The notes under the pieces: model-generated | What the model saw: the letters and a program-made list of their open reading frames with translations, nothing else | Told to the model about the DNA's origin: nothing | Database searches by the model: none | Assembly: GCA_046349975.1 (NCBI GenBank) | Contig: JAXMBH010000002.1 | Span: forward strand, 128,470 to 192,469 | DNA from: Pirellulales bacterium | Lineage (GTDB): Bacteria > Planctomycetota > Planctomycetia > Pirellulales > Lacipirellulaceae | Direction of reading: 5' to 3' | Length of the DNA stretch: 64,000 nt | Program-made: the position numbers and the translations under genes | Shown: positions 1 through 64,000 of the stretch, piece after piece | How the letters are laid out: each line of letters begins with the position of its first letter | How positions within the stretch are numbered: the first letter of the stretch is position 1

Positions 1-292
1 CGTCGACGCGGAACTCGCCGGTCCACCGATCATTGATAACGGGCTGCAACCGCGCGCGATGCCACTCACCAGGATTCTGGCAATTCGCATCACCGCACAT
101 CTTTCGATAGAGCACCGCGGCGGCGATGCGATCGTGTCCATCGGTAAACACATCGGCCGTGACGACAATCACATCGCCCGCGACGCGCTTGATCGGAAAC
201 CGCCCGTTATCGACGTTCGGTTCAACATTCTCAATCACGACTCGCGAGCGGCCCGCGCTGGTCGGCAATGTTTTTATAGCGGTCTGCGACAT
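1..292 (-). CDS. glgE: alpha-1,4-glucan:maltose-1-phosphate maltosyltransferase (GlgE-like), N-terminal fragment; the gene continues past the window start
   Basis: Absent from the ORF track because it has no stop codon inside the window. Reverse-strand translation from an ATG near 290-292 reads MSQTAIKTLPTSAGRSRVVIENVEPNVDNGRFPIKRVAGDVIVVTADVFTDGHDRIAAAVLYRKM... This matches the conserved GlgE N-terminal domain pattern (I-E-x-V-x-P-x-V-D-x-G-R-x-P-x-K, then T-A-x-V-F-x-x-G-H-D). It lies directly downstream of malQ on the same strand. Confidence 0.5.
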   Translation of the reverse strand, partial: MSQTAIKTLPTSAGRSRVVIENVEPNVDNGRFPIKRVAGDVIVVTADVFTDGHDRIAAAVLYRKMCGDANCQNPGEWHRARLQPVINDRWTGEFRVD

Positions 293-451
293 TCTGGCCG
301 TAAATGGCAAACCGTATGCCTGGGCGCTCACGCGATTGCTTGCGGGCGTAAACAGCCGGCGCGAAGGCCTGAAAAATGCCGCCGTATCCTAGCCCCGCTT
401 GTAGCGACAAATGTGACTGGCCGGATTTACACCAGTCTGAAATACTCACGA

Positions 452-2608
452 TCAAACATGAGCCGGGTGGCGCTGGCTACTGTGATTTGCGATCGCGTCG
501 CTCAAATCACAGAGTCGGCGGCGAATTTCTGGGTCGTTGCGGAATTGCTCGGCGGTCAGCCTTGCCTTGCGACGCCAATTTGCGTTTTCTCCATCCGTGC
601 TGGGGATATTCTGCGGCAAAGTTTCCTGCCACAAATCTTCCAGGTTCACGAGCACCATTCGGCTTGCCCTATCACGCAGATATTCGACGCACGCGTTTAG
701 AACCGCCGTCGCGGGCGTCCCATGGACCGCATAACCCAGTGATTTGAAAAACCCGATGAGAGCCGCGCGAATCGTTTCGCGATCGCGTTCTTGGATTTCA
801 CATTCACCCGGCGATAGCAGGCCGGCATGCGCTCGTTCGCCAATGTCGTTGCCGTTCCAAAAACCGGCGAACGGCGGCATGTCGTGCGTGTTCAAGCTCG
901 CGATCGAATTCGCCGGCGGCTCCGGCAATGCCGCATTCCGATCCGGTTGAATTTCGTACTGCACGACATACATGCGATGAAAGTTGTGCTTCGCCATGGC
1001 CACCGGCACTTCCGGCGGCACGGTGCCCAGGTCCTCGCCGACGATCATTGTCTGGTGCCGATGCGATTCCAGGGCGTAGACTGCGTACAATTCTTCAGCC
1101 GGGTAGCGCACATACACGCCGTCCTTCGCACTCACGCCCGGTGGTATCCAAAATACGCGATGGAAACTGGGCATGTGGTCGATCCGCAACACGTTTGCGT
1201 ATCGCATTTGATGCCGCAAAAACTGCCGGATGTAGCGGTAGCCGTCGCGGCGAATATTCTCAGGGTGCAGGGGTACGAAGCCCCAATTCTGGCCGTTGGG
1301 AAACATGATATCGGGCGGACAGCCGCCGGTCGCCCCGACACCAAACAGCGATCGTTCGCGCCACACATCGTAACCGCTGGCATTTACCCCCAACGGCATG
1401 TCGAGGTACAGCCCGCTGCCACCTTCGCGGTTCGCGGCCCGCCGGATTTGCTCGTCGGCTTGCCACTGCGCGAACATGTGGTAACGCAGTGCCGCTGCAT
1501 CGACCTCGGCGCCCGCCATTTCGCCCTCGCGCAGACGATTCGGCCACTCTGACCACGGCTTCCGAAACCGCTCGCCGAGCGCGCGAAACGCGGCGTAATC
1601 TTCCAGCGAAGGATGCGCCGCAACAAACGAGTCGAAGGCAGTGCGCTCTGTCGAGCGCGACGCGAAGAACTTTGCTGCGAGCTTTTCCAGTGCCTGCCGT
1701 TTGAGCTTTGCGATCCGGCGATAGTCCACCAGCCGCTCCGTCCGCGCTGTTTCCAATTCACTACGGAACTCGGCTGTCTCGACCACGCGTCGAACCTCGG
1801 CATCGTGCGAAAAACCCACTACCTCTGGAATGTTCAGAAAGAACTCATTCCAAAACAGCCGGCTCACGGGGGAGTAGGGGCTGATTTCAAATGGTTCGTC
1901 CAGAAACGCGGCTAGCAACGGCAACGTGCCGACGATCTGCCCGCCCAACTCCTGGAGCCACTCACGCTGTTCGCGCAGGTCGCGGAAGTCGCCGGCGCCC
2001 CAGCTTTGCTGCGATTCCAAGGCGTAGAGCGGCAAGAATGCACCCCACGATCGTTGCCAGCCGCCGCCGCGGGGAGAGTAGGCACGCATCGGCGCCGCGA
2101 TGATGAGCGTCTCACATTGTTCGCTCGCGAATTGTAACGACAGCCGGTGATATCCCAGCGGCAATGCGGCCGGCACGATCAATCGTTTCGCAATTACGCC
2201 ACGATGGACCAGGGCGCACTCATCGGGAGACGCGTCGGGCAACTCGCCAAGTCGACCAGCCCAGCGGATGGCCTCGCCATTTTCAATATCGACCGACGCT
2301 TCGAAATGATGGTCCTTGGCGGCAGCCGGGACTCGCACACCAACTTCTGTCGCACCTCCGCCCCAGGCGACGACAACAGGGCTCACGCGCTGCCGACAAA
2401 TTTCGTCCTCGCGCTCGAGGACCGCTTCTTCGATGTCGTCAAAGCGGGAAACCGGCGACCCCAGCAAGTTCAGCACAGCCAAGACCGACTCCGCCGGCGA
2501 TTCGCACCGCTGGCCACGCACATCGTCATACGATGTTTGGATACCCCACAACTCGGCAAGCTTTCTGAGCGGATCGACCGCGCGGGACTTTGCGTCGGTA
2601 TTTTTCAT
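452..2608 (-). CDS. malQ: 4-alpha-glucanotransferase (amylomaltase, GH77)
   Basis: 718-aa ORF. GH77 signatures are present, including an SPYSPxSRLFWNEFFLNIPE-like segment and a MPLGVN...GYDVW region, with typical length and composition for amylomaltase fused to an N-terminal extension. Confidence 0.85.
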   Translation of the reverse strand: MKNTDAKSRAVDPLRKLAELWGIQTSYDDVRGQRCESPAESVLAVLNLLGSPVSRFDDIEEAVLEREDEICRQRVSPVVVAWGGGATEVGVRVPAAAKDHHFEASVDIENGEAIRWAGRLGELPDASPDECALVHRGVIAKRLIVPAALPLGYHRLSLQFASEQCETLIIAAPMRAYSPRGGGWQRSWGAFLPLYALESQQSWGAGDFRDLREQREWLQELGGQIVGTLPLLAAFLDEPFEISPYSPVSRLFWNEFFLNIPEVVGFSHDAEVRRVVETAEFRSELETARTERLVDYRRIAKLKRQALEKLAAKFFASRSTERTAFDSFVAAHPSLEDYAAFRALGERFRKPWSEWPNRLREGEMAGAEVDAAALRYHMFAQWQADEQIRRAANREGGSGLYLDMPLGVNASGYDVWRERSLFGVGATGGCPPDIMFPNGQNWGFVPLHPENIRRDGYRYIRQFLRHQMRYANVLRIDHMPSFHRVFWIPPGVSAKDGVYVRYPAEELYAVYALESHRHQTMIVGEDLGTVPPEVPVAMAKHNFHRMYVVQYEIQPDRNAALPEPPANSIASLNTHDMPPFAGFWNGNDIGERAHAGLLSPGECEIQERDRETIRAALIGFFKSLGYAVHGTPATAVLNACVEYLRDRASRMVLVNLEDLWQETLPQNIPSTDGENANWRRKARLTAEQFRNDPEIRRRLCDLSDAIANHSSQRHPAHV

Positions 2609-2917
2609 TGAGGGCGTTAGATTATTTGATGCTCTTGAAAACGTCGTGGTAGACGCGTAACCAGCGGCCTCTTACCGCCCGTCGCACAGAACGAATTTCT
2701 AGCGAGTCGACCGCAATTAGCAATCGATTCACCGCGGTCGTGCGCCGACACGAGCACACGTCGTGCCTGAGTTAGGAGTTGGTCTCGAGGGCCGTTCTTT
2801 CCCGATCGCGCGTTGCCATCGACAGCTGCAAAGACGTGTGGCGTTCATAACCACGGCCCCCCTGGGCGGTATGCCGATTGCTATGCCGCGAAAGAGAGAA
2901 GAAGAAAGGATGGAGAC

Positions 2918-4741
2918 ATGGTTAAAGTATGGGTGCCAAACGCTACGACAGTTCGACTTCTGCTGAGCGAGCGCGTGATCGAAATGGAGAAGCAGCACAC
3001 GGGTTGGTGGACGGCAGCATATAAATTGCGCCACGGCGAATGCTACTCGTTTGAAGTCGACGAAAACAAAGGCCTGCCTGACCCGCGCTCACCTTGGCAG
3101 CCGGAGGGCGTGCACAGCCATTCATGCCATGTCGACCATTCGCAATTCAAATGGACTGACCAATATTGGCAACAGCGACCGCTTTCTTCGGCGATTATCT
3201 ACGAGCTGCACATCGGCACGTTCACACCGCAGGGCACATTCGATAGTGCGATCGAAAAGCTCGATCACCTCGCCGACCTCGGCGTCACGCACGTCGAAGT
3301 TATGCCAGTTGCCGCATTTCAGGGCGACCGCGGTTGGGGCTACGACGGCGTCGCGCTCTACGCCCCGCACCAGGCCTACGGCGGCCCGGAAGGTTTCAAA
3401 CGATTTGTCAACGCCTGCCACGAACGCGGCCTCGCGGTGATTCTAGATGTCGTCTACAACCACCTCGGCCCCAGCGGGAACTACCTGCCGCAATTCGGCC
3501 CGTATTTTTCCGATCGCCATTCAACTCCCTGGGGCTCGTCACTCAACTTTGACGGTCCCGACAGCGATGAAGTCCGCCGCTTTTTCTGCGACAACGCTTT
3601 GATGTGGCTCCGCGACTATCACATCGACGGTCTTCGCCTCGACGCCGTGCATGCGATCGTCGATACGTCCGCGATTCCTTTCCTCGAACAGCTGGCTGCC
3701 GAAGTCGAAGACTTGAAGGCGCACCTCGGCCGCCATTTATGCCTCATCGCCGAAAGCGACCTCAACGACCCGCGTGTCATTCGGGCGCCGGAACTCGGCG
3801 GCTTCGGCATTGACGCCCAATGGAGCGATGATATCCACCATGCGCTCCATGCCATCCTCACCGGCGAGCGCGAAGGCTACTACGAAGACTTCGGCTCGCT
3901 CGAAGACCTCGCCGTCTCGATGTACCGGCCGTATATCTACGCGGGCCGCCACTCGCCCTATCGCCGGCGCACGCACGGGCGTTCGCCGTTGGGCCTCAAC
4001 GGCCATCAGTTCGTGGCCTACATGCAGAACCACGACCAGCTCGGCAACCGCGCCCGCGGCGAACGATTGTGCCAGCTCGCCAGCGTCGAGCGTGCGAAAA
4101 TAGGCGCTGCGCTCATTCTGGTATCACCGTACATTCCCATGCTCTTCCAAGGCGAAGAGTTCGCGGCTTCGAGCCCGTTCCTTTATTTTGTCGGCTTCGA
4201 CGAGGAACCTGAGCTGGCGCAAGCGGTTGCCCAAGGGCGTTGCCAGGAATTCGCGTCGTTCGGCTGGCGGCCGGAAGACATTCCGGATCCAACGGATCGC
4301 TCGACGTTCGAAGCGTCGAAGCTGCCATGGGACGAGATCACTCAAGAGCGTCACGCGACCATGCTTGCTTGGCACAAGGCGCTTATCCAACTCCGCCGCC
4401 GCATTTCCGCGCTTACCACCGGCCGACTCGAATTGACGCATTCCGATTTCAACTCCACTGAGCAATGGCTCGACGTGCGCCGCGGCCCCATCCAGATCCT
4501 CTGCAATTTCGCTAACCAGTTAACCACGCTGCCGCTCAATCGCGAGCGCAAAACACTGATCCTCGCGTCGAAGGACGATTGTCGAATCGAGGGCGACGAG
4601 ATTCTTCTGCCCAGCGAGTCCGTCGCGATCATCGGCCCCGAATGGACGGCGAGATATCGGCCACCACAATTGGAGCGCGAGAACACGGACGGACGATCAT
4701 CTCGCCGCCCGGTGGGAGCTGCCGACGCCATCGCGCGATGA
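2918..4741 (+). CDS. treZ: malto-oligosyltrehalose trehalohydrolase (GH13)
   Basis: GH13 catalytic motifs are present (DGLRLDAVHAI, AESDLND, a QNHDQ-like motif) and an N-terminal E-set domain. The start was moved to the ATG at 2918 (MVKVWVP), which has AAGGA about 7 nt upstream. The ORF track begins at 2813. Confidence 0.85.
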   Translation: MVKVWVPNATTVRLLLSERVIEMEKQHTGWWTAAYKLRHGECYSFEVDENKGLPDPRSPWQPEGVHSHSCHVDHSQFKWTDQYWQQRPLSSAIIYELHIGTFTPQGTFDSAIEKLDHLADLGVTHVEVMPVAAFQGDRGWGYDGVALYAPHQAYGGPEGFKRFVNACHERGLAVILDVVYNHLGPSGNYLPQFGPYFSDRHSTPWGSSLNFDGPDSDEVRRFFCDNALMWLRDYHIDGLRLDAVHAIVDTSAIPFLEQLAAEVEDLKAHLGRHLCLIAESDLNDPRVIRAPELGGFGIDAQWSDDIHHALHAILTGEREGYYEDFGSLEDLAVSMYRPYIYAGRHSPYRRRTHGRSPLGLNGHQFVAYMQNHDQLGNRARGERLCQLASVERAKIGAALILVSPYIPMLFQGEEFAASSPFLYFVGFDEEPELAQAVAQGRCQEFASFGWRPEDIPDPTDRSTFEASKLPWDEITQERHATMLAWHKALIQLRRRISALTTGRLELTHSDFNSTEQWLDVRRGPIQILCNFANQLTTLPLNRERKTLILASKDDCRIEGDEILLPSESVAIIGPEWTARYRPPQLERENTDGRSSRRPVGAADAIAR

Positions 4742-5015
4742 CTCGTACGCGCCATGCGTACCCGGCTTCGTTTTCGCACTATGGGTGCATGTGTGTTTGA
4801 CCCATGGACCGACAGCATTGTCTGTCCGACCTCTTGGCCCGAACTATGCGCCTAGCGCCTGCATCGTCGCGTGCGCAAAATCACGCATTGCACGCTGCTT
4901 TTCCGTGCTAAATCCGCAATTGCCAGCGTGGCGTTTCTGCCCTACACTTCCGCCGCAATTTCGCGATCTTCCGGCAGGAAGTCACGCTATCATCGTCGCT
5001 TGAATCGAGCATTCC

Positions 5016-6956
5016 ATGAAGGATTTTGCCAGGGCACTTCAACAAGCATGGCGGCTGTGGCCGGCGCTCACTTTGGCCATCGCCTGCTCGCTCGGCGTGG
5101 CTGCCCTCTGGGGCGCGAACATCGCCGCGCTCTTCCCGATCATCGAAACCACGCTGCACGGCCAGTCGCTGCAAGAGTGGAATCAAAAGCGCGTCGAAAC
5201 CGCCAAGGCGAGTCTCGCGACGCATGAGGCCGAAGTGCAACAGCTCGCAGGCCAACTCGCCGCCGAGAAGAATGAGAAGGCTCAGCACGAGCTCGCGTTC
5301 CAAATCGAAATGGTGCAGGCGAAAATCAAGATGGATCGCGCCGGTATCTATTCGGCCGGCAAACTCCAACCGTTCCTCGAACGCTTCATGCCCAACAAGC
5401 CGTTTCAGACCGTAACGCTGATTATTCTCATCGTCGCGGTAGCCACGGCCATCAAGCAGCTCTTGATGATGACCAACACGATGTTGGTCGCGTACGTATC
5501 GCAAACGATTGCTCGCGATATCCGCGGCAAACTCTTTGACAAAGCCCTGTCGCTCGATCGCCCCTCGTTTAACGCGCTCGGCATCAGCGGCTTCACGGCG
5601 AACATTGCCCACACGACCGATATGCTCGCCATCGGCATCACCAATTTCTATGGCGGCGCCGTCACCGAGCCGCTGCGCATCATCGCCTGCTTGGGAGGCG
5701 CATGGTTTATTTCCTGGCGGCTGACGCTGGCCTCGCTCATTTTCGCACCGATCGCCGCGTTCTTTGTGTTGTATTTGAATCGCCGCATTCGGGCGCTCTC
5801 AATCAGCATCCTCGACCGCTCGATGGGCTTTCACCACGTGATGCTCGAAGTCTTCAACGCCCTGCTCACCGTGCAGGCCAATACGATGGAAGATTTCGAA
5901 CGCCGCCGCTTCCGCGATTCCACCGCGTGCATGCGCCGCATCGCCATGAAGTCGCAGTTCTACCACTCCCTCAGCAACCCCATCACCGAACTTCTGGGCA
6001 TGGGCATCCTCTGCACCGGCGTCATTGTTTCCGGCTACCTCGTCATCAACCAGCAAACGCACATCTTCGGCATTCCGATGTGCGATAAGCCGATGAGCGT
6101 GACCGACATGACCGTGTTCTTCGCCCTGCTTGTCGGTGCTTCCGACCCGCTGCGAAAGCTCTCCACGGTGATCACCGGCGTCAACAGCGGCATGGCCGCC
6201 GCTGGCCTCATTTACCCGATCCTCGAACGCCAGCCGTTCCTCGTCGAATCAACGAACCCGAAGCCGCTCCCGGCGTCGCATCAGAAGATCGAATTCCGCA
6301 ACGTCTCATTCAGTTACGACGGCATCCAGGAAGTCATCGGCGGGGTGAACCTCACGATCCCGCGCGGCGAACACCTCGCGATTGTCGGCCCGAACGGCGG
6401 CGGCAAGAGCACGATTATCAATCTGCTCTGCCGCTTCTACGATCCGCGGCAGGGCGAAGTCCTGATCGACGGCGTCTCGCTCCGCGATGTCTCCACCGTC
6501 GAACTGCGCAAACGCATCGCGCTGGTCACGCAGCAAACCGAGCACTTTAACGAATCGATCTATCACAACATCCGCTACGGGCGCTGGGACGCCACCGAAG
6601 CCGAAGTCATCGCCGCCGCCAAGCTGGCCCGTGCTGATGGCTTCATCACCAGTTTTCCCGAAGGCTACCTCACTGTGGTCGGCCCGAACGGCCAGCGCCT
6701 CAGCGGCGGCCAGCGCCAACGCATCGCCCTCGCCCGCGCGTTTCTGCGGAACGCGGAAATCCTGATCATGGATGAAGCCACGAGCCAGATCGATGTCGAG
6801 AGCGAGAAGCTCATCCACGACGCCCTCGAAGAGTATGGCCACGGCCGCACGCTCATCATGATCACCCACCGCGAGAGCACACTCTCCCTCGCCGACCGGG
6901 TCGTCCGTGTCGAACACGGCAAACTCGAACCGCTGGAAACGAAGAAAGCGGCGTAG
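5016..6956 (+). CDS. ABC exporter, fused permease and ATPase (MsbA/lipid A exporter-like)
   Basis: 646 aa. An N-terminal coiled-coil segment is followed by six predicted TM helices. The nucleotide-binding domain has a Walker A motif (GPNGGGKST), an ABC signature ([15 protein letters not shown]) and a Walker B motif (ILIMDEATS). Confidence 0.8.
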
Positions 6957-7038
6957 TTGCAGGCCGGCGCCGTCCACCTCTTTGTCGTCTACACGCGCCG
7001 TTAGTGGGTCGTGCCCAATGTGCGGGTTCCGGCCGCTT

Positions 7039-7986
7039 TCACTCCCACGACACCAACCGCGCCATGCCGAACCCCGACCGTCCAAACCCGTTGCCGTTGT
7101 AGATGAGATACGTTTCGCCCGCGTGCTCCTGCATCCACCCGTATTCGATCATCTCCGAGTCCCACCCCTCGGCCGACTTCTCAATTCCGACGCGATCATC
7201 CATCCGCTCCCACCGAATGCCGTCGCTCGACTCGGCATAGCCGAATTGATACGAACGATCCCGATCGGTGCGGTAATCGACCACCGAGCGGTACGGATAC
7301 ATCATGCCGTACTTGCCGTCGTGTTTGAATACGCAGGGCCGCGCGATCGCATAGTCGGGCCCCAAGTCGACACATGAAATCCCTTTCGGCTCCCAACGAT
7401 AACCGTCGTTCGACTCCACATACTTAATATGATAGTTCGGCTCCCAGCGGCCGTTCACTTCTTGCCAGCCGTTGCTCGCCACGTACCACATTCGCCACAC
7501 GCCGTTCTCCAAACGCACGCATGGCGAGCACACAAAATATGGCTCGGTCGGCGAGTGGCCAAGGATCGGTCCATCGGAGTAACGCTGAAACGTTCGACCG
7601 CCGTCGTTGCTGACCGCGAGGCCTATCGCCAAGTCATATGGCACGGTCGCGAGCACGTTCCAACCCGTGTAGAACAGCCGCAACTCAGCGCCGTTGCGCA
7701 CGAGCCACGCCGGCATCGCACCGCTGTCATCGAACGTCCCGGGCTTACCTAAAGAAACGATCGGCGTCGGATCAAAGTGCGTAACCACCGGCAACTTTCC
7801 CGGCAGTCCACTTACATCAAGTTCTAACCGTGCGACTCGACTCTTGCCGTTCTCATCGCGCGTGCTTAAGTAAACCCACCAGCAATTATCACTCACCACC
7901 AGCACGGTTGCGAGCGCGGCATGCGATACGGACCAGGCCACGTCGCCCCCCGGCTTCCACACAAAGCCGAGCTTTTCCCATTTCAT
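7039..7986 (-). CDS. five-bladed beta-propeller glycosidase-superfamily protein (GH43/GH130-like), probable glycan-modifying enzyme
   Basis: 315 aa. Composition and repeated Gly/Asp-rich blade motifs (FDDSGA, NDGGRTF, SNDGYRW, SSDGIRW) resemble the furanosidase beta-propeller superfamily. It lies at the edge of the glycan biosynthesis cluster. Confidence 0.45.
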   Translation of the reverse strand: MKWEKLGFVWKPGGDVAWSVSHAALATVLVVSDNCWWVYLSTRDENGKSRVARLELDVSGLPGKLPVVTHFDPTPIVSLGKPGTFDDSGAMPAWLVRNGAELRLFYTGWNVLATVPYDLAIGLAVSNDGGRTFQRYSDGPILGHSPTEPYFVCSPCVRLENGVWRMWYVASNGWQEVNGRWEPNYHIKYVESNDGYRWEPKGISCVDLGPDYAIARPCVFKHDGKYGMMYPYRSVVDYRTDRDRSYQFGYAESSDGIRWERMDDRVGIEKSAEGWDSEMIEYGWMQEHAGETYLIYNGNGFGRSGFGMARLVSWE

Positions 7987-8016
7987 ATGCGCTCCATCCC
8001 AGCGGCCAATCGTTTG

Positions 8017-8682
8017 CTAAAAGTCGATATCCGCGCTCGAAACCTTCGACGCCCGCGTCGCATCGGCCTTGTAGATCGTCCACGGATCGGTGTTCTTCGT
8101 CACATTCGCGCCCATGCCAACGAGCGTTCCTTCGCCAAGCGTAAGTTGGTCTTTGATCGTCGCGTTGACGCCCAAGAAGCAATAGCGACCAATGTTGCAA
8201 TGCCCCGAGATCACCACGTGCGACGTCACGAACACATGGTCGTTGATCGTCGAGTGGTGGCCGATGTGATTGCCGCTCCACAATACGACGTTGTTCCCGA
8301 TCGTGCAAAACGGCTGCAGTGTGTTGTCTTCCAGGATGAAGCAGTTATCGCCGATTCTGCCTTCGGTGAAATTCGTTGCCCGCGAGCTGATATACGAGAT
8401 GAACTCATACCCCGCGGACTTAAAGGAGTTGTAAACCTGTTCGCGCAGCCGATTCATGCGCCGGGCCGTGAGTGGCGCGAATGCCCGCACGCTGTCGGGC
8501 GGAAAATGCTGTGCGACCTCTTCGAAAGCCACGACCGGCAGCCCCTCGAAACTTTCGCCGGTATCCTTCAAATACTCGGCGTTCACTGTAAAGCCGCGCA
8601 CGGTGTGTGGGCTATCGTTCCGCAAGTAAAAATGGGCCAAAGAGGCGGTGTCGCGCGCTCCAAAAATGATAACGTCTGCCAT
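8017..8682 (-). CDS. sugar N/O-acetyltransferase, NeuD/PglD family (left-handed beta-helix hexapeptide transferase)
   Basis: 221 aa. An N-terminal Rossmann-like segment (MADVIIFGARDTA) is followed by hexapeptide repeats (IGDNCFILEDNTLQPFCTIGNNVVLWSGNHIGHHSTINDHVFV...). This is the typical NeuD/PglD architecture for N-acetylating amino sugars. Confidence 0.75.
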   Translation of the reverse strand: MADVIIFGARDTASLAHFYLRNDSPHTVRGFTVNAEYLKDTGESFEGLPVVAFEEVAQHFPPDSVRAFAPLTARRMNRLREQVYNSFKSAGYEFISYISSRATNFTEGRIGDNCFILEDNTLQPFCTIGNNVVLWSGNHIGHHSTINDHVFVTSHVVISGHCNIGRYCFLGVNATIKDQLTLGEGTLVGMGANVTKNTDPWTIYKADATRASKVSSADIDF

Positions 8683-8737
8683 GCGTCACGTTATCCGCCA
8701 TCTTGCTGAATAACGCAACAGCGATTCGCTAGCACCG

Positions 8738-9730
8738 CTAACTGTGGCGATACGCTGGGAAGTATCCCTGCACATTTTGGGATCTTCCTACCAACTCCGC
8801 ATACGCCCGCGGCTGCAGAATTCGACCGCAGAAATACACCGGTCGGGTGCCCGTTGCCCACCCGCGTTTGAACCGCGTCAGGCCAGAGTCGCTCGCCTGC
8901 GTGCCTGCGCCGGCGCCGAGCGCCGCCCAGCGAATTCCTAGCTTGGCGAACTGCGTGAGCGCGTGCCAGAACAGCGCGAACGACGCCCGCAGCTCATAGC
9001 CGCGCTCGTTGTACGCGGCGAGGTGATAGTAGGCGACGTCACCCCGCACGTACCACAATGTCATGCCGCACGTTTCGCTGCCCTCGCGCGCCGCGAATGC
9101 CAACAGCCCCGGCACGCCGAGCTGCTTCGCAAACGAAGCCGGCGAGAATCGCTGGATGCCCGTGATGCCGTGCCGCTCGACCAGGTGCTGGTACAACCCG
9201 CACCACTCGCCAAGTAGCCCCGCGTCAATCGTCGCATTCCCGACTTCGACGGCTCTCAGTGCCTTGCGTGCATTGCGTTGATGATGCCGATCGACGAACT
9301 GTTCCAACGGCCGCGCAAGATCGGTCACGAAATGCTGCTTGTACTCGTAACAAACATCGGGAAATGCCGCCGCCAATTCCACCGCTGTGACTTCGGCAAA
9401 CGAATCGGTCACCAGCCGCACGCTCACCAAACGCGTGGCAAGCGCCGCGAGATCATCGCCGAGCGCCGTCCAATCGCCGCACGAGAACAGCGGATAGCAG
9501 CCCAGGGCATCGCGCAGTTCGGTGCGCGGAATTGGCGTCGCGAGCAGCCAACCACCGCAATTCGGAAGCGCGCACACGTCGCCAAATTCGCTGAGCGACT
9601 CGGCATACTCGCGGCTCGCATAGCCTACACCATTCGAGATGGCCGGAAGATGAGAAACCGCCGCCGGCATATTGATCACACCGTTTCGCGCGATTGCGCC
9701 CACGATTCTACGCAGCCCGCCGGATCGCAT
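8738..9730 (-). CDS. FemAB-like / GNAT-fold acyltransferase (BioF2-like acetyltransferase domain protein)
   Basis: 330 aa with the size and composition of FemAB/GNAT-family proteins found in O-antigen and capsule loci. An alternative start at M21 (about 9670) would remove the 23-nt overlap with rfbA. Confidence 0.45.
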
Positions 9731-10616
9731 TCCGCGGATGCAAGCAACTTAGCAGATACGCGCCGTAACTATTCTGCATCGATTTGGCCACGCGTTCGAG
9801 CTGCGTGGCCGAAATAAAACCCTGCCGATACGCGATCTCCTCAATGCAACCAACCTTCAGGCCCTGCTGGCGTTCCGTCTCGCACACCAAGCGCGACGCT
9901 TCGAGCAACGAATCGTGCGTCCCGGCATCCATCCACGTCAGCCCATGATCGAGCCGCTCGACATGCAGCTCGCCGCGCTCCAGGTATGCCCGATTCACAT
10001 CGGTAATCTCTAATTCACCACGCGGCGAGGGCTTCAACTGGGCGGCAATTTCAGCGACCTGCTCGTCGTAGAAATACAACCCTGGCACGGCCAAATTCGA
10101 TCGCGGGCGCAGCGGCTTTTCCTCGAGCGACACGGCATCCCCTGCGGCATCGATCTCGACCACACCATACCGCTGCGGATCAAGTACTGGATAGCCAAAA
10201 ACCGTCGCCCCGCTGCGCCGCTGCTGGGCCGACTGTAGAGCGACGTCCAACCCATCGCCAAAGAACAAGTTGTCGCCCAGCGCCAGCACGCTGTGGTCGC
10301 CGCCCACAAAATCCCGCCCGATGATGAACGCCTGCGCCAGCCCCTCTGGCCGCGGCTGCTCGGCATACTGCATCGCAATGCCCAGCTGGCTGCCGTCGCC
10401 AAACAACCGCTCAAAGCCGGGCAAATCCACAGGCGTCGAAATGATGAGCACTTCGCGCACGCCGGCTTGCATCAATACCGACAGCGGATAGTACACCATC
10501 GGCTTGTCATAAATCGGCAGCAGCTGCTTGCTTACCGCACGCGTGAGCGGGTACAGCCGCGTGCCCGACCCGCCGGCCAGAATGATTCCCTTTCGTGTGA
10601 TGCTCGTGGCTGCCAT
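9708..10616 (-). CDS. rfbA: glucose-1-phosphate thymidylyltransferase
   Basis: Carries a [16 protein letters not shown]-like N-terminal motif, with RmlA-like sequence throughout ([11 protein letters not shown]). The start was moved to M15 of the tracked ORF ([10 protein letters not shown]). Confidence 0.9.
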
Positions 10617-10654
10617 GCTCACTGGCTCGTTGCCCACTGGTGCGATCTCGCACG

Positions 10655-11722
10655 TCAAACGCGAACGAGTCCCAACCTTTCGCGTTCATATTTGCCGCTC
10701 GTCACGCGTTCGAACCACTCGGCGTTTTCCAAATACCAGCGCACGGTCTTCGCCAAGGCCGCATCGAAACTATGCCGCGGCTTCCACCCAACTTCGCGCT
10801 GCAGCTTCGTCGCATCGATCGCATAACGCCGGTCGTGCCCCGGGCGGTCGGCAACGTGCTGAATTAGTTGGCTTGTCGGCACGTGCGGCAACTGTGGACG
10901 CAACTCATCCACCAGCCGGCACACGTGCTCGACGATCTCCAAATTCGTCCGCTCGCAATTCGCGCCCACGTTATATGTTTCGCCCGGCTTCCCGAGCTCC
11001 AGCACCATCCGCAGCGCGTGGCAGTGATCCTCGACATACAACCAATCGCGAATCTGCTTGCCGTCGCCATATACCGGCAGCGGTTTACCCTCGACCGCGT
11101 TCCACACCATCAGCGGGATCAGCTTCTCGGGAAACTGGAAGGGCCCAAAATTGTTCGAACAGTTCGTAATGATCGTCGGCAGCCCGTACGTTTCGTAATA
11201 CGCCCGCACGAGGTGATCGGCCGCAGCCTTCGTGGCCGAGTATGGCGACCGCGGCGCGTACGGCGTGTGTTCGTGGAACTTGCCCTGCGGTCCGAGCGTG
11301 CCGAAAACCTCGTCCGTCGACACATGCACGAACCGAAACCGCTGCCGCTCCGCTGGGGAAAGCGTCGCCCAATAGTCGCGCGCGACATCCAGCATCGTGA
11401 ACGTGCCCACAACGTTCGTCTCAACAAAGTCGGCCGGGCCGTCGATCGACCGATCGACATGCGATTCCGCGGCGAGATGCACGATCGCCGCCGGCCGCGT
11501 TTTCACGAGCAGCTCATGCACGAGTGCCGCATCGGCCACGTCGCCTTGCACAAATGTGTGTCGCGGGTCCTGCCTCACCGCGCCGAGCGACTCCAGATTG
11601 CCCGCATACGTGAGCTTGTCGAGATTCACCACTTGCGCGCGCGGCTGTTCCGCCAGAATATGCTTCACCAGCCATCCGCCGATGAAGCCCGCGCCGCCCG
11701 TGATGAGAATGGCCTGCTGCAT
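10655..11722 (-). CDS. rfbB: dTDP-glucose 4,6-dehydratase
   Basis: Contains [12 protein letters not shown], a [11 protein letters not shown] catalytic YxxxK motif, and RmlB-like sequence throughout. 355 aa. Confidence 0.9.
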
Positions 11723-11734
11723 GGATGATTTGCA

Positions 11735-12874
11735 CTACGCCGCGACTCGCGCGCGCCCGGTGAGTCGCCGCAAAAAGTCGCCAATCCTAATAATATCGGC
11801 CCGCACGATGGACGTCCCGTTCGGGAACTGCAACAAACTTTCGCACAGCCGCTCGGTGTGTACCAGTTTCGCCCGCGAAGTTTCGACCATTGAGCGATAG
11901 GGCTCCATCCGATGACAGCCCGGGTGAAAATACTTCTTTACGAGCACATTTTCGCGGTGCAGCGCGGCGTAAATCGCATCGCGCGACATCCCCGCTTCAG
12001 CGGCATTTACCTCGACGACTACATACTGATGATTCCGCCGCTCCACGCTCGGCGTTTCGAACAGACGCAGCCCGCGGGCGCCCCGCAGCGCGTCGCGGTA
12101 GGCCGCCATGTTCTGGCAATTCCGCGCGATGAAGTCGTTGCAACTCTCGAGCGAAGTGAGCCCCATCGCGGCCGACAGCTCGTTCATTTTCGCGTTTGTA
12201 CCGATCTCCACGACGTGTCCCTCCTCCAAACCGAAGCTCCGCAGTCGTCGAAACTCGCTGGCGAGCTCGTCGTCATTCGTCGTGATCGCGCCACCCTCGG
12301 CCGAATTCAAGAACTTCGTCGCATGGAAGCTGAACACTTCGGCCTGTCCGAAATTGCCGATCATCCGTCCGCGGTGCGAACACGCAAACGCATGCGCTGA
12401 GTCGAACATGAGCGCCAGCCGATGCCGTTTCGCAATGTCTGCGAGCGTTTCGACCTCGCAGGTGTTGCCCCACAAGTGCACGCCCATGATGCCGCTCGTC
12501 TGCGGCGTGATTAGGCGCTCGACTTCCGCCGGATCGATGTTGTGCGTCGCGGGGTCTACGTCGCAAAACACCGGCCGCACGCCCTCCCAGGCCAGCGCGT
12601 GTGCCGTTGCGGGAAACGTGAACGACGGCACGATCACTTCGCCACTGAGCCCCAGCCCGCGAATCACCAACTGCAGCCCGATCGTGGCGTTCGCCACCGC
12701 AATGCAGTGCTTCACGCCCAGGTACCGCTCGAGCTTCTTCTCGAACTCGGCGACGAGCGGTCCTTGATTCGTGAGCCAGCGGCCATCGAGCGCCGCGCCA
12801 ATGCGCGCAAATAACTGCTCTCGATCTCCGATGTTCGGACACCCGACATGCTTCGGCTCATCAAACAACCGCAT
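11735..12874 (-). CDS. DegT/DnrJ/EryC1/StrS-family PLP-dependent sugar aminotransferase (probable dTDP-4-keto-6-deoxyglucose 4-aminotransferase)
   Basis: The N-terminus reads LFDEPKHVGCPNIGDREQLF, and the PLP-lysine region reads FSFHATKFLNSAEGGAI. Placement beside rfbA and rfbB implies a dTDP-4-amino-4,6-dideoxyhexose product. The start was moved to M23 (MRLFDEP). Confidence 0.85.
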   Translation of the reverse strand: MRLFDEPKHVGCPNIGDREQLFARIGAALDGRWLTNQGPLVAEFEKKLERYLGVKHCIAVANATIGLQLVIRGLGLSGEVIVPSFTFPATAHALAWEGVRPVFCDVDPATHNIDPAEVERLITPQTSGIMGVHLWGNTCEVETLADIAKRHRLALMFDSAHAFACSHRGRMIGNFGQAEVFSFHATKFLNSAEGGAITTNDDELASEFRRLRSFGLEEGHVVEIGTNAKMNELSAAMGLTSLESCNDFIARNCQNMAAYRDALRGARGLRLFETPSVERRNHQYVVVEVNAAEAGMSRDAIYAALHRENVLVKKYFHPGCHRMEPYRSMVETSRAKLVHTERLCESLLQFPNGTSIVRADIIRIGDFLRRLTGRARVAA

Positions 12875-13345
12875 CCCAACGTTGTGGCTGCGCACTGCGG
12901 GCTGTTGTCCGCTGTCACGTAACAAATCAAGAGCACACATAAAGAAGTATTTTATCTCGTTCGATTCCGCAAAAGCACGACGTTCGAATTACCGCACTGT
13001 TTAACGATTCGCAATGAGCTTCGTGACACGGCCGCCGCTTATCCGGCCCCGCTCATTAAGGCCACAGTGCCGTACGATACGAAGAACTGCCCAAATCGCC
13101 AACCACGCTTCCTTGACTGCTAGCGAGGCTAGCGGTTTTGACGTCGTACTGCGGTCACGCGCGGCCTTTCCCAACCCACGCGTCTCGATCGGCCCTCGCT
13201 TGCCTCTCAATTCTTGCGAAAACCCATGAGCGTTCCGTATTGTTTCCTGACTGACCTTTCCACTACACTTCGCCCACTTCATCGGGGCCCTGGAGCCGCG
13301 CCCTGCCGCCCGGTTCCGCGCCACGTTCGATCGACTGCGCCTTTC

Positions 13346-14236
13346 ATGCGAACGACTCTCGAAATTGCGGTGGTCCTGACGACCTACGAGCGTCCCGGGC
13401 ACCTGGCGCGCTCGCTACGTTCGCTTGCGCTGCAAACAGGCGTCGCTGACCAATTCGAAGTGATCGTCGCCGATGACGGTTCGCAAGATAACACGGCCGC
13501 GATCGTGCAAGAATTCGCCCGCGCGGTGAATTTCCCAGTTCAGTGGATCACGCACCCTCACGACGGCTTCCGCGTATCGCTGTGTCGCAACGACGGCGTC
13601 CGCTCCAGCAGAGCGCCCTACTTTCTGTTCACCGATAGCGATTGCATTTTCCCGCCCGACCACCTGCTCAAGCATTTACAGGCCCGTCGCCCCGGTATCG
13701 TGCGGGCTGGTGAGTGCATCCGCCTCGAACGCGAAGCCTCGGAACGTATTGACCTCGCCGCCATCGACTCCGGCGCATATCGTTCGCTTGGCTCGCTCAA
13801 AGAATGGCGCAGGCTCAAAAGCAAGCGCATCAAAGACTCGTACTATTTTTGGATCAACCACGCTTGCAAGCCCAAGCTGCCAGGCTACAACATTGCAATC
13901 TCGCGTGACGATCTCGAGGCCGTCAACGGATTCGACGAATCGTTCGTGGGTTGGGGCTGCGAAGACGACGACATCGCCTTTCGCCTGCGCCGCGCCGGCC
14001 GCCGCATTGCCTCGGCCCTGGGCTACACGCACGCTTACCACCTTTGGCACCCGACTGACCCGTCACGTCCGGCCAAATGGAACGACGGCCTGAACGTGTC
14101 GCGGCTGCATTACATGGATCGCCCCATTCGCTGTGCCAATGGGCTTGTAAATACATCGCCAGCGCGCGATGTTCCACAGCCGGAAGCCAGCAGCGAGTTT
14201 TCTCTCCCGCCGCTAGTACCGAAACGCGCGGCGTGA
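13346..14236 (+). CDS. family 2 glycosyltransferase
   Basis: Has the GT2 GT-A fold, with an N-terminal IAVVLTTYERPGHLARSLRSLALQ segment, a DDGSQD motif, DSD, and a GWGCEDDD region. The start was chosen at MRTTLEIAVVL (13346). Confidence 0.75.
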   Translation: MRTTLEIAVVLTTYERPGHLARSLRSLALQTGVADQFEVIVADDGSQDNTAAIVQEFARAVNFPVQWITHPHDGFRVSLCRNDGVRSSRAPYFLFTDSDCIFPPDHLLKHLQARRPGIVRAGECIRLEREASERIDLAAIDSGAYRSLGSLKEWRRLKSKRIKDSYYFWINHACKPKLPGYNIAISRDDLEAVNGFDESFVGWGCEDDDIAFRLRRAGRRIASALGYTHAYHLWHPTDPSRPAKWNDGLNVSRLHYMDRPIRCANGLVNTSPARDVPQPEASSEFSLPPLVPKRAA

Positions 14237-14270
14237 TCGAGCCGCGCGACCCAGTTTGTTGGAGCCCAGC

Positions 14271-15428
14271 ATGCGTATCGCTTTTTTCTCGACGATGGGC
14301 GCGCTTCCCTGGGGCGGCAGTGAAGAACTTTGGTGCCGCGCCGCTCACGTGCTGCTCGATCGTGGGCATGAAGTGTGCTTCAACTCCTTCCAATGGCCCA
14401 AAATCGCCACCCCGCTCCGCGAGCTCGAAAAGCACGGCGCACGACCACACTACCGCACCCGCCGCCGCGTCGGCCGCACGATGAGCCGGATTCTGCAAAA
14501 ACTCCGCCTCACACGGATGCGTTACCTGACTTGGCTAAAAACATGTAAGCCTGACTTTGTCGTAATCTCGTTTGCGTGCCACACCGACGACCCGCAAATC
14601 GCGAACACCTGCCGCCGATTGGGCATACCCTATTCGATCGTGCTACAAGCTGCCGGCTCGCACAATTGGATCGACAACCGCTCGCTCGATGATTTTCGCG
14701 ACGCCTACAATGGCGCAAAGCGTTGCTTCTTCGTCTCCGCCGAAAATCGCGACACGATCGAATCGAATCTCGCAGTCGAACTGCAGCATAGCGAAATCAT
14801 CGACAATCCATTCTCAGTCGCCGTCGACGCCCGCCCCGCTTGGCCCGCTACCGCGCCACATTGGAAGCTGGCCTGCGTCGCTCGCATTCATTATCTCACC
14901 AAGAGCCAAGACCTCATCGTCCGCGTGATGCGGCAACCCAAGTGGCGCGCCCGGCCGCTGCAAATCGCGATGTGGGGCAGCGATAATGGCAGCCTCAGCC
15001 GCCTGCAACGCGCGCTCGATGTCTACGGCCTCCACCGTCAAATCCGATACGGCGGCGTCTCCCACAATATCGAACAACTCTGGGCGGAGCACCACGGCTT
15101 GCTGCTGCCCTCGCGCTCTGAGGGCAATCCCATCTCACTTACCGAAGCGATGCTCTGTGGCCGCGTGCCGATCGTCACCAATGTCGGACGGGCTGCGGAG
15201 CTGATCGACGATAACGACAGCGGCTTCATTGCGCCTGCCGCCACCGCGGAACTGCTCGACGAAGTCCTGGAGCGCGCCTGGCACCGCCGCGAAGATTGGC
15301 GCGCAATGGGCCAGCGTGCGGCCAACTGCATCCGCACGCGCCACAGCCTGCGACCGGCCGAAGACCTCGCCGAACGCATCCTCGCCGCCGCCGCCACGCG
15401 CCCCACCCTGCACCGCGCCGCCGCCTAG
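14271..15428 (+). CDS. family 4 glycosyltransferase (GT-B fold)
   Basis: Begins MRIAFFS...GGSE, with an EX7E-like C-terminal motif (SRSEGNPISLTEAM) and GRVPIVTNVG. The start was chosen at MRIAFF. Confidence 0.75.
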   Translation: MRIAFFSTMGALPWGGSEELWCRAAHVLLDRGHEVCFNSFQWPKIATPLRELEKHGARPHYRTRRRVGRTMSRILQKLRLTRMRYLTWLKTCKPDFVVISFACHTDDPQIANTCRRLGIPYSIVLQAAGSHNWIDNRSLDDFRDAYNGAKRCFFVSAENRDTIESNLAVELQHSEIIDNPFSVAVDARPAWPATAPHWKLACVARIHYLTKSQDLIVRVMRQPKWRARPLQIAMWGSDNGSLSRLQRALDVYGLHRQIRYGGVSHNIEQLWAEHHGLLLPSRSEGNPISLTEAMLCGRVPIVTNVGRAAELIDDNDSGFIAPAATAELLDEVLERAWHRREDWRAMGQRAANCIRTRHSLRPAEDLAERILAAAATRPTLHRAAA

Positions 15429-15458
15429 CGACTAAATTCGGCGCGCGGCAATGTAAGA

Positions 15459-15500
15459 ATTTCGCTCCGCGAGGTTCCATTTCCTGTTGCGGAGCGAAAT
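15459..15500 (+). terminator. stem-loop 30 nt after the GT4 stop (12-bp perfect stem ATTTCGCTCCGC / GCGGAGCGAAAT)
   Basis: A perfect 12-bp inverted repeat with an 18-nt loop is read directly from the sequence. There is no strong U-tract, so it may act as an attenuator, a processing site, or a Rho-independent-like terminator. Confidence 0.4.
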
Positions 15501-15754
15501 GCCTTCAGTCTTGGGCCTCCCCGGCCCGCCCCCCGGGCCGACGGCCTCGCAGCCCGCGCATCCCAGTCGACCCGTTTAAAGGTCGCTTATCAGGCCAGCG
15601 CGCTGCTTTTTCGCCTCATTCGCCGCCCCGTCTGGCTCCGTAATTACGCTGGAAATCAGCGGCCGAATGGCCCTTCGGCGGAGCGTCCGCGCCGCCGCCA
15701 TTCATGGTCGCTGCCACTCTTCCACGAATCGTTTCTTCCGAGGCCCGCCCGCAG

Positions 15755-17596
15755 ATGCACTCCTCACGAGCTACTCCAGCGCACCGCGCGCTCCTGCAAT
15801 CGTGCGCATCGATTCTCTCGTTCGTTGCCGCCGCTGTCGTTGAGGTTTCCACCACCGCCGCCGCCATTGACTTCAATATCGGCGCGCCTCAGGTCATCTA
15901 CTCCAACTCACAGCGCAAAAGCGCCGGCGGCGCGAACTGGCCCGATGGCAGCCTCGGCGCGGTCGCCAATGGCAACGGCACCTACGACTTTTACGGTGCG
16001 AACGCCTCATCGCCTGTTGTCACCACCGGTACGCTAAATACCCCGGGCGCATCGAAACGCTCGGTGAAGATCAACAACGTGCCCAGCAAAACTTTCAATT
16101 ATCTTGCCGGTGGGCCCGTTTATACCGACCCGTTCAGCGGCGCGCGGCTCATGATCTATCACGGCGAACTCAAGGGCAACAGCAAGAAGAATTTCCATAG
16201 CGTCCTTGGCCTTGCCGTTTCGACCGATGGCACGAATTTTCGCGACCTCGGCCAGATCATCACTCCCAACATCCCTGCTGGCTTTGCCGAGGTCGGGGGC
16301 GGCTCGTTCGCGGTCGTCGACGGCTATCTCAATGTCTACTACCGCGACTGGCTCACGACCGGCGCGACCGCCGAAGTCGCTGTCGCGCGGGCGCCGCTCG
16401 TCGACCTCATGAACAATGCCTTCGCCGGCCGCAATACGCAGTTCTGGAAGTACTACGATGGCAGCTGGTCGCAGCCCGGCGTGGGCGGCCGAGCTGCTGC
16501 TCTCGAAGCTTACAATCCTTCGAACGCATGGGTGGCAATCTCGCGCAACGACTACCTGAACCAACTCGTGCTCGTCACGTCGCAATGGTCCGACGACGGC
16601 GGCGATCTCTACTACTCCACGTCTCCAGACGGCATTAACTGGGCGCCGCGCCAGCCGCTCGCCGTTAGCCCCGGCGAGCAGATGTATCCCTCGATCATTG
16701 GTACCGGCGCCGATCCCGCCCGCTCCGGCCAGTCGTTCTACGTCTACTACACCGACAGCAAGAAGGGCGCCTGGAGCCGGTGGAGCAATGCCCAACTCGT
16801 GCGCCGCGAAGTGACCATTCAATCGGCGCCAGTGGCGAGCGGCGGTTCATTGGGCGCCGGGCTCGGTTACACCGCCGACTGGGTCCCCGTCGGCGACTAC
16901 CAAGCCGATTTCACGCCCGGTGCGCCAACGAACGGCTGGAAGTATATGTGGGACCCCAAGGGCAAAGTCGGCAACGCCTCAACCTATTCACCTTTGCTGT
17001 GGAGCCAGTCTGAGCAAGTTTACAATACCACTGGCGGCGCCACGATGACTCCGAACCCCAAAAGCCACAAGGACGATTACCTCTTCCTCTCCGCCGATAG
17101 CGGCTCACCCGGACAGCCGAAGTACATGCCTATTATTGGCTATACGATCCAAGCCGATGACGGCGCCGGCCTGTACCGCCTGAGCGACAGCTCGATCCAA
17201 AAATCGAATGGCACATTCGTCGCCAGCGAAGATAATCTGCAAGTGCAGGTCTATATTAACGACACGCTCGTTGGCGCGAACACGGTCGTTGGTACCGACG
17301 GCCTCCTCCGCAGCTTCGACCGCAACCTCGGGATGCTAAACATCGGCGACACGATTTGGGTGCTGATCGACCCGCTCAAGAACCAAATCGACGATGTCTT
17401 CTGCAACTTCGATTTCACGATCGAGAAGCTTCTCTACAGCAATACGCCGACGTTCGCCGTAACCCAGCAGCTGGCGTTCACGCAGGAATTTTCGCTCAAT
17501 TCGGCCGTTGCGGTGCCGGAACCCACTTCCGTCGCCGTCGCTCTCATCGCCCTCAGCGGCTTCGCCATCTGCCGCCGCCGTCGCCCCGCCGCGTGA
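15755..17596 (+). CDS. secreted PEP-CTERM-anchored protein with a beta-propeller/glycosidase-like ectodomain
   Basis: It has an N-terminal signal peptide (the start was chosen at MHSS...AAAVVEVSTTAAA) and a canonical PEP-CTERM tail (VPEPTSVAVALIALSGFAICRRRRPAA). The central region is rich in Gly, Asp and aromatic residues, consistent with beta-propeller blades. Confidence 0.7.
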   Translation: MHSSRATPAHRALLQSCASILSFVAAAVVEVSTTAAAIDFNIGAPQVIYSNSQRKSAGGANWPDGSLGAVANGNGTYDFYGANASSPVVTTGTLNTPGASKRSVKINNVPSKTFNYLAGGPVYTDPFSGARLMIYHGELKGNSKKNFHSVLGLAVSTDGTNFRDLGQIITPNIPAGFAEVGGGSFAVVDGYLNVYYRDWLTTGATAEVAVARAPLVDLMNNAFAGRNTQFWKYYDGSWSQPGVGGRAAALEAYNPSNAWVAISRNDYLNQLVLVTSQWSDDGGDLYYSTSPDGINWAPRQPLAVSPGEQMYPSIIGTGADPARSGQSFYVYYTDSKKGAWSRWSNAQLVRREVTIQSAPVASGGSLGAGLGYTADWVPVGDYQADFTPGAPTNGWKYMWDPKGKVGNASTYSPLLWSQSEQVYNTTGGATMTPNPKSHKDDYLFLSADSGSPGQPKYMPIIGYTIQADDGAGLYRLSDSSIQKSNGTFVASEDNLQVQVYINDTLVGANTVVGTDGLLRSFDRNLGMLNIGDTIWVLIDPLKNQIDDVFCNFDFTIEKLLYSNTPTFAVTQQLAFTQEFSLNSAVAVPEPTSVAVALIALSGFAICRRRRPAA

Positions 17597-17785
17597 ATTC
17601 TCTCCCGGCTCGCGGAGCAAACCCGTCCCCTGGGCTTGCTCCACGCCTCTTCCGAGTTACATTGACGGTTGCAACACCGCATCGCGCGTCCCAGCGTGAT
17701 CGTGCGCACTCGCGTCGAGGTAGCCGCAACGCTACGCATTGCTGGCGCCCTGTAAAATCACTCCGATTGTTTACTCGCCCATCCC

Positions 17786-18661
17786 ATGAAACATCGCCAC
17801 CTCGCAGCGCCCTCCCTCGCCTGTCTCGCAGCCCTTGCCATGACGATTACCGCCGCCGCAGCAGATGTCGGCCTCGGCCCCAGCTTCAAGGGCCCCGTCG
17901 GCCTGCAACTCTACAGCCTTCGCGACCAATTCGCGAAAGACGTCCCCGGCACGCTCGATAAGGTCCGCGACTACGGCTTCAAGTACGTCGAACTCGCCGG
18001 CACGTATGGCCTGACTCCCGCTAAGTTCAAAAGCGAACTCGAGTCGCGCGGCCTCGTCGCGATCAGCGGCCACTTCCCGTTCGAGCGCTTCCGCGATGAT
18101 GTCGAAGGCATTGCCGCCGAAGCAAAGGCCCTCGGCCTGAAATACGCCGGCTGCGCGTGGATTGCCCACAGCGGCGACTTCGACGAGAAGCAATGCCGCG
18201 AAGCGATCCGGGTTTTCAACGCCGCCGGCGCGGCGCTGGCTAAGCACGACTTGAAGTTCTTCTATCACACGCACGGCTACGAATTTCAACCCTACGGCTC
18301 CGGCACACTCTTCGATTTGCTCATGACCGAAACGAAGCCCGAGCACGTCACGTATGAAATGGACGTCTTCTGGATCGTGCACGGCGGCCAGGACCCTGCC
18401 GCGCTTTTTGTGAAATACGGCGACCGCTTCGCGCTCGCGCACCTTAAAGACATGAAGCAAGGCACGCCCATCAACCTGCTCACTGGCAGCAGCGATGTGA
18501 CGAACGACGTGCCGCTCGGCACCGGCCGCATCGACTGTCGCCGCGCGCTCGCCGCCGCCAACAAGGCCGGCGTGAAGTGGTACTTCATCGAAGACGAATC
18601 ACCCAGAAGCGAAAAGCAAATCCCCGTCAGCCTTCGCTACCTCGAACAAGTCACGTGGTGA
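17786..18661 (+). CDS. sugar phosphate isomerase/epimerase (xylose isomerase-like TIM barrel) with signal peptide
   Basis: 291 aa. A signal peptide ([26 protein letters not shown]) is followed by an AP-endonuclease-2/xylose-isomerase-like TIM-barrel pattern ([22 protein letters not shown]). Confidence 0.7.
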
Positions 18662-18859
18662 CGGCACTGTTGGGCGCACTTCACGTACAACGACATGCGA
18701 CAGCCGCACTCAGAGGCTTCCACGATGCGTTTCGTCAGTGATGACGTCCTACGCCGAAGGCGTTGAACTCCACAGCCCAGCGTCGCTCGGCTTGGCGAGC
18801 GCACGCTGGGTCAACTTGCCCCTGCTCATTGCTTACGCTGAAAGCGTTACGCCACTCGC

Positions 18860-19564
18860 ATGCTGATATCTCATCCCATTCTCGCAGCGCTATTAGTGAC
18901 AATCGCCTGTCAATTTTCGGCCGCCGAGCCATCTACGAAATCAATTCAACTCTTCGACGGCAAAACTTTCACCGGCTGGACCGCGGCCGACGGCAAAGCG
19001 CCGCCCAAGAACTGGACGATCGAAGACGGCGCGCTCGTCGTCAGCGGCACCGGCGGCTCACTCTTCACGGCCGACGAGTACGACGACTTCGATCTCTCGT
19101 TCGAATGGCGGATCACGCCCCACGGCAATAGCGGCGTGAAGTATCGCAGCAACTTCTACCGACTCGGCGTGCACGGCCATCCCGGCTGGCTTGGCTGCGA
19201 GTACCAAATCCTCGACGATTCTGAATATGGGAACGAGCCGCCGAACGCGACCAACCGCAGCGGCGTCATCTATGATCTTTATCCCATCACAACCAAGCCC
19301 ACGCTGCGCCCCGTCGGTGAGTTCAATGACGGCCGTATTGTTGTGAAGGGCCCGCACATCGAACATTGGATTAACGGCACCATGGTGTCGAGCGCTGAAA
19401 TCGGCACCGACGATTGGAAACACCGCGTCGAACAAAGCAAGTTCGGCATCGTGCCTCACTTCATGCAGCACCCCAAAGGCCGCATTGAACTCCAGGACCA
19501 CAATCACAAGGCCGCCTTCCGCAACATTGTGCTCACTCCTCTCGACGCTGCAGCCTTACATTAG
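18860..19564 (+). CDS. DUF1080 (3-keto-disaccharide hydrolase-like) secreted protein
   Basis: Signal peptide followed by the LFDGKTFTGWT ... NSGVKYR ... GCEYQILDD ... IELQDHN pattern characteristic of DUF1080, a family that is abundant in Planctomycetota. Confidence 0.75.
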   Translation: MLISHPILAALLVTIACQFSAAEPSTKSIQLFDGKTFTGWTAADGKAPPKNWTIEDGALVVSGTGGSLFTADEYDDFDLSFEWRITPHGNSGVKYRSNFYRLGVHGHPGWLGCEYQILDDSEYGNEPPNATNRSGVIYDLYPITTKPTLRPVGEFNDGRIVVKGPHIEHWINGTMVSSAEIGTDDWKHRVEQSKFGIVPHFMQHPKGRIELQDHNHKAAFRNIVLTPLDAAALH

Positions 19565-19598
19565 TGCTATGTCACCATTAAGAATTCTTGTAAGAGCA

Positions 19599-19664
19599 AT
19601 TAGCCGCCGGGCGCTAGCCCGCGGTTCTCGCCGCCGCAACCGCGGCTAGCGCCCGACGGCTAAT
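19599..19664. repeat. long near-perfect inverted repeat (about 27-28 bp arms, 11-nt loop) in the intergenic space after the DUF1080 gene
   Basis: ATTAGCCGCCGGGCGCTAGCCCGCGGTT-ctcgccgccgc-AACCGCGGCTAGCGCCCGACGGCTAAT, with only one or two mismatches between the arms. It may be a REP-like element or a terminator. Confidence 0.5.
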
Positions 19665-19872
19665 CCAAAATCAAGATGTGGCAGAGCAGTAGCCCGCCGA
19701 ATCAGCTCCAGACCACTACTCGATTTCGCCCGCTGAGCTTCGGTGCGAAGGCCCGGCGCAGCAGAGCTCGCCCGCGCATGCGCCTTTCGGCCAGCCTAGC
19801 CGTTTTTGGGGATGTAACGTTCAGCCCCGATCCGTAACAATTGGGCCATCGTCATCTGCGTCAGCTGCGGAC

Positions 19873-20499
19873 TTGAAAAATCACCACGCGCAGGAGCGCA
19901 TGCCCAACGATTTTCCCATCCTGTACGTTGCGCGCCACGGTGAAACCGAGTGGAGCATCACCGGCCAGCACACCGGCCGGGCTGATATCCCGCTCACCAA
20001 GCGTGGCGAACAAATGGCCGCGGAGCTTGGCGCCCGACTGCACAAGCTCTCGTTCACGCGCGTCTACACGAGCCCGCTGATCCGCGCCGCCGAAACCTGC
20101 CGCATTGCCGGTTATGCCGCTGTCGCCGATTCGATGTTCGACCTTGTCGAGTGGGCCTACGGCGAGTTCGAAGGCCGCCGCCGCGCTGAAATTCGCGCCG
20201 ACTATCCCGATTGGGACCTCTTCCGCGATGGCTGCCCCGGCGGTGAATCGCCCGCAGAAGTCGGCGAGCGCGCTGACCGCGTCATCGCCGCCGTTACGCC
20301 GCTCCAAGGCAACGTACTCCTATTCTCGAGCGGCCATTTTCTGCGTGTGCTCGCCGCCCGCTGGCTCGACCTGCCGCCCGGAATGGCTAGACATTTCCAC
20401 CTCAGTACCGCTAGCCTAAGCGAGTTAACCTACGAGCACAGCCTGGCCGAGCCCGTCATTAGCCTGTGGAATGACGTGTCGCACTTGGGCGCACCTTGA
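19873..20499 (+). CDS. histidine phosphatase family protein (phosphoglycerate mutase-like)
   Basis: Catalytic RHGETEWS motif near the N-terminus. 208 aa. Confidence 0.75.
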   Translation: MKNHHAQERMPNDFPILYVARHGETEWSITGQHTGRADIPLTKRGEQMAAELGARLHKLSFTRVYTSPLIRAAETCRIAGYAAVADSMFDLVEWAYGEFEGRRRAEIRADYPDWDLFRDGCPGGESPAEVGERADRVIAAVTPLQGNVLLFSSGHFLRVLAARWLDLPPGMARHFHLSTASLSELTYEHSLAEPVISLWNDVSHLGAP

Positions 20500-20527
20500 A
20501 TTCCGCAACCACTATGAATCCATCCCC

Positions 20528-21331
20528 ATGAAAGTCCTCGTCGTCGATGTCGGTGGTTCGCATGTGAAAATGCTCGCCGCCGGCGAAAGCCAATCGCGCC
20601 GCTTCGACTCTGGCCCGTCGCTCACCGCCCGGCAAATGGTCGCCGGCGTGAAGAAGCTCACCAAAGATTGGACGTTCGATGCCGTCAGCATCGGCTATCC
20701 CGGTCCCGTGCTCGATGGTCGGCCAGTTGCTGAGCCAGTGAACCTGGGAAGTGGTTGGGTGGGCCTCGACTACGAACGTGCTTTCGGCTGCAGAGTGCAA
20801 GTTGTGAACGACGCAGCGATGCAGGCGATCGGCAGTTACCAAGGCGGCAAAATGCTCTTCCTGGGCCTCGGCACCGGCCTTGGCACGACGCTGATCATTG
20901 ACGGCATCGTCGAACCGATGGAGCTTGGGCACTTGCCATACAAAAAAGGCACCTATGAAGATTACGTCGGCCAGCGCGGCCTCGCCAAGCACGGCCTTCG
21001 CAAATGGCGACGCAACGTGGCTGAAGTCGTCAAGCTCCTCTCCGCAGCGCTGCGCCCCCAAGACATCGTCCTCGGCGGCGGGAATGTGAAACATCTCAAA
21101 CAACTGCCCGAGGGCTGCCGCGCAGGTGCGAATGTCAACGCTTTCATCGGCGGCTTGCGTCTGTGGGAGCACGACACCGCCCATCCGATCACGCAAGAAA
21201 CAGTTGCCGAGTCTGCGACGGCCAAACGCGGTCGCCAGGGAACTAAGAAGAAATCAGCGCAGAAGACCAAAAAGGTCACCACAAAACGCGCGACCAAGAA
21301 GAAGCCGAAGAAAGGCACGCGAAAGAAATGA
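20528..21331 (+). CDS. ROK-family glucokinase-like sugar kinase with Lys-rich C-terminal tail
   Basis: Begins [15 protein letters not shown], with an ASKHA/ROK fold ([10 protein letters not shown]). The C-terminal 40 residues are a K/T/R-rich low-complexity tail ([28 protein letters not shown]). The start was chosen at 20528, and the gene overlaps pgi by ATGA. Confidence 0.7.
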
Positions 21332-22968
21332 CGACTACGCCCCTCACCGCGCGGCCTGCGTGGGCCGCTCTCGCCGCCCATCACGCTGAAATCAAAGGCA
21401 AACATCTCCGCGAGCTCTTCGCCGCCGACGCCGATCGCGGCTCGCGGTTTGCCCTCGCTGCCGAAGGCCTCTACTTCGACTACTCGAAGAACCGCATCAC
21501 CGACGAAACGTTGCGGTTGCTGATCGAACTCGCGAACGAGTCCGACCTCCGCGGCCGCATCGAAGCGATGTTCAGTGGCGAGCGCATCAACAAAACCGAA
21601 AACCGCGCGGTGCTCCATGTCGCGCTGCGTGCGCCAACAGGCGCGACGATCGAATTCGACGGCGCGAATGTCGTGCCGCACGTGCAGGCCGTGCTCGATA
21701 AAATGACTAACTTTGCCAACCGCGTGCTCAGCGGCACGTGGAAAGGTCACACAGGCCGCGCGATTCGCAACATTGTCAACATCGGCATCGGCGGCTCCGA
21801 CCTTGGCCCCGTCATGGCCTTCGAAGCGCTGCGTCATTACACGAATCGCGCGCTCACGTTCCGCTTCGTGTCGAACGTCGACGGCACCGATTTCGCCGAA
21901 GCCACGCAAGACCTCGCGCCGGCGGAAACGCTGTTCATCGTGTCGTCGAAAACGTTCACGACGCTCGAAACAATGACCAACGCCCACAGCGCCCGCAACT
22001 GGCTGCTGCGGGCGTTCGGCGGTGATCGGAAAGCAGTCGCCAAGCATTTCGTCGCCGTGTCGACCAACGCGGCCAAGGTCTCCGAGTTCGGCATCGACAC
22101 ATCCAATATGTTCGAGTTCTGGGATTGGGTCGGCGGCCGCTATTCGATGGATTCTGCCATCGGCCTCTCCACCATGCTCGCCGTCGGCCCGGAGAATTTT
22201 CGCGAGCTACTCGCCGGCTTCCGCGCGATGGACGAGCACTTCCGCACCGCGCCGTTCGAGAAGAACCTGCCCGCGCTGCTCGCACTGCTCTCGATTTGGA
22301 ACACGAACTTCCTCGGCGCGGAAACGATCGCCGTGCTGCCTTACGATCAGTACCTGAAGCGTTTTCCCGCGTACCTGCAGCAGCTCACCATGGAAAGTAA
22401 CGGCAAGCGCGTGACGCTCGATGGCAACGTAGTGGATTACGCGACCGGCCCAATTTACTGGGGCGAGCCCGGCACCAACGGCCAGCACTCGTTCTACCAG
22501 CTGATCCACCAAGGCACGCGGCTGATCCCATGCGATTTCATCGCCTTCACGGAGTCGCTCAACCCGCTGGGGCCGCATCACGACCTGCTCGTCGCCAACG
22601 TATTCGCCCAGGCCGAAGCACTCGCGTTCGGCAAAACGGCCGACGAAGTGAAAGCCGAAGGCACGCCAGATTGGCTCGTGCCGCACCGCGTATTCCCCGG
22701 CAATCGGCCGTCGAATACGATACTGGCCCCGCGGCTCACACCCGCGCTGCTCGGCAAGCTGATTGCACTCTACGAGCACGCTGTGTTCGTACAGGGCATC
22801 ATCTGGAGCATCGACAGCTTCGACCAATGGGGCGTCGAACTCGGCAAAGTGCTCGCGCAGCGCATCGTTAGCGAACTCGAATCCAAAGAATCACCAGCGC
22901 TCAAGCACGACAGCTCCACCAACACGCTCATCCAGCGTTACCGGGCCAATAAAGCAACTTCATCGTAA
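21328..22968 (+). CDS. pgi: glucose-6-phosphate isomerase
   Basis: 546 aa with PGI family signatures (GIGGSDLGP, YSxxDSAIGLS-like, [12 protein letters not shown]). Confidence 0.9.
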
Positions 22969-23264
22969 GAATAAACTGACTCACGCACAGGCGCGAAGAC
23001 GCAAAGCCGGAAGAATTAACCACGACGACACGAAGGACATGAAGAAAGCACCGAGTCGAACGTAACGCAAGACTTCGTTGCGATCGGCATTGACAGTTTG
23101 CTTTTTCTATTGTTTTGCATTTTGCAAATGCCAACTTCTTCCTTTGTGCTCTTCGTGCCTTCGTGGTTAATATTTCTTGTCCTTATCGTCTGAGCGCCTT
23201 GGCGTGAGATAATTACTATCTTTCCTTCCACCAACCAGGCCGAAATTCAATCGGAGGAGCAACT

Positions 23265-24281
23265 ATGCAACTTGGAATGATTGGCCTCGGTCGAATGGGC
23301 GCGAACATGGTCCGCCGGCTCATTCGCGGCGGCCACGAGTGTGTGGCATATGATGTCTTCCCACAAGCCGTGGAAGCACTCACGAAAGAGAAGGCCATTG
23401 GCGCCGCATCGCTGCAGGATTTCGTTGCTAAGCTTGCCAAGCCGCGGGCCATCTGGCTGATGGTGCCGGCGGCGGTCGTCGACAAGATGATCACCGAGCT
23501 GCTGCCACTTCTCGAGAAAGACGACGTTCTCATCGACGGCGGCAACTCGTACTACGTCGACGACATCCGCCGCGCGAAAGAGCTCGCACCGCGCGGCATC
23601 CACTACGTCGACGTCGGCACGAGCGGCGGCGTGTGGGGCTTGGAACGCGGCTACTGCATGATGATCGGCGGCGAGCAGCAGGTCGTGTCGCACCTCGACC
23701 CCATCTTTGCCACGCTCGCCCCCGGCCGCGGCGACATTCCCCGCACTCCCGGCCGCGAGAACCTGCCCGGCACGGCTGAAAATGGCTACCTGCACTGCGG
23801 CCAAAACGGCGCGGGCCACTTCGTGAAGATGGTGCACAACGGCATCGAATACGGCGTGATGGCCGCGTATGCCGAGGGCATGAACGTGCTCAAGAACGCG
23901 AATATCGGCAAGCGCGAACACGCTGCCGACGCCGAGACCACGCCGCTCCGCGAGCCCGAATACTACCAATACGATCTCGACCTTGCCGACATTGCTGAAG
24001 TGTGGCGGCGCGGCAGCGTCATCGCCTCCTGGCTGCTCGACCTCACGGCCACGTCGCTTGCTGAAGATCCGCAGCTTGCCAAGTTCGCTGGCCGCGTATC
24101 GGATTCCGGCGAAGGCCGCTGGACGATCAAAGCCGCTATCGACGAAGCCGTGCCGGCACCAGTCCTTACAACCGCGCTCTACGAACGCTTCAGTTCGCGC
24201 GGCGAGGCCGATTTCCAGAATAAACTCCTCTCCGCCATGCGTTTTCAATTCGGCGGCCACCTCGAGAAACCAGCCAACTGA
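23265..24281 (+). CDS. gnd: 6-phosphogluconate dehydrogenase (decarboxylating), short-chain form
   Basis: N-terminus [15 protein letters not shown]. It matches the roughly 300-aa 6PGDH (YqeC-type) pattern. Confidence 0.85.
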
Positions 24282-24293
24282 AAAGGCAACCGC

Positions 24294-25685
24294 ATGGCAA
24301 CTCATGTGCAATCCGATGCGCTCGTCTTCTTCGGCGCCACGGGCGATTTGGCGTACAAAAAGATCTTCCCGTCGCTGCAAGCGCTCGTGAAACACGGCAA
24401 GCTCGACGTGCCGGTGATCGGCGTCGCGAAACAAGGTTGGAATCTCGACCAGCTCAAAGCCCGCGCGCGAGATAGCGTCGAACACCACGGCGGTATCGAT
24501 CGGCCCGCGTTCGAAAAACTCATGCAACTGCTTCGCTACGTCGATGGCGACTACAACGACGCGGCCACGTTTCAAGAGTTGCGGAAACAGTTGAACTCCG
24601 CCCAGCATCCGGCCCACTACCTCGCGATTCCGCCCGCGATGTTCGGCCCGGTCGTCGAGCAGCTCACGAACGCCGGCTGCGCCGCGGGCGGACGCGTCAT
24701 CATCGAAAAACCGTTCGGCCGCGATCTGGCCTCGGCGCTTAAACTCAACGCGATCCTGCTGGAAACATTCAGCGAGCGCGATATCTTTCGCATCGACCAC
24801 TACCTCGGCAAAGCACCGGTCCACAACATGGTGTTCTTCCGGTTCGCCAACTCGTTTCTCGAGCCGATCTGGGATCGCGATAACGTCGAAAGTTTGCAGA
24901 TCACGATGGCTGAAGACTTCGGCGTGCAGGGCCGCGGCGCGATTTACGACGAGATGGGTACGATCCGCGACGTCGTGCAGAACCACCTCTTCCAAGTGCT
25001 CCTGAATCTCACGATGGAGCCGCCGATTCGCACCGATCCCGAGTGCATTCGCGACGAAAAAATCCAGGTCCTCCGCGGCATCAAGTCGCTCGAAGTCAAA
25101 GACATCGTTCGCGGCCAGTTCAAAGGTTACCGCAATGAGAAAGGCGTCGCGCCCGGTTCGCAGGTCGAAACGTTCGCGGCTGTGAAGCTGGAAATCGATT
25201 CGTGGCGCTGGCAAGGCATACCGTTTTACATCCGCGCGGGCAAGTGCTTGCCGGTGACGAGCACCGAGATCGTCGTACGACTCAAAAAGCCGCCGACGAT
25301 GTTCAAGAGTTACAACCTGAAGTCGAACTATTTTCGCTTCCAGATCAGCCCAGAAATTGTGTTTGCGCTCGGTATGATGGCGATTACGCCGGGCACCGAG
25401 AAGACGGGCGATTGCGTCGAGATCGTCGCCGCGCGCCATCCGGCACCAGACGAAATGGACGCCTACGAACGCTTGCTCGGCGACGCCATGCAAGGAGACC
25501 CCACGCTGTTCGCCCGCGAGGATTCGGTCGAAGAAGCGTGGCGCATTGTCGACCCCGTGTTGAAAACCGAATCGCCCGTGTACGAATATGAGCCGGGCAC
25601 TTGGGGCCCGGAAGAAGTTGATAGTCTCGTGTGCCCGCCGGGTGGTTGGCAGAACCCGACGATGCATTGTGGAGCAGAACAGTAG
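24294..25685 (+). CDS. zwf: glucose-6-phosphate dehydrogenase
   Basis: [18 protein letters not shown]-binding motif, RIDHYLGK active-site motif. 463 aa. Confidence 0.9.
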
Positions 25686-25697
25686 TCGAGGTGGTGC

Positions 25698-26387
25698 GTG
25701 GAAATCATCGTGCTTAGTAGCGCGGATGCCGTCGCTGCCGAAGCCGCGGCGCTCATCGCGCAGGATGCCCGCGATGTCGTGCGCGCCCGCGGCCGGTTCG
25801 TGCTTGCCGTCAGCGGTGGGCGCACGCCCTGGCAAATGTTGCGGGCGCTTGCCAGGGAAGACGTGCCCTGGTCCGGCGTGCATATTGTGCAAGTCGACGA
25901 ACGGATCGCCCCCGCCGGCGACGCCGATCGCAATCTCATGCACCTCCATGCCAGCTTGCTCGAAAACTCGCCGATCCCCATCGAACAAATTCACGCGATG
26001 CCGGTGGAGGCGAACGACCTCGATGCCGCGGCAGCCCAGTATGATAGAATGCTCGCGCAACTCTGCGGCGAGCCGCCGGAGATCGACCTGGTACATCTCG
26101 GCATGGGGCCCGACGGCCACACCGCGTCGCTCATTCCAGGCGACCCCGTGCTCGACGTGGCCAATCGCGACGTGGCGCTCACCGGTCTCTATCAGGGGCG
26201 CCGACGAATGACGCTGACGTACCCGATTATCAACCGCGCGCGTAAAATCCTGTGGTTGATAACAGGCGCCGACAAAGCCGACCGGCTCCCGCAACTGCGA
26301 GCTGGCGATGCCACGATTCCGGCGGGCCGCGTGAACCAATCGCGTGCGACGGTCATCGCCGATCATTCCGCTGCAGCTAAAATATAG
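25698..26387 (+). CDS. pgl: 6-phosphogluconolactonase
   Basis: 229 aa with SGGRTP and PDGHTASL motifs, directly downstream of zwf. Confidence 0.85.
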   Translation: MEIIVLSSADAVAAEAAALIAQDARDVVRARGRFVLAVSGGRTPWQMLRALAREDVPWSGVHIVQVDERIAPAGDADRNLMHLHASLLENSPIPIEQIHAMPVEANDLDAAAAQYDRMLAQLCGEPPEIDLVHLGMGPDGHTASLIPGDPVLDVANRDVALTGLYQGRRRMTLTYPIINRARKILWLITGADKADRLPQLRAGDATIPAGRVNQSRATVIADHSAAAKI

Positions 26388-26548
26388 GCTTAACATTGAA
26401 GTGAATTTACAGCCGATAGCCCAGGCTCTGCCGGGGGCTTACGTCGGGTGGCATGGTGCGAGCGTTAAAACCCCCGGCAGAGCCGGGGGCTGACGGGGAT
26501 GCGCATGATGCGACGAAGTGTGATGCAATGAATGTGAAAGGCACGACC

Positions 26549-26998
26549 ATGCGAGTAGGAATCGCCACTGACCACGGCGCGTTCGACCTGAAGAACGACA
26601 TGATCGAGCGCCTTGTGCAAGCGGGGTTCGAAGTGATCGATTTCGGCGCCGAAACACTCGACCCGAAAGACGATTACCCCGACTTCGTCATTCCGCTCGC
26701 CCGCGCTGTGGCGAGCGGCAAGGTCGACCGTGGCATCGCCGTGTGCGGCAGCGGTGTCGGCGCTTCGATTTGCGCGAATAAAGTCCCGGGCGTGCGTGCG
26801 GGCCTGATCATGGATCATTATTCGGCCCATCAGGGCGTCGAGCACGATCATATGAACGTCATCTGCATCGGCGGCCGCGTTGCCGGTGTGGAAGTCGCTT
26901 GGGACCTCATCCAAGCGTTCCTCGAAGCCCACCACAGTTCCGAAGAACGGCACTTGCGGCGCCTGGCGAAAGTCGCCGCGCTCGAAGAGCAGAGGTAG
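26549..26998 (+). CDS. rpiB: ribose-5-phosphate isomerase B
   Basis: MRVGIATDHGAF...CGSGVGASICANKVPGVRAG RpiB/LacAB signature. The start was chosen at MRVGIA. Confidence 0.85.
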   Translation: MRVGIATDHGAFDLKNDMIERLVQAGFEVIDFGAETLDPKDDYPDFVIPLARAVASGKVDRGIAVCGSGVGASICANKVPGVRAGLIMDHYSAHQGVEHDHMNVICIGGRVAGVEVAWDLIQAFLEAHHSSEERHLRRLAKVAALEEQR

Positions 26999-27088
26999 GC
27001 GATTGCCTGGCAGCTGGATTCTTGCCACCCGCCGCGCCGCATTGTAGGGTGGGCACTGCCCACCATTCTCCGCACCGCCGCGTTTGCG

Positions 27089-30061
27089 ATGTTTGGCGGC
27101 GCCCATCCTACGAATCACGTCATCCGCATGCCGACCAACATCTACGACACCCGCGAGGGCGACCGCCTGCGGATGAGCCGCGAGCGCATTGGCCACTGGA
27201 ACCGCTGGGGGCCATTTGTGGCCGAGCGGGCCTGGGGCACTGTCCGCGAAGACTACAGTGCGAACGGCGACGCGTGGGCCTACTTTCCGCACGATCACGC
27301 CCGCTCGCGGGCTTATCGCTGGAACGAAGACGGGATTGCCGGCATCTGCGATCGGCACCAATACTTGTGCTTCGCGTTCGCCTTCTGGAATGGCCGCGAT
27401 CCTTTCCTCAAGGAGCGCATGTTCGGTCTCAGCGGCCACGAAGGCAACCACGGCGAAGATGTGAAGGACTATTTCTTCTACCTCGATAACACGCCGACTC
27501 ACTCGTACATGAAGTATGCGTATAAGTATCCGCACGCGGCGTTTCCATACGATGAATTGCTCGCGGAGAACCGTCGCCGCACGCGGAATGATCCGGAGTT
27601 CGAACTCGTTGATACCGGGATTTTCAACGAACACCGCTACTTCGACATCGTCATCGAGTACGCCAAACGTGAGCCGGAAGACTTGTTGATTCGCTTGAGC
27701 GTGACGAACCGCGGGCCTGAGACCGCGACACTCCACATGCTGCCGACACTGTGGTTCCGCAATACATGGGATTGGGGCCGCGACGCCCGGCGGCCGGTTA
27801 TCGAACTTGGAAGACCATCGCGGGCGCCTGGGGCAGAGTCTTCGCTGACCCAGACAGCGGATGTCGATGTACTGGGGCATCGCGGAGCCTCTGCCCCAGC
27901 CACCCCACAATACGAGGCGGGCCGACGGGCGCCTGGGGCGGAGTCTTCGCTGACCCAGACAATGGATGCAAACTCTCTGGGGCATCGCAAAGCCTCTGCC
28001 CCAGCCACCCCCGATGCACTGGGGCATCGCGGAACCTCTGCCCCAGCCACCCAGTGTTCCGCGAGAGACTCTGGCAACGTCGGCACGATCGTTGCCAAGC
28101 ATTGGCAACTCGGCGAATACATCCTGTACTGCGACGATGCCGAGGAGTTGCTCTTCACCGAAAACGAAACGAACTTCGCACGCATCTTTGGCGCCCGCAA
28201 TCGAACTCCGTATGTGAAGGATGCATTCCATCGCCACGTAGTCGACGGCGAGCAAGGTGCGGTGAATCCGGCCGCGACCGGCACGAAATCGGCCGCGTTG
28301 TACACGCGAACCATCGCCGCCGGCGAAACGATTGCGATCAAACTGAGGCTGGCGGCCCTTGTCGGTGATCATCCGCTCGATGCGCCGTTTGCCGATTTCG
28401 ACGCGAACATCGCGCAGCGCATTGAAGAGGCCGACGAGTTTTATGAGGCCGTCCACGGCGTGCGGCTTTCGGACGACGCGTGCGACGTTGCCCGCCAGGC
28501 GCTCGCCGGCATGCTGTGGTCGAAACAATACTACCACTACGTGGTGAACGACTGGCTGCAGGGCGACCCGGCGGAGCCGCTGCCGCCGTGCAACCGGCTG
28601 CACCAGCGCAATCACAATTGGCCGCAGTTCTTCGCCCGCGACGTCATCTCGATGCCCGACAAATGGGAGTTTCCGTGGTTCGCTTCGTGGGACCTCGGCT
28701 TTCACTGTGCGGCGCTCGCGCATGTTGATCCGCAATTCGCCAAAGAGCAAATCGTGCTCATGCTGCGCGAGTGGTACATGCATCCCAACGGCCAAATTCC
28801 GGCCTACGAATGGGATTTTGGTGACGTCAACCCGCCGGTGCTGTCGATGGCGGCGCGGGCCGTATTCGAAATTGAGCGCACGCAGACGGGCTTCGCCGAC
28901 TACACGTTTCTCGAACGCGTGTTCGATAAGATGCTGCTCAACTTCACGTGGTGGGTGAACCGGAAGGATCCGCACGGCAAGAACATTTTCGAGGGCGGCT
29001 TCCTCGGCATGGACAACATCGGCGCGTTCGATCGCGGTAAACTGCCGCCGGGCTACATGCTCGGCCAGGCCGACGGCACGAGTTGGATGGCGGCGTTCGC
29101 ACGGAGCATGCTCACGATTGCGCTGCTGCTCGCCGAACACAACCCGGTGTACGAGGACCTCGCTAGCAAGTTTTGGGAGCACTTTGTTTATATTGCCAAC
29201 TCGATGAACAGCCTCACCGATCGCTCGCGGTCGCTGTGGCACGAAGAGGACGGGTTCTTTTACGACCACCTGACGACGCCCGACGGCGAGCGACTGCCGA
29301 TTCGCGCGCGGACGATGGTCGGCTTCGTGCCGCTGTTCGACGCGGCGGTTGTCGAGTCGCATGCCTGCCACCAACACCCGGCATTCAACCGGCGACGGCA
29401 GTGGTTCATCGATCATCGGCCGGACCTTACGAAGAGTGTGGGGCCGATGGTGACGCCTGGGGCGCATAACACGCTGATTCTTGGTCTCGTGCGCACCGAT
29501 CAGTTGAAACGAATGCTGGCGTACATGCTTGATGAGAACGAGTTTCTCTCGCCGTTTGGAATTCGGGCCGTGTCGCGGTATCATTTGGAACATCCACTCG
29601 TGATGGCGCTCGACGGGCAGGAATATCGCCTCGACTACGAGCCGGGCGAATCGACGACCGACTTGTTCGGCGGCAACTCGAACTGGCGCGGGCCTGTTTG
29701 GATGCCGGTGAACTTTCTCATTATTCAAGCACTTCGCGAGTACCATCTGTACTACGGCAACGATTTCAAGGTTGAGTGCCCGACAGGCTCCGGCCACCTG
29801 ATGACGCTGGAGCAAGTGGCCAAGGAGTTGGCCCGTCGCGTGGCGCGAATTTTCCTTCGCGACGGCGCCGGGAAGCGGCCCGTGTTTGGCGGGTCAGAGT
29901 TATTCAACGACGATCCGCATTGGCGCGACCTTGTGCCGTTCTACGAATACTTCCACGGCGATACCGGCCGCGGTTGCGGCGCGAGCCACCAAACGGGTTG
30001 GACGGGGCTGATCGCGCAAATTCTCGTCATGCTCGGCAAGGAGATGGGGGAGGATGCGTAG
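27089..30061 (+). CDS. (alpha/alpha)6-barrel glycoside hydrolase, GH63-like (mannosylglycerate/glucosylglycerate hydrolase or processing alpha-glucosidase-like)
   Basis: 990 aa. The C-terminal two-thirds have an (alpha/alpha)6-barrel GH63/GH37-like composition (FPWFASWDLGFH, GGFLGMDNIG, NWRGPVWMPVNFLI). An N-terminal beta-sandwich region carries an in-frame repetitive insertion at 27820-28052. Confidence 0.55.
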   Translation: MFGGAHPTNHVIRMPTNIYDTREGDRLRMSRERIGHWNRWGPFVAERAWGTVREDYSANGDAWAYFPHDHARSRAYRWNEDGIAGICDRHQYLCFAFAFWNGRDPFLKERMFGLSGHEGNHGEDVKDYFFYLDNTPTHSYMKYAYKYPHAAFPYDELLAENRRRTRNDPEFELVDTGIFNEHRYFDIVIEYAKREPEDLLIRLSVTNRGPETATLHMLPTLWFRNTWDWGRDARRPVIELGRPSRAPGAESSLTQTADVDVLGHRGASAPATPQYEAGRRAPGAESSLTQTMDANSLGHRKASAPATPDALGHRGTSAPATQCSARDSGNVGTIVAKHWQLGEYILYCDDAEELLFTENETNFARIFGARNRTPYVKDAFHRHVVDGEQGAVNPAATGTKSAALYTRTIAAGETIAIKLRLAALVGDHPLDAPFADFDANIAQRIEEADEFYEAVHGVRLSDDACDVARQALAGMLWSKQYYHYVVNDWLQGDPAEPLPPCNRLHQRNHNWPQFFARDVISMPDKWEFPWFASWDLGFHCAALAHVDPQFAKEQIVLMLREWYMHPNGQIPAYEWDFGDVNPPVLSMAARAVFEIERTQTGFADYTFLERVFDKMLLNFTWWVNRKDPHGKNIFEGGFLGMDNIGAFDRGKLPPGYMLGQADGTSWMAAFARSMLTIALLLAEHNPVYEDLASKFWEHFVYIANSMNSLTDRSRSLWHEEDGFFYDHLTTPDGERLPIRARTMVGFVPLFDAAVVESHACHQHPAFNRRRQWFIDHRPDLTKSVGPMVTPGAHNTLILGLVRTDQLKRMLAYMLDENEFLSPFGIRAVSRYHLEHPLVMALDGQEYRLDYEPGESTTDLFGGNSNWRGPVWMPVNFLIIQALREYHLYYGNDFKVECPTGSGHLMTLEQVAKELARRVARIFLRDGAGKRPVFGGSELFNDDPHWRDLVPFYEYFHGDTGRGCGASHQTGWTGLIAQILVMLGKEMGEDA
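27820..28052. repeat. in-frame palindromic tandem repeat inside the GH63-like gene (units A and B in the pattern A-B-A-B-B, with periods of about 105 nt and 42 nt)
   Basis: Unit A (GGGCGCCTGGGGCAGAGTCTTCGCTGACCCAGACA) occurs twice and unit B (CTGGGGCATCGCGGAGCCTCTGCCCCAGCCACCCC) three times. Unit B is itself a hairpin (CTGGGGCA / TGCCCCAG), and the GGGGCAGAG of unit A pairs with the CTCTGCCCC of unit B. The array translates as RAPGAESSLTQT...LGHRGASAPATP repeats and is also open on the opposite strand. Confidence 0.7.
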
Positions 30062-30883
30062 TGCCGGCGCGCGGAATACGCGTGGGCTCGCTGTGCGGAG
30101 TGTCAGGAGCGGGGTTAGATGGGGTGCTTGGATAGTGGATAGTGGATAGTGGATAGTTGTGGGTGATGGGGTGGCTTTTTGGCGGTGAAATGGATGGTTT
30201 GGCTGAGAGCTGACAGCTTCTTATATAAAAAATGCTGGGCCCAGTGACGTGTGGCCTAGGGTGAGCTTGACGCGCATGATCACATCGCTCGCGAAGGAGC
30301 GGGGATGGCAACGACGCTCGAGGCCGCACTTCAACCGACTTAGCGCTGGTGACTGCTCCGCGGGACCGGAGGTTCGGAGCTTTTTGCGATCCCCGTTTGG
30401 TGTGGCTGAGTAAGCGACTGGTTACGTGTCATGCCCGGGGACCGGCTTGCTGGGATTCCGGCGAGACGTCTTCGCTGCAATCACTGGTGCTCGGTCGGTC
30501 ATTTCAGGGGTGCAGCTTAGCAGGATACGGAGCAAATGTCCAGTATTAAAAAGAGCCACCTGCGATTTTGTTGGTGGGCCCGGCTTGGGGGCACATGGCG
30601 GGAGAGGTCGGGAATTGTGTGATGCTGCGACCCTTTCAGGGTCGTAGAGAATCGTCGGATTCAGTACCGGTGGTGTCGTCGCTGGCGCGACTCGACCACC
30701 GGCTAAGGGCTGGGACCCCTGCGGGGGCGAGAAGTTGCGGGATGGCAATGCGCAGTACGCGGTGCGCATTGAAAACCGCCAGTGCTGGGGCGCTGGCGGT
30801 GGGTGTCAATTGTTGTGGTTTAATGGCGGACGGACAGAATTGTCCGTCCTACAGTTTGAATGGTGGGCGATGCCCTCGCTGCG

Positions 30884-33118
30884 TTATTTGCCGTTGGTCG
30901 CCGCGGCGGGTTCGAGATTTGCCGGGGCGGTTGCCGTTGTTAGTGGTTCGGCGGCGATGCGTTCGGCGAACGAGCGGAGGTCGCTGAGTTCGGGCGTGTC
31001 GGCGCCGAGTTGGAAGCCGCTTTTTTCGGCGACCAAGAGGCTCACCAGCAAGCCGAGCAGGCCGCTCGTGGCGCTGGCGTCTGGCGACGTCGAGCCGCCG
31101 GCGTCGTGGCCGTTCGAACCGGCCATGAAGACGCGTTCGGGAACGAGCGGCTGCTTGCTCTGGGAGAGGTTCTTCGACACGAGCGACAGGGCGTACAACC
31201 GTGGGTCGCCGTACGAGGCGATGCGTCGCAAGAGCACCGAGGCTTCGGCCAGACCGACTTGGGCGATGCGTTGCGACTGGCCGCGGCCGGCGAGTTGTTC
31301 GCGTTCGGCGGCGGCTTTCGCCAGCACGACCGTTTGCTCGGCCTCGCGGCGTGAGCGGGCGAGCTCGGCGTCGGCGACGACGATCGTCTGCTCGGCCTTT
31401 TTGCGGGCCATCGCCAGGTCGGCTTCGCTTTGGCTCTCGGCAACTTGCACGTTGACGCGAGCGTTCGTGAGCTTCGTCTGCATGTCGGCATGGGCTTCGG
31501 CTTCGAGCAGCACGCGGCGTTTTTCGGCTGCGATGCGTTGGCGGTCGTATGTTTCCACTTGCTCGGTCGACAGTTGGCGTTGCCGCAACTGTTCGAGCAG
31601 CGTTTCGATTTTCGAGTCGCCTTCGCGCGGGTCGGGCTTGCCGATGAGCACGTCGACGCATTCGATATCGAACTCGTGAAACTTCTCGCGGAGCTTCTCA
31701 CGGGCTTCGCCCTGGATCTTCTGCCGTTCGTGCAGCAGCTCGAGCATGGTCTTGGTGTGGGCGATATCGCGGAAGAACGCGCTGAGCATCGGGTCGAGCG
31801 TTTGCGTGATGAGTTTCTTCACGTCGCCAAAGCGTTGGATAACGCCCGGGGCACGCTCGTAGTCGATATGCACCACGACCGAGAGCGGGAGCAGCGGCTC
31901 GTAGGCGTCTTTCGTCACGAGGTCGATCGATTTGAGACTTTCGTCATAACGATGCGACTCGCTTTTGCCCGTGATCCAATGGAGCACGAAGTTGGTGGTG
32001 GGCACGAGGACGATGCTGCCGGCGAACGTGTTGAACGCGTATTTGCCGGGGCCGAGCGGCCGCATGCGCACGCCGCGTTCGCCTTCGCCGACGCGTTCAC
32101 CATGGCGGAAGCCGGTGCCGGTGAGGTCCTGGCCTTCGCGTCCGTAGTAGCTCACGACGACGCCGACGTAGCCGATCGGCACGACGGTTTTTGGAATGAG
32201 CTCGACCGAGGCGAACCAGCGGTTGATGAAGTAGGTACCATCGGTGAGCGGCACATACTGCCGACCACGCCGACCACCGGCCGCGAGGAAGGCTTCGGGA
32301 TCCTGGTAGTTGTTGTGATAGTTCGGTTCGCTGGCGTTCGTGCCGACGGCTGGAGCGATAATTTCGCCGGGGGCGAGCGACGGACCGTCTTGGATCGTGA
32401 CGATGCCGATGCTGTCGACTTCGCAATCTTGGTCGGCATCGAACGGGTCGGCCGCGTGCATTTTGCGACCGATGACGACGGGGCTGAAGCCGTCGACGGC
32501 GAGCAGAGCGTCGCGCCATTGCAGGATCGCCTGCCACTCGCTTTTCTCGACGAGGTCATCGAGTGCGTGGACCTTCGATTCGGTGATGACGGTGAATACG
32601 GCAAGGTTAATGGCGTACACGCCTTCGCGGAGGATGCCGCGCTGGCGACCGCGTTGACCGGCATCGGGGCCGGCGAGGAACGCGGCGGCGTCTTGGAAGT
32701 TATTGCAATCGACGAGGCGGCCGAGCGTTTGGCTCGAGGGCAGCGGCTCGCCGTCGCGGGCGTACACGTAGCCGATCTTGCCTTCGGAGATGGTGACGAG
32801 ACGGACCTTGTGCACGGCGTATTGCCATCGCCAGAGTCCGATGTGGACGCCACCGCGGAGGAGCGCGGCCTGATAGCCGGCTTCGCCGCCCAGGGCGATG
32901 ATGCGGCCTTCGCCGACCGAGCCGCTGGAGGACCAGAGCTTTTCGACAATGCCGACGTAATCGTTCGGAATGTAGCGGAGCGCGAGCCAGATCCAGAGGA
33001 GCGGCAGGAGCACGAGCGCGGCCATCACGACGAGCGTGGTGGTGGTGAACTCGAACCAGATTTCAGCGGGGGCGAGAACTGGGAGGATCCAGTTCGCCAG
33101 GGAAAAAGTGGTAAACAT
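30884..33118 (-). CDS. flotillin-like SPFH/band-7 domain membrane protein
   Basis: N-terminal TM helices are followed by an SPFH domain and a long Ala/Glu/Gln-rich coiled coil (EAEAHADMQTKL...AELARSRREAEQ), which is typical of flotillins (YqiK/FloT-like). The start was moved to M75 of the tracked ORF (MFTTFSLANW) at 33118, which has an AAAGGAAC ribosome-binding site. Confidence 0.7.
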   Translation of the reverse strand: MFTTFSLANWILPVLAPAEIWFEFTTTTLVVMAALVLLPLLWIWLALRYIPNDYVGIVEKLWSSSGSVGEGRIIALGGEAGYQAALLRGGVHIGLWRWQYAVHKVRLVTISEGKIGYVYARDGEPLPSSQTLGRLVDCNNFQDAAAFLAGPDAGQRGRQRGILREGVYAINLAVFTVITESKVHALDDLVEKSEWQAILQWRDALLAVDGFSPVVIGRKMHAADPFDADQDCEVDSIGIVTIQDGPSLAPGEIIAPAVGTNASEPNYHNNYQDPEAFLAAGGRRGRQYVPLTDGTYFINRWFASVELIPKTVVPIGYVGVVVSYYGREGQDLTGTGFRHGERVGEGERGVRMRPLGPGKYAFNTFAGSIVLVPTTNFVLHWITGKSESHRYDESLKSIDLVTKDAYEPLLPLSVVVHIDYERAPGVIQRFGDVKKLITQTLDPMLSAFFRDIAHTKTMLELLHERQKIQGEAREKLREKFHEFDIECVDVLIGKPDPREGDSKIETLLEQLRQRQLSTEQVETYDRQRIAAEKRRVLLEAEAHADMQTKLTNARVNVQVAESQSEADLAMARKKAEQTIVVADAELARSRREAEQTVVLAKAAAEREQLAGRGQSQRIAQVGLAEASVLLRRIASYGDPRLYALSLVSKNLSQSKQPLVPERVFMAGSNGHDAGGSTSPDASATSGLLGLLVSLLVAEKSGFQLGADTPELSDLRSFAERIAAEPLTTATAPANLEPAAATNGK

Positions 33119-33757
33119 GCGACGTTCCTTTCGTTGTGGTGCGCAGTTGTAGTGGGCACGCTCTGCGTGCCGTAACTGGAGCACAAATGGCTGTTTGCGA
33201 TGGGTAATGCGGCGGCTGTTGCTGGAGGTCCAGCAACGGGCACGGCGGAGCGTGCCTGCTACACTAGTTCGCACGCCAGAACGGTGGTGCTTATCGCCGC
33301 AGCGCAGTGGCGAAGAAAGCCCTTCCACTTGGCCGAACAACGCGTTCGACCGGCCGACGAGGTTAGCTGACGGGCTAGGGCTGGAAAGTGCCCCGATGGA
33401 TTGGAGTCGAGAGCTGAGAGTCGAGAGTCAAGAGCCAGAGTGTTGTACTGACCTGATCACCGATATCCGAGATCCCACGACTTCAGATCGCATCTGCGCC
33501 CCGTGGAGAACTTGTGTGGTTGTTTGCTTGCGCCCGCACTTGTTCGCCGTTTGGGTCCCCCGCTGCCGCGTCTGGCGACGTGGCATTAGGCTGCGTGACG
33601 CTCATTATAACGTCACAAGGCATTCGCCGTAGAAGTGCGAATATTGGGCAGATTGCAACTGGTTATGGCTGTGGGAATTGCTCAAAATGGGACGGCTTTA
33701 AGTGGCGTTGACGGGTGATGAGTAGCGACCACGACATGAAGTGAAAAAAACGTATTC

Positions 33758-33834
33758 ACCACGGATAGCACGGATGACACGGATATGAAAAGGAAGCTTG
33801 CTATTCCCATCAGTGATATCCGTGTTATCCGTGG
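33758..33834. promoter_or_regulatory. AT-rich repeat array of the heptamer CACGGAT (3 direct copies and 2 inverted copies) immediately upstream of the PQQ-propeller gene
   Basis: ACCACGGAT-AGCACGGAT-GACACGGAT-at...ATATCCGTG-TTATCCGTG-G. The AT-rich context is unusual for this genome. It ends 25 nt before the ATG at 33860. Confidence 0.4.
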
Positions 33835-33859
33835 TAAATAAATTCGGAGCGCCATACAG

Positions 33860-35098
33860 ATGATCGTGCGAATCCCTCTCTTGATGTTGTCGCTGTTGAT
33901 TGGTTCGTCATTGCACGCCGCGGACTGGCCGCAGTTTCGGGGGCCGACGGGGGATGGTGTTTCGACGGCGAAGAATGTGCCCGTCGAGTGGAGCGCGACC
34001 GAGCATGTGGCTTGGAAGCAGGCGGTGCCGGGCGTGGGGTGGTCGTCGCCGGTACTGGTGGGCGGCAGGATTTATTTGACGACGGCTGTGGGTAAAGACG
34101 GCGCGCCGGTGTCGTTGCGGGCGATGTGTTTCGCTGCCAGTGACGGTCACACGTTGTGGGACGCGGAGCTATTTCGTCCCGAAGCCGGTCCGGCCAAGGA
34201 GATGCACGGGAAGAACAGTCTGGCGAGCCCGACGCCGATCGTGGCGGGCGATCGAGTTTATGTTCACTTCGGACATTTGGGGACGGCCGCACTCGATCTG
34301 GCAGGCAATGTCGTGTGGCGGCAGAGTGCGCTCGCGTATCATCCGCAGCATGGCAATGGCGGGTCGCCGGTGCTAGTGGGCGACGTGCTGGTGTTTAGCT
34401 GCGATGGCCGGGAGGGCCCGTTCATCGCGGCGCTGGATTGTAAGACGGGCGATGTGCGGTGGAAGGTTGATCGCGAGACGACGGCGAAGAAGACGTTTTC
34501 ATTCAGCACGCCGGCGGTGATCGATGTCGATGGGCAGACGCAGGTGATTTCGCCCGGCAGCGGATTGGTGGGAGCGTACGATCCACGCGATGGCCGCGAG
34601 ATTTGGCGGGTGCGGTACGGCGAGGGTTACTCGGTGGTGCCGCGGCCAGTGTTTGCGAAGGGGTTATTGTTTTTAGCGTCGGGTTATGATCGGGCGATGT
34701 TGTATGCGATCAATCCGCAGGGGGCGCAGGGCGACGCCACGGATACGAACGTAGCATGGACGGCTGAGAAGGGCGCGCCGCTGACGCCGTCGGTCGTCGT
34801 GGTTGGCGATGAGATTTACTTCGTGTCGGACAATGGCGTAGCGACGTGTGCCGATGCCAAGACCGGGAAGGTGTACTGGACGAAGCGGCTGGGCGGGAAC
34901 TATTCGGCATCGCCTGTGGCGGCGGAGGGTCGGATATATTTTCTTAGCGAAGAAGGCGCGACGACGGTCGTGCGGGCGGCAAAGGAATTTGACGCGCTCG
35001 CGAAGAATGAACTGGGGGAGCGGGCGCTGGCATCGCCGGCGGTGGATGAGGGGACGATTTATTTGCGCACGGAAGGGGCGCTGTGGAAGATCCAGTGA
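33860..35098 (+). CDS. PQQ-like beta-propeller repeat protein (BamB/YfgL-like), secreted
   Basis: Signal peptide (MIVRIPLLMLSLLIGSSLHA) followed by repeated PQQ-type motifs (AxDxxTGxxxW, e.g. ALDCKTGDVRW and CADAKTGKVYW). 412 aa. Confidence 0.75.
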   Translation: MIVRIPLLMLSLLIGSSLHAADWPQFRGPTGDGVSTAKNVPVEWSATEHVAWKQAVPGVGWSSPVLVGGRIYLTTAVGKDGAPVSLRAMCFAASDGHTLWDAELFRPEAGPAKEMHGKNSLASPTPIVAGDRVYVHFGHLGTAALDLAGNVVWRQSALAYHPQHGNGGSPVLVGDVLVFSCDGREGPFIAALDCKTGDVRWKVDRETTAKKTFSFSTPAVIDVDGQTQVISPGSGLVGAYDPRDGREIWRVRYGEGYSVVPRPVFAKGLLFLASGYDRAMLYAINPQGAQGDATDTNVAWTAEKGAPLTPSVVVVGDEIYFVSDNGVATCADAKTGKVYWTKRLGGNYSASPVAAEGRIYFLSEEGATTVVRAAKEFDALAKNELGERALASPAVDEGTIYLRTEGALWKIQ

Positions 35099-35228
35099 AG
35101 TTTGCTAGTGGATAGTTGATAGTTGTGGGCTCAATAGAATTGGACTGCTACGTGAATCGGGTTTTGAGAATTCGTTGAAAGCTACGAGGTGGTCGCATCC
35201 GGGCAGAAACAAACCTGAAAGGGAGGTT

Positions 35229-35483
35229 TCGATGTCAATGAAACTGCGTTCGGCACTGGCTGGATTGGCGATAATCATGCTGGGATGGTTCGTCGCCGCG
35301 CAATCGTCATCACGCGGGGAAGGATCGACTCAGGGAATACAACGCTGGCAGTACCACATCGAAATAGCTTCGGAAATTACCGAGGCCAACGCGAGTGCCT
35401 TGGGTGCGGACGGCTGGGAGCTAGTGACGGTCTTCCAACAGCACGAAGGGCAGTTTCGGGCGATCTTCAAACGCAAGGGTTAA
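35229..35483 (+). CDS. DUF4177 domain protein with N-terminal signal/TM segment
   Basis: The C-terminal 60 aa match the DUF4177 pattern (W-x-Y-H ... ALGADGWELVTV ... AIFKRK). The start was chosen at MSMKL, which has GGGAGG 5 nt upstream. The ORF track begins at 35175. Confidence 0.5.
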   Translation, partial: SMSMKLRSALAGLAIIMLGWFVAAQSSSRGEGSTQGIQRWQYHIEIASEITEANASALGADGWELVTVFQQHEGQFRAIFKRKG

Positions 35484-35519
35484 CGAGCGCGGCCGACATC
35501 GTGGTGGCCGTTGTGCGAA

Positions 35520-36938
35520 TTATTGCGTGGCATTGGCAACTGTATCGCTTTGCCAATAGCTCGGTACTTGTGGTTTTGTTTGCTGCACGATTTCGGCGAT
35601 TGCCAGGCGATCGGCGGGCGTGAGATGGTCGAAGCGAGGCTCTTTCAGTTTGCCGGTGAGCACATCCCACAAGCGCTGCCACACGTAGGCCCGCATTTCC
35701 TCCGGCAGCGCGTCGAAGCTGGGTGAATAGATGAGGTAGCTGCAGGGGTATTGAAAGAGCCGCGTTTTGAGGTCGAAATCGCGGAGTGAGCGGCCATGGG
35801 AGTCGCGCGGGCCGCGGGCGGCGAATTCGGCGGCGAAGGTCGAGGTGCCGCGGATTTCGTCGGTGAGCGGGGCTTCGTCGACGAAGAGCAGCGCGTCGAC
35901 GAGCTTGTCGCCGGCGTTCTGGATGCGGTGCGTGACGCTTTCGAGCCGGTTCGTGGCGGGCTCGCCGAGTGCGCGGTTGATTTCTGTTTGATAGTAGAGT
36001 GCACTGCGGGCTTCAAAGTTTGCGCGGGTGATGCGGTTGTGCATCGTGGTTTGGTGTTCGAGCACCATAAGGGCGACGATGTCGCTGTGGGGCGCGAGGT
36101 AATGGTCGGTGGCAAAGCGCTCGCTGAGCGAAGTCAGGTTTTCGCCGGTGGAGTTATCGACGGGCTCGTGCACTTCCGAGGTCGCGACGACTAGATTGCC
36201 GAGATGTTTTTGTTTGCCGTGGGTGCCGGTGACGTACCAACCGCCCCAGCGGTGTTCGAGCGGCGTGGTGTAGTCGACGGTGTAGCCGCCGGCGGAAAGG
36301 AGGGGCTCGCCGCTCTTGCTTGTGAAGAGCGAGCGAGCGAGGAGGCCGGGGACGCTCTCGCTACGTGAGGAACTGTGACACACAAGGCAGTTCTCGGTTT
36401 GACGTTGGATGTGCGCGGCGTCGGTCTTCTTCTGGTCGACCGTGTAGAACACCGTGCCGAGCTGCGGATCGATCGCGGCGACTTCGAGGACATCGCCATT
36501 GCGGCAGTAGCCGATGTAAGTGTCGTCGTTGAAGTAGACAGCCCGCGGCGTGCGGGGGCTAATGCGAGCCCGCTGCAAGCTCGTCTTGGAGAAGACGAGC
36601 ATTTGCGAGGAGATCGGCACGTGAGTCGCCTTGAGGAGGGCGGGCAGGTAGCCGAGGTTGTTGTCGAAGTCGAGTTTTTGTTCGCCGCTGTCGAGACGGG
36701 AGATGAGATCGGCGACGCGGTTATGGGGCGTAGACCTCGTGTATTCGATGGGAGGGCGTTCGAAATCGTCTTCGGCGTGGCAGCGTGAAGCTGTGCCGAC
36801 GGCGAAGGTTGCGACGAACGCAGCAAGATAATAGAAACGGACGGCGGTCGGCCGAGGACAGTGGCGGGACCGCGCTCGGCTTCGCGAAGCCTTGGCCTCG
36901 CGGCTAAACGGTTCGGGGTGGCGCATGTGACTCACCAT
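35520..36938 (-). CDS. secreted protein with single CXXCH heme-c binding motif (cytochrome-c-like domain protein)
   Basis: 472 aa. It has a signal peptide, a single ENCLVCHSS CXXCH motif and non-repetitive composition. It is divergent from the rrf2 gene, with a palindrome in the shared intergenic region. Confidence 0.5.
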   Translation of the reverse strand: MVSHMRHPEPFSREAKASRSRARSRHCPRPTAVRFYYLAAFVATFAVGTASRCHAEDDFERPPIEYTRSTPHNRVADLISRLDSGEQKLDFDNNLGYLPALLKATHVPISSQMLVFSKTSLQRARISPRTPRAVYFNDDTYIGYCRNGDVLEVAAIDPQLGTVFYTVDQKKTDAAHIQRQTENCLVCHSSSRSESVPGLLARSLFTSKSGEPLLSAGGYTVDYTTPLEHRWGGWYVTGTHGKQKHLGNLVVATSEVHEPVDNSTGENLTSLSERFATDHYLAPHSDIVALMVLEHQTTMHNRITRANFEARSALYYQTEINRALGEPATNRLESVTHRIQNAGDKLVDALLFVDEAPLTDEIRGTSTFAAEFAARGPRDSHGRSLRDFDLKTRLFQYPCSYLIYSPSFDALPEEMRAYVWQRLWDVLTGKLKEPRFDHLTPADRLAIAEIVQQTKPQVPSYWQSDTVANATQ

Positions 36939-36963
36939 TTTGCGGCCAGCGGTTTGTATTGAA

Positions 36964-36985
36964 TTCTACACACAGATGTGTAGAA
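36964..36985. promoter_or_regulatory. 9-N4-9 perfect palindrome TTCTACACA-caga-TGTGTAGAA between the divergent CXXCH gene and rrf2: candidate Rrf2 operator
   Basis: Read directly from the sequence. It lies 28 nt upstream of the rrf2 start, inside a 75-nt divergent intergenic region. Confidence 0.5.
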
Positions 36986-37012
36986 TAAGCAATTGGGTCT
37001 GGAGCCTTTGCG

Positions 37013-37441
37013 ATGTTGCCGAAAACATCTGAATACGCGCTGCGCGCTGCCGTATGGCTGGGGCGGGAGCCCGAGAGCACCGAATCGGCCGATGAGCTGG
37101 CGAAGGTGACGAAGGTTCCCCGGCGGTATTTGCACAAGGTGCTGCAAGACCTGGTGCATGCGGGGCTGGTGCGTTCGCAGCCAGGGCCTGGCGGCGGTTA
37201 CGGGCTCGCAAAGAAGCCGAATGCGATTTCGATTCTAGACGTGGTGAATGCGGTGGCACCGCTGGAACGGATTCGCGGCTGCCCATTGGGGCTTAAGTCG
37301 CACACAAGTTTGTGCCCGTTACACAAAGAACTCGATGAAGTGTATGCGACGATAGAAGAGTCGCTGGCGCGGGTGACGATTGGGCAGCTGCTGACGTCGA
37401 CGCGGGATATTGTGCCGCTGTGCGAAGTGGGGCCGCGGTAG
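37013..37441 (+). CDS. Rrf2-family transcriptional regulator (IscR/NsrR-like, 3 Cys)
   Basis: N-terminal wHTH SEYALRA...L, three C-terminal cysteines ([15 protein letters not shown], plus one further Cys) typical of Fe-S-binding Rrf2 proteins. 142 aa. Confidence 0.85.
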
Positions 37442-37561
37442 GCTTGTTCATTTCGGGAAGTTTATCAGGACCCTGGCGCGGCAGGGCATTCTCGAAGTTC
37501 GTGGCTCGATGCGCTGTTGGGGTGCGTCGCGCCTGAGCTGGATGGTGCCCACTCGTCGAGA

Positions 37562-37987
37562 CTATGAGGCGAGCTTTGCATCCATCGTGACTTTGGTGTT
37601 GAGGAGGCGCGAGATGGGGCAGCCGGCTTTGGCATTGTTGGCGGCAGCTTCAAAGGCTTTCTGATCGGCGCCCGGGATTTTCACGCTGACGTCGAGGTGA
37701 GATTCGGTCACGGTGAAACCGGCGTCGGTTTTTTCCATCGTGATCGTGCAGAGCGTTTTGATTTCAGTGGCGGTCATGCCGGCGTTGCCGAGTTGGCCGG
37801 AAAGGGCCATCGAGAAGCAGCCGGCGTGGGCGGCGGCGATAAGCTCTTCGGGATTCGTGCCCTTGCCTTCTTCGAAGCGGGTGTTGAATGAGTACTGGGT
37901 GCTGGAAAGAACGCCGCTGTCGGTCGAGATCGTACCTTTGCCGTCTTTGAGGCCGCCGCTCCAAACTGCCGAGGCTTGCCGCTTCAT
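37562..37987 (-). CDS. OsmC/Ohr-family peroxiredoxin
   Basis: Has the two conserved Cys (AAAHAGCFSM and KAGCPIS) and the OsmC fold pattern. The start was moved to MKRQASAVW to give the typical 142 aa. Confidence 0.8.
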   Translation of the reverse strand: MKRQASAVWSGGLKDGKGTISTDSGVLSSTQYSFNTRFEEGKGTNPEELIAAAHAGCFSMALSGQLGNAGMTATEIKTLCTITMEKTDAGFTVTESHLDVSVKIPGADQKAFEAAANNAKAGCPISRLLNTKVTMDAKLAS

Positions 37988-38232
37988 GGTTTTGCTCCTG
38001 TCTATACGATTTGACGATGTATTTCGGGGACCGCTCATATTGCGCGAGGAGTGGCGGTTCGCCAAGGGGGTAGAGTGGAAGAAGTATGTAGCAGGATTCC
38101 GGATTGCGGTGGCGTTCCGGCTAGTTGGGACTGCTTCGTTGAACTCGATTAGCCGGCCGACTTAACAACTTGTTTGGTGACTGAATTCTTGCGAATTCAG
38201 TTACAGCACGCGGAGCGTGGCTACCATATTTC

Positions 38233-38715
38233 TCAATCGACAGGGCCACGGTCGCGGGTGAAAGCCTCGGCGTACCAGGTTTGCAGCGTGAGTTCTTGCT
38301 TACGGATGCGAGCGAGCAGCATTACCCCTTCGTTGATGAGCGCCCGCGTCAGGCGGGTGGCTTTGTCTTCGTCGGGTTCGAGCTTTGGCGATTGCTCGGC
38401 GGCTCGCGTGAGTGTTTGGCGGAACTTTTCGAAAGCTTCGAGGATGGCGCAGTCCTCTTCTTTGAGCCGGTCGATCTGAGAGAGCAACTCGGGGTCTTGG
38501 TTACCGATTTCGTCATACTCTTCGGTATGAAATTGGGTCAGCTCGCGATTGAGCTTGTCAGCGGCCTCGTTGGCAGTGAGCTGGAGATGTTCGAACCAAA
38601 CCCCCAAATCGCCAGCGATAATCGGTGTGAGCAGCGCTTTCTCAAACGCGTCGAGTGCGGTTTTCAGTTCAGCGTCGGAAGTTGCTGGGGCGGATTGCTT
38701 GCCATCGGTGGTCAT
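38233..38715 (-). CDS. hypothetical acidic helical protein
   Basis: 160 aa with coding-like composition and no recognised family. It lies upstream of osmC on the same strand. Confidence 0.35.
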   Translation of the reverse strand: MTTDGKQSAPATSDAELKTALDAFEKALLTPIIAGDLGVWFEHLQLTANEAADKLNRELTQFHTEEYDEIGNQDPELLSQIDRLKEEDCAILEAFEKFRQTLTRAAEQSPKLEPDEDKATRLTRALINEGVMLLARIRKQELTLQTWYAEAFTRDRGPVD

Positions 38716-39096
38716 TCGTCGCTCCAGAGGCGCGTGTAACTGTGGTTGAAGATGTAGTTCCGCAGTTTTTTAGCAAGCGCCGCGCCAAAAAGGCGAGATG
38801 GTCAGCCAAGATTCAGTCCGGTGTATTTAGTGGCGTGTATTCGATCAGCGTGGCTCATTAATGACCAGTCGTGCTGTGGGCCCGCCGACTGAAAGCACGC
38901 ATGTGACGTGGTTTCCGGCAAATCAAGCTGATTTCAAACTGGCCCAATAAGTGCATATGTGGCCAGTCAGGCCTAGCTGGCGGCGGTGCACATTCCGTCT
39001 ATTTCCAGCATTTCTGTACACGGCGGTGCAGTTCATCGCTTCCCCGACGCATGCGTTCAGCGCTGATACCACGGTTTTGACAAGGAGAATGTCGCC

Positions 39097-42000
39097 ATGC
39101 AGATGTTGGAAGATCAAGCCGAAGCCGGATTGGATCCTCGCGCGCTTCTGACTGCTCTCAACGCGTTCAAGAAGGGGGACTTTTCCGTTCGGCTGGAGAC
39201 TGATGTTAACGGCATGGCAGGCAAGGTGGCGGCCGCGTTCAACGAAGTGCTGGAACTGAACGAGCGGCTGGTCGGCGAGTTGGATCGGATCAGTCAGGTG
39301 GTCGGTAAGGCCGGCCGGCTGAATCAACGAGCGTCGTTGGGCGAAGTTGGCGGCTCGTGGGGGCAGGCGATCAATTCAGTCAATGCGCTGATTAGCAACC
39401 TGGTGCACCCAACAGTCGAGACGAGCCGCGTCATTGGCGCCGTTGCGAAGGGCGACCTTTCGCAGACCATGGCGCTGGAGATTAACAAGCGTCCGCTGCA
39501 GGGCGAGTTCTTGCGGACGGCGAAGACCGTGAACCGGATGGTGAGCCAGCTGGGGTCATTCGCATCGGAAGTGACGCGCGTGGCGCGCGAAGTGGGTACC
39601 GACGGGAAGCTGGGCGGCCAAGCGAAGGTGCGAGGTGTGGCAGGCACGTGGAAGGACCTGACCGATAACGTGAACTTGATGGCCGGTAATCTTACGGGCC
39701 AGGTGCGGAATATCGCGGCGGTGACGACGGCCGTGGCGAACGGCGACTTGACGAAGAAGATCACCGTCGACGTGAAGGGCGAGTTCCTAGAGCTGAAGGA
39801 CACCATCAACACGATGGTGGATCAGCTGCGGTCGTTTGCGTCGGAAGTGACGCGTGTGGCCCGCGAAGTGGGTACCGACGGCAAGCTCGGCGGCCAGGCG
39901 ATGGTGGAAGGCGTTTCCGGTACGTGGAAAGACCTCACCGATAGCGTGAACTTCATGGCCAGTAATCTTACGGGCCAGGTGCGCAACATCGCCGACGTGA
40001 CGACGGCCGTGGCGAACGGCGACTTGTCGAAGAAGATTACGGTGGACGTGAAGGGTGAAATTCTCGAGCTCAAGAACACCATCAACACGATGGTGGATCA
40101 GCTGCGATCGTTCGCGGCAGAAGTGACGCGTGTGGCCCGTGAAGTCGGTACCGAAGGCAAGCTTGGCGGCCAGGCCGATGTGCGCGGCGTGGCCGGCACG
40201 TGGAAGGATCTTACCGACAGCGTGAACTTCATGGCCAGCAACCTCACAGGCCAGGTGCGCAACATCGCCGACGTGACGACGGCCGTCGCGACGGGCGACT
40301 TGTCGAAAAAGATTACGGTTGATGTGAAGGGCGAAATCCTCGAGCTCAAGAACACCATCAACACGATGGTGGACCAACTGCGGTCGTTTGCCTCGGAAGT
40401 GACGCGTGTGGCCCGCGAAGTGGGTACGGAAGGCAAGCTCGGTGGCCAGGCCGATGTGCGCGGCGTGGCCGGCACGTGGAAGGATCTTACCGACAGCGTG
40501 AACTTCATGGCCAGCAACCTCACAGGCCAGGTGCGCAACATCGCCGAAGTGAGCACGGCCGTGGCGAACGGCGACTTGTCGAAGAAGATCACAGTCGACG
40601 TGAAAGGTGAAATTCTCGAGTTGAAGGTGACCATCAACACGATGGTGGATCAGCTGCGGTCGTTTGCGTCGGAAGTGACGCGTGTAGCCCGCGAAGTGGG
40701 TACGGAAGGCAAGCTCGGTGGGCAGGCCGAGGTGAAGGGCGTGAGCGGCACGTGGAAGGATCTCACCGATAACGTGAATTCGATGGCCGGCAACCTCACC
40801 AGCCAGGTGCGCGGCATTGCGGAAGTGACAACGGCCGTGGCCAACGGCGACTTGTCGAAGAAGATTACGGTCGACGTGAAGGGCGAAATCCTGGAGCTCA
40901 AGAACACGATCAACACGCTCGTAGATCAGCTGAGTTCGTTTGCGTCGGAAGTGACGCGTGTGGCCCGCGAGGTGGGTACGGAAGGCAAGCTCGGTGGTCA
41001 GGCCGATGTGAAGGGCGTGAGCGGCACGTGGAAGGATCTCACGGACAGCGTGAACTTCATGGCCGGCAATCTCACGAGCCAGGTGCGCGGCATCGCGGAA
41101 GTGACGACAGCCGTGGCGAATGGCGACTTATCGAAGAAAATTATCGTCGATGTGAAGGGCGAAATCCTCGAGCTCAAGAACACCATCAACACGATGGTGG
41201 ACCAACTGCGGTCGTTTGCCTCGGAAGTGACGCGCGTGGCCCGCGAAGTGGGCACCGAAGGCAAACTCGGCGGTCAGGCCGACGTGCGCGGCGTATCGGG
41301 CACGTGGAAAGACCTCACCGATAACGTGAACTTCATGGCCAGCAATCTTACGGGCCAGGTGCGCAGTATCGCGGAAGTGACGACGGCCGTCGCCCGCGGC
41401 GATTTGTCGAAGAAGATCACGGTCGACGTGAAGGGCGAAATCTTGGAACTCAAGAACACCATCAACACGATGGTGGATCAGCTGAGCTCATTCGCCTCGG
41501 AGGTGACGCGTGTGGCCCGCGAAGTGGGTACGGAAGGCAAGCTCGGTGGTCAGGCGGAGGTGAAAGGTGTTTCCGGTACGTGGAAGGACCTCACCGATAA
41601 CGTGAACTCGATGGCCGGCAACCTCACGAGCCAGGTGCGGGGTATCGCGAAGGTCGTGACGGCTGTGGCCAATGGCGACTTGAAGCGGAAATTGACGGTG
41701 GAAGCGAAAGGCGAAATCGCCGCGCTGGCGGATACGATCAACGGCATGATCGAGACGCTGGCCACGTTCGCCGATCAGGTGACGACAGTCGCCCGTGAAG
41801 TGGGTGTGCAAGGCCGGTTGGGCGGTCAGGCGAGCGTGCCGGGCGCTGCCGGTACGTGGAAGGCGCTGACCGACAATGTGAATCAGCTCGCCGCGAATCT
41901 CACGACGCAGGTGCGGGCCATTGCCGAAGTGGCCACCGCCGTGACGAAGGGCGACCTCACGCGATCGATCTCGGTCGAGGCCCAAGGTGAGGTGGCCGCT

Positions 42001-44814
42001 CTCAAGGACAATATCAATGAGATGATTCGTAACCTCAAGGATACGACACTCAAGAACAGCGAGCAGGACTGGCTCAAGACGAACCTCGCGAAGTTCAGCC
42101 GGATGCTCCAAGGCCAGAAGGACTTGCTCACGGTCGGTCGGCTCATTCTGTCGGAACTCGCGCCGGTGGTGAACGCCCAGCAAGCCATGTTCTACCTGCT
42201 CGATACCGGCCAGGAAGCGGCGCAGCTGGTGCTGCTCGCGAGTTATGCGTATCAGCCGCCGCGCACGGTGGGAACGACGATCGCCCTCGGCGAAGGATTG
42301 GTTGGTCAGTGCGCCGTGGAACGCGAGCAGATTCTGCTCACGAACGTGCCGCCGGAATACACGCAAGTGAGTTCTGGATTGGGCGGTGCTCCGCCGCGAA
42401 GCATCATCGTGTTGCCGGTATTGTTCGAAGGACAGGTGAAGGCCGTGCTGGAGCTGGCGTCGTTTGAAACGTTCAGCCCGGCTCACCAGGCCTTGCTCGA
42501 ACAGCTGACGGAAAGTATCGGCATCGTGCTCAACACGATCGCCGCGAACATGCGGACGGAAGACCTGCTCAAGCAGTCGCAGTCGCTGGCCATGGAATTG
42601 CAGAATCGTCAGCAGGAACTGCAACAAACGAACCAGGAACTCAAGGAAAAAGCTCGCTTGCTCGCCCACCAGAACGTCGAAGTGGAGCGCAAGAACCGCG
42701 AAGTCGAGCAAGCGCGGCAGGCGCTCGAAGAGAAGGCAAAGCAACTCGCACTTACCTCGAAGTACAAGTCGGAGTTCCTGGCGAACATGTCGCACGAACT
42801 GCGGACGCCGCTCAACAGCTTGTTGATCCTTTCCGACCAGCTATCGAAGAACCCCGACGGCAACCTTACGCCGCGGCAGACCGAGTACGCCCAGACGATT
42901 CACTCATCCGGCAACGACCTGCTCACGCTCATCAACGATATTCTCGACCTGTCGAAGATCGAATCGGGTACGGTGGTGCTCGATGTCGGCGAGGTGCGGT
43001 TTACGGAGCTCCACGACTTGCTCGAACGCACGTTCCGGCACGTCGCCGAGGCCAAGGGAGTGGACTTCCTGGTGCATCTCGCGCCAGATTTGCCGCTCAA
43101 CATGCAGACCGATAGCAAGCGCGTGCAGCAGGTACTCAAGAATTTGCTCTCGAACGCATTCAAATTCACACATCGCGGCACGGTATCGCTGGACGTGCGG
43201 ATGTCGCATGCCGGTTGGAGTAGCGACAACGATATGCTCAAAAATGCAGATGCTGTGGTGGCCTTCAGCGTCACCGATACCGGCATTGGCATTCCGCCGG
43301 ATAAGCAGCAGAGCATTTTCGAAGCGTTCCAACAGGCCGACGGCAGCACGAGCCGGAAGTACGGCGGCACGGGCCTGGGCCTCGCGATCAGCCGCGAACT
43401 CGCGCGGCTGTTGGGCGGTGAGATCCGCCTGATCAGCATGCCGGGCGCAGGCAGCACATTCACGCTCTATTTGCCGATGTCGTACACATCGTATACCACG
43501 CCCCGGCCCGCGCGGCGGCAGACGATTGCGCCCGTGGCGGCGGCCGAACCCGAGCCGGCGCCATTGCCCGAGTTCGCGAAAGTTGAAGAGCCGGTCACGT
43601 TCAACGAGTTCGACGATGACCGCGATTCGATTCAAGCGAATGATCGGGTGGTGCTGATCGTGGAAAACGATCCGACATTCGCGAAACTCCTGTTGGAAGC
43701 GGCTCGTGAAGGCGGATTCAAGGGGATTGCGACGTCGCGCGGGGCGGCGGCGTTGTCGCTCGCGCACGAGTATCGAATCTCGGCAGTGACGCTCGACATA
43801 TGCCTGCCAGATATCAACGGCTGGCGGGTGCTGCGGCGACTCAAGCAGGATCTCGACACGCGGCACATTCCGGTGTACGTCGTGTCGACCGAAGACGAAC
43901 GCGAAAGTGCCCAGAGCATGGGCGCCGTCGACACGGTGCAGAAGCCGTTGCAAACAAAGGAGACCATGGATGAGCTGTTCGCAGCGATTCGTCGGTTCAT
44001 CGAACGGCCGGTGAAAGAATTGCTGGTTGTGGAGACCGACGGCGAGCGTCGTGAGAAGTTGCTCAATGTGATTGGCAACGGCGATGTGCGGCCGACCGCG
44101 GTGGCCAGCGGCGCTGAAGCCTTAAAAATCCTGGACGAAAAGCAATTTGATTGTGTTGTGTTCGATGTGAATGCGCCGGAGTCGAGTGTCGACGCCGTGA
44201 TCGATCGACTGCACGCCAACCCGCAGCATAGCGACACGCCGCTGGTGATGTACTCCGAAGAACCGCTGCTCCTCGACGAGGCAATGACCGATCGGCTGGC
44301 CCGCTCGACAACGGTGCGGCACGTGCAGTCGCCCGACCGGTTGCTCGACGAAGTGAACTTACTGCTGCATCGACCGACGTCGACGCTCAGCGAGCCGCAG
44401 CGGCAGATTTTGCAGAAGTTGCACGAGGACGACGCGATCCTCAACGGCAAGAAAGTGCTGATTGTCGATGACGATATTCGCAATATCTTCGCCCTCACGA
44501 GCATCCTGGAACGGTATAATATTCATATCTTGTCGGCGGAAACGGGCCGCGATGCCATTCAAATTCTGCAAGACACGCACGACGTGGATGTGGTCTTGAT
44601 GGACATCATGATGCCCGAGTTTGATGGGCTGGATACGACCCGAGCGATTCGCGAGATTCCGCGGTTCAAGGATTTGCCGATCATTGCGGTGACGGCGAAG
44701 GCCATGAAGGGCGACCGCGAGAAGTGCATTGAAGCGGGCGCTTGGGACTATTTATCGAAACCGGTGAACCCGGAGCAGTTGTTGGCAGCGTTGCGTGCTT
44801 GGATACGGCGCTAA
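39097..44814 (+). CDS. soluble hybrid sensor histidine kinase with poly-HAMP array (about 20 HAMP domains), GAF, HisKA/HATPase_c and three receiver domains
   Basis: 1905 aa with AAGGAG 8 nt upstream of the ATG and no TM segment. Nine 92-aa units (...[92 protein letters not shown]...) each contain a canonical and a divergent HAMP. These are followed by a GAF domain ([14 protein letters not shown]...[20 protein letters not shown]) and a coiled coil. The kinase core has an H-box ([17 protein letters not shown]) and a G-box ([23 protein letters not shown]). The three REC domains end with a canonical one (VLIVDDD...[13 protein letters not shown]...K). Confidence 0.9.
39560..42050 (+). repeat. nine tandem 276-bp coding repeats (8 about 88-99% identical, 1 diverged) encoding the poly-HAMP units
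   Basis: The periodicity is visible in the nucleotide sequence. For example, 40150-40290 and 40426-40566 are nearly identical, and the AAGTGACGCGTGTGGCCCG-CGAAGTGGGTAC blocks recur every 276 nt. It also creates many spurious antisense ORFs. Confidence 0.85.
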
Positions 44815-44824
44815 TCTCGCGTGA

Positions 44825-46969
44825 GTGACGATGGGAGATCGGGCGGGCATCCTGCCGCTGCTGCTGAGAGACGATGTGATGAAGTCCAATTGCGAGCCAG
44901 TGAACATCCTGGTGGTTGACGACGTGCCAGAAAAGATTCTGGCCATCGAGGCTGCGCTGGGTGAATTGGGGCAGACACTCGTGAAGGCGAACTCGGGCCG
45001 CGAAGCGCTGCGATGCCTGCTGAAAGATGATTTCGCCGTGATCCTGCTCGATGTCAACATGCCGGAGATGGACGGCTTCGAAACGGCCGCGCTCATTCGT
45101 GAGCGGCGGCGCAGCGAACATACGCCGATCATCTTCATCACGGCCTTCAATGATGATGTGCAGATGGCGAAGGGGTACTCGCTCGGGGCGGTTGATTTCA
45201 TCTCGACGCCAATCGACCCAGACGTGCTGCGCACCAAGGTGAGTGTGTTCGTCGACCTGTTTCAGAAGACGGAGACGATCCGACAACAGGCGGCCCACCG
45301 CGTGCAACTCGCGCGGGAGCAAGCGGCTCGGCAGGTCGCTGAGAAGGCGATGCGGCGTTCCGCACTGCTCGCGGAGGCAAGCCGACTGTTGTCGCGGTCG
45401 CTGGATTTCGACACGACGCTTACCAGTTTGTACCGCACGATTGTGCCGGCGCTCGCCGATGGTTGCCAGCTCGTGCTCTACGACACGAATATGGATATCT
45501 GGTACTCGCACATCAAAACAGGCGAGGAGGAGCACGACGGCGGCAACGCCAGCTCGCACGCGCGCGTGGAGCAAGTCGACCCGACGCTGGCCTCGGTCGT
45601 GAAAAGCGCGGTCGAAAGCGGGCACGCGCAGCCGATTTCGCCGGAGTTCGTGAAGAACGCGCCGAATTTGGGGTCCCGGAAGAATTGGTCGTACGCGGTC
45701 GTGGCGCCGCTCATTGCTCGAGATATGCCGCTGGGGGCCATTGTATGCTGTCTGCAGGGCACCAACCGACAGTTCGAGCCGGCTGACCTCGCACTGATCG
45801 AAAATCTCGCGAGCCGCGCGGGGACGGCGCTCGACAATGCGCAGCTTTTCCAAACGATTCGCGAAGGCGAGCGCCGCAAGGACGAATTCCTGGCGATGCT
45901 CGGTCACGAGCTACGCAATCCACTCGCCGCGATCACCAACGCCGGTGAGCTCACGCGGCTGCTTGATGCCCAGGATCCGTCGTTCCAGGAATCACTCGAG
46001 ATCATTCGGCAGCAAGCGTCGCTCATGAAGCGGCTGGTCGACGACTTGCTCGATGTGTCGCGCATCACGAGCGGTCGCGTGCAGTTGCAGAAATCGCTCG
46101 TGGATGTGTCGGAGATCGTGACGCGCGTGGCGGAGTCGAACGATGTATTGTTCTCTTCGCGCGGTCACACATTGCACCTCAGCACGCCCGAGGAGGATTT
46201 GTTCTTGGAGGCCGATCCGTATCGGCTCGAGCAAATTCTATCGAACTTGCTGGTGAATTCGGCGAAATACACCGACCCCGGCGGCGATATTTGGTTCAGC
46301 GCGGCCCGGGAAGGCGACGATGTGGTCTTCCGTGTGCGCGATACTGGCATAGGCATTGGGCCCGATTTGCTGCCGAATGTGTTTGATCTGTTTGCACAGG
46401 CGAACCGATCGCTGCATCGGGCCGAGGGCGGTTTAGGCATTGGTTTGACGATCGTTCGCGGTCTCACCGAGCTCCACGGCGGCCGCGTGTGGGCGACCAG
46501 CGAAGGCTTTGGCCGAGGCGCTGAATTCGTGATTTCACTGCCTGCCGTCGTGGAAGCAAATAAGCCTGCTGAACCGGAAGAACCGCCGCTGGCCGAAGAG
46601 ACGATTCGGCGGCGGCGTGTGCTGGTAGTCGAAGATCAACCGGCGCTGTCGCATGTGACGGTGGCTTTGCTTAAAAAGTTGGGCCACGAGGTGCGGTCGG
46701 CGGCCGATGGTCCCGAGGCCCTGATGGCTGTGCGGGAGTACAACCCGGAAGTGGTGTTGCTCGATATCGGGTTGCCGGGCATGGATGGATATGAAGTGGC
46801 GCGTTGCGTCCGCAGCGAGCTTGGCGAGGATGCGCCGCTGCTGGTGGCGATGACCGGTTATAGCCAGCACGAGGTGAGCCGGCACGCGCGGCGTGCGGAG
46901 TTCGACCATCACCTGGTGAAGCCGGCTGATATGAGTGCGCTTAAAGAATTGCTCACGCACTCGCGTTGA
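44825..46969 (+). CDS. hybrid histidine kinase: N-terminal receiver, GAF-like linker, HisKA/HATPase_c and C-terminal receiver
   Basis: It has two receiver domains (REC1 NILVVDDVPE...ILLDVNMPEMDG and REC2 VLVVEDQPAL...VLLDIGLPGMDG), an H-box (FLAMLGHELRNPLAAI) and a G-box (GGLGIGLTIVRGLTELHGGRVWA). A possible alternative start is at 44879 (MKSNCEP). Confidence 0.85.
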   Translation: MTMGDRAGILPLLLRDDVMKSNCEPVNILVVDDVPEKILAIEAALGELGQTLVKANSGREALRCLLKDDFAVILLDVNMPEMDGFETAALIRERRRSEHTPIIFITAFNDDVQMAKGYSLGAVDFISTPIDPDVLRTKVSVFVDLFQKTETIRQQAAHRVQLAREQAARQVAEKAMRRSALLAEASRLLSRSLDFDTTLTSLYRTIVPALADGCQLVLYDTNMDIWYSHIKTGEEEHDGGNASSHARVEQVDPTLASVVKSAVESGHAQPISPEFVKNAPNLGSRKNWSYAVVAPLIARDMPLGAIVCCLQGTNRQFEPADLALIENLASRAGTALDNAQLFQTIREGERRKDEFLAMLGHELRNPLAAITNAGELTRLLDAQDPSFQESLEIIRQQASLMKRLVDDLLDVSRITSGRVQLQKSLVDVSEIVTRVAESNDVLFSSRGHTLHLSTPEEDLFLEADPYRLEQILSNLLVNSAKYTDPGGDIWFSAAREGDDVVFRVRDTGIGIGPDLLPNVFDLFAQANRSLHRAEGGLGIGLTIVRGLTELHGGRVWATSEGFGRGAEFVISLPAVVEANKPAEPEEPPLAEETIRRRRVLVVEDQPALSHVTVALLKKLGHEVRSAADGPEALMAVREYNPEVVLLDIGLPGMDGYEVARCVRSELGEDAPLLVAMTGYSQHEVSRHARRAEFDHHLVKPADMSALKELLTHSR

Positions 46970-47203
46970 GCATGTTGGGTTCAAAACGGTTTAATGGTAA
47001 GTGAGGGCTTATTCGTGTGAAGCAATCGTGCCGACGCCGTGGAAGCCGCGGCGGCAAGCGATAGTTGGGACTGCGCAAGGCGTTGCGGCTGCGAAGCGAC
47101 AAAGTAAACGCGGCATCCTTGCAGGCGACTGGGAATACTGGAAACAATTAAGTCATGTAGCTTGATTCGCTCGGGCGAACTCGGCTATCTGGAGGAAAAA
47201 AGC

Positions 47204-48676
47204 ATGTCACGCATTTTGGTAATCGATGACGATCGTTCAGTGCGGCATTTGATCGGTAAGGCATTCGAGGAATCGGATGTCGAAGTAGTGCCGGCAGCCA
47301 CTTCAGATGAAGGCCTGCAGCTGCTCGGCAGCCGGCAGTTCGACGTAGTGCTCCTCGACATTTTATTGCCAGAGTCTTCCGGTCTGGATGTGTTCGAACG
47401 CATTCGGCAGATTGACCCGAAGCTGCCAGTGATCTTCATCACGTCGCTCTCGAGCAGCGATACGGCGATCAAGGCCATGACGCTGGGCGCATTCGATTAC
47501 TTGCTTAAACCGCTCGATTTAGCGCGGATTCGCGACCTGGTGCGGCAAGCGATCGAGATTCGCCGCTTAATGAGCATTCCGGTCGAGATGCCCGGCGCTC
47601 GGAACGGGCGCATGAACGGTGCGGTGACCGAGAATCGTACCGACACGCTCGTGGGCAATAGCCCGCAGATGCAGGAAGTGTACAAGGCGATCGGCCGCGT
47701 GGCGCCGCAAGATGTGACCGTGCTCATTCGTGGCGAGAGCGGCACGGGCAAAGAGCTTGTCGCCCGGGCGCTCTATCAGCATAGCCCGCGTGTGAAGGGC
47801 CAGTTCCTAGCGGTGAACTGCGCGGCGATCCCGGATGCGTTGCTGGAAAGCGAGCTGTTCGGCCACGAGAAAGGGGCCTTCACCGGCGCCGATCAGCGGC
47901 GAATCGGCAAGTTCGAACAATGCTCGGGCGGCACGCTGTTCCTCGATGAAATTGGCGATATGTCGCCGCTCGTGCAGAGCAAGGTGCTGCGGGTGTTGCA
48001 ATCGCAACAGTTTGAACGTGTCGGCGGCAACCAGACGATCAGCACCGATGTGCGCGTCATCGCGGCGACGAACCGCGACCTCGAGAAAATGGTTGAGGAA
48101 GGCGATTTCCGTTCCGACCTCTACTACCGGCTCAGCGGGTTCACGATCCAGCTCGCCCCGTTGCGTGATCGGCCCGAGGACCTGCCGCCGTTGCTCGAAA
48201 ATTATCTGGCACTCTTCAGCAAGGAACTGAGCAAAGATGTGCACGGTTTCTCGCCCGAGGCGATGGACGTGCTGCTCAATTACTCTTGGCCCGGCAACGT
48301 ACGCGAACTGCAAAACGTGCTTAAGCAGACGTTGCTGCGATCCGCCGGGCATGTGGTGATTCCAGATTTCATTCCCGATCGTGTTCGCACGCCGGGCAGC
48401 AGCTCGGCGAGCGATGGCGGCGACTTGCCAGGGACCGACCTTCGGCAGTTCGTCGATGAACGCCTGGAACACGAATCGACGGATTTGTATGCCGAGGCAC
48501 TTGAGTTCATGGAGCGCTACGTGGTGACTCGCGTGCTCCGCGTGTGCGAGGGCAACCAGTCGAAGGCCGCCCGGATGCTCGGCATCACCCGCGGTTGTTT
48601 ACGGAGCAAGGTGCGGGCGCTCAAAGTCTCAATCGACACGCGCGTGCAGGTGGAAGGCGAGCCGGTCGAAGTCTAA
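47204..48676 (+). CDS. sigma-54-dependent response regulator (NtrC family: REC + AAA+ + Fis HTH)
   Basis: The receiver domain reads ILVIDDD...VLLDILLPESSG. The AAA+ domain has a GESGTGKE Walker A motif, a GAFTGA sigma-54 contact motif and an ESELFGHEKGAFTGA-like segment. The C-terminal HTH reads ARMLGITRGCLRSKVRAL. GGAGG lies 8 nt upstream of the chosen ATG. Confidence 0.9.
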   Translation: MSRILVIDDDRSVRHLIGKAFEESDVEVVPAATSDEGLQLLGSRQFDVVLLDILLPESSGLDVFERIRQIDPKLPVIFITSLSSSDTAIKAMTLGAFDYLLKPLDLARIRDLVRQAIEIRRLMSIPVEMPGARNGRMNGAVTENRTDTLVGNSPQMQEVYKAIGRVAPQDVTVLIRGESGTGKELVARALYQHSPRVKGQFLAVNCAAIPDALLESELFGHEKGAFTGADQRRIGKFEQCSGGTLFLDEIGDMSPLVQSKVLRVLQSQQFERVGGNQTISTDVRVIAATNRDLEKMVEEGDFRSDLYYRLSGFTIQLAPLRDRPEDLPPLLENYLALFSKELSKDVHGFSPEAMDVLLNYSWPGNVRELQNVLKQTLLRSAGHVVIPDFIPDRVRTPGSSSASDGGDLPGTDLRQFVDERLEHESTDLYAEALEFMERYVVTRVLRVCEGNQSKAARMLGITRGCLRSKVRALKVSIDTRVQVEGEPVEV

Positions 48677-48925
48677 GGACGGAGGCCGCACACGGCCAAC
48701 TTGCGGCTTTGTCTTAGAGCGTGTTTTGAAGTTGAAGCAGTTGCCTTGCAGCCCTCAGCGTTCGGGAGCGGGCAGGTGCCGGGGTTGCTGGCACCATCAG
48801 GCTTTGGCCTAACCTCTCCCAAAGCGAGAAGGAGGATTGCCAAACACGCGCCCAGGGTGGCTGGCTGGTACGGAAAAGAAGTTACCGTCGGAAAAAGTGT
48901 GACGGGTTGAAGAGACCAACCGGCG

Positions 48926-49297
48926 TCAAGCCGTCACACTATTGCCCACATTGCTGCGAATCGCTGCAAGTAGCTGCTGCAATTCCTGCTCGAGCTCGAT
49001 AAACTGGGCATCCACATGTTCGAGTTTTGCGTGGTGGCCGGCGTCTTCAATTTGCTGAGCGGCCTGCCCTGCCCTTTCGCCGCCGCAGCCAAGCACGAGC
49101 CCTTTCAGGGCGTGCGCCTTCGCGCGAATGCTTGCCGCGTCCCTCCGTTCCACTGCCTGCTTCAGTTCCTCGGCGAGTGGTGGCGCATCATCCAACAGGA
49201 TGGCCGCCATCTCACGGAAAAGTTGTTCATCGCCACCAAAGCGGGTTAGAGTCGCCTCAATGTTGAGAATCCTTGCAGTCAACGCACCATCTCTCAT
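48926..49297 (-). CDS. Hpt (histidine phosphotransfer) domain protein
   Basis: 123 aa. It has the Hpt phosphoacceptor region AKAHALKGLVLGCGGERAGQAA in a four-helix-bundle-like context. Confidence 0.7.
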   Translation of the reverse strand: MRDGALTARILNIEATLTRFGGDEQLFREMAAILLDDAPPLAEELKQAVERRDAASIRAKAHALKGLVLGCGGERAGQAAQQIEDAGHHAKLEHVDAQFIELEQELQQLLAAIRSNVGNSVTA

Positions 49298-49651
49298 CGC
49301 TGTCCACTCGGCCGCAACTCACACCATTTACCCGCGGTAACGGAACCGCAACTAACGACGTTTCGGCTACACTGTAATCGAAACACCTGCGGAAGTGTAT
49401 TGCCGGCGGAGTTATATGGCGTCGCCGCGTGCGTGCCCGCATTCGGAGGTCCGCCAGTCCTGTAAATAATTTCGCAGTTTAGTGGGGATATCGGGCGGCA
49501 AACCTTCGCGGCGGCGGCGTTCCGTTGCGGACCAATTTCCGCGGACTTCAGCGGCTCGTTGCCGCACTTCATTCGTGCTGATTCTGCTGATTCTTAACAT
49601 TGGTCGGCTCCTGCTGAACTGCATGCTCGTGTGCGAAAGAATTGTTTGCGT

Positions 49652-49978
49652 CTATTTCGAAGCGTTCTGTTTTCGAGTACGGGCAGCCTTTCTTGCCGAG
49701 GCCCGTCGGGCGGCCTTTGGCCGGGCGGCCGCTGCTGCACCGCCTTTCTTGCCACCAGTACGCGATGGCACCTTGTTTTGTTCCTTGCCGCGACCGGAAC
49801 CCCCCGGTTTCTTGCCGCCATGGTCGCTGGCATTCACCGTCGCCCAGGCCCGCCGCTCCGCTTCTTTCTCCGACAAGCCGCGGCTTTCGTAGCCCTCTTC
49901 GATATGCTGCGCCTTGCGTTTTTGCTTGTCCGTATATTTCGATTTTTCGCCTCGCGGCATGACTCCCTCCCTGGCCAT
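49652..49978 (-). CDS. small Lys/Arg/Gly-rich disordered protein with conserved N-terminal PRGEKSKYTDKQKRKAQHIEEGYE...RAWATVN motif (stress-protein-like)
   Basis: 108 aa with a very basic, low-complexity C-terminus. The N-terminal about 50 aa appear to be a conserved small-protein motif seen in other bacteria. It is preceded by a consensus sigma-54 promoter. Confidence 0.5.
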   Translation of the reverse strand: MAREGVMPRGEKSKYTDKQKRKAQHIEEGYESRGLSEKEAERRAWATVNASDHGGKKPGGSGRGKEQNKVPSRTGGKKGGAAAAARPKAARRASARKAARTRKQNASK

Positions 49979-50073
49979 TTTCGGCCGGCCGATGGATGGT
50001 TATTGCAGCGCCGCCCGGAGCGTCTAAATTGACCGCCGCCAGACAACACTTTATGCAAGTTGGCAGGTGGATT

Positions 50074-50089
50074 AGCAAGAACCGTGCCA
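50074..50089 (-). promoter_or_regulatory. sigma-54 (-24/-12) promoter TGGCACggttcTTGCT directing transcription of the 49978 gene
   Basis: The reverse complement of 50074-50089 is TGGCAC-N5-TTGCT, a perfect match to TGGCAC-N5-TTGCW with GG-N10-GC spacing. It lies about 95 nt upstream of the ATG at 49978. Confidence 0.55.
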
Positions 50090-50281
50090 CCCCAAACTTT
50101 TTGTCGGATAGGTTACGCTGCAGGCGCAAATGTGCTTGCTTTCCCACCAGGTTAGAGCATGGCTCGGATGATGCGGCATTGTTCAATTGACGCCGAACGA
50201 CCAAGTCGGCGCACCGGTAACCGCCCTCGGCCTCAAGGCCGAATGCCGCTGCGTTTCTATAGTGGACGACGAATTGACTAG

Positions 50282-50298
50282 TGGCATACGACGTGCTT
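50282..50298 (+). promoter_or_regulatory. weaker sigma-54-like promoter TGGCATacgacgtGCTT upstream of the YflT-like gene
   Basis: GG-N10-GC spacing is satisfied. The -24 element matches in 5 of 6 positions, while the -12 element is degenerate (GTGCTT). It lies about 50 nt upstream of the ATG at 50349. Confidence 0.3.
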
Positions 50299-50348
50299 GC
50301 TCTCTTTGACGCATCTTGAGTTAAGGTTACGAGAATTTTGGCCCCATA

Positions 50349-50915
50349 ATGAAGGCGGCAACAATGGCAAGCAATACAACCACGGTGAAACTAAACGAAC
50401 ACGCAAGCGAGGAGCGGCCGATTGAAGTCGGCGTGTTTGATGCGATCGATGCCGCCCGCCAGGCCGTGCACGGCCTGCGAGCGGCCGGATTTGGCATCGG
50501 GCAAATCACGGTCGTGTGCTCCGACGAAACAAAGGAACGTTATTTTAGCGAGTTCGAACATCAAGATCCCGCGGGCACTCACACGCCGACGGCTTCGATC
50601 GCGGGTGGAACGATAGGGGCAGTCGTTGGCGGTTTGGCCGTTGTGGCATCCGCCGTGGCTACCGGTAGTTTGGCGCTGTGGGCGGCCGGACCGATTTCAG
50701 CGTGGGCTGGCGGCGTGGCTGGCGGCCTCGTGGGCGCAATGATGACACGCGGCGTCGAGAAAGAGTTGGCAAACTACTATCAACAAGCCGTGATGAACGG
50801 TCAGATTTTGGTGGCGGCCGAGGATCACAGCGAGGCGAGCGCCAGCCGTCTGGCAGAGGCCGCGCGCATTCTTTCCCAGGCGGGCGCAAAGCCCCTGCCG
50901 TTGCGAGAAGGCTAG
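50349..50915 (+). CDS. YflT/general-stress-protein-17M-like domain protein with Gly-zipper membrane segment
   Basis: The N-terminal IEVGVFDAIDAARQAVHGLRAAGFGIGQITVV matches the YflT-type domain. It is followed by a Gly/Ala-rich hydrophobic segment (GGTIGAVVGGLAVVASAVATGSLALWAAG). 188 aa, with a possible alternative start at 50364. Confidence 0.55.
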   Translation: MKAATMASNTTTVKLNEHASEERPIEVGVFDAIDAARQAVHGLRAAGFGIGQITVVCSDETKERYFSEFEHQDPAGTHTPTASIAGGTIGAVVGGLAVVASAVATGSLALWAAGPISAWAGGVAGGLVGAMMTRGVEKELANYYQQAVMNGQILVAAEDHSEASASRLAEAARILSQAGAKPLPLREG

Positions 50916-51186
50916 GCGGCAGTGCGGCATTCTTGATGGGTGCGCAACCACATTGGTCCGAAGTACGTCATAAGTGCGGCTGCCACCAGTGCTTGCATCG
51001 CAAAGTTTTAGCTTCGCTTTCGCACAACGATTACGCGCAAGCCGTACAACGCGTGTTCGTGCGACGTAGTCGACCACTCCGGCACATGAAATGCTTTAGC
51101 CAACGTAACCGAAAATAACGACTTTGTTTTCCTGGATTGTTTTTCTTTGCCATCCTCGCATAGGCGCTGGAGGCACGTTGCACACT

Positions 51187-51489
51187 ATGAAGATTAACCA
51201 CCGCTTCACCGCTCTGACCTTGCTCGGCACCAGTTTGTTCATTGAACTCGCTGGGTGCTCATCGAAGCCCGTCGGGCAGTCGACAACCACTCGCGGCGTA
51301 GCAGAACACGATACGGCGGCTCCGGTCACGCCGCCGCCGGTGACAACACCCGCGCCTGCACCGTCGACCGACGCGACGAGCGATCGGCCGGGTGACCGCA
51401 AAGTGGATGTGCAGGTCGGCGGACCGGCCGGAGTCAACGTCCAAGTCGGACCAAAGACTGGCGCCAACAACGGTACAACGGCGCAATAA
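51187..51489 (+). CDS. small lipoprotein (Pro/Thr-rich)
   Basis: Begins MKINHRFTALTLLGTSLFIELAGCSS, a signal peptide with a LAGC lipobox. The mature part is low-complexity and Pro/Thr/Val-rich. The tracked ORF begins at a TTG at 51124. Confidence 0.5.
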   Translation: MKINHRFTALTLLGTSLFIELAGCSSKPVGQSTTTRGVAEHDTAAPVTPPPVTTPAPAPSTDATSDRPGDRKVDVQVGGPAGVNVQVGPKTGANNGTTAQ

Positions 51490-51631
51490 CTAACGTCGAC
51501 TGCAAATTGTGTTGTGACCTCGAGCGAATGAAGGCACTTCGCGGTGCGATTCGGGTTAGCTCCTGAGAAGTGGAGTCGCTTCGCTCAACTGGATGTTTTT
51601 CGTTTCCGCGTTTTTGAAAAGGAGAAGTTGT

Positions 51632-52348
51632 ATGATATTGAATCAACGTAGCGTTGCGTTAGCGGCGACGGTCGTGGCCGCCCTGCTCGTCTTCGCGACC
51701 AGCGATGCCCAAGCGCGTCACCGCCGTGGCGGCAGCTGCGGGTCCTGCGGTGGCGAGTCTTCCGGCTCCTGGGGTTCCTCAGGATCCTGGGGCGGTTCCT
51801 CATGTGGCTCGTTCGGCGGTCGGTGGCGCCGTCACCATGGTAGCTCCGGGAGCTGTGGCAGTTCCGGCGGCAGCAGCTGTGGCTGCGAAAGCGAGGCCAG
51901 CTGCAGCTCATGCCAATCCAGCTGCAACACTTGTGAGTCGAACTGCAACACATGTGAGTCGAGTTGCAATACCTGCGGCACTAGCGAAAGCAGCTGCAGC
52001 ACTTGCTCTGGTAGTTCAGACGCCGACGACGATGACCACAAAGAGTCTCACGAAGCCAATTATCATCAAGATCAGAGTGTCGATAGCCATCGCACGATGA
52101 CCGGAAGCGCCGAGATGCACGACAACGGTGCGAACTCGCAGAACCGTAATCGCGAAAATGACGACATGCGCGCTCCAGACCGCGACGATCGTGCCGCCAG
52201 TCATTCCAGCAGCTCAACCGACACAAAGTCGGATAACAGTAGCGACAAGTCGTCGAAAGCAGAGGGCCAAAGCAACGATAGCGACAATAAGGAGAGCAAA
52301 TCCGACTCATCGAGCGAGAATAAATCAGAAACAGGCGCTCCGAAGTAA
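51632..52348 (+). CDS. secreted Cys/Ser/Gly-rich low-complexity protein with CxxC and CNTCES repeats and acidic Ser/Asp-rich tail
   Basis: AAAGGAG lies 8 nt upstream of the ATG at 51632. A signal peptide (MILNQRSVALAATVVAALLVFATSDAQA) is followed by RHRRGGSCGSCGG...CGSFGG...CGSSGGSSCGCESEASCSSCQSSCNTCESNCNTCESSCNTCGTSESSCSTC. The remainder is Asp/Ser/Asn/Lys-rich. Confidence 0.55.
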   Translation: MILNQRSVALAATVVAALLVFATSDAQARHRRGGSCGSCGGESSGSWGSSGSWGGSSCGSFGGRWRRHHGSSGSCGSSGGSSCGCESEASCSSCQSSCNTCESNCNTCESSCNTCGTSESSCSTCSGSSDADDDDHKESHEANYHQDQSVDSHRTMTGSAEMHDNGANSQNRNRENDDMRAPDRDDRAASHSSSSTDTKSDNSSDKSSKAEGQSNDSDNKESKSDSSSENKSETGAPK

Positions 52349-52537
52349 ATCGGACGCGTGTTCGCCAAGTTACGCGAAAGAGGCTGGTCAGGCGCTGGTC
52401 GCCAGGCCAGCCTCTTGGCGTTGCTTCGGCACGTCGCGGGGCGCCGAGCGATCGCGCATTTAGAAATACGCGCGCAGAAAAACGGCCACGGCGGCTGAGC
52501 AGCCGCGCGTGGCCTCGATCGATGCTCGGGTGTGCGG

Positions 52538-53050
52538 CTAACGACTACTCACGGATGCCGGATTGACCGAACTCTCGGCGATTTGTGTCAGCTGTTTGTC
52601 GGTCGATTTTTCTTCGTCGAGTGTCTGTTCGAGCAACTCGGCCGCGTAAGAATCGGCAATGCGCTGCGCGAATGTGCGAGCCGTACCATAGGCTGCAATT
52701 TCATAATGTTCGACACGCTGCGCCGCCGCAATCAGGGCAGCGTCCAAAACGTCTTTGTCGCCTTCAGCGCTCAACACGTTGCTGCCTTCTTTGATGAGCC
52801 CACTCATTGCGGCGCACGTCTCTCGTTCGGCATCGAGCCCGCGGTGTTCGAAGATCGACTCTAGCCGCTGGGCATGCTTTTCAGTTTGCGTAAGGTGGCT
52901 TTGAAATGCGCGTTTGAGCGCCGGGTTGGTCGCTTTGTCAGCCATTTTCGGAAGCGCGTCAATTAACTGCTGCTCGGCGTCGTACAGGTCCTTCAGCTCG
53001 TGAACGAACAGTTCTTCCAAGGAGTTGAACTCCTCACTCATAAAAAGTCC
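52538..53050 (-). CDS. ferritin-like YciE/YciF (DUF892) stress protein
   Basis: The N-terminus reads LEELFVHELKDLYDAEQQLIDALPKMADKATNPALKRAFQSHLTQTEKHAQRLE, and the protein has a four-helix ferritin-like pattern. The start was chosen at MGLFM, which has GGAGG 6 nt upstream. Confidence 0.8.
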   Translation of the reverse strand, partial: GLFMSEEFNSLEELFVHELKDLYDAEQQLIDALPKMADKATNPALKRAFQSHLTQTEKHAQRLESIFEHRGLDAERETCAAMSGLIKEGSNVLSAEGDKDVLDAALIAAAQRVEHYEIAAYGTARTFAQRIADSYAAELLEQTLDEEKSTDKQLTQIAESSVNPASVSSR

Positions 53051-53263
53051 CATCGCTGACCTCCAATACCTTATTGCTATTGCGTGGCTGCGTACATTCA
53101 CAGGTCGCAGTACTACCCGGCCTAAACCCGGACGCATAGGTCATGCCAATTGCCCTCGCGCTTGCCACGGCGAAAAATCGTTGAAGACCGATACCGATCG
53201 AGGCGGGAGCAGCGTGCGACGTTGGGTGGCCAGTACTTGGTCGGGCCGTCGCGAGTTTAGAGA

Positions 53264-53363
53264 TACACGGGGCGGTGGCATCGGCTGCAGAGCGTTGCGG
53301 CCTCTGCGGAGAAAGCTCTCTCTTGCCGGATTGCAGATCTTGGCGGGAACACCGCCCCGTGTA
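53264..53363. repeat. 100-nt element bounded by a perfect 14-bp inverted repeat (TACACGGGGCGGTG ... CACCGCCCCGTGTA) inside a 900-nt gene-free region
   Basis: Read directly from the sequence. The interior also contains sub-palindromes (CTGCAGAG/CTCTGCGG and GATTGCAGATC). It may be a structured ncRNA or a MITE-like element. Confidence 0.4.
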
Positions 53364-53949
53364 TGGGCCTTGCTTGAAAATCGGCGAGGTCGCACTTAGC
53401 GACCGACGTGATTTGGTCTCGCGGTTTGAGAACCCGCGATGGTATAGGCGGATTTAGCAAGTGATGTGCCGCATAGCGGCCACCGTCCGAAATTAGTCGA
53501 AAGTGCTACGCTTTCACGTCAAAAGGGCCGTATCGCGCTCCGCATTCGATGCCGACTGGATGGTCCGACAGTGACAGCGTTGAGTTAAATTCGGCCAATC
53601 TGAGCGGGGATCAATCATTTGGATCAATGCAGCACGGTGATGCGTGCCTATCGAGCCGCCACCCAACGAGCGATGTTGTTCAAAACAACACCAGACCTTG
53701 GTTTCAAATCGGCCTTGGAAACGGTCGCATCCGGACCGAGATCGCAAAATATACCTCCTGCTGCCGAGAGTCGCCGGCAGGGAGGCTAGGACAGGTTCGC
53801 CTTTCGACTGCCTTGTGGCAACGCCGCGCGTGACCGCACGATCAAATCTGACCCCACTCTGCCCGTACAACATGACGGGTATGCGGTTTGCGTTACAGGC
53901 ACTTTGTTGTGAGATGAACTCAGTCTAAATCGAAAATTCCCGCGAGGAA

Positions 53950-54630
53950 TTGAGCTTTGAGAGGATACCTACTGCCATGTTTTCTGATGCCATGATACTC
54001 GTCGTTGGGGCTGATCCGCAGGACCGCGAAATCATTCTTCAAGCACTCGGCGAGACATGTCACGTGGTGGCGGCTCAAAATACGGAAGACGCGCTAGCGC
54101 ACATCTCGGATCGGGTTCAGCTCGTTATCTGTGAGAGCAACGGCGCGAGCTTTCGGGGCGAGGACCTGCTGCGGCGATGGAAGTCGACGCGGTCGGGCAC
54201 GCCGTTTCTCATGCTGATCGGTGAGCATGATGTCAACGGCGCGATCAACGCGATGAAGACTGGCGCCGATGATTGCATCGTGAAGCCGATTGCAGTTGGC
54301 GCGTTGCGTGACGCTGCAAAGGCGCTCCTGGCAAATGCTGTTGATCGGCCGGTGAACGGTTCGAACGACCCGTCGTCTGGACGCCGACGTTCAAATATCG
54401 ATATTCCGCCGGACACCTCGCTCGAGGATTTGGAGCGCGCGGCGGTCGAGCAGGCTCTCGTTCAACACCATGGCAATCGCACGCATGCGGCTCGCACCCT
54501 GGGAATTTCGGTGCGCACGCTGCAGCGGAAGTTGAAAGCATGGGGAATGCCGATCGTCTCGTTCCCTAGCTCGCCCTCAGCCGCAAATTTTCTACGATCA
54601 ACTCCATCGTTTCGGGCGCACGTTCATTAA
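53950..54630 (+). CDS. atypical response-regulator-like protein (receiver with Glu at phosphoacceptor position) + Fis-type HTH
   Basis: The REC-like N-terminus has acidic residues in the beta1 loop (LVVGADPQD) and a conserved Lys (CIVKP), but the position expected for the phosphoacceptor Asp reads LVICESNG, with Glu. The C-terminal HTH reads HGNRTHAARTLGISVRTLQRKLK. A possible alternative start is at 53977. Confidence 0.6.
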   Translation: MSFERIPTAMFSDAMILVVGADPQDREIILQALGETCHVVAAQNTEDALAHISDRVQLVICESNGASFRGEDLLRRWKSTRSGTPFLMLIGEHDVNGAINAMKTGADDCIVKPIAVGALRDAAKALLANAVDRPVNGSNDPSSGRRRSNIDIPPDTSLEDLERAAVEQALVQHHGNRTHAARTLGISVRTLQRKLKAWGMPIVSFPSSPSAANFLRSTPSFRAHVH

Positions 54631-54751
54631 GACCCTGTAGCGCGTCCCTTATTCCTTGGCGGCGGCGGAGCGATGCCTTTAGTTCGTTCTGCAGCCGCCT
54701 TTTTTATCGGTTTGTGAGCGGCCGAACGACACCCGTATGGGACGTCGCAAC

Positions 54752-54785
54752 AAAAAAAGCCCGACTTGCGCCGGGCTTCTTTATT
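54752..54785. terminator. bidirectional Rho-independent terminator (AGCCCG-acttgcgc-CGGGCT hairpin flanked by A7 upstream and a T-rich tail downstream)
   Basis: The plus-strand sequence is AAAAAAAGCCCGACTTGCGCCGGGCTTCTTTATT. It serves the plus-strand regulator gene ending at 54630 and the minus-strand DUF1328 gene ending at about 54802. On the minus strand the hairpin is followed by TTTTTTTG. Confidence 0.6.
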
Positions 54786-54801
54786 AGACGTATTTTCGGT
54801 G

Positions 54802-54972
54802 TTATGCGACCGGCGGCCGCAATCGCGGCACCACCAGGCTAATCAAGAACAGCACGAGAAACACGAAGAACAATACTTGTGCGATGTAGGTTGCTGTACT
54901 AGCAGCTGCACCGAAGCCAAATGCGGCCGCGATCAACGCGATCACTAAAAACGTGAGTGCCCAGCTGAGCAT
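54802..54972 (-). CDS. DUF1328/UPF0391 small membrane protein (56 aa)
   Basis: Below the 60-aa cutoff, so not in the ORF track. Reverse-strand translation gives [56 protein letters not shown], the classic UPF0391 pattern. Coordinates are approximate to 1-2 nt. Confidence 0.6.
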
Positions 54973-55056
54973 GTTGCACCCCTTCCCTTTCTGTAGTATT
55001 GGGTGGAATTTACGCTGCAGACGCAGCGATCAGGTGAAAAACGGTATTGATTGAGT

Positions 55057-55074
55057 AAGCAAGCTGCGTGCCGA
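55057..55074 (-). promoter_or_regulatory. sigma-54-like promoter CGGCACgcagcTTGCT upstream of the DUF1328 gene
   Basis: The reverse complement has GG-N10-GC spacing, a -24 element matching in 5 of 6 positions and a -12 TTGCT. It lies about 85 nt upstream of the ATG at about 54972. Confidence 0.4.
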
Positions 55075-55328
55075 AACGGCGCGTTCGGCGTGCGGTTGAT
55101 CGGCGCACAAAACTCCGCAAGTACAGATGCTTTAGCAGGCCGCAGCTAAGAATGACTAGTCTGCGGTGGCGAAAACGGTCAAGAAACAACCAGCACGGTG
55201 TCATTGCGACACGCATGCTCGCTCGATGTGTCGGTACATCGATTGCTGGCCGATTGATAAAGGATTCGTACTGAGGCACGGCGGCCCGGAACGATTTTCG
55301 ACATTCAGTCGGCAATGCGAGGTGATCT

Positions 55329-55580
55329 ATGCGGCTAGTCCTGATTGTGCTTGTTTTGATCGTCGTGGGGTCGCTGGTCGGCTGGATTTCGTTCCGTCGC
55401 GATGCCGACCATGCGAGCATCAATCTGGAAACCAACGCGATTCGTCAGGATACGAGCAAGGTTATGCAATCTGGCGCGGAATTGCTGCATCGCGCCGGCG
55501 ACAAGATGGAAGACGAGTCCGTGAACCAACAAAAACAGGCGCCAGTCACGCGGCGTGAACCGGCGCCTGTAACGCGCTAA
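55329..55580 (+). CDS. small membrane-anchored hypothetical protein
   Basis: 83 aa. An N-terminal hydrophobic helix (MRLVLIVLVLIVVGSLVGWI) is followed by a GAGGTG ribosome-binding site 6 nt upstream. Confidence 0.4.
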   Translation: MRLVLIVLVLIVVGSLVGWISFRRDADHASINLETNAIRQDTSKVMQSGAELLHRAGDKMEDESVNQQKQAPVTRREPAPVTR

Positions 55581-55593
55581 GAATTCGGCAAGT

Positions 55594-55797
55594 CTAGCGA
55601 GGCAGTGCGGTTTCGAACGAGCGCACCTGCCGCTCTGCTTCATCTCGGGCGAGCCCGTACTTCTTCTCCACGGCGCCGAGGAGTTGATCTCGCTGTCCTT
55701 CGATGCGGTCGAGATCATCGTCCGTCAATTCGCCCCACTTTTCACGGATCTTACCGCGAATTTGTTTCCAGTTGGCTTTAATGATGTCGCCATTCAT
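55594..55797 (-). CDS. CsbD-family general stress protein
   Basis: The sequence MNGDIIKANWKQIRGKIREKWGELTDDDLDRIEGQRDQLLGAVEKKYGLARDEAERQV matches the CsbD pattern (KGKxKExxGxLTDDDLD...GKxDQLxGKIQERYG). The start was chosen at M5 of the tracked ORF, which has GGAGG 5 nt upstream. Confidence 0.7.
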   Translation of the reverse strand: MNGDIIKANWKQIRGKIREKWGELTDDDLDRIEGQRDQLLGAVEKKYGLARDEAERQVRSFETALPR

Positions 55798-55837
55798 AAG
55801 TGCCTCCATGTGTTTGTTGGACCGAGAACCTTCAGAT

Positions 55838-56038
55838 TTAAAGGTCCTTCAACGGGCGATCGATATCGACTCCCCATGCTACGTGTCGGGGATGCCAATC
55901 GCTCTCGCTCACCCACTGGTCAAACCGCCGCAATGCTTCGAGCCGGTCGCCGAGAGCTTCGAAGAGATCGCGATCAAGTCGGCGATCCCGGTCGAGGGCG
56001 TTGAGATATTCAATTTCATTGCGCGTTGCTAACGTCAT
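55838..56038 (-). CDS. hypothetical small protein (66 aa)
   Basis: The start was chosen at MTLATRNEIEYLNALDRDRRLDRDLFEALGDRLEALRRFDQ..., which has GAGAGGAGG 6 nt upstream. It lies directly downstream of a consensus sigma-54 promoter and upstream of the csbD-like gene on the same strand. Confidence 0.45.
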   Translation of the reverse strand: MTLATRNEIEYLNALDRDRRLDRDLFEALGDRLEALRRFDQWVSESDWHPRHVAWGVDIDRPLKDL

Positions 56039-56098
56039 ACATGGCCTCCTCTCGAAAAGGACGTTTTGCTGCGAGTGGCGTGATGCCGTAAGGCCGGG

Positions 56099-56115
56099 TC
56101 GCAATCGATGTGCCA
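56099..56115 (-). promoter_or_regulatory. sigma-54 promoter TGGCACatcgaTTGCGA upstream of the 56038/csbD-like minus-strand gene pair
   Basis: The reverse complement of 56099-56115 is TGGCAC-N5-TTGCG, with consensus -24 and -12 elements and correct spacing. It lies about 60 nt upstream of the ATG at 56038. Confidence 0.5.
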
Positions 56116-56306
56116 TCGAGCCATGCCAGCGCTGCGAGGAAGCATTACGGCCGAGCGCCGGCTGACCGCGCATTGACTTCACGATAAAACGCGCAAAGAA
56201 AAGGGCGTTGCCGAGCGGTCGCCGGGCTTTGCAGGCCGGCCGATCCGCTGTGGCAACGCCAGGGAGTCTGTGCCAAGTGTTTCTCGAGCGATGCGGACAA
56301 CCGCGA

Positions 56307-57425
56307 CTATTGGTCCGTGCTGATTTCGCTGCCAGCGCGCGTGACGAGCCGGGCGAAGTCGCGGATGTTGATATCAGCGTTCAGCCAGCGCACTGAACCA
56401 TCGCCCATGCAGAAGTTTGCGCCGCCGGGGTGAAAGCCGTATGGCTCGCCTGTGCCCACGGAGTTGTAATAGGGGTGCGGGAATGTGGCGCCGATTTCAA
56501 TGCCGTTCGTGCAGTTGACTGCGCAGGTGCCGACGTCGGTGGCGCCGTCGCCGCTCGTACCGTCGATGCTGATATCGCTGGCTGGGCGGCACCAGCCGCC
56601 GCCGTTGACCCGCTTCGCGGGAAACGTTTCGATCTGGCGGCCGCCGCGATACAGGTACGGCCGGCCGCCCGACTCGGCGTACGCGATTGTCTTTGACAGG
56701 CCGTCGGTGACCTGGTTAATTTTGGCCGGCACGTTGTAGGCCAACAAGCCCAGACCTGGCGAACCGGCGGCCGGCGGCATCGTGGCATTCGGCGGCGCGG
56801 CTTCATCAACCAGGTTCGACGCCGAGCTCGGATTCGCCGGATCCGGACGCAACCGCTTGTCGACAAAGATCGTGGGCGAGTAATCGGTCACCGCGCCGGT
56901 GTCGGGCGTCCAGGGGCTGATTTCCGGCACGCCGTCGAGGCGATTTGGTTCGGGCACCGAGGGGCATTGAAGAATGGCAATCTTCGTGTTCACGATGTCC
57001 TTGTTCCGCGCGCCCTTCGCATTCACGGTGTTGTCGGACCAGTTCTTGGCTTGATCATATTGATCGAACTTCGAACCTTCTTCGAAGAACGGCAACATCA
57101 GCGTGAAGCCGGCGATACGCGGAGCGTTCGTCAGTCCCGGCGGGCGGATGCTCGACGGAAACGTCTTCTTCGTGTCGACGTAATTGTGCATCGAGATGCC
57201 GAGCTGCCGGATATTGTTCTGGCACGAGCTGCGGCGGGCCGCTTCGCGGGCGGCTTGAATGGCGGGCAGCAGAAGCGCAACCAAGATGCCGATGATCGCG
57301 ATCACGACGAGCAACTCGACGAGCGTGAAACCACTGCGCGATGCGGCGGCGTTGCTGTGTGGCGGAGCGTTCACGCTTGCCGGCGCGCCTCCGATGCTAC
57401 GAATACTGATGGAATGGCGTGTCAT
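56307..57425 (-). CDS. DUF1559 protein with prepilin-type N-terminal cleavage/methylation domain and H-X9-DG motif (Planctomycete pseudopilin-like)
   Basis: The N-terminus [51 protein letters not shown] is the class III signal peptide/pilin-like helix. The C-terminal [15 protein letters not shown] gives the H-X9-DG motif. Confidence 0.85.
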
Positions 57426-57560
57426 GCGAATACTCCCTATTTCGAAACTCCCTGATTGATGATGGCGTTTGGTTGGGCGTCTGACTGAGACGCCGTTCGC
57501 CCTCGAAAATGAGCCGACTCAAATCGGCTGGCGTAACGTGCGGTGTTTCCGGACGCGAAA

Positions 57561-58028
57561 CTAACGCAACTGGATTGGCGGTAGGTGGTTGTCGCCGGCC
57601 GCGACGCGGATGGTGATATCCGATGTCCGCGCTGACGCATACTTGACCGGCAACGCGTTGGGCCCGCCGACCAACTCATCCCCCTGACGAACTGGCTTGT
57701 ACCACTGCACGGTCAACACGTACTCGCCTTCGGGCGCGCCATCGTTGCCGTCGTATGTGGTGACGGCAAACGAACCGTCCTTCGCGACAGTGGCCCGCGG
57801 ATTCGGCACTCCCTGTTTGGCGTCCTTGGGAACCAAAGAAACAAAAGCGCCTTCCGGAGGCTTGCCGCGGAATTGAATCGCACCCTCGACCGGATGCACC
57901 GCGACGTGATTTTCCGAGCGGTTACAGCCGCAACACGCACCCGGGCCCAGAGTGGCCAGAAGCAATGCCGCCCGGATGGCCCAAGGGCGGCGTTGCTGTG
58001 CGTGAATGCGCGAACTGGTAGTAACCAT
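57561..58028 (-). CDS. small secreted/lipoprotein companion of DUF1559 proteins (transthyretin/carboxypeptidase-regulatory-like beta-sandwich)
   Basis: 155 aa. It has a signal sequence with Cys residues at its end (LLLATLGPGACCGC) and a beta-rich composition. Pairing directly downstream of a DUF1559 gene is typical. Confidence 0.5.
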   Translation of the reverse strand: MVTTSSRIHAQQRRPWAIRAALLLATLGPGACCGCNRSENHVAVHPVEGAIQFRGKPPEGAFVSLVPKDAKQGVPNPRATVAKDGSFAVTTYDGNDGAPEGEYVLTVQWYKPVRQGDELVGGPNALPVKYASARTSDITIRVAAGDNHLPPIQLR

Positions 58029-58126
58029 CGAAAGCGACCTCCCAGCGATGTGGTTGTGCGCCTCCGGTCATACCAGTCGGCTGCGAGTTGTTAAAAAGAG
58101 GGTTGTGGTTCGTGGAAAAGAAATGG

Positions 58127-58360
58127 CTAGCTGTTGTTGCGATTGGCGCGCAACCGGTGTTTCTCCGTGCGATCGATCTGGATGATAACACCGTCTTGCA
58201 CGATGATGTTCACCGACCCGAATTTCAATCCGCGTAGCGACTCACGAATTTGCGCGAGCGCTTCCTCCGCCGCGGCGTCAGCCACGCCGTTCAACGACGG
58301 CGCAGGTATCTTTGCGTGTTTCACAATGGGCTCGCTCACGGTCGTTCCTCCACCGATCAT
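58127..58360 (-). CDS. YezD/DUF2292-family small protein
   Basis: The C-terminal GSVNIIVQDGVIIQIDRTEKHRL matches the YezD signature (GxVxIxVxDGxVVQIExxEKxR). Position at the end of a sulfate-transporter operon is typical for this family. Confidence 0.6.
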   Translation of the reverse strand: MIGGGTTVSEPIVKHAKIPAPSLNGVADAAAEEALAQIRESLRGLKFGSVNIIVQDGVIIQIDRTEKHRLRANRNNS

Positions 58361-58377
58361 GATCGGTCTCTCCTCGC

Positions 58378-59469
58378 CTAGATTTCGTATTCCGGCAAGA
58401 ACACGCGAGCGTTCTTCGGATAGATGAAAACGTTCGTTCCTTCGGTCAAGCTAAGGCGTTGGTACTCATCCAGGCTGAGGTCGATGAGTACATCTTGCCC
58501 TTCGGTGGTGCGTGTGGTGACCTTCGCGATCGAGCCGGCCGGGTTGATGCGGGTGACCATCGCCGGAAAGCTCGGGGCGCCGTTTTTGTAGAGTTTGATA
58601 TCCAGTTCGTGCGGCCGCATGTACACCATGGCGGCGCCGTCGTCTTTACCGGGGAAGAGGTGGCCGTCGAGTGCGACGCCATCGAGCGGCACGCCGCCGA
58701 GCATCGCCTTGCCGCCCTGCACGCGGCCGCGGAACATATTCACCTGGCCGAGAAATTCCATCACGAATCGCGTGGCCGGTTTGTGGAACACTTCTTCCGG
58801 TGTGCCGACCTGTTCGATGCGACCCTGGTTCATCACGACGACGCGGTCGGCCACTTCGAGGGCCTCTTCCTGGTCGTGCGTCACGAGAATGCTCGTGACG
58901 TGAATCTCATCGTGCAGCCGCCGCAACCAAGTCCGCAGGTCCTGCCGCACTTTGGCATCGAGCGCTCCGAACGGTTCATCGAGCAACAGCACGCGTGGCT
59001 CCACGGCGAGCGCCCGAGCGAGCGCCGCGCGTTGCCGCTGGCCGCCGGAGAGTTGCGAGGGGAATCGCCGGCCGAGTCCATCGAGCTGCACCAGGCGGAG
59101 CAGCTCCGTGACGCGGCGTTCGATTTCCGCCTTCGCCGGCCGGGCCTTGCGGGGCATCACCCGCATGCCAAACGCCACGTTTTCGAAGATCGTCATGTGG
59201 CGGAAGAGCGCATAGTGTTGAAACACGAAGCCCACGCGGCGTTCCGCGGCCGGGCGATTGGCGACGTCTTCCTCGTAGAAGCGGATGCGTGCCCGGTCGT
59301 CGGCTTCCGGCGTATCGAGGCCCGCGATGATTCGCAGCAGCGTCGTCTTACCCGAGCCGCTGGGGCCCAACAGCGCGACCAGTTCGCCGTCGTGAATGGC
59401 GAGGCTTACATCGCGCAGCGCCTGGTAGCTGCCAAACGACTTGCTGATGTGGGTCAGTTCAATGCTCAT
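58378..59469 (-). CDS. cysA: sulfate/thiosulfate ABC transporter ATP-binding protein with C-terminal TOBE domain
   Basis: Close similarity to CysA: [13 protein letters not shown]...[19 protein letters not shown]...[15 protein letters not shown]...[31 protein letters not shown]...VTHDQEEA. Confidence 0.9.
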
Positions 59470-59471
59470 CG

Positions 59472-60404
59472 TTATTCCTCTGCCCGCGCGGGCTCAAGGG
59501 CTTGCTCAAACTCACGGCGCACGCGCCATTCGACGGCCGACTTCGCGGCCAGCGTAACGACTGCCAACAGCGCCAGGAGCGAGGCCACGGCAAAGGCCGC
59601 GGCGAAGTTGTATTCGTTGTAAAGAATCTCGACATGCAGCGGCAAAGTGTTTGTGCTGCCGCGCACGTGGCCGGAGACCACGTTCACGGCGCCGAACTCG
59701 CCCATCGCCCGGGCGTTGCACAAGATGACGCCGTACAAGACCGCCCACTTCACGTTCGGCAACGTGACACGCCAGAACGTTTGCCAACCGCTCGCGCCGA
59801 GCGACACAGCGGCGAGCTCTTCATCGGTGCCCTGCTCTTGCATGAGCGGAATCACCTCGCGAGCGACGAACGGAAATGTCACAAAGATCGTGGCCAGCAC
59901 AACGCCTGGCGTGGCGAAGATGATTTGCAGGTGATGGGCGTCGAGCCACGGGCCGAACCAGCCGCGCAGACCGAACAGGAGCACGAAGATCAAGCCAGAG
60001 ATCACGGGCGACACGGCAAATGGCAGGTCAATCAGCGTGATCAGCACGCTCTTCCCAGGGAACTGGAATTTGCCGATTGCCCAAGCCGCCGCAAGACCGA
60101 ACACCGTGTTGAGCGGCACGCAGATTACCGACACCAGCAGCGTAAGCTTAATCGCCGACAGCGCGTTGGCATCGGTGAAGCTCGCGAAGTACACGGCGAG
60201 GCCGCGGCGCAGCGCTTCGGCAAAAATCGCCACGAGCGGCAAGAACAGCACGAGCGCGAGGAAGGCGAGCGTCGCGCCGATCAGCAGCCCTTTAACCCAG
60301 GCTCGCTCGTCAGTCGCCAGCCGCAAGCGTCCGGCGAGATTGGTTTCGACGAGCGAGCCCTTGGGCGCGACTCCACCCAGCGGTAATTGTGCAACGGTGC
60401 TCAT
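59472..60404 (-). CDS. cysW: sulfate ABC transporter permease CysW
   Basis: Has the permease EAA-like loop ([10 protein letters not shown]) and is CysW-like throughout. The start was chosen at MSTVAQL (M98 of the tracked ORF), which overlaps cysT by ATGA. Confidence 0.85.
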
Positions 60405-61240
60405 GCGATCCCCCGGTATTTGCGCGTCGTCCACCACTGCAGGGCGTTGATCGCGAACAGCACAGCAAACGAGGCGGCCAGCATCATCGTCGCGATGGCC
60501 GTCGCGCCGGCGTAGTCGTATTGTTCGAGCTTCGTGATAATGAGGAGCGAAGCGATTTCCGTTCGCATCGGCATGTTGCCGGAGATGAACACCACCGAGC
60601 CGTACTCGCCGAGCGCCCGGGCAAACGACAGCGCGAAGCCCGTGAGCAGTGCCGGCATGACGCCAGGGAAAATCACGCGCCAGAACGTTTGCCACCGGGT
60701 CGCGCCCAGGCTGGCGGCCGCTTCTTCCGCTTCGCGATCGATCTCCTCGATCGCCGGCTGGAGCGTGCGGACAACAAACGGCAGGCCGATGAACGTGAGA
60801 GCGATGATGATGCCGAGCGGCGTGAACGCTACGCGAATTCCAAGTGGCTCCAGATACTGGCCGATCCAGCCATTCTTGGCGTACACCGCGGTGAGGGCGA
60901 TGCCCGAGACAGCCGTGGGCAGCGCGAACGGCAGGTCGATCATTGCGTCAATGAAACGTTTGCCGGGAAGCGAGTAGCGAACGAGCGTCCAGGCGACCAT
61001 CAGACCGAAAGCCGCGTTGATCGTGGCCGCCACGAGCGACGTGCCGAACGTGAGTTTGTAGGAGGCCACCACGCGCGGATTCCAGGCCGCGTGCCAGAAG
61101 CCTTCCCAACCAAGCGTGGCGCTCTTGATCACCAGCGCGCCGAGCGGCAGCAGCACGATGAGGCTCAGGTACAACACCGTGTAGCCCATCGTGAGGCCGA
61201 AGCCAGGGAGAGCCGTTTTTTTGGAACCGGGGAGAGTCAT
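60401..61240 (-). CDS. cysT: sulfate ABC transporter permease CysT
   Basis: 279 aa, CysT/CysU-like (ARALGEYGSVVFISGN, DLPFALPTAVSGI). Confidence 0.85.
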   Translation of the reverse strand: MTLPGSKKTALPGFGLTMGYTVLYLSLIVLLPLGALVIKSATLGWEGFWHAAWNPRVVASYKLTFGTSLVAATINAAFGLMVAWTLVRYSLPGKRFIDAMIDLPFALPTAVSGIALTAVYAKNGWIGQYLEPLGIRVAFTPLGIIIALTFIGLPFVVRTLQPAIEEIDREAEEAAASLGATRWQTFWRVIFPGVMPALLTGFALSFARALGEYGSVVFISGNMPMRTEIASLLIITKLEQYDYAGATAIATMMLAASFAVLFAINALQWWTTRKYRGIA

Positions 61241-61317
61241 CGAACCGTGCGCAATCCCTTGTGGAAGGTGGGCGTCTCCGACGCCGGAGGGTGGAAAATC
61301 GGCCGCGAGCGGCGCGT

Positions 61318-62469
61318 TTAGCGCGCTTCGTAAATCGAATCAAAGACGCCGCCGTCTTTAAAATGCTTATCGGTGGCTTCTCGCCAAGAGCCAAACACAT
61401 CTTTCACACTGAACAGCGTGAGCTGCGAAAACTGTTTGAGAACCTCAGCATCAACCAACTCCGGCATGCTGGGCCGATAGTAGTGTTTGGCCGCGAGCTT
61501 CTGACCGGCCGGGGTGTAAAGATACTCGACGTACGCTTTCGCGACTTCAATCGTGCCGTTCGTTTGGGCGTTGGCGTCGACGAGCGCTACCGGCGGTTCG
61601 GCCAGAATGCTGATCGACGGCACAACGAGCTCGACCTGTTCGGGTCCCAGCTCCTTGATCGCGAGCAACGCTTCATTTTCCCAGGCGAGCAGCACATCGC
61701 CAATGCCGCGCTGCACGAACGTAGTCGTCGAGCCGCGAGCACCGGAATCGAGCACCGGCACTTTCTTGTAGAGCGCGGCGATGTATGCCTTCGCCTTGGC
61801 TTCGTCGTTGTTATTCGCTCTGAGGGCATAGCCCCACGCAGCGAGGTAGGCTAGGCGGCCGGCGCCGGAAGTTTTCGGGTTCGACGTGATGACGTCGACG
61901 CCATCGCTTAAGAGGTCGTTCCAGTCCTTGATCGCTTTCGGATTGCCTTTGCGAACCAGGAACACGACGGTTGAACGATACGGGCTGCTGTTGTTTGGCA
62001 GCCGTTCTTGCCAGTTGGCAGGCAGTTTCTTGGTGAGGTCGGCGATTTGATCGATATCGTAAGCAATGGCAAGGCTGACGACGTCAGCCTTGAGGCCGTC
62101 AATCACCGATCGGGCTTGCGCGCCGGAGCCGCCGTGCGAGACCTTTACCGTCACCTGTTGGCCGTGCTCTTCCAACCAATGTTGGGCGAATGCTTTGTTG
62201 AAGTCGGCATAGAATTCGCGCGTGGGGTCGTACGAGACGTTGAGCAACTCGACGGCCGGCTTCGCAGCGGAAGCGTCGCTACGATTGGCAGCGGCGGTCG
62301 CTGAATCGGTTGACGTGGAAACACCGGCGATCCGCGAATCACAGCCACCCAGTGCGCACAAGCCGGCGGCTAGGGCGAGCGTCACATAGGAACGTGCGGC
62401 CGAACGGCGAAGGGGTGATGCCGTCAGGCCCGAAGCTGGACCTTCCTCGGCGGTATCCGCATTGACCAT
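61318..62469 (-). CDS. sbp: sulfate/thiosulfate-binding periplasmic protein
   Basis: Sbp/CysP-like throughout (LLNVSYDPTREFY...SHGGSGAQARSVIDGL...SNPKTSGAGR). The start was chosen at MVNADTAE, before a lipoprotein-like signal ending in LGGC. The tracked ORF extends to 62568. Confidence 0.8.
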   Translation of the reverse strand: MVNADTAEEGPASGLTASPLRRSAARSYVTLALAAGLCALGGCDSRIAGVSTSTDSATAAANRSDASAAKPAVELLNVSYDPTREFYADFNKAFAQHWLEEHGQQVTVKVSHGGSGAQARSVIDGLKADVVSLAIAYDIDQIADLTKKLPANWQERLPNNSSPYRSTVVFLVRKGNPKAIKDWNDLLSDGVDVITSNPKTSGAGRLAYLAAWGYALRANNNDEAKAKAYIAALYKKVPVLDSGARGSTTTFVQRGIGDVLLAWENEALLAIKELGPEQVELVVPSISILAEPPVALVDANAQTNGTIEVAKAYVEYLYTPAGQKLAAKHYYRPSMPELVDAEVLKQFSQLTLFSVKDVFGSWREATDKHFKDGGVFDSIYEAR

Positions 62470-62534
62470 CGCAATAACTCCCGAAACTTGCGCCCAAGAT
62501 TGGTGGCCCGAAGTGCAGCGGTGCTGCGATGCAC

Positions 62535-62556
62535 TGGCAACGCAATTGCAATGCCA
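62535..62556. promoter_or_regulatory. quasi-palindromic sigma-54 promoter-like element TGGCAAcgcaaTTGCAATGCCA between sbp and the divergent sigma-54 activator gene
   Basis: The minus strand reads TGGCAT-tgcaa-TTGCG, a consensus -24/-12 about 70 nt upstream of the sbp start. The plus strand reads TGGCAA-cgcaa-TTGCA, pointing at the activator gene. Confidence 0.5.
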
Positions 62557-62715
62557 AGCAGTATGCACCCTCAGGATTCAGCTAAAATCCGCAGAAACGC
62601 GCTGCTAGCCGTGGCTTATGCTGGCGTTGCAGAAGGTGTTTCCGTTAAATATAATAGTAAGCTCCATCATATGTGATTGTTGACGCGGAAATATCACAGA
62701 GGTGATCAACTTAGT

Positions 62716-64000
62716 ATGGTAATGCAAGCATTGCAATTGTCGCTGTGGCAAACCATCTCCCGCCATTTGGAAATCAGCGAGTCGACCGAAACGACGGCGG
62801 AACTTCTCGCTGAGCAAGTGCCGTTGGATGCGTTCGTCGTGGGCCGCGTCGATGCGGAGCATCGCCGCGTGCTGTTTGTTGCCCAATGGCCGACACAAGT
62901 TCTTGGCAATGGCAGCAGCGAGGTCCAGCTGTCGGAGAGCGATTGGCGGCGCTTCGATCGTTGGCTTCGGCAACGTTTCCCCAGTCAGCAAACCCCCGAT
63001 GGCCGCTCGCTGCCGATTGCCAAACTGTTGCGTTTGCCTTTGGCGGCGGAGGATTGGCTGCTCGCGCCGCTGCTCGGCGAGCACGGGTCGAGCGGCGTGT
63101 TGTTCGCTGTCGCAGCGCAGCGCAAGCTGTTTACGCCGCAGCACCACGAATTGCTCGATTCGGTACGTGAGCCGCTGGCGGTGGCGCTTGATAACGACGC
63201 CCGCTTGCACGAGCTTGCGGCCCTCCGGCAAGCGGCGGAAGCCGAGCGGCAGGCGCTCTTGCGGCGCTTAGGCCGCAGCGACTCGGGCGAGACAATTGTC
63301 GGCGAAGACGCAGGCCTCGCTCCTGTGATGCAGCGCGTCGATCTGGTGAGCAAGTCAGAAGTGCCGGTATTGATTCTGGGCGAGACGGGCACGGGCAAGG
63401 AGTTGGTGGCCCGCGCGATTCACAATCGCAGCGAGCGGCACAGCGGGCCGTTTCTGCGCGTGAATTGCGGTGCGATTCCGCGGGAGTTGATCGATTCACA
63501 GCTGTTCGGTCATGAGAAAGGCAGCTTTACCGGAGCGGCCGAGGCTCGCCAGGGATGGTTCGAGCGGGCCGACATGGGGACGCTGTTCCTCGACGAAATC
63601 GGCGAGTTGCCGCTCGATGCTCAGGTGCGGTTCTTGCGCGTGCTACAAGACGGCTACGTTGAACGGGTGGGCGGCGCGAAGCCGATTCGCGTCAATGTGC
63701 GGGTTGTGGCGGCCACGCACCGTGATCTCGCGGCGATGGTTCGCGAGGGCACGTTCCGCGAAGACCTGTGGTATCGCATCGCCGTGTTCCCAATTCTCCT
63801 GCCGCCTCTGCGCGATCGCGTGGGCGACATTGCCGCATTGGCGCGGCATTTTACGCAGCGAGCGGCAATCCGCTTCGGGCTCGCATCTGTTGAGCCGACG
63901 GAGGCCGATTTGCGGTTGCTGGAAAGCTACGATTGGCCGGGCAACATTCGCGAACTGGGGGCGGTAATCGACCGCGCGGCCATCCTGGGTGACGGCCGGA
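62716..64000 (+). CDS. sigma-54-dependent transcriptional activator with N-terminal GAF-like sensor domain (partial; the gene continues past the window end)
   Basis: Not in the ORF track because it has no stop in the window. Translation from the ATG at about 62716 reads [20 protein letters not shown]... The N-terminal half is GAF-like, followed by [81 protein letters not shown]...[19 protein letters not shown]. This AAA+ domain has Walker A and GAFTGA-type motifs. Confidence 0.8.

Follow-up and report, generated by a model that had tools for sequence, protein, structure and literature searches.

Does the poly-HAMP histidine kinase encoded by this Pirellulales bacterium represent a rare design, or does it belong to a family that is already known, and where might a signal enter a protein of this kind? 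A first-pass annotation described a soluble hybrid kinase with about 20 HAMP domains and regarded the array as exceptionally long and of a rare type. We analysed the gene together with the whole 64-kb stretch of DNA in which it lies (the window).

The gene and its HAMP array

The reading frame is open throughout and encodes 1905 amino acids (Table 1). An in-frame TGA lies 33 nt 5' of the ATG, and a Shine-Dalgarno sequence, AGGAG, is found 5' of this ATG at 39083-39087. Because both support the start, an N-terminal extension or a hidden membrane anchor is impossible. No membrane segment was detected in the 1905 residues, in agreement with the earlier description of the protein as soluble: the highest 19-residue Kyte-Doolittle mean, 1.63, is reached within the GAF domain, along a charged beta-strand. 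Pfam recognises 9 HAMP (PF00672) and 10 HAMP_2 (PF18947) stretches above threshold, and this profile search shows that the repeats are HAMP-like. The GAF, HisKA, HATPase_c and three Response_reg stretches expected from the first reading were all recovered in the C-terminal half.

Setting out the sequence in a 46-residue register replaces the approximate count with an exact one. The array consists of 21 back-to-back HAMPs, one canonical and then ten non-canonical/canonical pairs. Nine of these pairs are exact 92-residue units (residues 156-983), so both the unit number and the alternation of types proposed earlier hold. At 39547-41718, Tandem Repeats Finder reports 7.9 copies of a 276-bp period (85% matches). 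HAMP1 spans residues about 13-59, and HAMP3 has a proline in its input helix ('HPT') and a connector that is 4 residues longer, aligning opposite 'EVDGRPLRGE' of AskA. Identity to the AskA crystal construct (9trk_A) is 57% for HAMP1, 47% for HAMP2 and 76% for HAMP3. The first 155 residues are thus themselves HAMP1-3, which displaces the suggestion that the first 130 form a sensor. The tryptophan of a G[ST]W motif is present in all ten non-canonical HAMPs. Units 1-7 share about 90% protein identity, as against just 81-89% in DNA. The near-identity of the units that had drawn attention is a property of the whole AskA-like family and not peculiar to this kinase.

Table 1. Features of the poly-HAMP kinase gene and its neighbourhood (window positions)
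Feature	Coordinates	Strand	Basis
Poly-HAMP hybrid histidine kinase gene, AskA-type	39097..44814	+	Intact ORF, Shine-Dalgarno sequence, upstream stop, Pfam, homology
HAMP1 (canonical, first-position type), HAMP2 (non-canonical), HAMP3 (canonical)	39133..39561	+	Alignment to 9trk_A
Nine 92-residue di-HAMP units (HAMP4-21), each non-canonical + canonical	39562..42045	+	Tandem Repeats Finder, register table, identity matrices
GAF domain, residues 1008-1145, candidate small-molecule input site	42118..42531	+	Pfam GAF_2 2.5e-18, GAF 6.3e-12
Kinase core: HisKA 1224-1291, HATPase_c 1339-1461 (N, G1, G2 boxes)	42766..43479	+	Pfam, motifs
Receivers REC1 and REC2, both non-canonical	43642..44376	+	MAFFT alignment to E. 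coli CheY
Receiver REC3, fully canonical D-D-D1836-T-K	44455..44796	+	Pfam best stretch 1787-1900, active-site residues
HK2, hybrid kinase REC-GAF-HisKA-HATPase-REC, 714 aa	44825..46969	+	Pfam; start 10-65 nt past poly-HAMP stop
NtrC-type sigma-54 activator, REC-AAA+-HTH_8	47162..48676	+	Sigma54_activat 4.5e-74, Response_reg 1.8e-28, HTH_8
Stand-alone Hpt protein, 123 aa, HALKG motif, His62	48926..49297	-	Pfam Hpt 2.2e-9, above cutoff
Putative promoter, perfect sigma-54 -24/-12 consensus TGGCACGGTTCTTGCT	50074..50089	-	Motif scan

AskA, its family and other HAMP systems

The closest known system is AskA of Myxococcus xanthus (MXAN_0712, UniProt Q1DEE3; PDB 9trj, 9trk; Coles et al. 2026, PMC13446029). 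Residues 5-291 of the Pirellulales kinase match the six-HAMP crystal construct 9trk (AskA residues 43-328) with 71% identity (E 5.7e-124); the alignment is broken only once, by a gap of one residue close to the N-terminus. The AskA array comprises 21 HAMPs, D1 followed by 10 C-D2 repeats (PMC13446029). Hallmarks of the family are a canonical HAMP in first position, the HAMP3 proline with its longer connector, tryptophan in the non-canonical HAMPs, and GAF-DHp-CA-REC after the array without an N-terminal sensor or transmembrane segment (PMC13446029). All were found in the Pirellulales kinase. Like AskA, it is soluble, continues from its first HAMP with 10 non-canonical/canonical 92-residue modules, carries the HAMP3 insertion and conserved tryptophan, and ends in GAF-DHp-CA and three receivers. 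Judged by its sequence, it is a close AskA homologue with an identical 21-HAMP layout. AskA has about 38 more N-terminal residues and a different host, and, unlike AskA, the Pirellulales kinase is clustered with genes for a sigma-54 activator and an Hpt protein. The myxobacterial outputs (MrpC/FruA, fruiting-body development and the ambruticin response) should not be assumed for the Pirellulales kinase.

Proteins of this type are neither rare nor, at this length, exceptional. A total of 4778 poly-HAMP kinases has been counted in NR90, and AskB, a paralogue of AskA, has 31 HAMPs (PMC13446029). From a representative library clustered at 50% identity, we retrieved 1762 clusters at E<=1e-30, and more than 12 phyla contain relatives with 60-73% identity. 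The best-scoring 120 database matches are 64-74% identical to the kinase, with coverage of 98-99% where reported, and have 21-36 HAMPs by a lower-bound count. When unit number was compared across 79 species-representative relatives, the two commonest classes were those with 9 internal units (21 HAMPs; 27 loci) and with 11 (25 HAMPs; 28 loci), and shorter arrays occur in only 5 of the 79. This places the Pirellulales array at the short end of the range, in one of these two classes. The best matches to the C-terminal part of the kinase are MAGs of the PVC group. A DUF1559/N_methyl protein is also encoded in the window, and both observations point to Planctomycetota as the probable host group.

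Fungal group III kinases (Nik1/Os-1/Bos1/TcsC/CaNik1p) are likewise cytosolic, with N-terminal 92-residue HAMP pairs, HisKA-HATPase-REC after the HAMPs and a separate Hpt protein (Ypd1) downstream in the relay. They feed Ypd1 and the osmotic HOG pathway, and both osmosensing and the fungicide response have been linked to their HAMP region (PMC3848655). Common ancestry with the bacterial kinase arrays has been suggested (PMC13446029). However, the fungal array is far shorter (about 9 HAMPs in CaNik1p), there is one receiver, and the output is a MAP-kinase cascade, whereas the Pirellulales kinase would end in a sigma-54 activator. The fungal kinases are a functional analogue or distant relative of AskA-type kinases, not members of the group.

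Soluble poly-HAMP receptors of the Aer2 type share the canonical/divergent alternation, the tight HAMP-HAMP packing and the junction glycines, and the Pfam HAMP_2 and NCBIfam Aer2 models match the Pirellulales units. Compared directly, the sequences of the Pirellulales kinase and Aer2 are only marginally similar (3vol, E 9.9e-4). Aer2 has 5 HAMPs only, with a PAS domain between them; the output of such receptors is a methyl-accepting (MCPsignal) domain rather than a kinase, and in sequence their non-canonical HAMPs group apart, with phenylalanine where kinase arrays have tryptophan. EnvZ, PhoQ, NarX and Af1503 share with the Pirellulales kinase the HAMP fold and an axial-rotation ('gearbox') mechanism proposed for signalling to DHp. 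In EnvZ, PhoQ and NarX, a transmembrane helix leads straight into a lone HAMP and the sensor is periplasmic, in contrast to 21 HAMPs and no membrane segment here.

Phosphotransfer domains and neighbouring genes

The kinase core contains HELRTP at 1233, NLLSNAFKF at 1349, DTGIG at 1394 and GTGLG at 1424, the H-box motif marking His1233 as the phospho-acceptor of HisKA. With H-box, N, G1 and G2 motifs all present, the DHp/CA core is predicted to be competent. Receiver active sites were assigned by alignment with E. coli CheY. REC1 reads E-N-D(1567)-S-K and REC2 E-T-D(1690)-S-H; REC2 is probably a pseudo-receiver, and REC3 is the likely intramolecular phospho-acceptor.

A REC-containing gene lies directly downstream in 52 of 74 sequences (the window's own HK2 and 73 related loci); of those 52 genes, 41 also encode a kinase ATPase domain. 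The order poly-HAMP gene then HK2 recurs in metagenomic loci L083, L086-L088, L090-L098, L100, L103-L106 and L109, and the arrangement is conserved across phyla. It resembles that in M. xanthus, where askC is immediately downstream of askB and the AskA Rec3 binds the AskC receiver. HK2 thus appears AskC-like in position and type.

The sigma-54 activator, whose receiver has canonical active-site residues, is a candidate terminal response regulator. Its gene follows HK2 in the close relatives L083 and L085 and was absent from all 80 of the more distant species-representative genome loci; linked in the close clade only, it may be a regulator specific to that lineage or one that simply happens to lie next door. 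The Hpt gene is convergent with the activator gene, and the order of the two is the same in both close metagenomic relatives. In L085 the Hpt homologue is 50% identical, with position and orientation unchanged; a simple sequence search detected no Hpt homologues in the distant loci. Together, the kinase, HK2, the activator and Hpt suggest a complete His-Asp-His-Asp relay.

The sequence TGGCACGGTTCTTGCT sits 96 nt upstream of an ORF (49652..49978, minus strand) that precedes the Hpt gene, and is the sole zero-mismatch sigma-54 match in 64 kb. Matches with up to 1 mismatch number 6 against 2.44 expected, and those with up to 2 number 41 against 33.75, which is near chance. The site in L085, taken alone, is not significant (33/200 shuffles). 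TGGCACGGTTCTTGCT may function as a sigma-54 promoter. Stress-type genes nearby (OsmC, DUF892 and a weak YflT-like match) are circumstantial.

Where the signal may enter and how it may travel

By analogy with AskA, as crystallised and as modelled in the published work, the kinase would be a parallel homodimer in which the 21 HAMPs, stacked without linkers, form one continuous supercoiled four-helix bundle. Allowing roughly 33 helical residues for every two HAMP layers, we estimate that the bundle is ~50 nm long. Canonical and non-canonical HAMPs would have opposite axial-rotation ranges, so that each di-HAMP would hand the rotational state on unchanged. With no sensor upstream, the array is most likely the input or tuning element itself. 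Binding of a partner, modification or a physico-chemical cue, such as osmotic or other stress (compare the fungal group III kinases), could shift its conformational equilibrium. A second input could be the GAF domain. The state of the array would pass through a helical linker of roughly 75 residues to DHp and set kinase versus phosphatase output. Gene context suggests that phosphate would then move from His1233 to Asp1836 of REC3, to His62 of Hpt and to the receiver of the NtrC-type activator. HK2 may be an AskC-like partner or co-sensor that docks via its receiver, and likely targets would be the sigma-54 promoters flanking the cluster, beside the stress-type genes.

Alternatively, the GAF domain may be the true sensor, binding a small molecule, with the array as a passive or gain-setting appendage upstream. 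GAF domains commonly bind ligands, this one lies between array and DHp in every family member and is labelled 'sensory GAF' in PMC13446029, and the N-terminus of the array receives no upstream input. We consider this possible though doubtful. Across the same relatives the array is 80-93% identical, compared with 53-62% for the GAF-kinase-REC part, which is hard to square with a passive role. Deletions and point mutations in fungal group III HAMPs alter signalling (PMC3848655). Furthermore, the kinase GAF does not significantly resemble any GAF whose ligand is known (best E 1.8e-4), and the nearest solved GAFs, PDE 5w10 (1.8e-4) and PtsP 3ci6 (2.4e-3), are weakly similar. It is improbable that the array is mainly a DNA or protein docking surface and the kinase part of a promoter-bound complex instead of a classical sensor. 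In vitro binding of AskA and AskB to MrpC, FruA and the mrpC promoter has been reported, and a conserved partner would fit the surfaces of the units, which are very highly conserved from phylum to phylum; yet MrpC and FruA are myxobacterial and so cannot account for conservation on that scale. As for the proposed 'partial HTH_6/HTH_DeoR' motifs, they lie inside HAMP helices and match Pfam below threshold (HTH_6 scores 23.5 bits in the Pirellulales kinase against a cutoff of 28.3, and no stretch passes), and the authors of the AskA structure call the DNA-binding mechanism not established (PMC13446029).

A rare or new design, in which an unusually long array serves as a signal-conversion rod or oligomeric scaffold, is very unlikely. 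The array is long when set against textbook single-HAMP receptors or the fungal kinases, and published work gives such arrays no established function, but AskA equals its layout, AskB exceeds it, the best 120 matches range from 21 to 36 HAMPs, and the family numbers thousands, dominated among species representatives by the 21- and 25-HAMP classes. We give almost no credence to an assembly artefact or pseudogene, with repeat number or frame wrong through collapse or expansion, even though 276-bp tandem repeats are a classic source of mis-assembly. The ORF is unbroken over 5.7 kb and a total of 21 is a common family class. Because the units differ from one another by 11-19% in DNA, with 693 synonymous versus 356 non-synonymous codon differences, they can be told apart, and purifying selection acts on them. 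An independent metagenomic fragment from a public library (P0139) argues against an artefact since, in addition to being 98% identical over residues 479-990 in the representative-library search, it keeps the same unit-by-unit register by BLASTP, covering units 4b-9.

Overall, we consider it very likely that the gene product is a poly-HAMP hybrid histidine kinase of the AskA type ('class III-like') located in the cytoplasm, the proposed relay and array-input model included. The AskA-like family is large, already described and crystallised, and the Pirellulales gene adds one member to it.

Architecture of the kinase and its kinship with AskA

The poly-HAMP kinase is encoded by an uninterrupted ORF with a Shine-Dalgarno AGGAG ahead of its ATG, and an in-frame TGA 33 nt upstream of that ATG rules out a hidden N-terminal extension. 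A Kyte-Doolittle scan of the protein found no hydrophobic or transmembrane segment; the top 19-residue window, at 1.63, lies in charged beta-strands of the GAF domain. Pfam recognises HAMP (PF00672, 3.9e-96) in 9 stretches and HAMP_2 (PF18947, 2.5e-86) in 10 stretches, and downstream of this array a GAF domain, HisKA, HATPase_c and three receiver domains, REC1 to REC3 (see the table). Laid out in 46-residue register, the N-terminal 983 residues form 21 HAMPs (H1-H21), and only 12 residues stand ahead of H1. Conserved glycines include those of 'NGDL', 'KGE' and 'GG-QA'.

Much of what the first-pass annotation had read from the sequence is borne out by these data. It had described a soluble protein with about 20 HAMPs, nine 92-aa units of alternating HAMP types, and GAF, HisKA/HATPase and three receiver domains after the array. 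Pfam and the 46-residue register together give 21 HAMPs, the HMM matches confirm that the repeats are HAMPs, and the units follow the described pattern exactly. The proposal that the first 130 aa might be a sensor fails, as these residues are HAMP1-3.

Kinase-associated poly-HAMP arrays have been defined as repeats of di-HAMP modules, each joining a group C (non-canonical) to a group D (canonical) HAMP, that open with a distinct D1 HAMP and precede GAF-DHp-CA-REC(s) (PMC13446029). The poly-HAMP kinase carries every defining feature of this AskA-like family that a sequence can reveal. Against a threshold of at least five linker-less HAMPs in alternating di-HAMP modules, it has 21. Its first HAMP is of canonical type and 57% identical to HAMP1 of AskA, with no predicted sensor or transmembrane segment upstream. 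In AskA the input helix of HAMP3 is kinked by a proline, and the connector bears an insertion, a beta-hairpin in the crystal; both features are described as 'strongly conserved in AskA-like poly-HAMPs' (PMC13446029); here H3 starts with '...HPTVETSR', and its insertion aligns to the AskA segment 'EVDGRPLRGE'. In the family, the output helix of each non-canonical HAMP begins with a conserved Trp, and Gly is conserved at HAMP-HAMP junctions (PMC13446029); the motif G[ST]W is found in all 10 non-canonical HAMPs of the poly-HAMP kinase. The 922-residue C-terminal part, with the expected downstream domains, aligns end to end with relatives.

Direct homology points the same way. Residues 5-291 align to chain A of 9trk, a 6-HAMP 'histidine kinase' segment fused to GCN4, with E 5.7e-124, 71% identity and one one-residue gap; identity by domain from HAMP1 to HAMP6 is 57%, 47%, 76%, 91%, 83% and 87%. 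The 4-HAMP segment 9trj matches with E 2e-75 (chain A). Both are structures of Myxococcus xanthus AskA (Coles et al., Protein Sci 2026; PMC13446029), and the two proteins share a layout of 1 + 10x2 HAMPs. Because this layout, the HAMP3 features, G[ST]W, and the GAF domain, kinase core and three receivers are all present, we classify the poly-HAMP kinase, from its sequence, as an AskA-type poly-HAMP hybrid kinase. The 21-HAMP architecture and its structure are already published, and homologues in their thousands carry the annotation 'HAMP domain-containing protein'.

Two other kinds of HAMP array invite comparison. Chemoreceptor- and Aer2-type proteins have an MCPsignal output and group A/B HAMPs with Phe, whereas the poly-HAMP kinase has no MCPsignal match and has Trp at the interface; its similarity to Aer2 is marginal (3vol, E 9.9e-4), and we rejected an array of this type. 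Fungal group III kinases share with the poly-HAMP kinase 92-aa HAMP pairs placed N-terminal to HisKA-HATPase-REC, as in CaNik1p with its four 92-aa pairs plus one HAMP (PMC3848655). The fungal proteins are, however, eukaryotic, with 5-6 repeats, a single receiver and signalling through Ypd1 to the HOG MAP-kinase pathway, whereas the window offers a bacterial context, 10.5 repeats, three receivers and a candidate sigma-54 activator as output. The poly-HAMP kinase resembles the fungal group III kinases in how it works but does not belong among them.

The kinase core keeps an intact H-box (His1233) together with intact N, G1 and G2 boxes, and on these motifs the enzyme is catalytically competent. 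REC3 has the canonical residue set, and REC2 is probably a pseudo-receiver. Pfam found no Hpt domain inside the kinase. The GAF domain is a possible input; its best match among solved structures, at E 1.8e-4, is too weak to be informative.

Other signals within the gene were set aside. Long ORFs on the opposite strand, such as 41488..42795 (-), were put down to high GC content. Sub-threshold Pfam matches in the array (DUF1759, PylD_N, Laminin_II, GatB_Yqey, HTH_6 and others) were regarded as summed repeat artefacts, because no single stretch passes alone. The partial HTH_6 (RpiR) matches lie within HAMP helices and reach 23.5 bits against a cutoff of 28.3, with none passing. For AskA and AskB, 'partial HTH' matches of this sort have been put forward as potential DNA-binding motifs; those seen here look like repeat-summed noise.

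Features of the poly-HAMP kinase, its surroundings and related loci (window positions with strand, or residues of the kinase where stated)
Feature	Position	Description
Very large ORFs (630-1116 aa with those of the next row)	15704-17596 (+); 23247-26396 (-); 30884-33340 (-)	no NCBIfam match at E<=1e-10
Very large ORFs, overlapping on opposite strands	26465-29815 (-); 27089-30061 (+)	no NCBIfam match at E<=1e-10
Rrf2	37013..37441 (+)	
OsmC	37562..38065 (-)	
ORF (orf160)	38233..38715 (-)	160 aa, no family match; followed by OsmC; divergent from kinase gene
One-mismatch sigma-54-like site	38772-38787 (-)	TGGCGCGGCGCTTGCT; 57 nt upstream of ORF 38233..38715 (-)
Two-mismatch sigma-54-like site	38940-38955 (+)	faces poly-HAMP kinase gene
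Shine-Dalgarno	39083-39087	AGGAG
Poly-HAMP kinase	39097..44814 (+)	1905 aa
DNA repeat (Tandem Repeats Finder)	39547-41718	276-bp period, 7.9 copies, 85% matches
H1		canonical
H2		non-canonical
H3		canonical; connector 4 residues longer (H3 has 50 residues, not 46)
HAMP units x9	residues 156-983	each exactly 92 aa, non-canonical + canonical HAMP
GAF_2/GAF	residues 1008-1145	Pfam
HisKA	residues 1224-1291	Pfam
HATPase_c	residues 1339-1461	Pfam
REC1		Response_reg (Pfam); E-N-D1567-S-K
REC2		Response_reg (Pfam); E-T-D1690-S-H, His replaces Lys
REC3		Response_reg (Pfam); D-D-D1836-T-K, canonical set
HK2 (second kinase gene)	44825..46969 (+)	714 aa, REC-GAF-HisKA-HATPase-REC (Pfam); gap to kinase gene 10-65 nt by start chosen
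NtrC-type sigma-54 activator	47162..48676	REC-AAA+-HTH_8 (Pfam)
Stand-alone Hpt	48926..49297 (-)	123 aa, Pfam 2.2e-9, HALKG motif; convergent with activator
Small basic ORF (orf108)	49652..49978 (-)	108 aa, Lys/Arg-rich, no Pfam match; precedes Hpt gene
Perfect sigma-54 consensus	50074-50089 (-)	TGGCACGGTTCTTGCT; 96 nt upstream of ORF 49652..49978 (-)
Weak YflT-like match	50349..50915 (+)	
DUF892/YciF-like protein	52538..53137 (-)	
REC-HTH_8 regulator	53950..54630 (+)	without AAA+ domain
DUF1559 (SBP_bac_10) protein	56307..57425 (-)	prepilin-type N-methylation motif
CheR/CheB examples in related loci	L005:13002-16703; L013:10985-14885	

Array length, unit divergence and constraint

Among internal units 1-7, protein identity is about 90% but DNA identity only 81-89%, and codon differences among units are synonymous in 693 cases versus non-synonymous in 356. 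The copies are old enough to have diverged, under purifying selection, and resolvable by assembly. A metagenomic fragment (P0139), found separately by a search of the public protein library, is 98% identical over residues 479-990; BLASTP aligns its units in the same register, and unit positions are conserved between the two. From these comparisons we conclude that the repeat array is not an assembly artefact.

A word-indexed search with a limit of E<=1e-30 gave at least 8000 proteins, and a good many matched through the kinase and receiver parts only. The best 120 of these matches are all full-length homologues, 1940-2669 aa long; where identity and coverage were given, they were 64-74% and 98-99%. 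Their named sources include Acidobacteriota, Planctomycetota, Verrucomicrobiota, Myxococcota and Proteobacteria, the planctomycetes among them being Frigoriglobus, Aquisphaera and Limnoglobus together with MAGs of Gemmataceae, Pirellulaceae and Tepidisphaeraceae; most proteins with a source name go by 'HAMP domain-containing protein' or hybrid sensor kinase. Counted with HMMs made from the units of the query itself, the best 120 have 21-36 detectable HAMPs (median 28.5) and the query 20, all as lower bounds. Planctomycetal orthologues, which the first-pass annotation had suggested comparing, exist and have more units, with at least 30 HAMPs in Frigoriglobus tundricola, 30 in Limnoglobus roseus and 29 in Aquisphaera giovannonii. 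AskB, the paralogue of AskA, has 31 (PMC13446029).

Because ranking by score favours long arrays, units were also counted in 80 species-representative genome loci, as G-x-W chains spaced exactly 92 residues. Nine internal units (21 HAMPs) were found in 27 loci and 11 units (25 HAMPs) in 28; chains were longer in another 16 loci and shorter in 5. The poly-HAMP kinase is therefore not unusual: it belongs to one of the two commonest length classes, at the short end. Nor is the architecture rare. In NR90, kinases of this kind with five or more HAMPs number 4778 (PMC13446029). When the array alone served as query in a filter-free search of 1.84 billion representatives clustered at 50% identity, 1762 clusters matched at E<=1e-30, a figure that rose to 6652 at E<=1e-10. 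The first-pass annotation was correct in calling this a poly-HAMP kinase, but its claim of exceptional length is refuted and its claim of rarity is not supported.

The likeness of the units, also remarked on in that annotation, is real but not special to this protein. Compared with 21-HAMP relatives from other phyla, units 1-7 show 80-93% identity to the units there; this cross-phylum likeness equals their likeness among themselves, with no positional correspondence. Positional orthology is limited to the last two units, where it was seen in 89% and 100% of comparisons. Because the internal units are interchangeable at cross-phylum divergence, neither recent amplification nor strict positional conservation across phyla can be claimed from the sequences. 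Near-identity of units is a property of the family.

Against the same relatives, the GAF-kinase-receiver part is only 53-62% identical. We interpret this to indicate stronger constraint on the HAMP rod than on the catalytic core, which argues against a passive spacer. The best matches of the C-terminal part are in MAGs of Tepidisphaeraceae, Verrucomicrobiales and Gemmataceae.

Partner genes in the window and in related loci

The gene downstream of the poly-HAMP kinase encodes a second kinase, HK2. In M. xanthus the gene next after askB is askC, for a hybrid kinase that binds ambruticin and whose receiver is a binding partner of AskA Rec3; the Ask system acts in MrpC/FruA-dependent development and in the response to ambruticin or glycerol (PMC7643160). 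By position and type, HK2 is a candidate counterpart of AskC (MXAN_6734). The N-terminal receiver of HK2 reads D-D-D-T, with Thr for the conserved Lys ('FISTP'), and its C-terminal receiver E-D-D-M-K.

The pairing extends well beyond this genome. Among 74 sequences scanned immediately downstream of a poly-HAMP kinase (73 related loci and the window's own HK2), 52 have a receiver domain and 41 a kinase ATPase domain too. Close metagenomic relatives, with HK2 identity of 78-87%, keep the gene order: one locus (L083) runs from the poly-HAMP C-terminus through HK2 to the activator, and another (L085) from HK2 to the activator (87%) and a convergent Hpt (50%). The latter also has a one-mismatch sigma-54-like site about 420 nt upstream of Hpt, which alone is not significant. 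None of the 80 genome loci has the sigma-54 activator, receiver cross-matches being all that the search gave, and none shows synteny of the upstream genes (Rrf2, OsmC, a PQQ protein and ORFs without match). phmmer found no matches in related loci for the window's Hpt, orf108 or orf160; Hpt domains diverge quickly. On the strength of the downstream-gene scan, the 80 loci and the two metagenomic loci, the pair of kinase and partner kinase is family-wide and its extension by activator and Hpt is lineage-specific.

CheR is the first downstream gene in 15 of the 73 related loci, or about 20% (L004, L005, L009, L011, L013, L015, L017, L025, L059 and L064 among them). In the three loci inspected (L005, L013, L015), CheR is followed by a receiver-less CheB methylesterase and then by a REC-GAF/PAS-kinase-REC gene, a partner with the architecture of HK2. 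The window contains no CheR or CheB, and the structure paper makes no mention of CheR, methyltransferases or operons (PMC13446029). These enzymes could possibly mean that reversible glutamate methylation tunes the HAMP rod or the partner kinase.

The perfect sigma-54 consensus ahead of orf108 is the sole zero-mismatch -24/-12 site in the 64 kb. Sites with up to one mismatch number 6 versus 2.44 expected, a count reached by 3 of 100 shuffles; the two sites between orf160 and the kinase gene are within chance expectation. Scans for sigma-70 promoters and terminators gave counts at or below shuffle expectation. With the perfect site ahead of orf108 and the Hpt gene, and an NtrC-type activator gene next to them, a feedback loop may exist here. 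Further from the kinase lie several very large ORFs, a REC-HTH_8 regulator and a DUF1559 protein, of a family that is greatly expanded in Planctomycetota. The DUF1559 protein is the best taxonomic clue in the window; it, the very large ORFs and the best matches of the C-terminal part of the kinase are all consistent with, though no proof of, an origin in Planctomycetota or the wider PVC group.

A possible relay and what it would mean

To judge by the AskA structures and the published model, and by 71% identity to the crystallised segment, the poly-HAMP kinase would be a parallel homodimer. Its 21 HAMPs would stack into one supercoiled four-helix bundle, estimated at about 50 nm, in which canonical and non-canonical HAMPs would alternate in opposite rotation ranges, so that a state change could pass along the array to GAF and DHp. 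Published suggestions for the role of such arrays include tuning by array length, ligand recognition by the HAMPs, and post-translational modification. As for the cue, the fungal group III parallel (92-aa HAMP pairs, a relay through an Hpt, and HOG; PMC3848655) and the stress-type neighbours make a physico-chemical stress such as osmolarity the most economical guess, on circumstantial grounds.

Gene context suggests how the signal might leave the kinase. Starting at His1233, phosphate would pass to Asp1836 and on to His62 of Hpt, ending at the receiver of the activator, with HK2 as an AskC-like partner; the activator would then drive sigma-54 promoters beside the cluster. In a more speculative reading, rather unlikely to hold, four genes of this probably planctomycetal lineage (for the kinase, the AskC-like REC-GAF-kinase, Hpt and the NtrC-type activator) would make up a self-contained His-Asp-His-Asp relay, with output at 50074-50089 and perhaps 38772-38787 and with the stress genes for OsmC and DUF892 alongside.

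Functional data on bacterial poly-HAMP kinases are confined to Myxococcus proteins. The locus described here sets such a kinase beside the parts of a relay (partner kinase, Hpt, activator and a perfect sigma-54 promoter) and beside stress genes, and so offers testable hypotheses on output. The greater conservation of the rod than of the catalytic core, and the presence of CheR/CheB in about a fifth of related loci, bear on what the rods sense. If the self-contained relay were true, a transcriptional output would for the first time be defined for a bacterial poly-HAMP kinase, with a reporter that is tractable, and the relay would be a bacterial counterpart of the osmostress route from fungal group III kinase through Ypd1 to HOG.

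Follow-up and report, generated by a model that had tools for sequence, protein, structure and literature searches.

Two hybrid histidine kinases, an NtrC-family sigma-54 activator and a stand-alone Hpt phosphotransfer protein are encoded side by side in a 64-kb window (the whole stretch of DNA analysed) from the metagenome-assembled genome of an uncultured Pirellulales bacterium, and this arrangement raises the question of whether the four genes act as one phosphorelay and which genes lie at its output. An earlier note had read them as a complete His-Asp-His-Asp relay ending in sigma-54-dependent transcription. All four genes are found with the domain make-up that it claimed (Pfam; Table 1), and the parts list of such a relay is present, since every catalytic motif is intact, including the H-boxes HELRTPL and HELRNPL, the N and G boxes, HALKG of the Hpt and GAFTGA of the activator, and since canonical Asp pockets are present in the third receiver (REC3) of the first kinase, HK1, in the C-terminal receiver of the second, HK2, and in the NtrC-type receiver. 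We present evidence that the four genes most likely constitute a multistep phosphorelay that turns on neighbouring small stress-type genes through sigma-54, and that only three of them, encoding HK2, the NtrC-type activator and the Hpt, form the conserved core. Systems of this kind are already known from Vibrio and Caulobacter (LuxU-LuxO and ShkA-ShpA-TacA).

Table 1. Regulatory genes, candidate target genes and sigma-54-type promoters of the locus (positions within the window).
Position	Strand	Feature	Remarks
38233-38715	-	Conserved 160-aa protein, function unknown	Divergent from kinase genes; predicted four-helix bundle
38772-38787	-	Sigma-54-type promoter TGGCGCGGCGCTTGCT	58 nt upstream of 160-aa gene
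39097-44814	+	HK1, soluble AskA/AskB-type poly-HAMP hybrid histidine kinase	1905 aa
44879-46969	+	HK2, soluble hybrid kinase	REC-GAF-DHp-CA-REC (Pfam HisKA, HATPase_c); likely start
47204-48676	+	NtrC-family sigma-54 enhancer-binding response regulator	REC, AAA+, HTH_8
48926-49297	-	Stand-alone Hpt phosphotransfer protein	123 aa; Pfam Hpt 2.2e-9, above cut-off
49412-49624	-	Conserved small basic protein	About 60-70 aa; motif NWSxxERRRRxGLPPDxP; directly upstream of Hpt gene
49652-49978	-	108-aa basic Lys/Gly-rich protein	ORF; first gene after sigma-54 promoter
50075-50088	-	Sigma-54 promoter core GGCACGGTTCTTGC	Exact TGGCAC-N5-TTGCW match; 97 nt upstream of 49978
50283-50296	+	Sigma-54-type promoter GGCATACGACGTGC	53 nt upstream of YflT-like gene
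50349-50915	+	188-aa YflT-like protein	Weak match, YflT heat-induced stress protein domain; Pfam 3.8e-4, below cut-off
51081-51094	+	Sigma-54-type promoter GGCACATGAAATGC	93 nt upstream of putative lipoprotein gene
51187-51489	+	Putative lipoprotein	Signal peptide ending LAGC (translation)
51593-52348	+	Secreted Cys/Ser/Gly-rich acidic protein	After lipoprotein gene (translation)
52538-53053	-	DUF892 (YciE/YciF-like ferritin-fold) protein	Pfam DUF892 1.5e-56; likely start
53457-53470	-	Sigma-54 promoter core GGCACATCACTTGC	About 400 nt upstream of DUF892 start (long leader)
53878-53891	+	Sigma-54-type promoter GGTATGCGGTTTGC	59 nt upstream of REC-HTH_8 gene
53950-54630	+	REC-HTH_8 regulator without AAA+ domain	Pfam
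54802-54972	-	DUF1328 small membrane protein	56 aa; Pfam 1.6e-13
55059-55072	-	Sigma-54 promoter core GGCACGCAGCTTGC	87 nt upstream of DUF1328 gene
55233-55246	+	Sigma-54-type promoter GGTACATCGATTGC	83 nt upstream of small membrane-protein gene
55329-55580	+	83-aa protein, one N-terminal membrane helix	ORF
55594-55809	-	CsbD-family protein	Pfam CsbD 6.2e-19
55838-56038	-	66-aa unknown protein	CsbD gene downstream
56101-56114	-	Sigma-54 promoter core GGCACATCGATTGC	63 nt upstream of 56038

HK1 comprises about 21 HAMP domains followed by GAF, DHp and CA domains, a first receiver, a degenerate second receiver and the canonical third (Pfam HAMP 3.9e-96, HAMP_2 2.5e-86, GAF_2 2.5e-18, HisKA 1.6e-19, HATPase_c 7.8e-29 and three Response_reg stretches), and no plausible membrane segment was found in it. 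The array has a 92-residue di-HAMP register (11 + 10 HAMPs, mean unit identity 80%), and the DNA carries a 276-bp tandem repeat of 7.9 copies at 39547-41718. The HK2 reading frame (714 aa, 44825-46969) opens at a GTG at 44825, but orthologues align from the ATG at 44879, which makes this the likely start. HK2 also begins with a receiver, a domain absent from the earlier note; its phosphorylation is uncertain because the conserved Lys is absent (DFISTP, Lys to Thr, in all seven aligned orthologues, among which the H-box HELRNPL is invariant). The adjacency of HK2 to the NtrC gene also fits direct kinase-to-regulator transfer.

The NtrC-type protein (Response_reg, Sigma54_activat 4.5e-74, AAA_lid_14 and HTH_8 in Pfam) has canonical receiver residues and, in its translation, visible GAFTGA and Walker A (GESGTGKE) motifs. 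It is 100% identical to one Pirellulales MAG protein, has many orthologues at 79-92%, and falls under every NCBIfam equivalog cut-off (NtrC 485.8 against 558.6); an identity as LuxO is ruled out (363 bits against a cut-off of 800). A six-frame HMM search of the window revealed a single Hpt and seven receiver domains, all of them in the signalling proteins and one REC-HTH_8 gene. The Hpt, whose phospho-His motif is HALKG (AHALKG), matches PDB 3myf (9.5e-8) and is most similar to the C-terminal Hpt domains of BarA, TorS and ArcB (NCBIfam).

The expectation that the four genes would co-occur in related genomes was borne out for three of them. In the synteny set of Lacipirellulaceae-level loci (the window, L081-L086 and L089; NtrC identities 79-92%), HK2, NtrC and the convergent Hpt are contiguous at 9/9 loci, and the grouping is kept in L086 despite two genes inserted between NtrC and Hpt, but HK1 is present at only 4/9 loci and missing from the other five. 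The HK1-HK2 pairing recurs in L084, L085, L087, L088 and L089. The four genes are thus not an obligate unit, because HK1 is absent from five of nine loci and the HK1-HK2 pair occurs in L087 and L088 with neither NtrC nor Hpt nearby. HK1 belongs instead to a separate, widely conserved pairing with HK2-type kinases in Planctomycetota, and HK2 is the gene common to both conserved modules, HK1-HK2 and HK2-NtrC-Hpt. In the L088 HK2, conservation is highest in the N-terminal receiver (63%, compared with 49% in the kinase).

This modularity could also reflect two independent systems, an Ask-like HK1-HK2 complex that signals by its own protein-protein or DNA contacts, as proposed for AskA/B/C, and an NtrC-Hpt pair fed by an unlinked hybrid kinase. 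The pairs of L087 and L088 fit such a division, as does the finding that the NtrC neighbour in L002 (Kolteria novifilia), L003 and L050 is an unrelated fused kinase; moreover, the Ask study reports no Hpt, a word absent from PMC7643160. We nevertheless regard two systems as unlikely, since HK2 lies directly upstream of NtrC at 9/9 loci regardless of HK1, since its canonical end receiver needs an Hpt and the only one encoded in the 64-kb window lies 2 kb from it, and since L050 has, besides its fused kinase, an HK2-like gene at a distance of about 9 kb from the NtrC orthologue.

The earlier proposal of a four-gene relay is supported in that Hpt and NtrC are linked in every close relative, but the Hpt does not share a transcript with the kinases: its gene lies on the opposite strand, convergent with NtrC, and is therefore outside the kinases' operon. 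In the window and its eight closest loci the Hpt is a separate protein of 118-134 aa encoded opposite to the kinases, and its gene seems to close a sigma-54-dependent minus-strand operon. The promoter at 50075-50088 probably drives transcription from 49978 to 48926, the Hpt gene included, as no terminator-like site was found on the minus strand of that interval. An equivalent motif is present in L081-L086 and L089, and an operon ending in Hpt is headed by a sigma-54 motif at 9/9 loci, which suggests positive feedback. Neither of the other two operon proteins has a family match; the one directly upstream of Hpt is found in all seven close relatives (41-60% identity), and the 108-aa protein has orthologues at 71-78% in L082, L083 and L089.

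The placement of the Hpt in a different transcription unit is consistent with a two-step system, in which the DHp histidine of HK2 would phosphorylate NtrC directly and the C-terminal receiver and Hpt would serve only to drain phosphate, to provide a phosphatase route or to reach another, unlinked regulator. HK2 and NtrC are co-oriented neighbours at 9/9 loci, the Hpt evolves much faster than either (46-55% against 73-92%; even where NtrC and HK1 of two genomes are 92-94% identical, the Hpt reaches only 46-55%), and the Lux hybrid kinases also dephosphorylate their Hpt (PMC5394107). The Hpt-NtrC linkage is nonetheless kept at 9/9 loci, and the window holds no other phosphorylatable regulator for the Hpt to serve, as the REC-HTH_8 protein lacks the acceptor Asp. 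In hybrid kinases, a tethered receiver normally has the advantage over free regulators in access to the DHp histidine, which likewise argues against direct transfer.

More distant relatives bear on the same point. The fused proteins of L002, L003 and L050 have the order sensor-HisKA-HATPase-REC-REC-Hpt, adjoin NtrC orthologues that are 56-60% identical with no other kinase in between, and carry a C-terminal Hpt that aligns with the window Hpt and its six stand-alone orthologues. Their sensors differ (DUF4118, or RsbRD_N plus PAS), and they show no clear orthology to either HK1 or HK2. By sequence, the fusion in three distant relatives links the Hpt to a hybrid kinase beside NtrC, and a two-step system accordingly seems improbable to us compared with a relay through the Hpt.

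The output of the relay can be sought in the surrounding promoters, nine of which, of sigma-54 type, flank the regulators. Several had been claimed for the 49.6-56.1 kb island, and the counts agree: the strict motif GGCAC-N5-TTGC occurs five times in the window against 0.99 expected (0/100 shuffles reach five), four of the five falling in 50.0-56.2 kb, and 10 of 17 window matches to a relaxed motif lie in 49.3-56.3 kb (binomial P = 2e-6), where shuffling of the island predicts about one. All but one of the motifs lie 53-97 nt ahead of the next start codon, the exception being separated from it by about 400 nt. Behind them come the genes for CsbD, DUF892, DUF1328, a YflT-like protein and further small proteins, and also the Hpt-ending operon. 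The motifs recur at the same positions before orthologous genes in relatives, with invariant GG and GC elements and variable spacers.

Equivalents of the YflT-like promoter are found in L082, L084, L085 and L086 (protein 72-79% identical in five relatives). A motif near the lipoprotein promoter position is found in L081, L082, L084, L085 and L086, and the genes at 51187-52348, whose products have no family matches, are weakly conserved (33% identity in L081 only). The DUF892 reading frame opens at 53137 with a likely start near 53053; its orthologue in L081 (75%) has a motif at a similar distance (15791, gene start 15384). Near-identical motifs precede the REC-HTH_8 orthologues (54-64%) of L081, L082, L084 and L085; this protein, only 39% identical to the NtrC HTH, has a receiver without an acidic pocket, in which Glu replaces the phospho-accepting Asp. 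In the same four relatives the DUF1328 promoter retains GG and GC with a variable spacer (protein 80-89%). The 83-aa gene and its motif have equivalents in L081 and L082, and L003 has a similar small gene upstream of CsbD behind a sigma-54 motif. The promoter at 56101-56114 is followed by a ribosome-binding site and ATG, and both it and the genes at 55594-56038 have counterparts in L081, L084 and L085.

The island had been proposed as the target; sigma-54-type promoters are indeed there, but the candidate regulon also reaches to the left of HK1, where the promoter at 38772-38787 has counterparts before the orthologous gene in L081, L082, L084, L085 and L086. The 160-aa protein that it precedes has orthologues at 43-49% identity in five close relatives but no Pfam or NCBIfam match; a single-sequence AF2 model (pLDDT 81) has four helices and no significant fold match. 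In L003 its homologue, behind a sigma-54 motif, lies directly upstream of the fused kinase-Hpt gene.

These promoters might be genuine and yet respond to a different enhancer-binding protein, the NtrC-type activator controlling unlinked genes. No shared enhancer (UAS) motif tying the island promoters to this activator could be defined, Planctomycetes are reported to have many sigma-54 activators and predicted promoters (PMC12316311), and L083 and L089 lack most of the island while retaining NtrC. Against this, the Hpt-operon promoter adjoins the NtrC gene at 9/9 loci, L083 and L089 included; in the distant L003 and L050, too, the NtrC orthologues are bordered by CsbD or YflT-like genes with sigma-54 motifs ahead of them, and such a motif also precedes the fused kinase-Hpt gene; and no second AAA+ activator was detected among the part of the window's ORFs scanned. 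Control by another activator is, in our estimation, of low probability.

We therefore favour, with a probability of roughly 0.6, a cytoplasmic multi-kinase phosphorelay predicted from sequence, whose output would be sigma-54-dependent transcription of local small stress-type genes; rpoN was not found among the part of the window's ORFs scanned. HK2 would autophosphorylate on its H-box histidine and then phosphorylate its own C-terminal receiver, from which the free Hpt, through the histidine in AHALKG, would carry the phosphoryl group to the NtrC-type receiver. The activator would then assemble at about nine promoters to either side of the regulatory genes and remodel sigma-54 RNA polymerase there, the targets being the CsbD, DUF892, DUF1328, YflT-like, small membrane or secreted, four-helix-bundle and REC-HTH_8 genes. 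One target promoter heads the operon ending in Hpt, and the relay should therefore reinforce itself. HK1 would be a lineage-variable extra input, acting most likely on HK2 through its atypical N-terminal receiver, by phosphotransfer or receiver-receiver contact; the canonical third receiver of HK1 may, in addition, supply the Hpt without passing through HK2.

The proposed relay resembles several known systems. The LuxU and LuxO genes of Vibrio are neighbours, as are the Hpt and activator genes here. In LuxN/LuxQ/CqsS-LuxU-LuxO, a precedent for transfer from hybrid kinase through Hpt to sigma-54 activator, receiver-ended hybrid kinases likewise converge on one free Hpt and an NtrC-family activator (PMC5394107). 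The Lux kinases, however, are membrane autoinducer receptors rather than soluble HAMP/GAF proteins, the Lux Hpt shares an operon with the activator instead of being convergent and in a sigma-54 target operon, and the Lux targets are Qrr sRNAs, whereas those predicted here are small stress-type protein genes. Caulobacter ShkA-ShpA-TacA, a second precedent, combines a soluble hybrid kinase of order DHp-CA-pseudoreceiver-receiver with a free Hpt and a sigma-54 activator (PMC6969517). The ShkA structure 6qrj is matched by the kinase region of HK1 (E 3.3e-41), HK1 too places a degenerate receiver ahead of a canonical final one, and the fused kinases of L002, L003 and L050 share the DHp-CA-REC-REC order. 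In contrast to ShkA, there are two kinases here, of which HK1 has a poly-HAMP array and HK2 an N-terminal receiver, c-di-GMP control is without support, and the predicted targets are stress-type rather than cell-cycle genes as for TacA.

Unorthodox kinases such as BarA, ArcB and TorS, whose C-terminal Hpt the window Hpt resembles, are paralleled by the kinase-REC-Hpt fusions of L002, L003 and L050, and differ from the window and its eight closest loci in that the Hpt there is separate and on the strand opposite to the kinases. The fungal group III kinase (Nik1/Os-1/TcsC)-Ypd1-Ssk1 HOG relay also joins a cytoplasmic poly-HAMP hybrid kinase, a free Hpt and a regulator to a stress response (PMC11253588, PMC13446029), a likeness by analogy only, in layout and stress-type predicted targets; its output is a MAP-kinase cascade rather than sigma-54, and its arrays are shorter.

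A further comparison is with AskA, AskB and AskC of Myxococcus xanthus. The kinase-associated poly-HAMP family, bacterial 'group III' hybrid kinases, is defined by poly-HAMP, GAF, DHp-CA and receivers, the architecture of HK1, which has about 21 HAMPs against 31 in AskB (PMC13446029). The first six HAMPs of HK1 (residues 5-291) match the AskA crystal constructs (PDB 9trk/9trj, E 3e-122), and a second hybrid kinase gene directly follows, as in askB-askC, for which the gene layout was reported along with a Rec3-receiver contact for AskA-AskC (PMC7643160); the likeness of HK2 to AskC is drawn from gene position and layout. The Ask proteins were connected with MrpC/FruA and development, and neither an Hpt nor a sigma-54 activator was described for them, whereas here an Hpt and NtrC adjoin the kinases. 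The main value of the locus is that it provides a candidate output for AskA-type poly-HAMP kinases.

The four signalling genes that the earlier note had assigned to a multistep phosphorelay are intact, and the domain content it described for them was borne out by Pfam searches and by their translations. They encode a poly-HAMP hybrid kinase (HK1), a second hybrid kinase (HK2), an NtrC-type activator of sigma-54-dependent transcription and a stand-alone Hpt protein of an uncultured organism. We propose, with a probability of about 0.6, that these proteins form a kinase-Hpt-NtrC relay that would drive the local sigma-54 promoters. Both kinases carry HisKA and HATPase_c domains, and their H-boxes (HELRTPL and HELRNPL), N-box and G-boxes can be read in the translations; the HK2 H-box is unchanged across an alignment of seven orthologues. 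The hydrophobicity of 19-mers revealed no credible membrane segment in either kinase, and the most hydrophobic 19-mer of HK1 lies within its GAF domain and includes charged residues. The activator matches Sigma54_activat (4.5e-74), AAA_lid_14 and HTH_8, and its translation contains EKGAFTGA and GESGTGKE. The Hpt protein scores 37.9 bits against a Pfam cut-off of 24.6 and matches the PDB Hpt structure 3myf at 9.5e-8, and its AHALKG sequence, the HxxKG phospho-histidine motif, is kept in alignments of its orthologues and of fused versions.

All seven receivers in the window were aligned to CheY and compared at the acidic pocket, the phospho-Asp, the Thr/Ser and the Lys positions. Four are canonical or near-canonical: the third receiver of HK1 (DD-D-T-K, canonical), the C-terminal receiver of HK2 (ED-D-T-K), that of the activator (DD-D-T-K, the residues of a phosphorylatable-type receiver) and, less strictly, the first receiver of HK1 (EN-D-S-K). 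The second HK1 receiver is degenerate, with His for Lys. The receiver at the N-terminus of HK2 keeps its Asp residues but has Thr for Lys (DFISTP), a feature invariant in seven orthologues. Six-frame profile searches of the 64 kb found no second Hpt and no further receiver protein except one REC-HTH_8 gene. Each component of a His-Asp-His-Asp relay is therefore present, namely a kinase core, a fused receiver, an Hpt and a terminal regulator; the window Hpt has a gene of its own on the opposite strand and is not part of an unorthodox kinase-REC-Hpt fusion.

Features of the relay genes, candidate promoters and neighbouring sequence (promoters are located by their GG element)
Feature	Position	Strand	Description
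ORF	15704-17596	+	630 aa
ORF	23247-26396	-	1049 aa
ORF	26465-29815	-	1116 aa
SPFH/Band-7 protein	30884-33340	-	818 aa
c-di-AMP (ydaO-type) riboswitch	33336-33602	-	39.5 bits, barely over the Rfam gathering score of 38
Rrf2-family regulator	37013-37441	+
OsmC-like peroxiredoxin	37562-38065	-
160-aa protein	38233-38715	-	predicted four-helix bundle
Candidate sigma-54 promoter	GG 38786	-	160-aa four-helix-bundle gene
HK1	39097-44814	+	1905 aa; HAMP array, GAF, coiled coil, HisKA, HATPase_c, three receivers (Pfam: GAF_2 1008-1145, HisKA 1224-1291, HATPase_c 1339-1461, then the receivers)
HK1 tandem repeat	39547-41718	+	276 bp, 7.9 copies, 85%
HK2	ORF opens 44825; likely start ATG 44879	+	REC-GAF-HisKA-HATPase_c-REC
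HK2 N-terminal receiver	44879-45300	+	atypical
NtrC-type activator	47204-48676	+	REC, AAA+ (GAFTGA, Walker A), HTH_8
Hpt	48926-49297	-	123 aa, AHALKG; convergent with activator gene
Small basic protein	49412-49624	-	motif NWSxxERRRRxGLPPDxP
Candidate sigma-54 promoter	GG 50088	-	108-aa basic protein, conserved ~70-aa protein, then Hpt
Candidate sigma-54 promoter	GG 50283	+	YflT-like gene
Candidate sigma-54 promoter	GG 51081	+	lipoprotein, Cys/Ser-rich secreted protein
DUF892 leader	53054-53456	-	~400 nt from promoter to start codon
Candidate sigma-54 promoter	GG 53470	-	DUF892, leader ~400 nt
Candidate sigma-54 promoter	GG 53878 (53878-53891)	+	REC-HTH_8
REC-HTH_8 regulator	53950-54630	+	no AAA+ domain
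Candidate sigma-54 promoter	GG 55072	-	DUF1328
Candidate sigma-54 promoter	GG 55233	+	small membrane protein
Candidate sigma-54 promoter	GG 56114	-	66-aa protein, CsbD

Eight loci bearing an orthologue of the activator were compared with every gene of the window, and the counts of nine given here include the window itself. HK2 (73-84% identity), the activator (79-92%) and the convergent Hpt gene (46-55%, a fast-evolving protein even among these close loci) are contiguous in 9/9, and the Hpt is still kept in locus L086, where an insertion of two unrelated genes separates it from the activator. HK1 lies directly upstream of HK2 in only three of the eight loci, L084 and L085 (92-94% identity) and L089 (81%), the last of which has all four relay genes, and it is missing in five of the nine. 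Thus the co-occurrence predicted by the earlier note holds for HK2, the activator and Hpt and fails for HK1, and the conserved unit is a block of three genes rather than four. The gene for the 160-aa protein, which is to the left of HK1 in the window, directly adjoins HK2 in L081, L082 and L086. A wider homologue search returned at least 22 close stand-alone Hpts. A MAG labelled Pirellulales encodes, on a 366.7-kb contig, a protein with 100% identity to the activator, and several of the many orthologues at 79-92% identity are labelled Lacipirellulaceae. The activator scores below every NCBIfam equivalog cut-off, including those of NtrC (GlnG; 485.8 against 558.6), AtoC (459.5 against 714), ZraR (375 against 760), LuxO (363 against 800) and PEP_resp_reg (391.5 against 502.6), and therefore belongs to an unnamed NtrC-family clade; the label 'GlnG' in source annotations is accordingly generic.

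More distant relatives present the Hpt in another form. A scan of one genome per species yielded four activator orthologues of 56-61% identity, and beside three of these, in L002 (Kolteria novifilia Pan216), L003 and L050 (a Bythopirellula MAG), is a single fused protein of 919-967 aa. Its sensor (DUF4118 or RsbRD_N, plus PAS) is followed by HisKA and HATPase_c, then by two receivers and, at the C-terminus, an Hpt. The fused Hpt aligns over its full length with that of the window, sharing the motifs LDxxGTLxRxGGD and AHxxKG, and in L003 and L050 the fused gene occupies the same convergent position as the window Hpt gene. Such a fusion is evidence, of the classical kind, that the free Hpt would act together with a receiver carried by a kinase and with activators of this clade. 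The split and fused arrangements beside orthologous activators, free Hpt in one and kinase-REC-REC-Hpt in the other, illustrate cleanly how domain fission or fusion occurs naturally in a phosphorelay. Around the fourth distant orthologue, on the 14.6-kb contig L001, no Hpt was found near the activator. The fused kinases could be assigned as orthologues of HK1 or of HK2 neither by tblastn (27-33% to both) nor by their receivers (33-41% identity), as both comparisons were non-discriminating. Phosphate might instead pass directly from HK2 to the activator, with Hpt as a side branch; the two proteins are encoded side by side. Set beside the retention of Hpt in all nine close loci and its fusion to kinases in three distant ones, direct transfer appears improbable.

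HK1 is a member of the AskA/AskB family of poly-HAMP kinases. Its array of about 21 HAMP domains, 11 and 10 of two types, starts at about residue 10 and is seen as alternating Pfam HAMP and HAMP_2 matches, in di-HAMP modules of 92 aa with a mean mutual identity of 80%. The array is followed by GAF, DHp-CA and receivers with no upstream sensor, the architecture of the kinase-associated poly-HAMP family, in which the role of the arrays has been called unclear (PMC13446029). That 2026 paper also contains crystal structures of AskA from Myxococcus xanthus, which cover 4- and 6-HAMP segments (PMC13446029). Residues 5-291 of HK1 match PDB 9trk_A ('histidine kinase,Gcn4p') with 417 bits and an E value of about 1e-123, and 9trj also matches; judging by equal construct lengths, 9trk and 9trj are probably the 6- and 4-HAMP AskA constructs of that study. 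HK1-type proteins are common across Planctomycetota, with 60-68% identity over the part from GAF to the third receiver. Their total lengths vary by genome, and the genes are split into two ORFs (L084, L088) or truncated in several assemblies, which suggests assembly or frameshift problems together with real gain or loss of di-HAMP units.

In the window 64 nt separate the HK1 stop from the HK2 ATG, and the HK1-HK2 pair recurs in L084, L085, L087, L088 and L089. In L087, from a 10.9-Mb genome, the gene after the HK1 homologue (73%) encodes a full-length homologue of HK2 (48%), and neither an activator nor an Hpt is encoded within 10 kb. In L088 the HK1 homologue is followed by a REC-PAS-kinase-REC protein whose best-conserved portion is its N-terminal receiver (63% to that of HK2, compared with 49% for the kinase part). 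The gene layout copies askB-askC of M. xanthus, where the poly-HAMP kinase AskB immediately precedes the second hybrid kinase AskC, and the third receiver of AskA binds the AskC receiver in a two-hybrid assay (PMC7643160). The top NCBIfam match of the HK2 N-terminus is to a Myxococcus regulator, EpsF, at a score far under the cut-off. The occurrence of the pair apart from activator and Hpt speaks for the alternative that two independent systems lie side by side, to which we assign a low probability. HK2 belongs to both arrangements: HK1-HK2 is conserved broadly and HK2-NtrC-Hpt at the family level, and HK2 is therefore the hinge between two modules.

The earlier note had called the adjacent island (49.6-56.1 kb) an obvious candidate target carrying several sigma-54 promoters, and this view is backed by motif enrichment and by recurrence in relatives. 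A promoter was taken to be a GG element (-24) and a GC element (-12) at a constant distance from each other, resembling TGGCAC-N5-TTGCW and located upstream of a gene. The island holds one exact match to this consensus, three with one mismatch and some weaker sites. The window contains five copies of the strict core GGCAC-N5-TTGC, where 0.99 would be expected (0/100 shuffles reach five), and four of them are located between 50.0 and 56.2 kb; the density of this core in 76 unrelated loci is 0.017 per kb. For a relaxed core, 10 of the 17 window hits fall in the 7-kb island (P = 2e-6; about 1 in the shuffled island). Nine promoters have a sensible geometry, 53-97 nt before the start codon apart from one at about 400 nt. 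The motifs recur at matching positions before orthologous genes in L081-L086 and L089, and across 46 motif-selected sites the GG and TGC elements used for selection are constant and the spacer varies. The promoter of the operon that ends in Hpt is present in 9/9 loci, and a terminator scan found no terminator-like site between it and the Hpt gene. A strict motif also lies upstream of the fused kinase-Hpt gene in L003, by way of a homologue of the 160-aa gene, and in L050, and in both loci CsbD and YflT-like genes behind sigma-54 motifs flank the activator. Because the motifs are enriched, recur at equivalent positions and include the Hpt-operon promoter in every locus, it is well supported by comparative sequence that the island is a predicted sigma-54 regulon linked to this activator, Hpt included.

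A search for enhancers found no motif shared by the promoters, a result in favour of the alternative that another activator serves the island. Dyad enumeration in the 46 promoter-upstream regions found TGGT-N9-ACCA in six sequences against about 0 expected, and 7 of its 14 genome-wide copies are upstream of promoters in the relatives; the window promoters have no exact copy. A second candidate, TCGCG-N12-CGCGA, proved non-specific, and eight genomes gave no convincing shared 9-mers upstream of the Hpt-operon promoter. Given that the activator gene is flanked by such promoters in close and distant loci, service by another activator seems to us unlikely; this alternative, direct transfer and independent systems are not all mutually exclusive. 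In L083 and L089 a sigma-54-like motif lies within the HK2 gene, at its 3' end; it was rejected as a promoter because it encodes the conserved residues V-A-R-C-V-R and is missing in the window. Scans for sigma-70-type promoters and for terminators gave counts at or below shuffle expectation and are informative only in that no terminator precedes the Hpt gene, and no rpoN was found among the window ORFs scanned.

Several small genes accompany the relay. In the receiver of the REC-HTH_8 regulator the acidic pocket is missing and Glu takes the place of the phospho-Asp, so that the regulator is predicted to be incapable of phosphorylation; its promoter motif, GGTAT-N5-TTGC, is nearly identical in four relatives, and it may be a phosphorylation-independent feedback element. 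Competition with the activator for the same DNA sites is not supported, the HTH regions being only 39% identical. The small basic protein, which has no family match, is encoded directly upstream of Hpt in the window and in all seven close relatives. The 160-aa gene has a sigma-54-type promoter in every relative that carries it, and in L003 its homologue immediately precedes the fused kinase-Hpt gene and follows the same motif. An AF2 model of the protein is a four-helix bundle (pLDDT 81), for which Foldseek found only generic bundles and no PDB match at E <= 0.001; it has no family match, and a role as a second Hpt was ruled out as there is no conserved His. The DUF892 leader, of similar length in L081, contains no convincing ORF and no Rfam match and could be a cis-regulatory RNA of a new type.

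Other features of the surrounding sequence were recorded. The OsmC-like gene lies 168 nt downstream of the sigma-54-driven 160-aa gene and in the same orientation; it and the Rrf2-family gene lie just left of the regulon in a neighbourhood that is not conserved in relatives. The ydaO-type riboswitch is directly upstream of the SPFH/Band-7 gene. A scan at Rfam gathering scores found no known RNA in 37-57 kb, and no tRNAs were found. GC skew passes from negative at 1-24 kb (about -0.1) to positive at 30-48 kb (up to +0.28), with the steepest change at 29.5-30.5 kb; there is no DnaA-box cluster, the whole window containing one match with one mismatch. The ORFs of 630, 1049 and 1116 aa have no Pfam match at E <= 1e-5.

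In the relay that we propose, HK2 would autophosphorylate and pass phosphate to its own C-terminal receiver, from which Hpt would shuttle it to the activator; the activator would drive the nine promoters and so raise the level of Hpt, a predicted positive feedback. HK1 might modulate HK2 through the atypical HK2 N-terminal receiver, or might also donate to Hpt through its own third receiver, and its degenerate second receiver may be regulatory, like the ShkA pseudoreceiver (PMC6969517). The logic is that of Vibrio LuxN/LuxQ/CqsS-LuxU-LuxO (PMC5394107) and Caulobacter ShkA-ShpA-TacA (PMC6969517), and the layout parallels, by analogy only, the fungal osmostress relay from a group III kinase through Ypd1 to Ssk1. 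Nothing in the mechanism departs from known relays: the system is real, well conserved and of an already known type. The features that merit follow-up are the poly-HAMP input, the Hpt gene within the regulon, and the occurrence of split and fused Hpt in related genomes.

A broader and tentative reading, which we regard as possible yet doubtful, is that Pirellulales run small proteins of the general-stress or osmostress type by sigma-54 rather than by an RpoS/SigB/EcfG-type system, through a relay like that of the fungal group III kinases, in which the Hpt gene of this locus would belong to the regulon and the non-phosphorylatable REC-HTH_8 protein would act as a modulator. Signals would pass from an AskA-type poly-HAMP kinase to its partner hybrid kinase, the free Hpt and the NtrC-type activator, and the regulon would comprise CsbD, the YciE-like DUF892 protein, DUF1328, the YflT-like protein and others. 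A survey of sigma-54 promoters predicted stress-related targets in Planctomycetia, among them UspA, MscS and chaperones, and its main text mentions neither CsbD nor 'general stress' nor Hpt (PMC12316311). For Planctomycetota the locus contributes a candidate sigma-54 regulon that is well footprinted; the proteins it encodes are similar to general-stress proteins from other phyla, and the Hpt gene itself is a predicted target. The chief value of the locus is that it suggests a candidate output for the poly-HAMP kinases of bacteria, the only studied examples of which, AskA, AskB and AskC, have no defined phosphotransfer output (PMC7643160). Here and in related loci, an AskA-type kinase and the kinase paired with it are encoded directly next to an Hpt, an activator of sigma-54 and a compact set of candidate target promoters, which yields a pathway that is concrete and testable. 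If the broader reading is true, bacterial poly-HAMP kinases would for the first time have a defined pathway downstream of them and a physiological output.

Follow-up and report, generated by a model that had tools for sequence, protein, structure and literature searches.

Which sigma factor switches on a cluster of small stress-type proteins in a Pirellulales bacterium is the question raised by this locus, a 6.5-kb island within the 64-kb stretch of DNA that was analysed (the window). The RpoS regulon of E. coli includes yciGFE, yjbJ/CsbD, osmC and elaB, the SigB regulon of B. subtilis includes csbD and yflT, and alphaproteobacteria use EcfG. The stress label of the island genes is by analogy with the regulons of such distant model organisms, and is used here in that putative sense. 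In the initial annotation the genes were named as CsbD, DUF892/YciE-YciF, DUF1328 and YflT types and sigma-54 promoters were proposed at five sites. Pfam searches confirmed the first three kinds; the YflT assignment of gene B stands as a weak match of the N-terminal part, below the cut-off (E=4e-4, 21.4 bits against a gathering cut-off of 26.2). The island features are:

49652-49960 (-), gene A: 102-aa basic protein, conserved N-terminal 45 aa and Gly/Lys-rich tail
50074-50089 (-), P_A: TGGCACGGTTCTTGCT, perfect sigma-54 consensus, 113 nt before the gene A ATG at 49960
50282-50297 (+), P_B: TGGCATACGACGTGCT, weaker element, 51 nt before gene B
50349-50915 (+), gene B: 188-aa YflT/GSP17-like protein, Gly/Ala-rich hydrophobic middle
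51080-51095 (+), P_C: CGGCACATGAAATGCT, candidate element, 91 nt before gene C
51187-51489 (+), gene C: lipoprotein, LAGC lipobox
51632-52348 (+), gene D: secreted Cys/Ser-rich protein with signal peptide
52538-53053 (-), gene E: DUF892 (YciE/YciF ferritin-like), 171 aa, Pfam E=9e-57
53133-53148 (-), P_E1: TGGCATGACCTATGCG, 79 nt before gene E
53456-53471 (-), P_E2: CGGCACATCACTTGCT, added element upstream of gene E
53877-53892 (+), P_F: GGGTATGCGGTTTGCG, non-canonical, 84 nt before the gene F ATG
53977-54630 (+), gene F: receiver and Fis-type HTH regulator, no AAA+ domain (Pfam)
54757-54778, hairpin with A- and T-run flanks between the convergent genes F and G
54802-54972 (-), gene G: DUF1328 small membrane protein, Pfam E=2e-13
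55058-55073 (-), P_G: CGGCACGCAGCTTGCT, 85 nt before gene G
55232-55247 (+), P_H: CGGTACATCGATTGCT, 81 nt before gene H, divergent from P_G
55329-55580 (+), gene H: 83 aa, one N-terminal membrane helix, no family
55594-55809 (-), gene I: CsbD, Pfam E=6e-19
55838-56038 (-), gene J: 66 aa, no family
56100-56115 (-), P_J: TGGCACATCGATTGCG, 61 nt before gene J, predicted driver of the J-CsbD operon

Elements were defined by the GG-N10-GC spacing of the -24/-12 sigma-54 type, and a plain-consensus scan and a PWM scan were performed. The weights of the PWM follow the Barrios et al. consensus approximately, and its scores are approximate too; the results of the plain-consensus scan are independent of these weights. 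All five sites proposed initially have this geometry, the correct orientation and a distance of 51-113 nt from a start codon. That count of promoters was too low, as virtually all island transcription units have an element, the REC-HTH regulator gene included. With the five added elements (P_C, P_E2, P_F, P_H and P_K), ten have the exact geometry; nine of them are on the coding strand with 51-113 nt between element and start codon, P_E2 being ~400 nt upstream of gene E. P_B, P_C, P_E1, P_H and P_F are weak, and P_F has GGTAT at -24.

Across the whole 64-kb window, consensus matches with at most one mismatch were in mild excess (6, against 2.4 in shuffles), and four of these six fall inside the island where 0.25 would be expected (Poisson P ~1e-4). 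A PWM score of at least 10.5 within 150 nt upstream was reached by 7/10 island genes, with sites on the coding strand at 51-95 nt, and by 3/37 other genes of the window, compared with 2.2% of random 150-nt windows; upstream scores of island genes differed from those of the rest (Mann-Whitney p 0.0045), and the binomial P for 7/10 is ~3e-10, assuming independence of the genes. The -24/-12 elements are real and depart from chance expectation, and in other Pirellulales they are conserved before the orthologous genes.

Genes A, C and D are real open reading frames with no Pfam family assigned. Gene A had no match in Pfam, NCBIfam or PDB; the hypothetical protein P0001 from a Pirellulales MAG matches it at 100% identity, and it has at least 8000 relatives among the matches listed. 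Genes C and D (51187-52348, +) form a probable operon; no -24/-12 element was found in the gap between them, and P_C probably serves gene D as well. Genes J and I (CsbD) are separated by 28 nt, and the hairpin at 54757-54778 is a likely bidirectional terminator. The ATG of gene E at 53053 is preceded at 7 nt by GGAGG. P_E2 is followed by a stable structured region at 53262-53370 (fold z = -4.3), which had no Rfam match and no conservation in the compared loci, and this element may either serve gene E as a second, distal promoter or drive a small RNA.

The genes that adjoin the island on its left, and those beyond them, are:

37562-37987 (-), OsmC: downstream of gene K, same strand
38233-38715 (-), gene K: 160 aa, no family
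38772-38787 (-), P_K: TGGCGCGGCGCTTGCT, 56 nt before gene K, outside the island and beyond the phosphorelay
39097-44814 (+), HK1: soluble poly-HAMP (~9 di-HAMP modules)-GAF-HK-REC-REC hybrid kinase, AskA/group-III type (Pfam)
44825-46969 (+), HK2: hybrid kinase REC-GAF-HisKA-HATPase-REC (Pfam)
47162-48676 (+), NtrC-type enhancer-binding protein (the activator): REC, AAA+ sigma-54 interaction domain, Fis HTH, Pfam E=4.5e-74
48926-49297 (-), Hpt phosphotransfer protein (Pfam)

The activator, whose start is likely the ATG at 47204, has an intact sigma-54 interaction domain including GAFTGA. At least seven other Pirellulales contigs have the island beside a REC-GAF-HK-REC kinase, an NtrC-type activator and Hpt, and the orthologous island genes there carry the motif at similar distances. 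This synteny agrees with the initial suggestion that the neighbouring phosphorelay may be the controller. Control by the adjacent activator is accordingly a proposal from synteny, as no shared activator-binding sequence was detected among the island promoters or their orthologues; among candidate activators it is the most likely one.

In L002, L161/162, L165, L166 and the JGI 3300056388 contig, HK2, activator, Hpt and gene A stand side by side. Activator orthologues adjoin A or CsbD in these (61% identity in L002) and also in L046 and L081, and in L002, L161, L163, L165 and JGI 3300056388 the Hpt gene separates gene A from the activator gene. The HK2 architecture recurs next to the activator in L161/162 and JGI 3300056388; HK2 is the activator's conserved partner. 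HK1 has this adjacency in the present genome alone and not in the other syntenic contigs. The entire gene order was found again in JGI 3300056388, L163 and L165.

Element-bearing orthologues of A, B, DUF892, DUF1328, H, J-CsbD and F are spread across L002, L003, L016, L043, L046 and L161-L166, and the spacers around the conserved elements have diverged. The motif precedes gene A orthologues in L002, L046, L161, L163, L164, L165 and L166, DUF1328 in L003, L016, L163 and L165, and CsbD in L046 and L043. Gene B has orthologues in L003 and L043, with a YflT-like gene at the same place in JGI 3300056388, and at the position syntenic to P_B, L165 has the near-identical TGGCACACGACGTGCG. Gene F is syntenic in L003, L163, L165, L166 and JGI 3300056388, and a 15-nt block at P_F, GGTATGCGGTTTGCG, is identical in L163 where the rest of the spacer has diverged. 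The P_G/P_H arrangement recurs in L003 (GGGTACGGCGATTGCT), whose gene H orthologue has 38% identity, and in L163/L165. The J-CsbD pair also occurs in L163, L165 and JGI 3300056388, preceded in L163 and L165 by CGGCACGCGGATTGCT. L003 DUF892, L003 YflT and L016 A are syntenic orthologues without a good site. Control genes (200 aa or longer) from 18 planctomycete loci had the motif in 3/92 cases. Forty aligned sites share the core YGGCAY-N5-TTGCW with dissimilar flanks, and are therefore not copies of one repeat. The HK2, activator and Hpt genes of the syntenic contigs lack the -24/-12 motif.

As each small stress gene has its own sigma-54-type promoter and a conserved relay adjoins them, these proteins are probably switched on, in this bacterium and its relatives, via sigma-54 and not via an RpoS- or SigB-like sigma factor, and the predicted sigma-54 dependence of the island genes is well supported in silico. 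We consider it likely that this is a conserved Pirellulales regulon island, with a sigma-54 promoter for each unit and the neighbouring activator acting via the relay. About eight separate units would encode stress-type proteins (A; YflT-like; lipoprotein with secreted Cys/Ser-rich protein; DUF892; DUF1328; H; J with CsbD) and one further unit regulator F, every unit being transcribed from its own -24/-12 promoter. A promoter of this type stays inactive until its closed complex is remodelled by an ATP-hydrolysing enhancer-binding protein. The relay would run from HK2 to Hpt to the activator's receiver, with HK1 on top in this genome, and gene content and kinase type suggest water, osmotic or stationary-phase stress as the signal. 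Because a sigma-54-type element lies upstream and alignment places Glu at the phospho-acceptor position of its receiver, replacing the phosphorylated Asp, F is probably a dose-dependent second-tier or feedback regulator. The 64-kb window contains no rpoN gene; among planctomycetes, R. baltica has one (PMC2754498). No published report of a sigma-54 link to the island genes was found.

In the fuller reading suggested by the initial annotation, the island could also be only the most visible part of a genome-wide general stress response run by sigma-54 and this phosphorelay, equivalent to RpoS, SigB or EcfG, which we regard as possible but rather unlikely. Motif-bearing DUF892, CsbD, DUF883/ElaB-like, YgaP-like, Ku and topoisomerase-IB genes do occur in loci without a nearby activator gene (for DUF892, none within 10 kb in L004, L016, L043, L050, L059 and L067). 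The motif before DUF892 genes is frequent in Planctomycetota (9/18 loci, mostly 60-120 nt upstream) and Verrucomicrobiota (3/8), and rare in other phyla (3/54); however, the view is one of 64 kb of genome and of a biased sample, as the comparison loci were picked through stress genes and centred on DUF892. The OsmC gene of the window has no -24/-12 element of its own, although EcfG-type promoters had no matches in the island spacers or in the rest of the 64-kb window. A published cross-phylum scan saw an enrichment of UspA, MscS, chaperones and proteases among its sigma-54 predictions for Planctomycetia (PMC12316311), but planctomycetes have ECF sigma factors by the dozen, of which some are induced by stress, and in the same study rpoN of R. 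baltica was down-regulated by salt and not induced by heat (PMC2754498).

Slightly less probable again is that the sigma-54 promoters are genuine but depend on unlinked enhancer-binding proteins, one or several, so that HK2, activator and Hpt regulate something else and their adjacency is historical. This would fit the missing common activator-binding site, the motif-bearing orthologues far from any activator gene, and gene A of L164, which retains a strong site despite an IS66 element having replaced its neighbourhood. Bacterial enhancer-binding proteins are usually encoded beside at least one target, however, and the activator-Hpt-A adjacency is kept though identity among the activator proteins is only 55-62%, and survives where the other flank is rearranged (GH94 in some contigs, YflT in others). 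It is very improbable that the matches are fortuitous or non-functional, with transcription from sigma-70-family or ECF promoters missed by consensus scans in this phylum: the clustering, strand and start-codon distance, and the fact that the elements persist in at least ten other contigs whose spacers have diverged, are very hard to attribute to chance, even if the whole-window excess is modest. The sigma-70 scan, which found no matches in the island spacers, used the E. coli consensus and this may not fit planctomycetes.

The favoured regulon island resembles the NtrBC, ZraSR, AtoSC and PspF (envelope stress) sigma-54 regulons in having a REC-AAA+(GAFTGA)-Fis HTH activator beside a sensor kinase and -24/-12 promoters, and as in NtrC-family regulons the activator gene is without an element. 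Unlike in these, the targets are about eight small general-stress-type units rather than nitrogen, metal or phage-shock genes, the input would come via a multistep relay with separate Hpt and hybrid kinases, and the island promoters have no identified enhancer sequence. With the RpoS, SigB and EcfG regulons it shares the families CsbD, DUF892, YflT-like, DUF1328 and OsmC (and DUF883 in L002), and the clustering of apparently co-regulated stress-type genes. Those regulons use sigma-70-family factors controlled by proteolysis or partner switching, whereas the sigma-54-type promoters here would imply an all-or-none, ATP-dependent activator switch. In the Rrp2-RpoN-RpoS cascade of Borrelia burgdorferi (PMC1976401, PMC4014564), a stress or adaptation response is likewise headed by sigma-54 and an enhancer-binding protein with a receiver; there sigma-54 acts through rpoS on the effectors, whereas here the effector genes themselves bear -24/-12 elements. 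In-silico surveys of planctomycetes (Studholme and Dixon 2004, on Pirellula sp. strain 1; PLoS One 2025, PMC12316311) predict -24/-12 promoters in Planctomycetia, some before stress-related genes (thioredoxin, CsrA, UspA, MscS, chaperones), and the readable text and supplements of the latter do not mention CsbD, DUF892, DUF1328, YflT or the present syntenic island with its activator.

The HK1 end of the locus resembles the fungal group III hybrid kinase-Ypd1-Ssk1 (HOG) relay and M. xanthus AskA/AskB/AskC: HK1 is a soluble poly-HAMP hybrid kinase, and after it come another hybrid kinase, Hpt and a response regulator. Kinases of this class feed osmotic stress signalling in fungi (PMC13446029). 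Unlike in these systems, the output here would be a sigma-54 activator and not a MAP kinase cascade or MrpC. By sequence HK1 is closely related to M. xanthus AskA, its N-terminus matching PDB 9TRK, the entry of that protein, with 417 bits (approximately three-quarters identical by eye), and its gene contains a 276-bp repeat in 7.9 copies.

The island at 49652-56115 occupies 6.5 kb and consists of ten short genes carried on both strands, which are as follows:

Genes of the island (window coordinates, strand, product and family assignment)
49652-49960, minus strand: gene A, basic protein of 102 aa, no family
50349-50915, plus strand: gene B, YflT-like, weak Pfam match (21.4 bits against a cut-off of 26.2)
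51187-51489, plus strand: gene C, lipoprotein, no family
51632-52348, plus strand: gene D, secreted Cys/Ser-rich protein, no family
52538-53053, minus strand: gene E, DUF892, firm Pfam match
53977-54630, plus strand: gene F, regulator with a receiver and a Fis-type HTH
54802-54972, minus strand: gene G, DUF1328, firm Pfam match
55329-55580, plus strand: gene H, small membrane protein, no family
55594-55809, minus strand: gene I, CsbD, firm Pfam match
55838-56038, minus strand: gene J, protein of 66 aa, no family

A DUF1559 protein is encoded next at 56307-57425. General stress regulons of the RpoS, SigB and EcfG kinds contain the CsbD, DUF892, YflT, DUF1328 and OsmC-type families, and by Pfam this stress-type content (CsbD, YciE/YciF, YflT, DUF1328 and OsmC types) is present in the window, YflT falling below its cut-off. 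The window comes from a Pirellulales planctomycete. A Pirellulales MAG encodes a hypothetical protein with 100% identity to protein A, and the closest DUF892 relatives, among the matches listed, belong to Lacipirellulaceae; an exact-protein look-up with the DUF892 protein of the window returned no match.

Ten sites in the window have the GG and GC of a sigma-54-type -24/-12 element exactly 10 nt apart, in a YTGGCACG-N4-TTGCW-like context. Nine of them are co-oriented with their gene and located 51-113 nt from the start codon, and the tenth, the distal site upstream of E, is ~400 nt away. The initial annotation had named five promoter sites, and all five have sigma-54 geometry and lie on the correct strand. 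The whole-window scan adds four more in the island, one each before C and H, the second site ~400 nt 5' of E, and a non-canonical one before F, as well as one outside it, before gene K, which encodes 160 aa on the other side of the phosphorelay. D and the CsbD gene are located directly behind C and J respectively, and are therefore probably co-transcribed with them.

Near-consensus matches are in mild excess over the whole window, with six observed compared to 2.4 in shuffles, and four of the six fall within the island. In the 150 nt upstream of a gene, read on the coding strand, seven of the ten island genes had a PWM score of 10.5 or more compared to three of the other 37 genes in the window, and only 2.2% of random 150-nt windows scored this high; several of the island elements are weak. 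The PWM scores are approximate, as the weights follow the published consensus only approximately, and the plain-pattern scans are independent of them.

Conservation was assessed in 80 DUF892 loci from species-representative genomes and seven further loci retrieved via homologues of protein A; as these were picked through stress genes, and the window is 64 kb, a genome-wide role cannot be judged from them. The order of HK2 (a REC-GAF-HK-REC hybrid kinase), an NtrC-type activator, Hpt and A also occurs in L002 (activator 61% identical), L161/L162, L165, L166 and a JGI contig (JGI 3300056388), and in L046 and L081 the activator stays beside A or CsbD. The JGI contig, L163 and L165 share the complete order of CsbD-J, H, DUF1328, receiver-HTH, YflT, A, Hpt, activator and HK2, the activator gene being split in L163. 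In the ENA ERZ250395xx contigs (L163 9069-10548, L165 9076-10556, and L166) the genes for the activator and the kinase are called as several short pieces; these probably reflect frameshift errors of long-read assemblies rather than pseudogenes, so gene calls there should be read with care.

The motif itself recurs before orthologues of A in seven contigs (scores 13.2-17.6), before J-CsbD in L163 and L165 (15.5), before CsbD in L046 and L043, before DUF1328 in L003, L016, L163 and L165, and before YflT in L043 and L165. It also precedes H in L003, L163 and L165, where the unusual GGTAC or GGCAT form is retained. Some orthologues have no good site, such as those of DUF892 and YflT in L003 and of A in L016, and the regulator genes themselves (HK2, activator and Hpt) have no such element upstream. 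As a control, genes encoding 200 aa or more and having a free upstream region were scored in 18 planctomycete loci, and 3 of 92 reached the threshold. L002 represents a replicate island, with seven elements within 7 kb of its activator gene, which precede genes for DUF883/ElaB-like, protein A, holin-like membrane, stand-alone Fis-HTH, YgaP-like and DUF892 proteins. The proposal in the initial annotation that stress-type genes carry sigma-54-type promoters is thus borne out by the clustering in the island and by the motifs of the orthologues.

Before DUF892 genes, the motif was found at 9 of 18 loci in Planctomycetota and 3 of 8 in Verrucomicrobiota, and elsewhere at 1 of 18 in Acidobacteriota, 2 of 13 in Gemmatimonadota, none of 7 in Bacteroidota and none of 16 other loci, a phylum distribution which suggests a trait of the PVC lineage. 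In L016 (7576-7905), the genes for Ku and a bacterial topoisomerase IB are divergent, each with a sigma-54-type element (13.0 and 12.3), and two DUF892 genes preceded by the motif lie at the same locus, along with a DUF1328 gene.

Other origins of the motifs and of the island were considered. EcfG-type and sigma-70-consensus promoters were rejected, as scans for them, with an E. coli consensus in the case of sigma-70, gave no match in the island spacers. Nor do the motifs derive from a repeat element: in the 40 aligned sites from the window and its relatives, the GG and GC are invariant and a core of YGGCAY-N5-TTGCW is shared, but nothing else is common and the flanks are unrelated. Horizontal acquisition of the island was likewise rejected, because its GC content (0.55-0.59 compared to ~0.60) is only slightly lower and the island is syntenic in relatives.

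The genes for the phosphorelay and activator which adjoin the island are:

Phosphorelay and activator genes (window coordinates, strand where assigned, product and basis)
39097-44814, plus strand: HK1, soluble poly-HAMP-GAF hybrid kinase of 1905 aa (Pfam, repeat and PDB matches)
44825-46969: HK2, REC-GAF-HK-REC hybrid kinase (Pfam)
47162-48676: NtrC-type enhancer-binding protein, the activator (GAFTGA present)
48926-49297, minus strand: Hpt protein (Pfam)

The activator has the domains of an NtrC-type protein (Pfam Response_reg, Sigma54_activat with E=4.5e-74, AAA_lid_14 and HTH_8) and its sequence contains GESGTGKE and HEKGAFTGA. As it scores below every NCBIfam equivalog cut-off, it is by this measure not NtrC, AtoC or ZraR proper. 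No rpoN gene lies within the 64 kb of the window; R. baltica has one (PMC2754498).

HK1 has nine HAMP and nine HAMP_2 matches in Pfam along with GAF, HisKA, HATPase_c and two receivers, and the ~9 di-HAMP modules are encoded by a 276-bp tandem repeat (39547-41718, 7.9 copies, 85% matches). Over its N-terminal 290 aa, HK1 aligns with the solved poly-HAMP fragment of M. xanthus AskA (PDB 9TRK) at 417 bits (E=6e-124), and no membrane segment was seen when the sequence was judged by eye. On this similarity HK1 is assigned to the AskA/fungal group-III-like kinase class as a planctomycete member. It stands at the head of the operon only in the genome of the window, and not in the other syntenic contigs.

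A shared upstream activator site was sought by perfect-dyad enumeration, k-mer counts, a home-made EM motif search, orthologous-spacer alignments and gapped-word counts against shuffles. Besides the partner promoters these gave only A-rich or sub-threshold words, and no dyad or word in common exceeded the shuffle controls. The word AAGCA-N7-TTGC has just two occurrences in the window, each 5' of an island promoter, and is missing from most orthologous spacers; it is a lead only for a putative activator site. The suggestion in the initial annotation that the neighbouring phosphorelay is the controller is therefore upheld in part: synteny with the activator in relatives speaks for it, but no shared enhancer sequence was detected, so that the island is linked to the activator by synteny only. 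A metagenome scan with the activator protein added little: only L081, L082, L084 and L085 were close, and the majority of its 80 loci held generic NtrC paralogues of ~40% identity.

We consider it fairly probable that the small stress-type proteins form a sigma-54 regulon which the adjacent NtrC-type activator would gate, with phosphate reaching the activator via HK2 and Hpt. The promoter type and activator of the island fit the definitions of sigma-54/NtrC-type regulons. Compared to the RpoS, SigB and EcfG regulons the families are alike, but the island, with its sigma-54-type spacers, appears to lack the sigma-70-family dependence which defines them. With that sigma factor probably replaced, the island may behave as a general stress regulon does, yet it does not belong to those systems. 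A much wider and rather unlikely extension is that Planctomycetota, and perhaps the PVC group at large, run their general stress response through sigma-54, with a cytoplasmic group-III-like hybrid-kinase/Hpt/NtrC-type relay acting directly at the -24/-12 promoters of a dispersed regulon (CsbD, DUF892, DUF1328, ElaB-like, Ku and cyclic-glucan genes). If this were true, a sigma-54 relay would fill the niche held elsewhere by RpoS, SigB or EcfG, and its input logic would parallel that of the fungal HOG relay.

Water or osmotic stress is the input that we infer, because gene K is followed by the OsmC gene, a divergent pair of MalQ-like and TreZ-like genes has a sigma-54-like site before the MalQ-like member, and motif-bearing GH94 cyclic-glucan-synthase-like genes adjoin A in L161 and L164. 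The OsmC gene (37562-37987, minus strand) lacks a -24/-12 element, and transcription may reach it from the predicted sigma-54-type promoter of gene K, which is 245 nt upstream; an Rrf2-family regulator gene (37013-37441, plus strand) converges on the OsmC gene. The sigma-54-like site AGGCACGACGTGTGCT (2753-2768, minus strand, score 13) is 144 nt before the MalQ-like 4-alpha-glucanotransferase gene (452-2608, minus strand), which is divergent from a CBM48/alpha-amylase (TreZ- or GlgX-like) gene (2813-4741, plus strand). Through this site, the metabolism of glucan or trehalose may be tied to the promoter class of the island. In L161 (7789-8001), L164 (7803-7874) and L166, a giant GH94 (cyclic beta-1,2-glucan synthase-like) gene is transcribed divergently from gene A, and the GH94 gene has its own strong -24/-12 element in L161 (14.4) and L164 (16.2), the divergent A and GH94 elements of L164 being just 40 nt apart.

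The footprint before F consists of a 15-nt block, GGTATGCGGTTTGCG, which is identical in the window and L163, and the rest of the spacer is unalignable. F has no AAA+ domain. On alignment, Glu occupies the phospho-acceptor position of its receiver and the acidic Mg pocket is degenerate, both in the window and in L163 (5263-5931, minus strand), so that the receiver is likely to be a phosphorylation-independent pseudo-receiver; the more distant orthologues in L003 and L166 retain the phospho-acceptor Asp. An identity as an ActR/PrrA/RegA-type regulator was rejected on this Glu, on the degenerate pocket and on the NCBIfam ActR_PrrA score of 27 bits against a cut-off of 250. As it lies behind a conserved sigma-54-type element, F may, with low confidence, be an abundance-controlled second-tier or feedback regulator. 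In L002, from a related Lacipirellulaceae MAG (5880-6351, plus strand), a sigma-54-type element, AGGCACGCAGATTGCT, precedes the gene for the stand-alone Fis-HTH protein of 125 aa, which has no equivalent in the window. Its 46% identity to the DNA-binding domain of the activator encoded next to it makes this protein a candidate for competing with that activator or inhibiting it by feedback.

The organisation of general stress responses outside Proteobacteria, Firmicutes and Actinobacteria is largely unknown. Here almost all the stress-protein genes of a conserved island have separate predicted sigma-54 promoters, next to one activator and its relay; this offers a concrete and cheaply testable regulon hypothesis, and gives the orphan families A, H, J and K their first regulatory context. 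If borne out, the regulon would also mean that proteins long taken as RpoS/SigB markers can come under an activator-gated promoter class with zero background. Earlier in-silico surveys (PMC12316311 among them) predict planctomycete sigma-54 promoters before thioredoxin, CsrA, UspA, MscS and chaperone genes, and the accessible text and supplements of that work (the 2004 Pirellula survey being outside this comparison) make no mention of CsbD, DUF892, DUF1328, YflT or this island. In the literature searches, no report came up that ties RpoN or sigma-54 to CsbD, DUF892 or yciF, or to the general stress response of Planctomycetota, and a 2025 century review of Planctomycetota leaves sigma factors, two-component systems and stress responses unmentioned. 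In R. baltica, RB4433 ('Ferritin and Dps', 162 aa, pI 4.3) was induced by heat, cold and salt alike on microarrays. Its size and charge fit a DUF892 protein, for which it is a candidate only; if it is one, this would be the first expression evidence for the family in a planctomycete.

The distal site upstream of E belongs to a region (53240-53471, minus strand) in which a near-consensus -24/-12 element, CGGCACATCACTTGCT, is followed by a structure of ~110 nt, closed by perfect 15-bp arms (ATACACGGGGCGGTG ... CACCGCCCCGTGTAT; folding z = -4.3). This region could give rise to a small RNA transcribed from a sigma-54 promoter, or else form an extended leader on the DUF892 mRNA. An Rfam search of the island at E up to 1 gave nothing beyond noise, and no copy or conservation of the structured region was found in any fetched locus. 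Away from the island, the near-palindrome TGGCAACGCAATTGCAATGCCA (62535-62556) matches a -24/-12 element whichever strand is read. Since it falls within the 5' end of a sulfate-binding-protein-like ORF (61318-62568, minus strand), a promoter is less likely here than an operator or a fortuitous match. A c-di-AMP (ydaO-type) riboswitch (Rfam RF00379; 33336-33602, minus strand) was detected at 39.5 bits, just over the gathering score, directly 5' of the gene for a 744-aa SPFH/Band_7 membrane protein (30884-33118, minus strand), which is to our knowledge an unusual target for this riboswitch.
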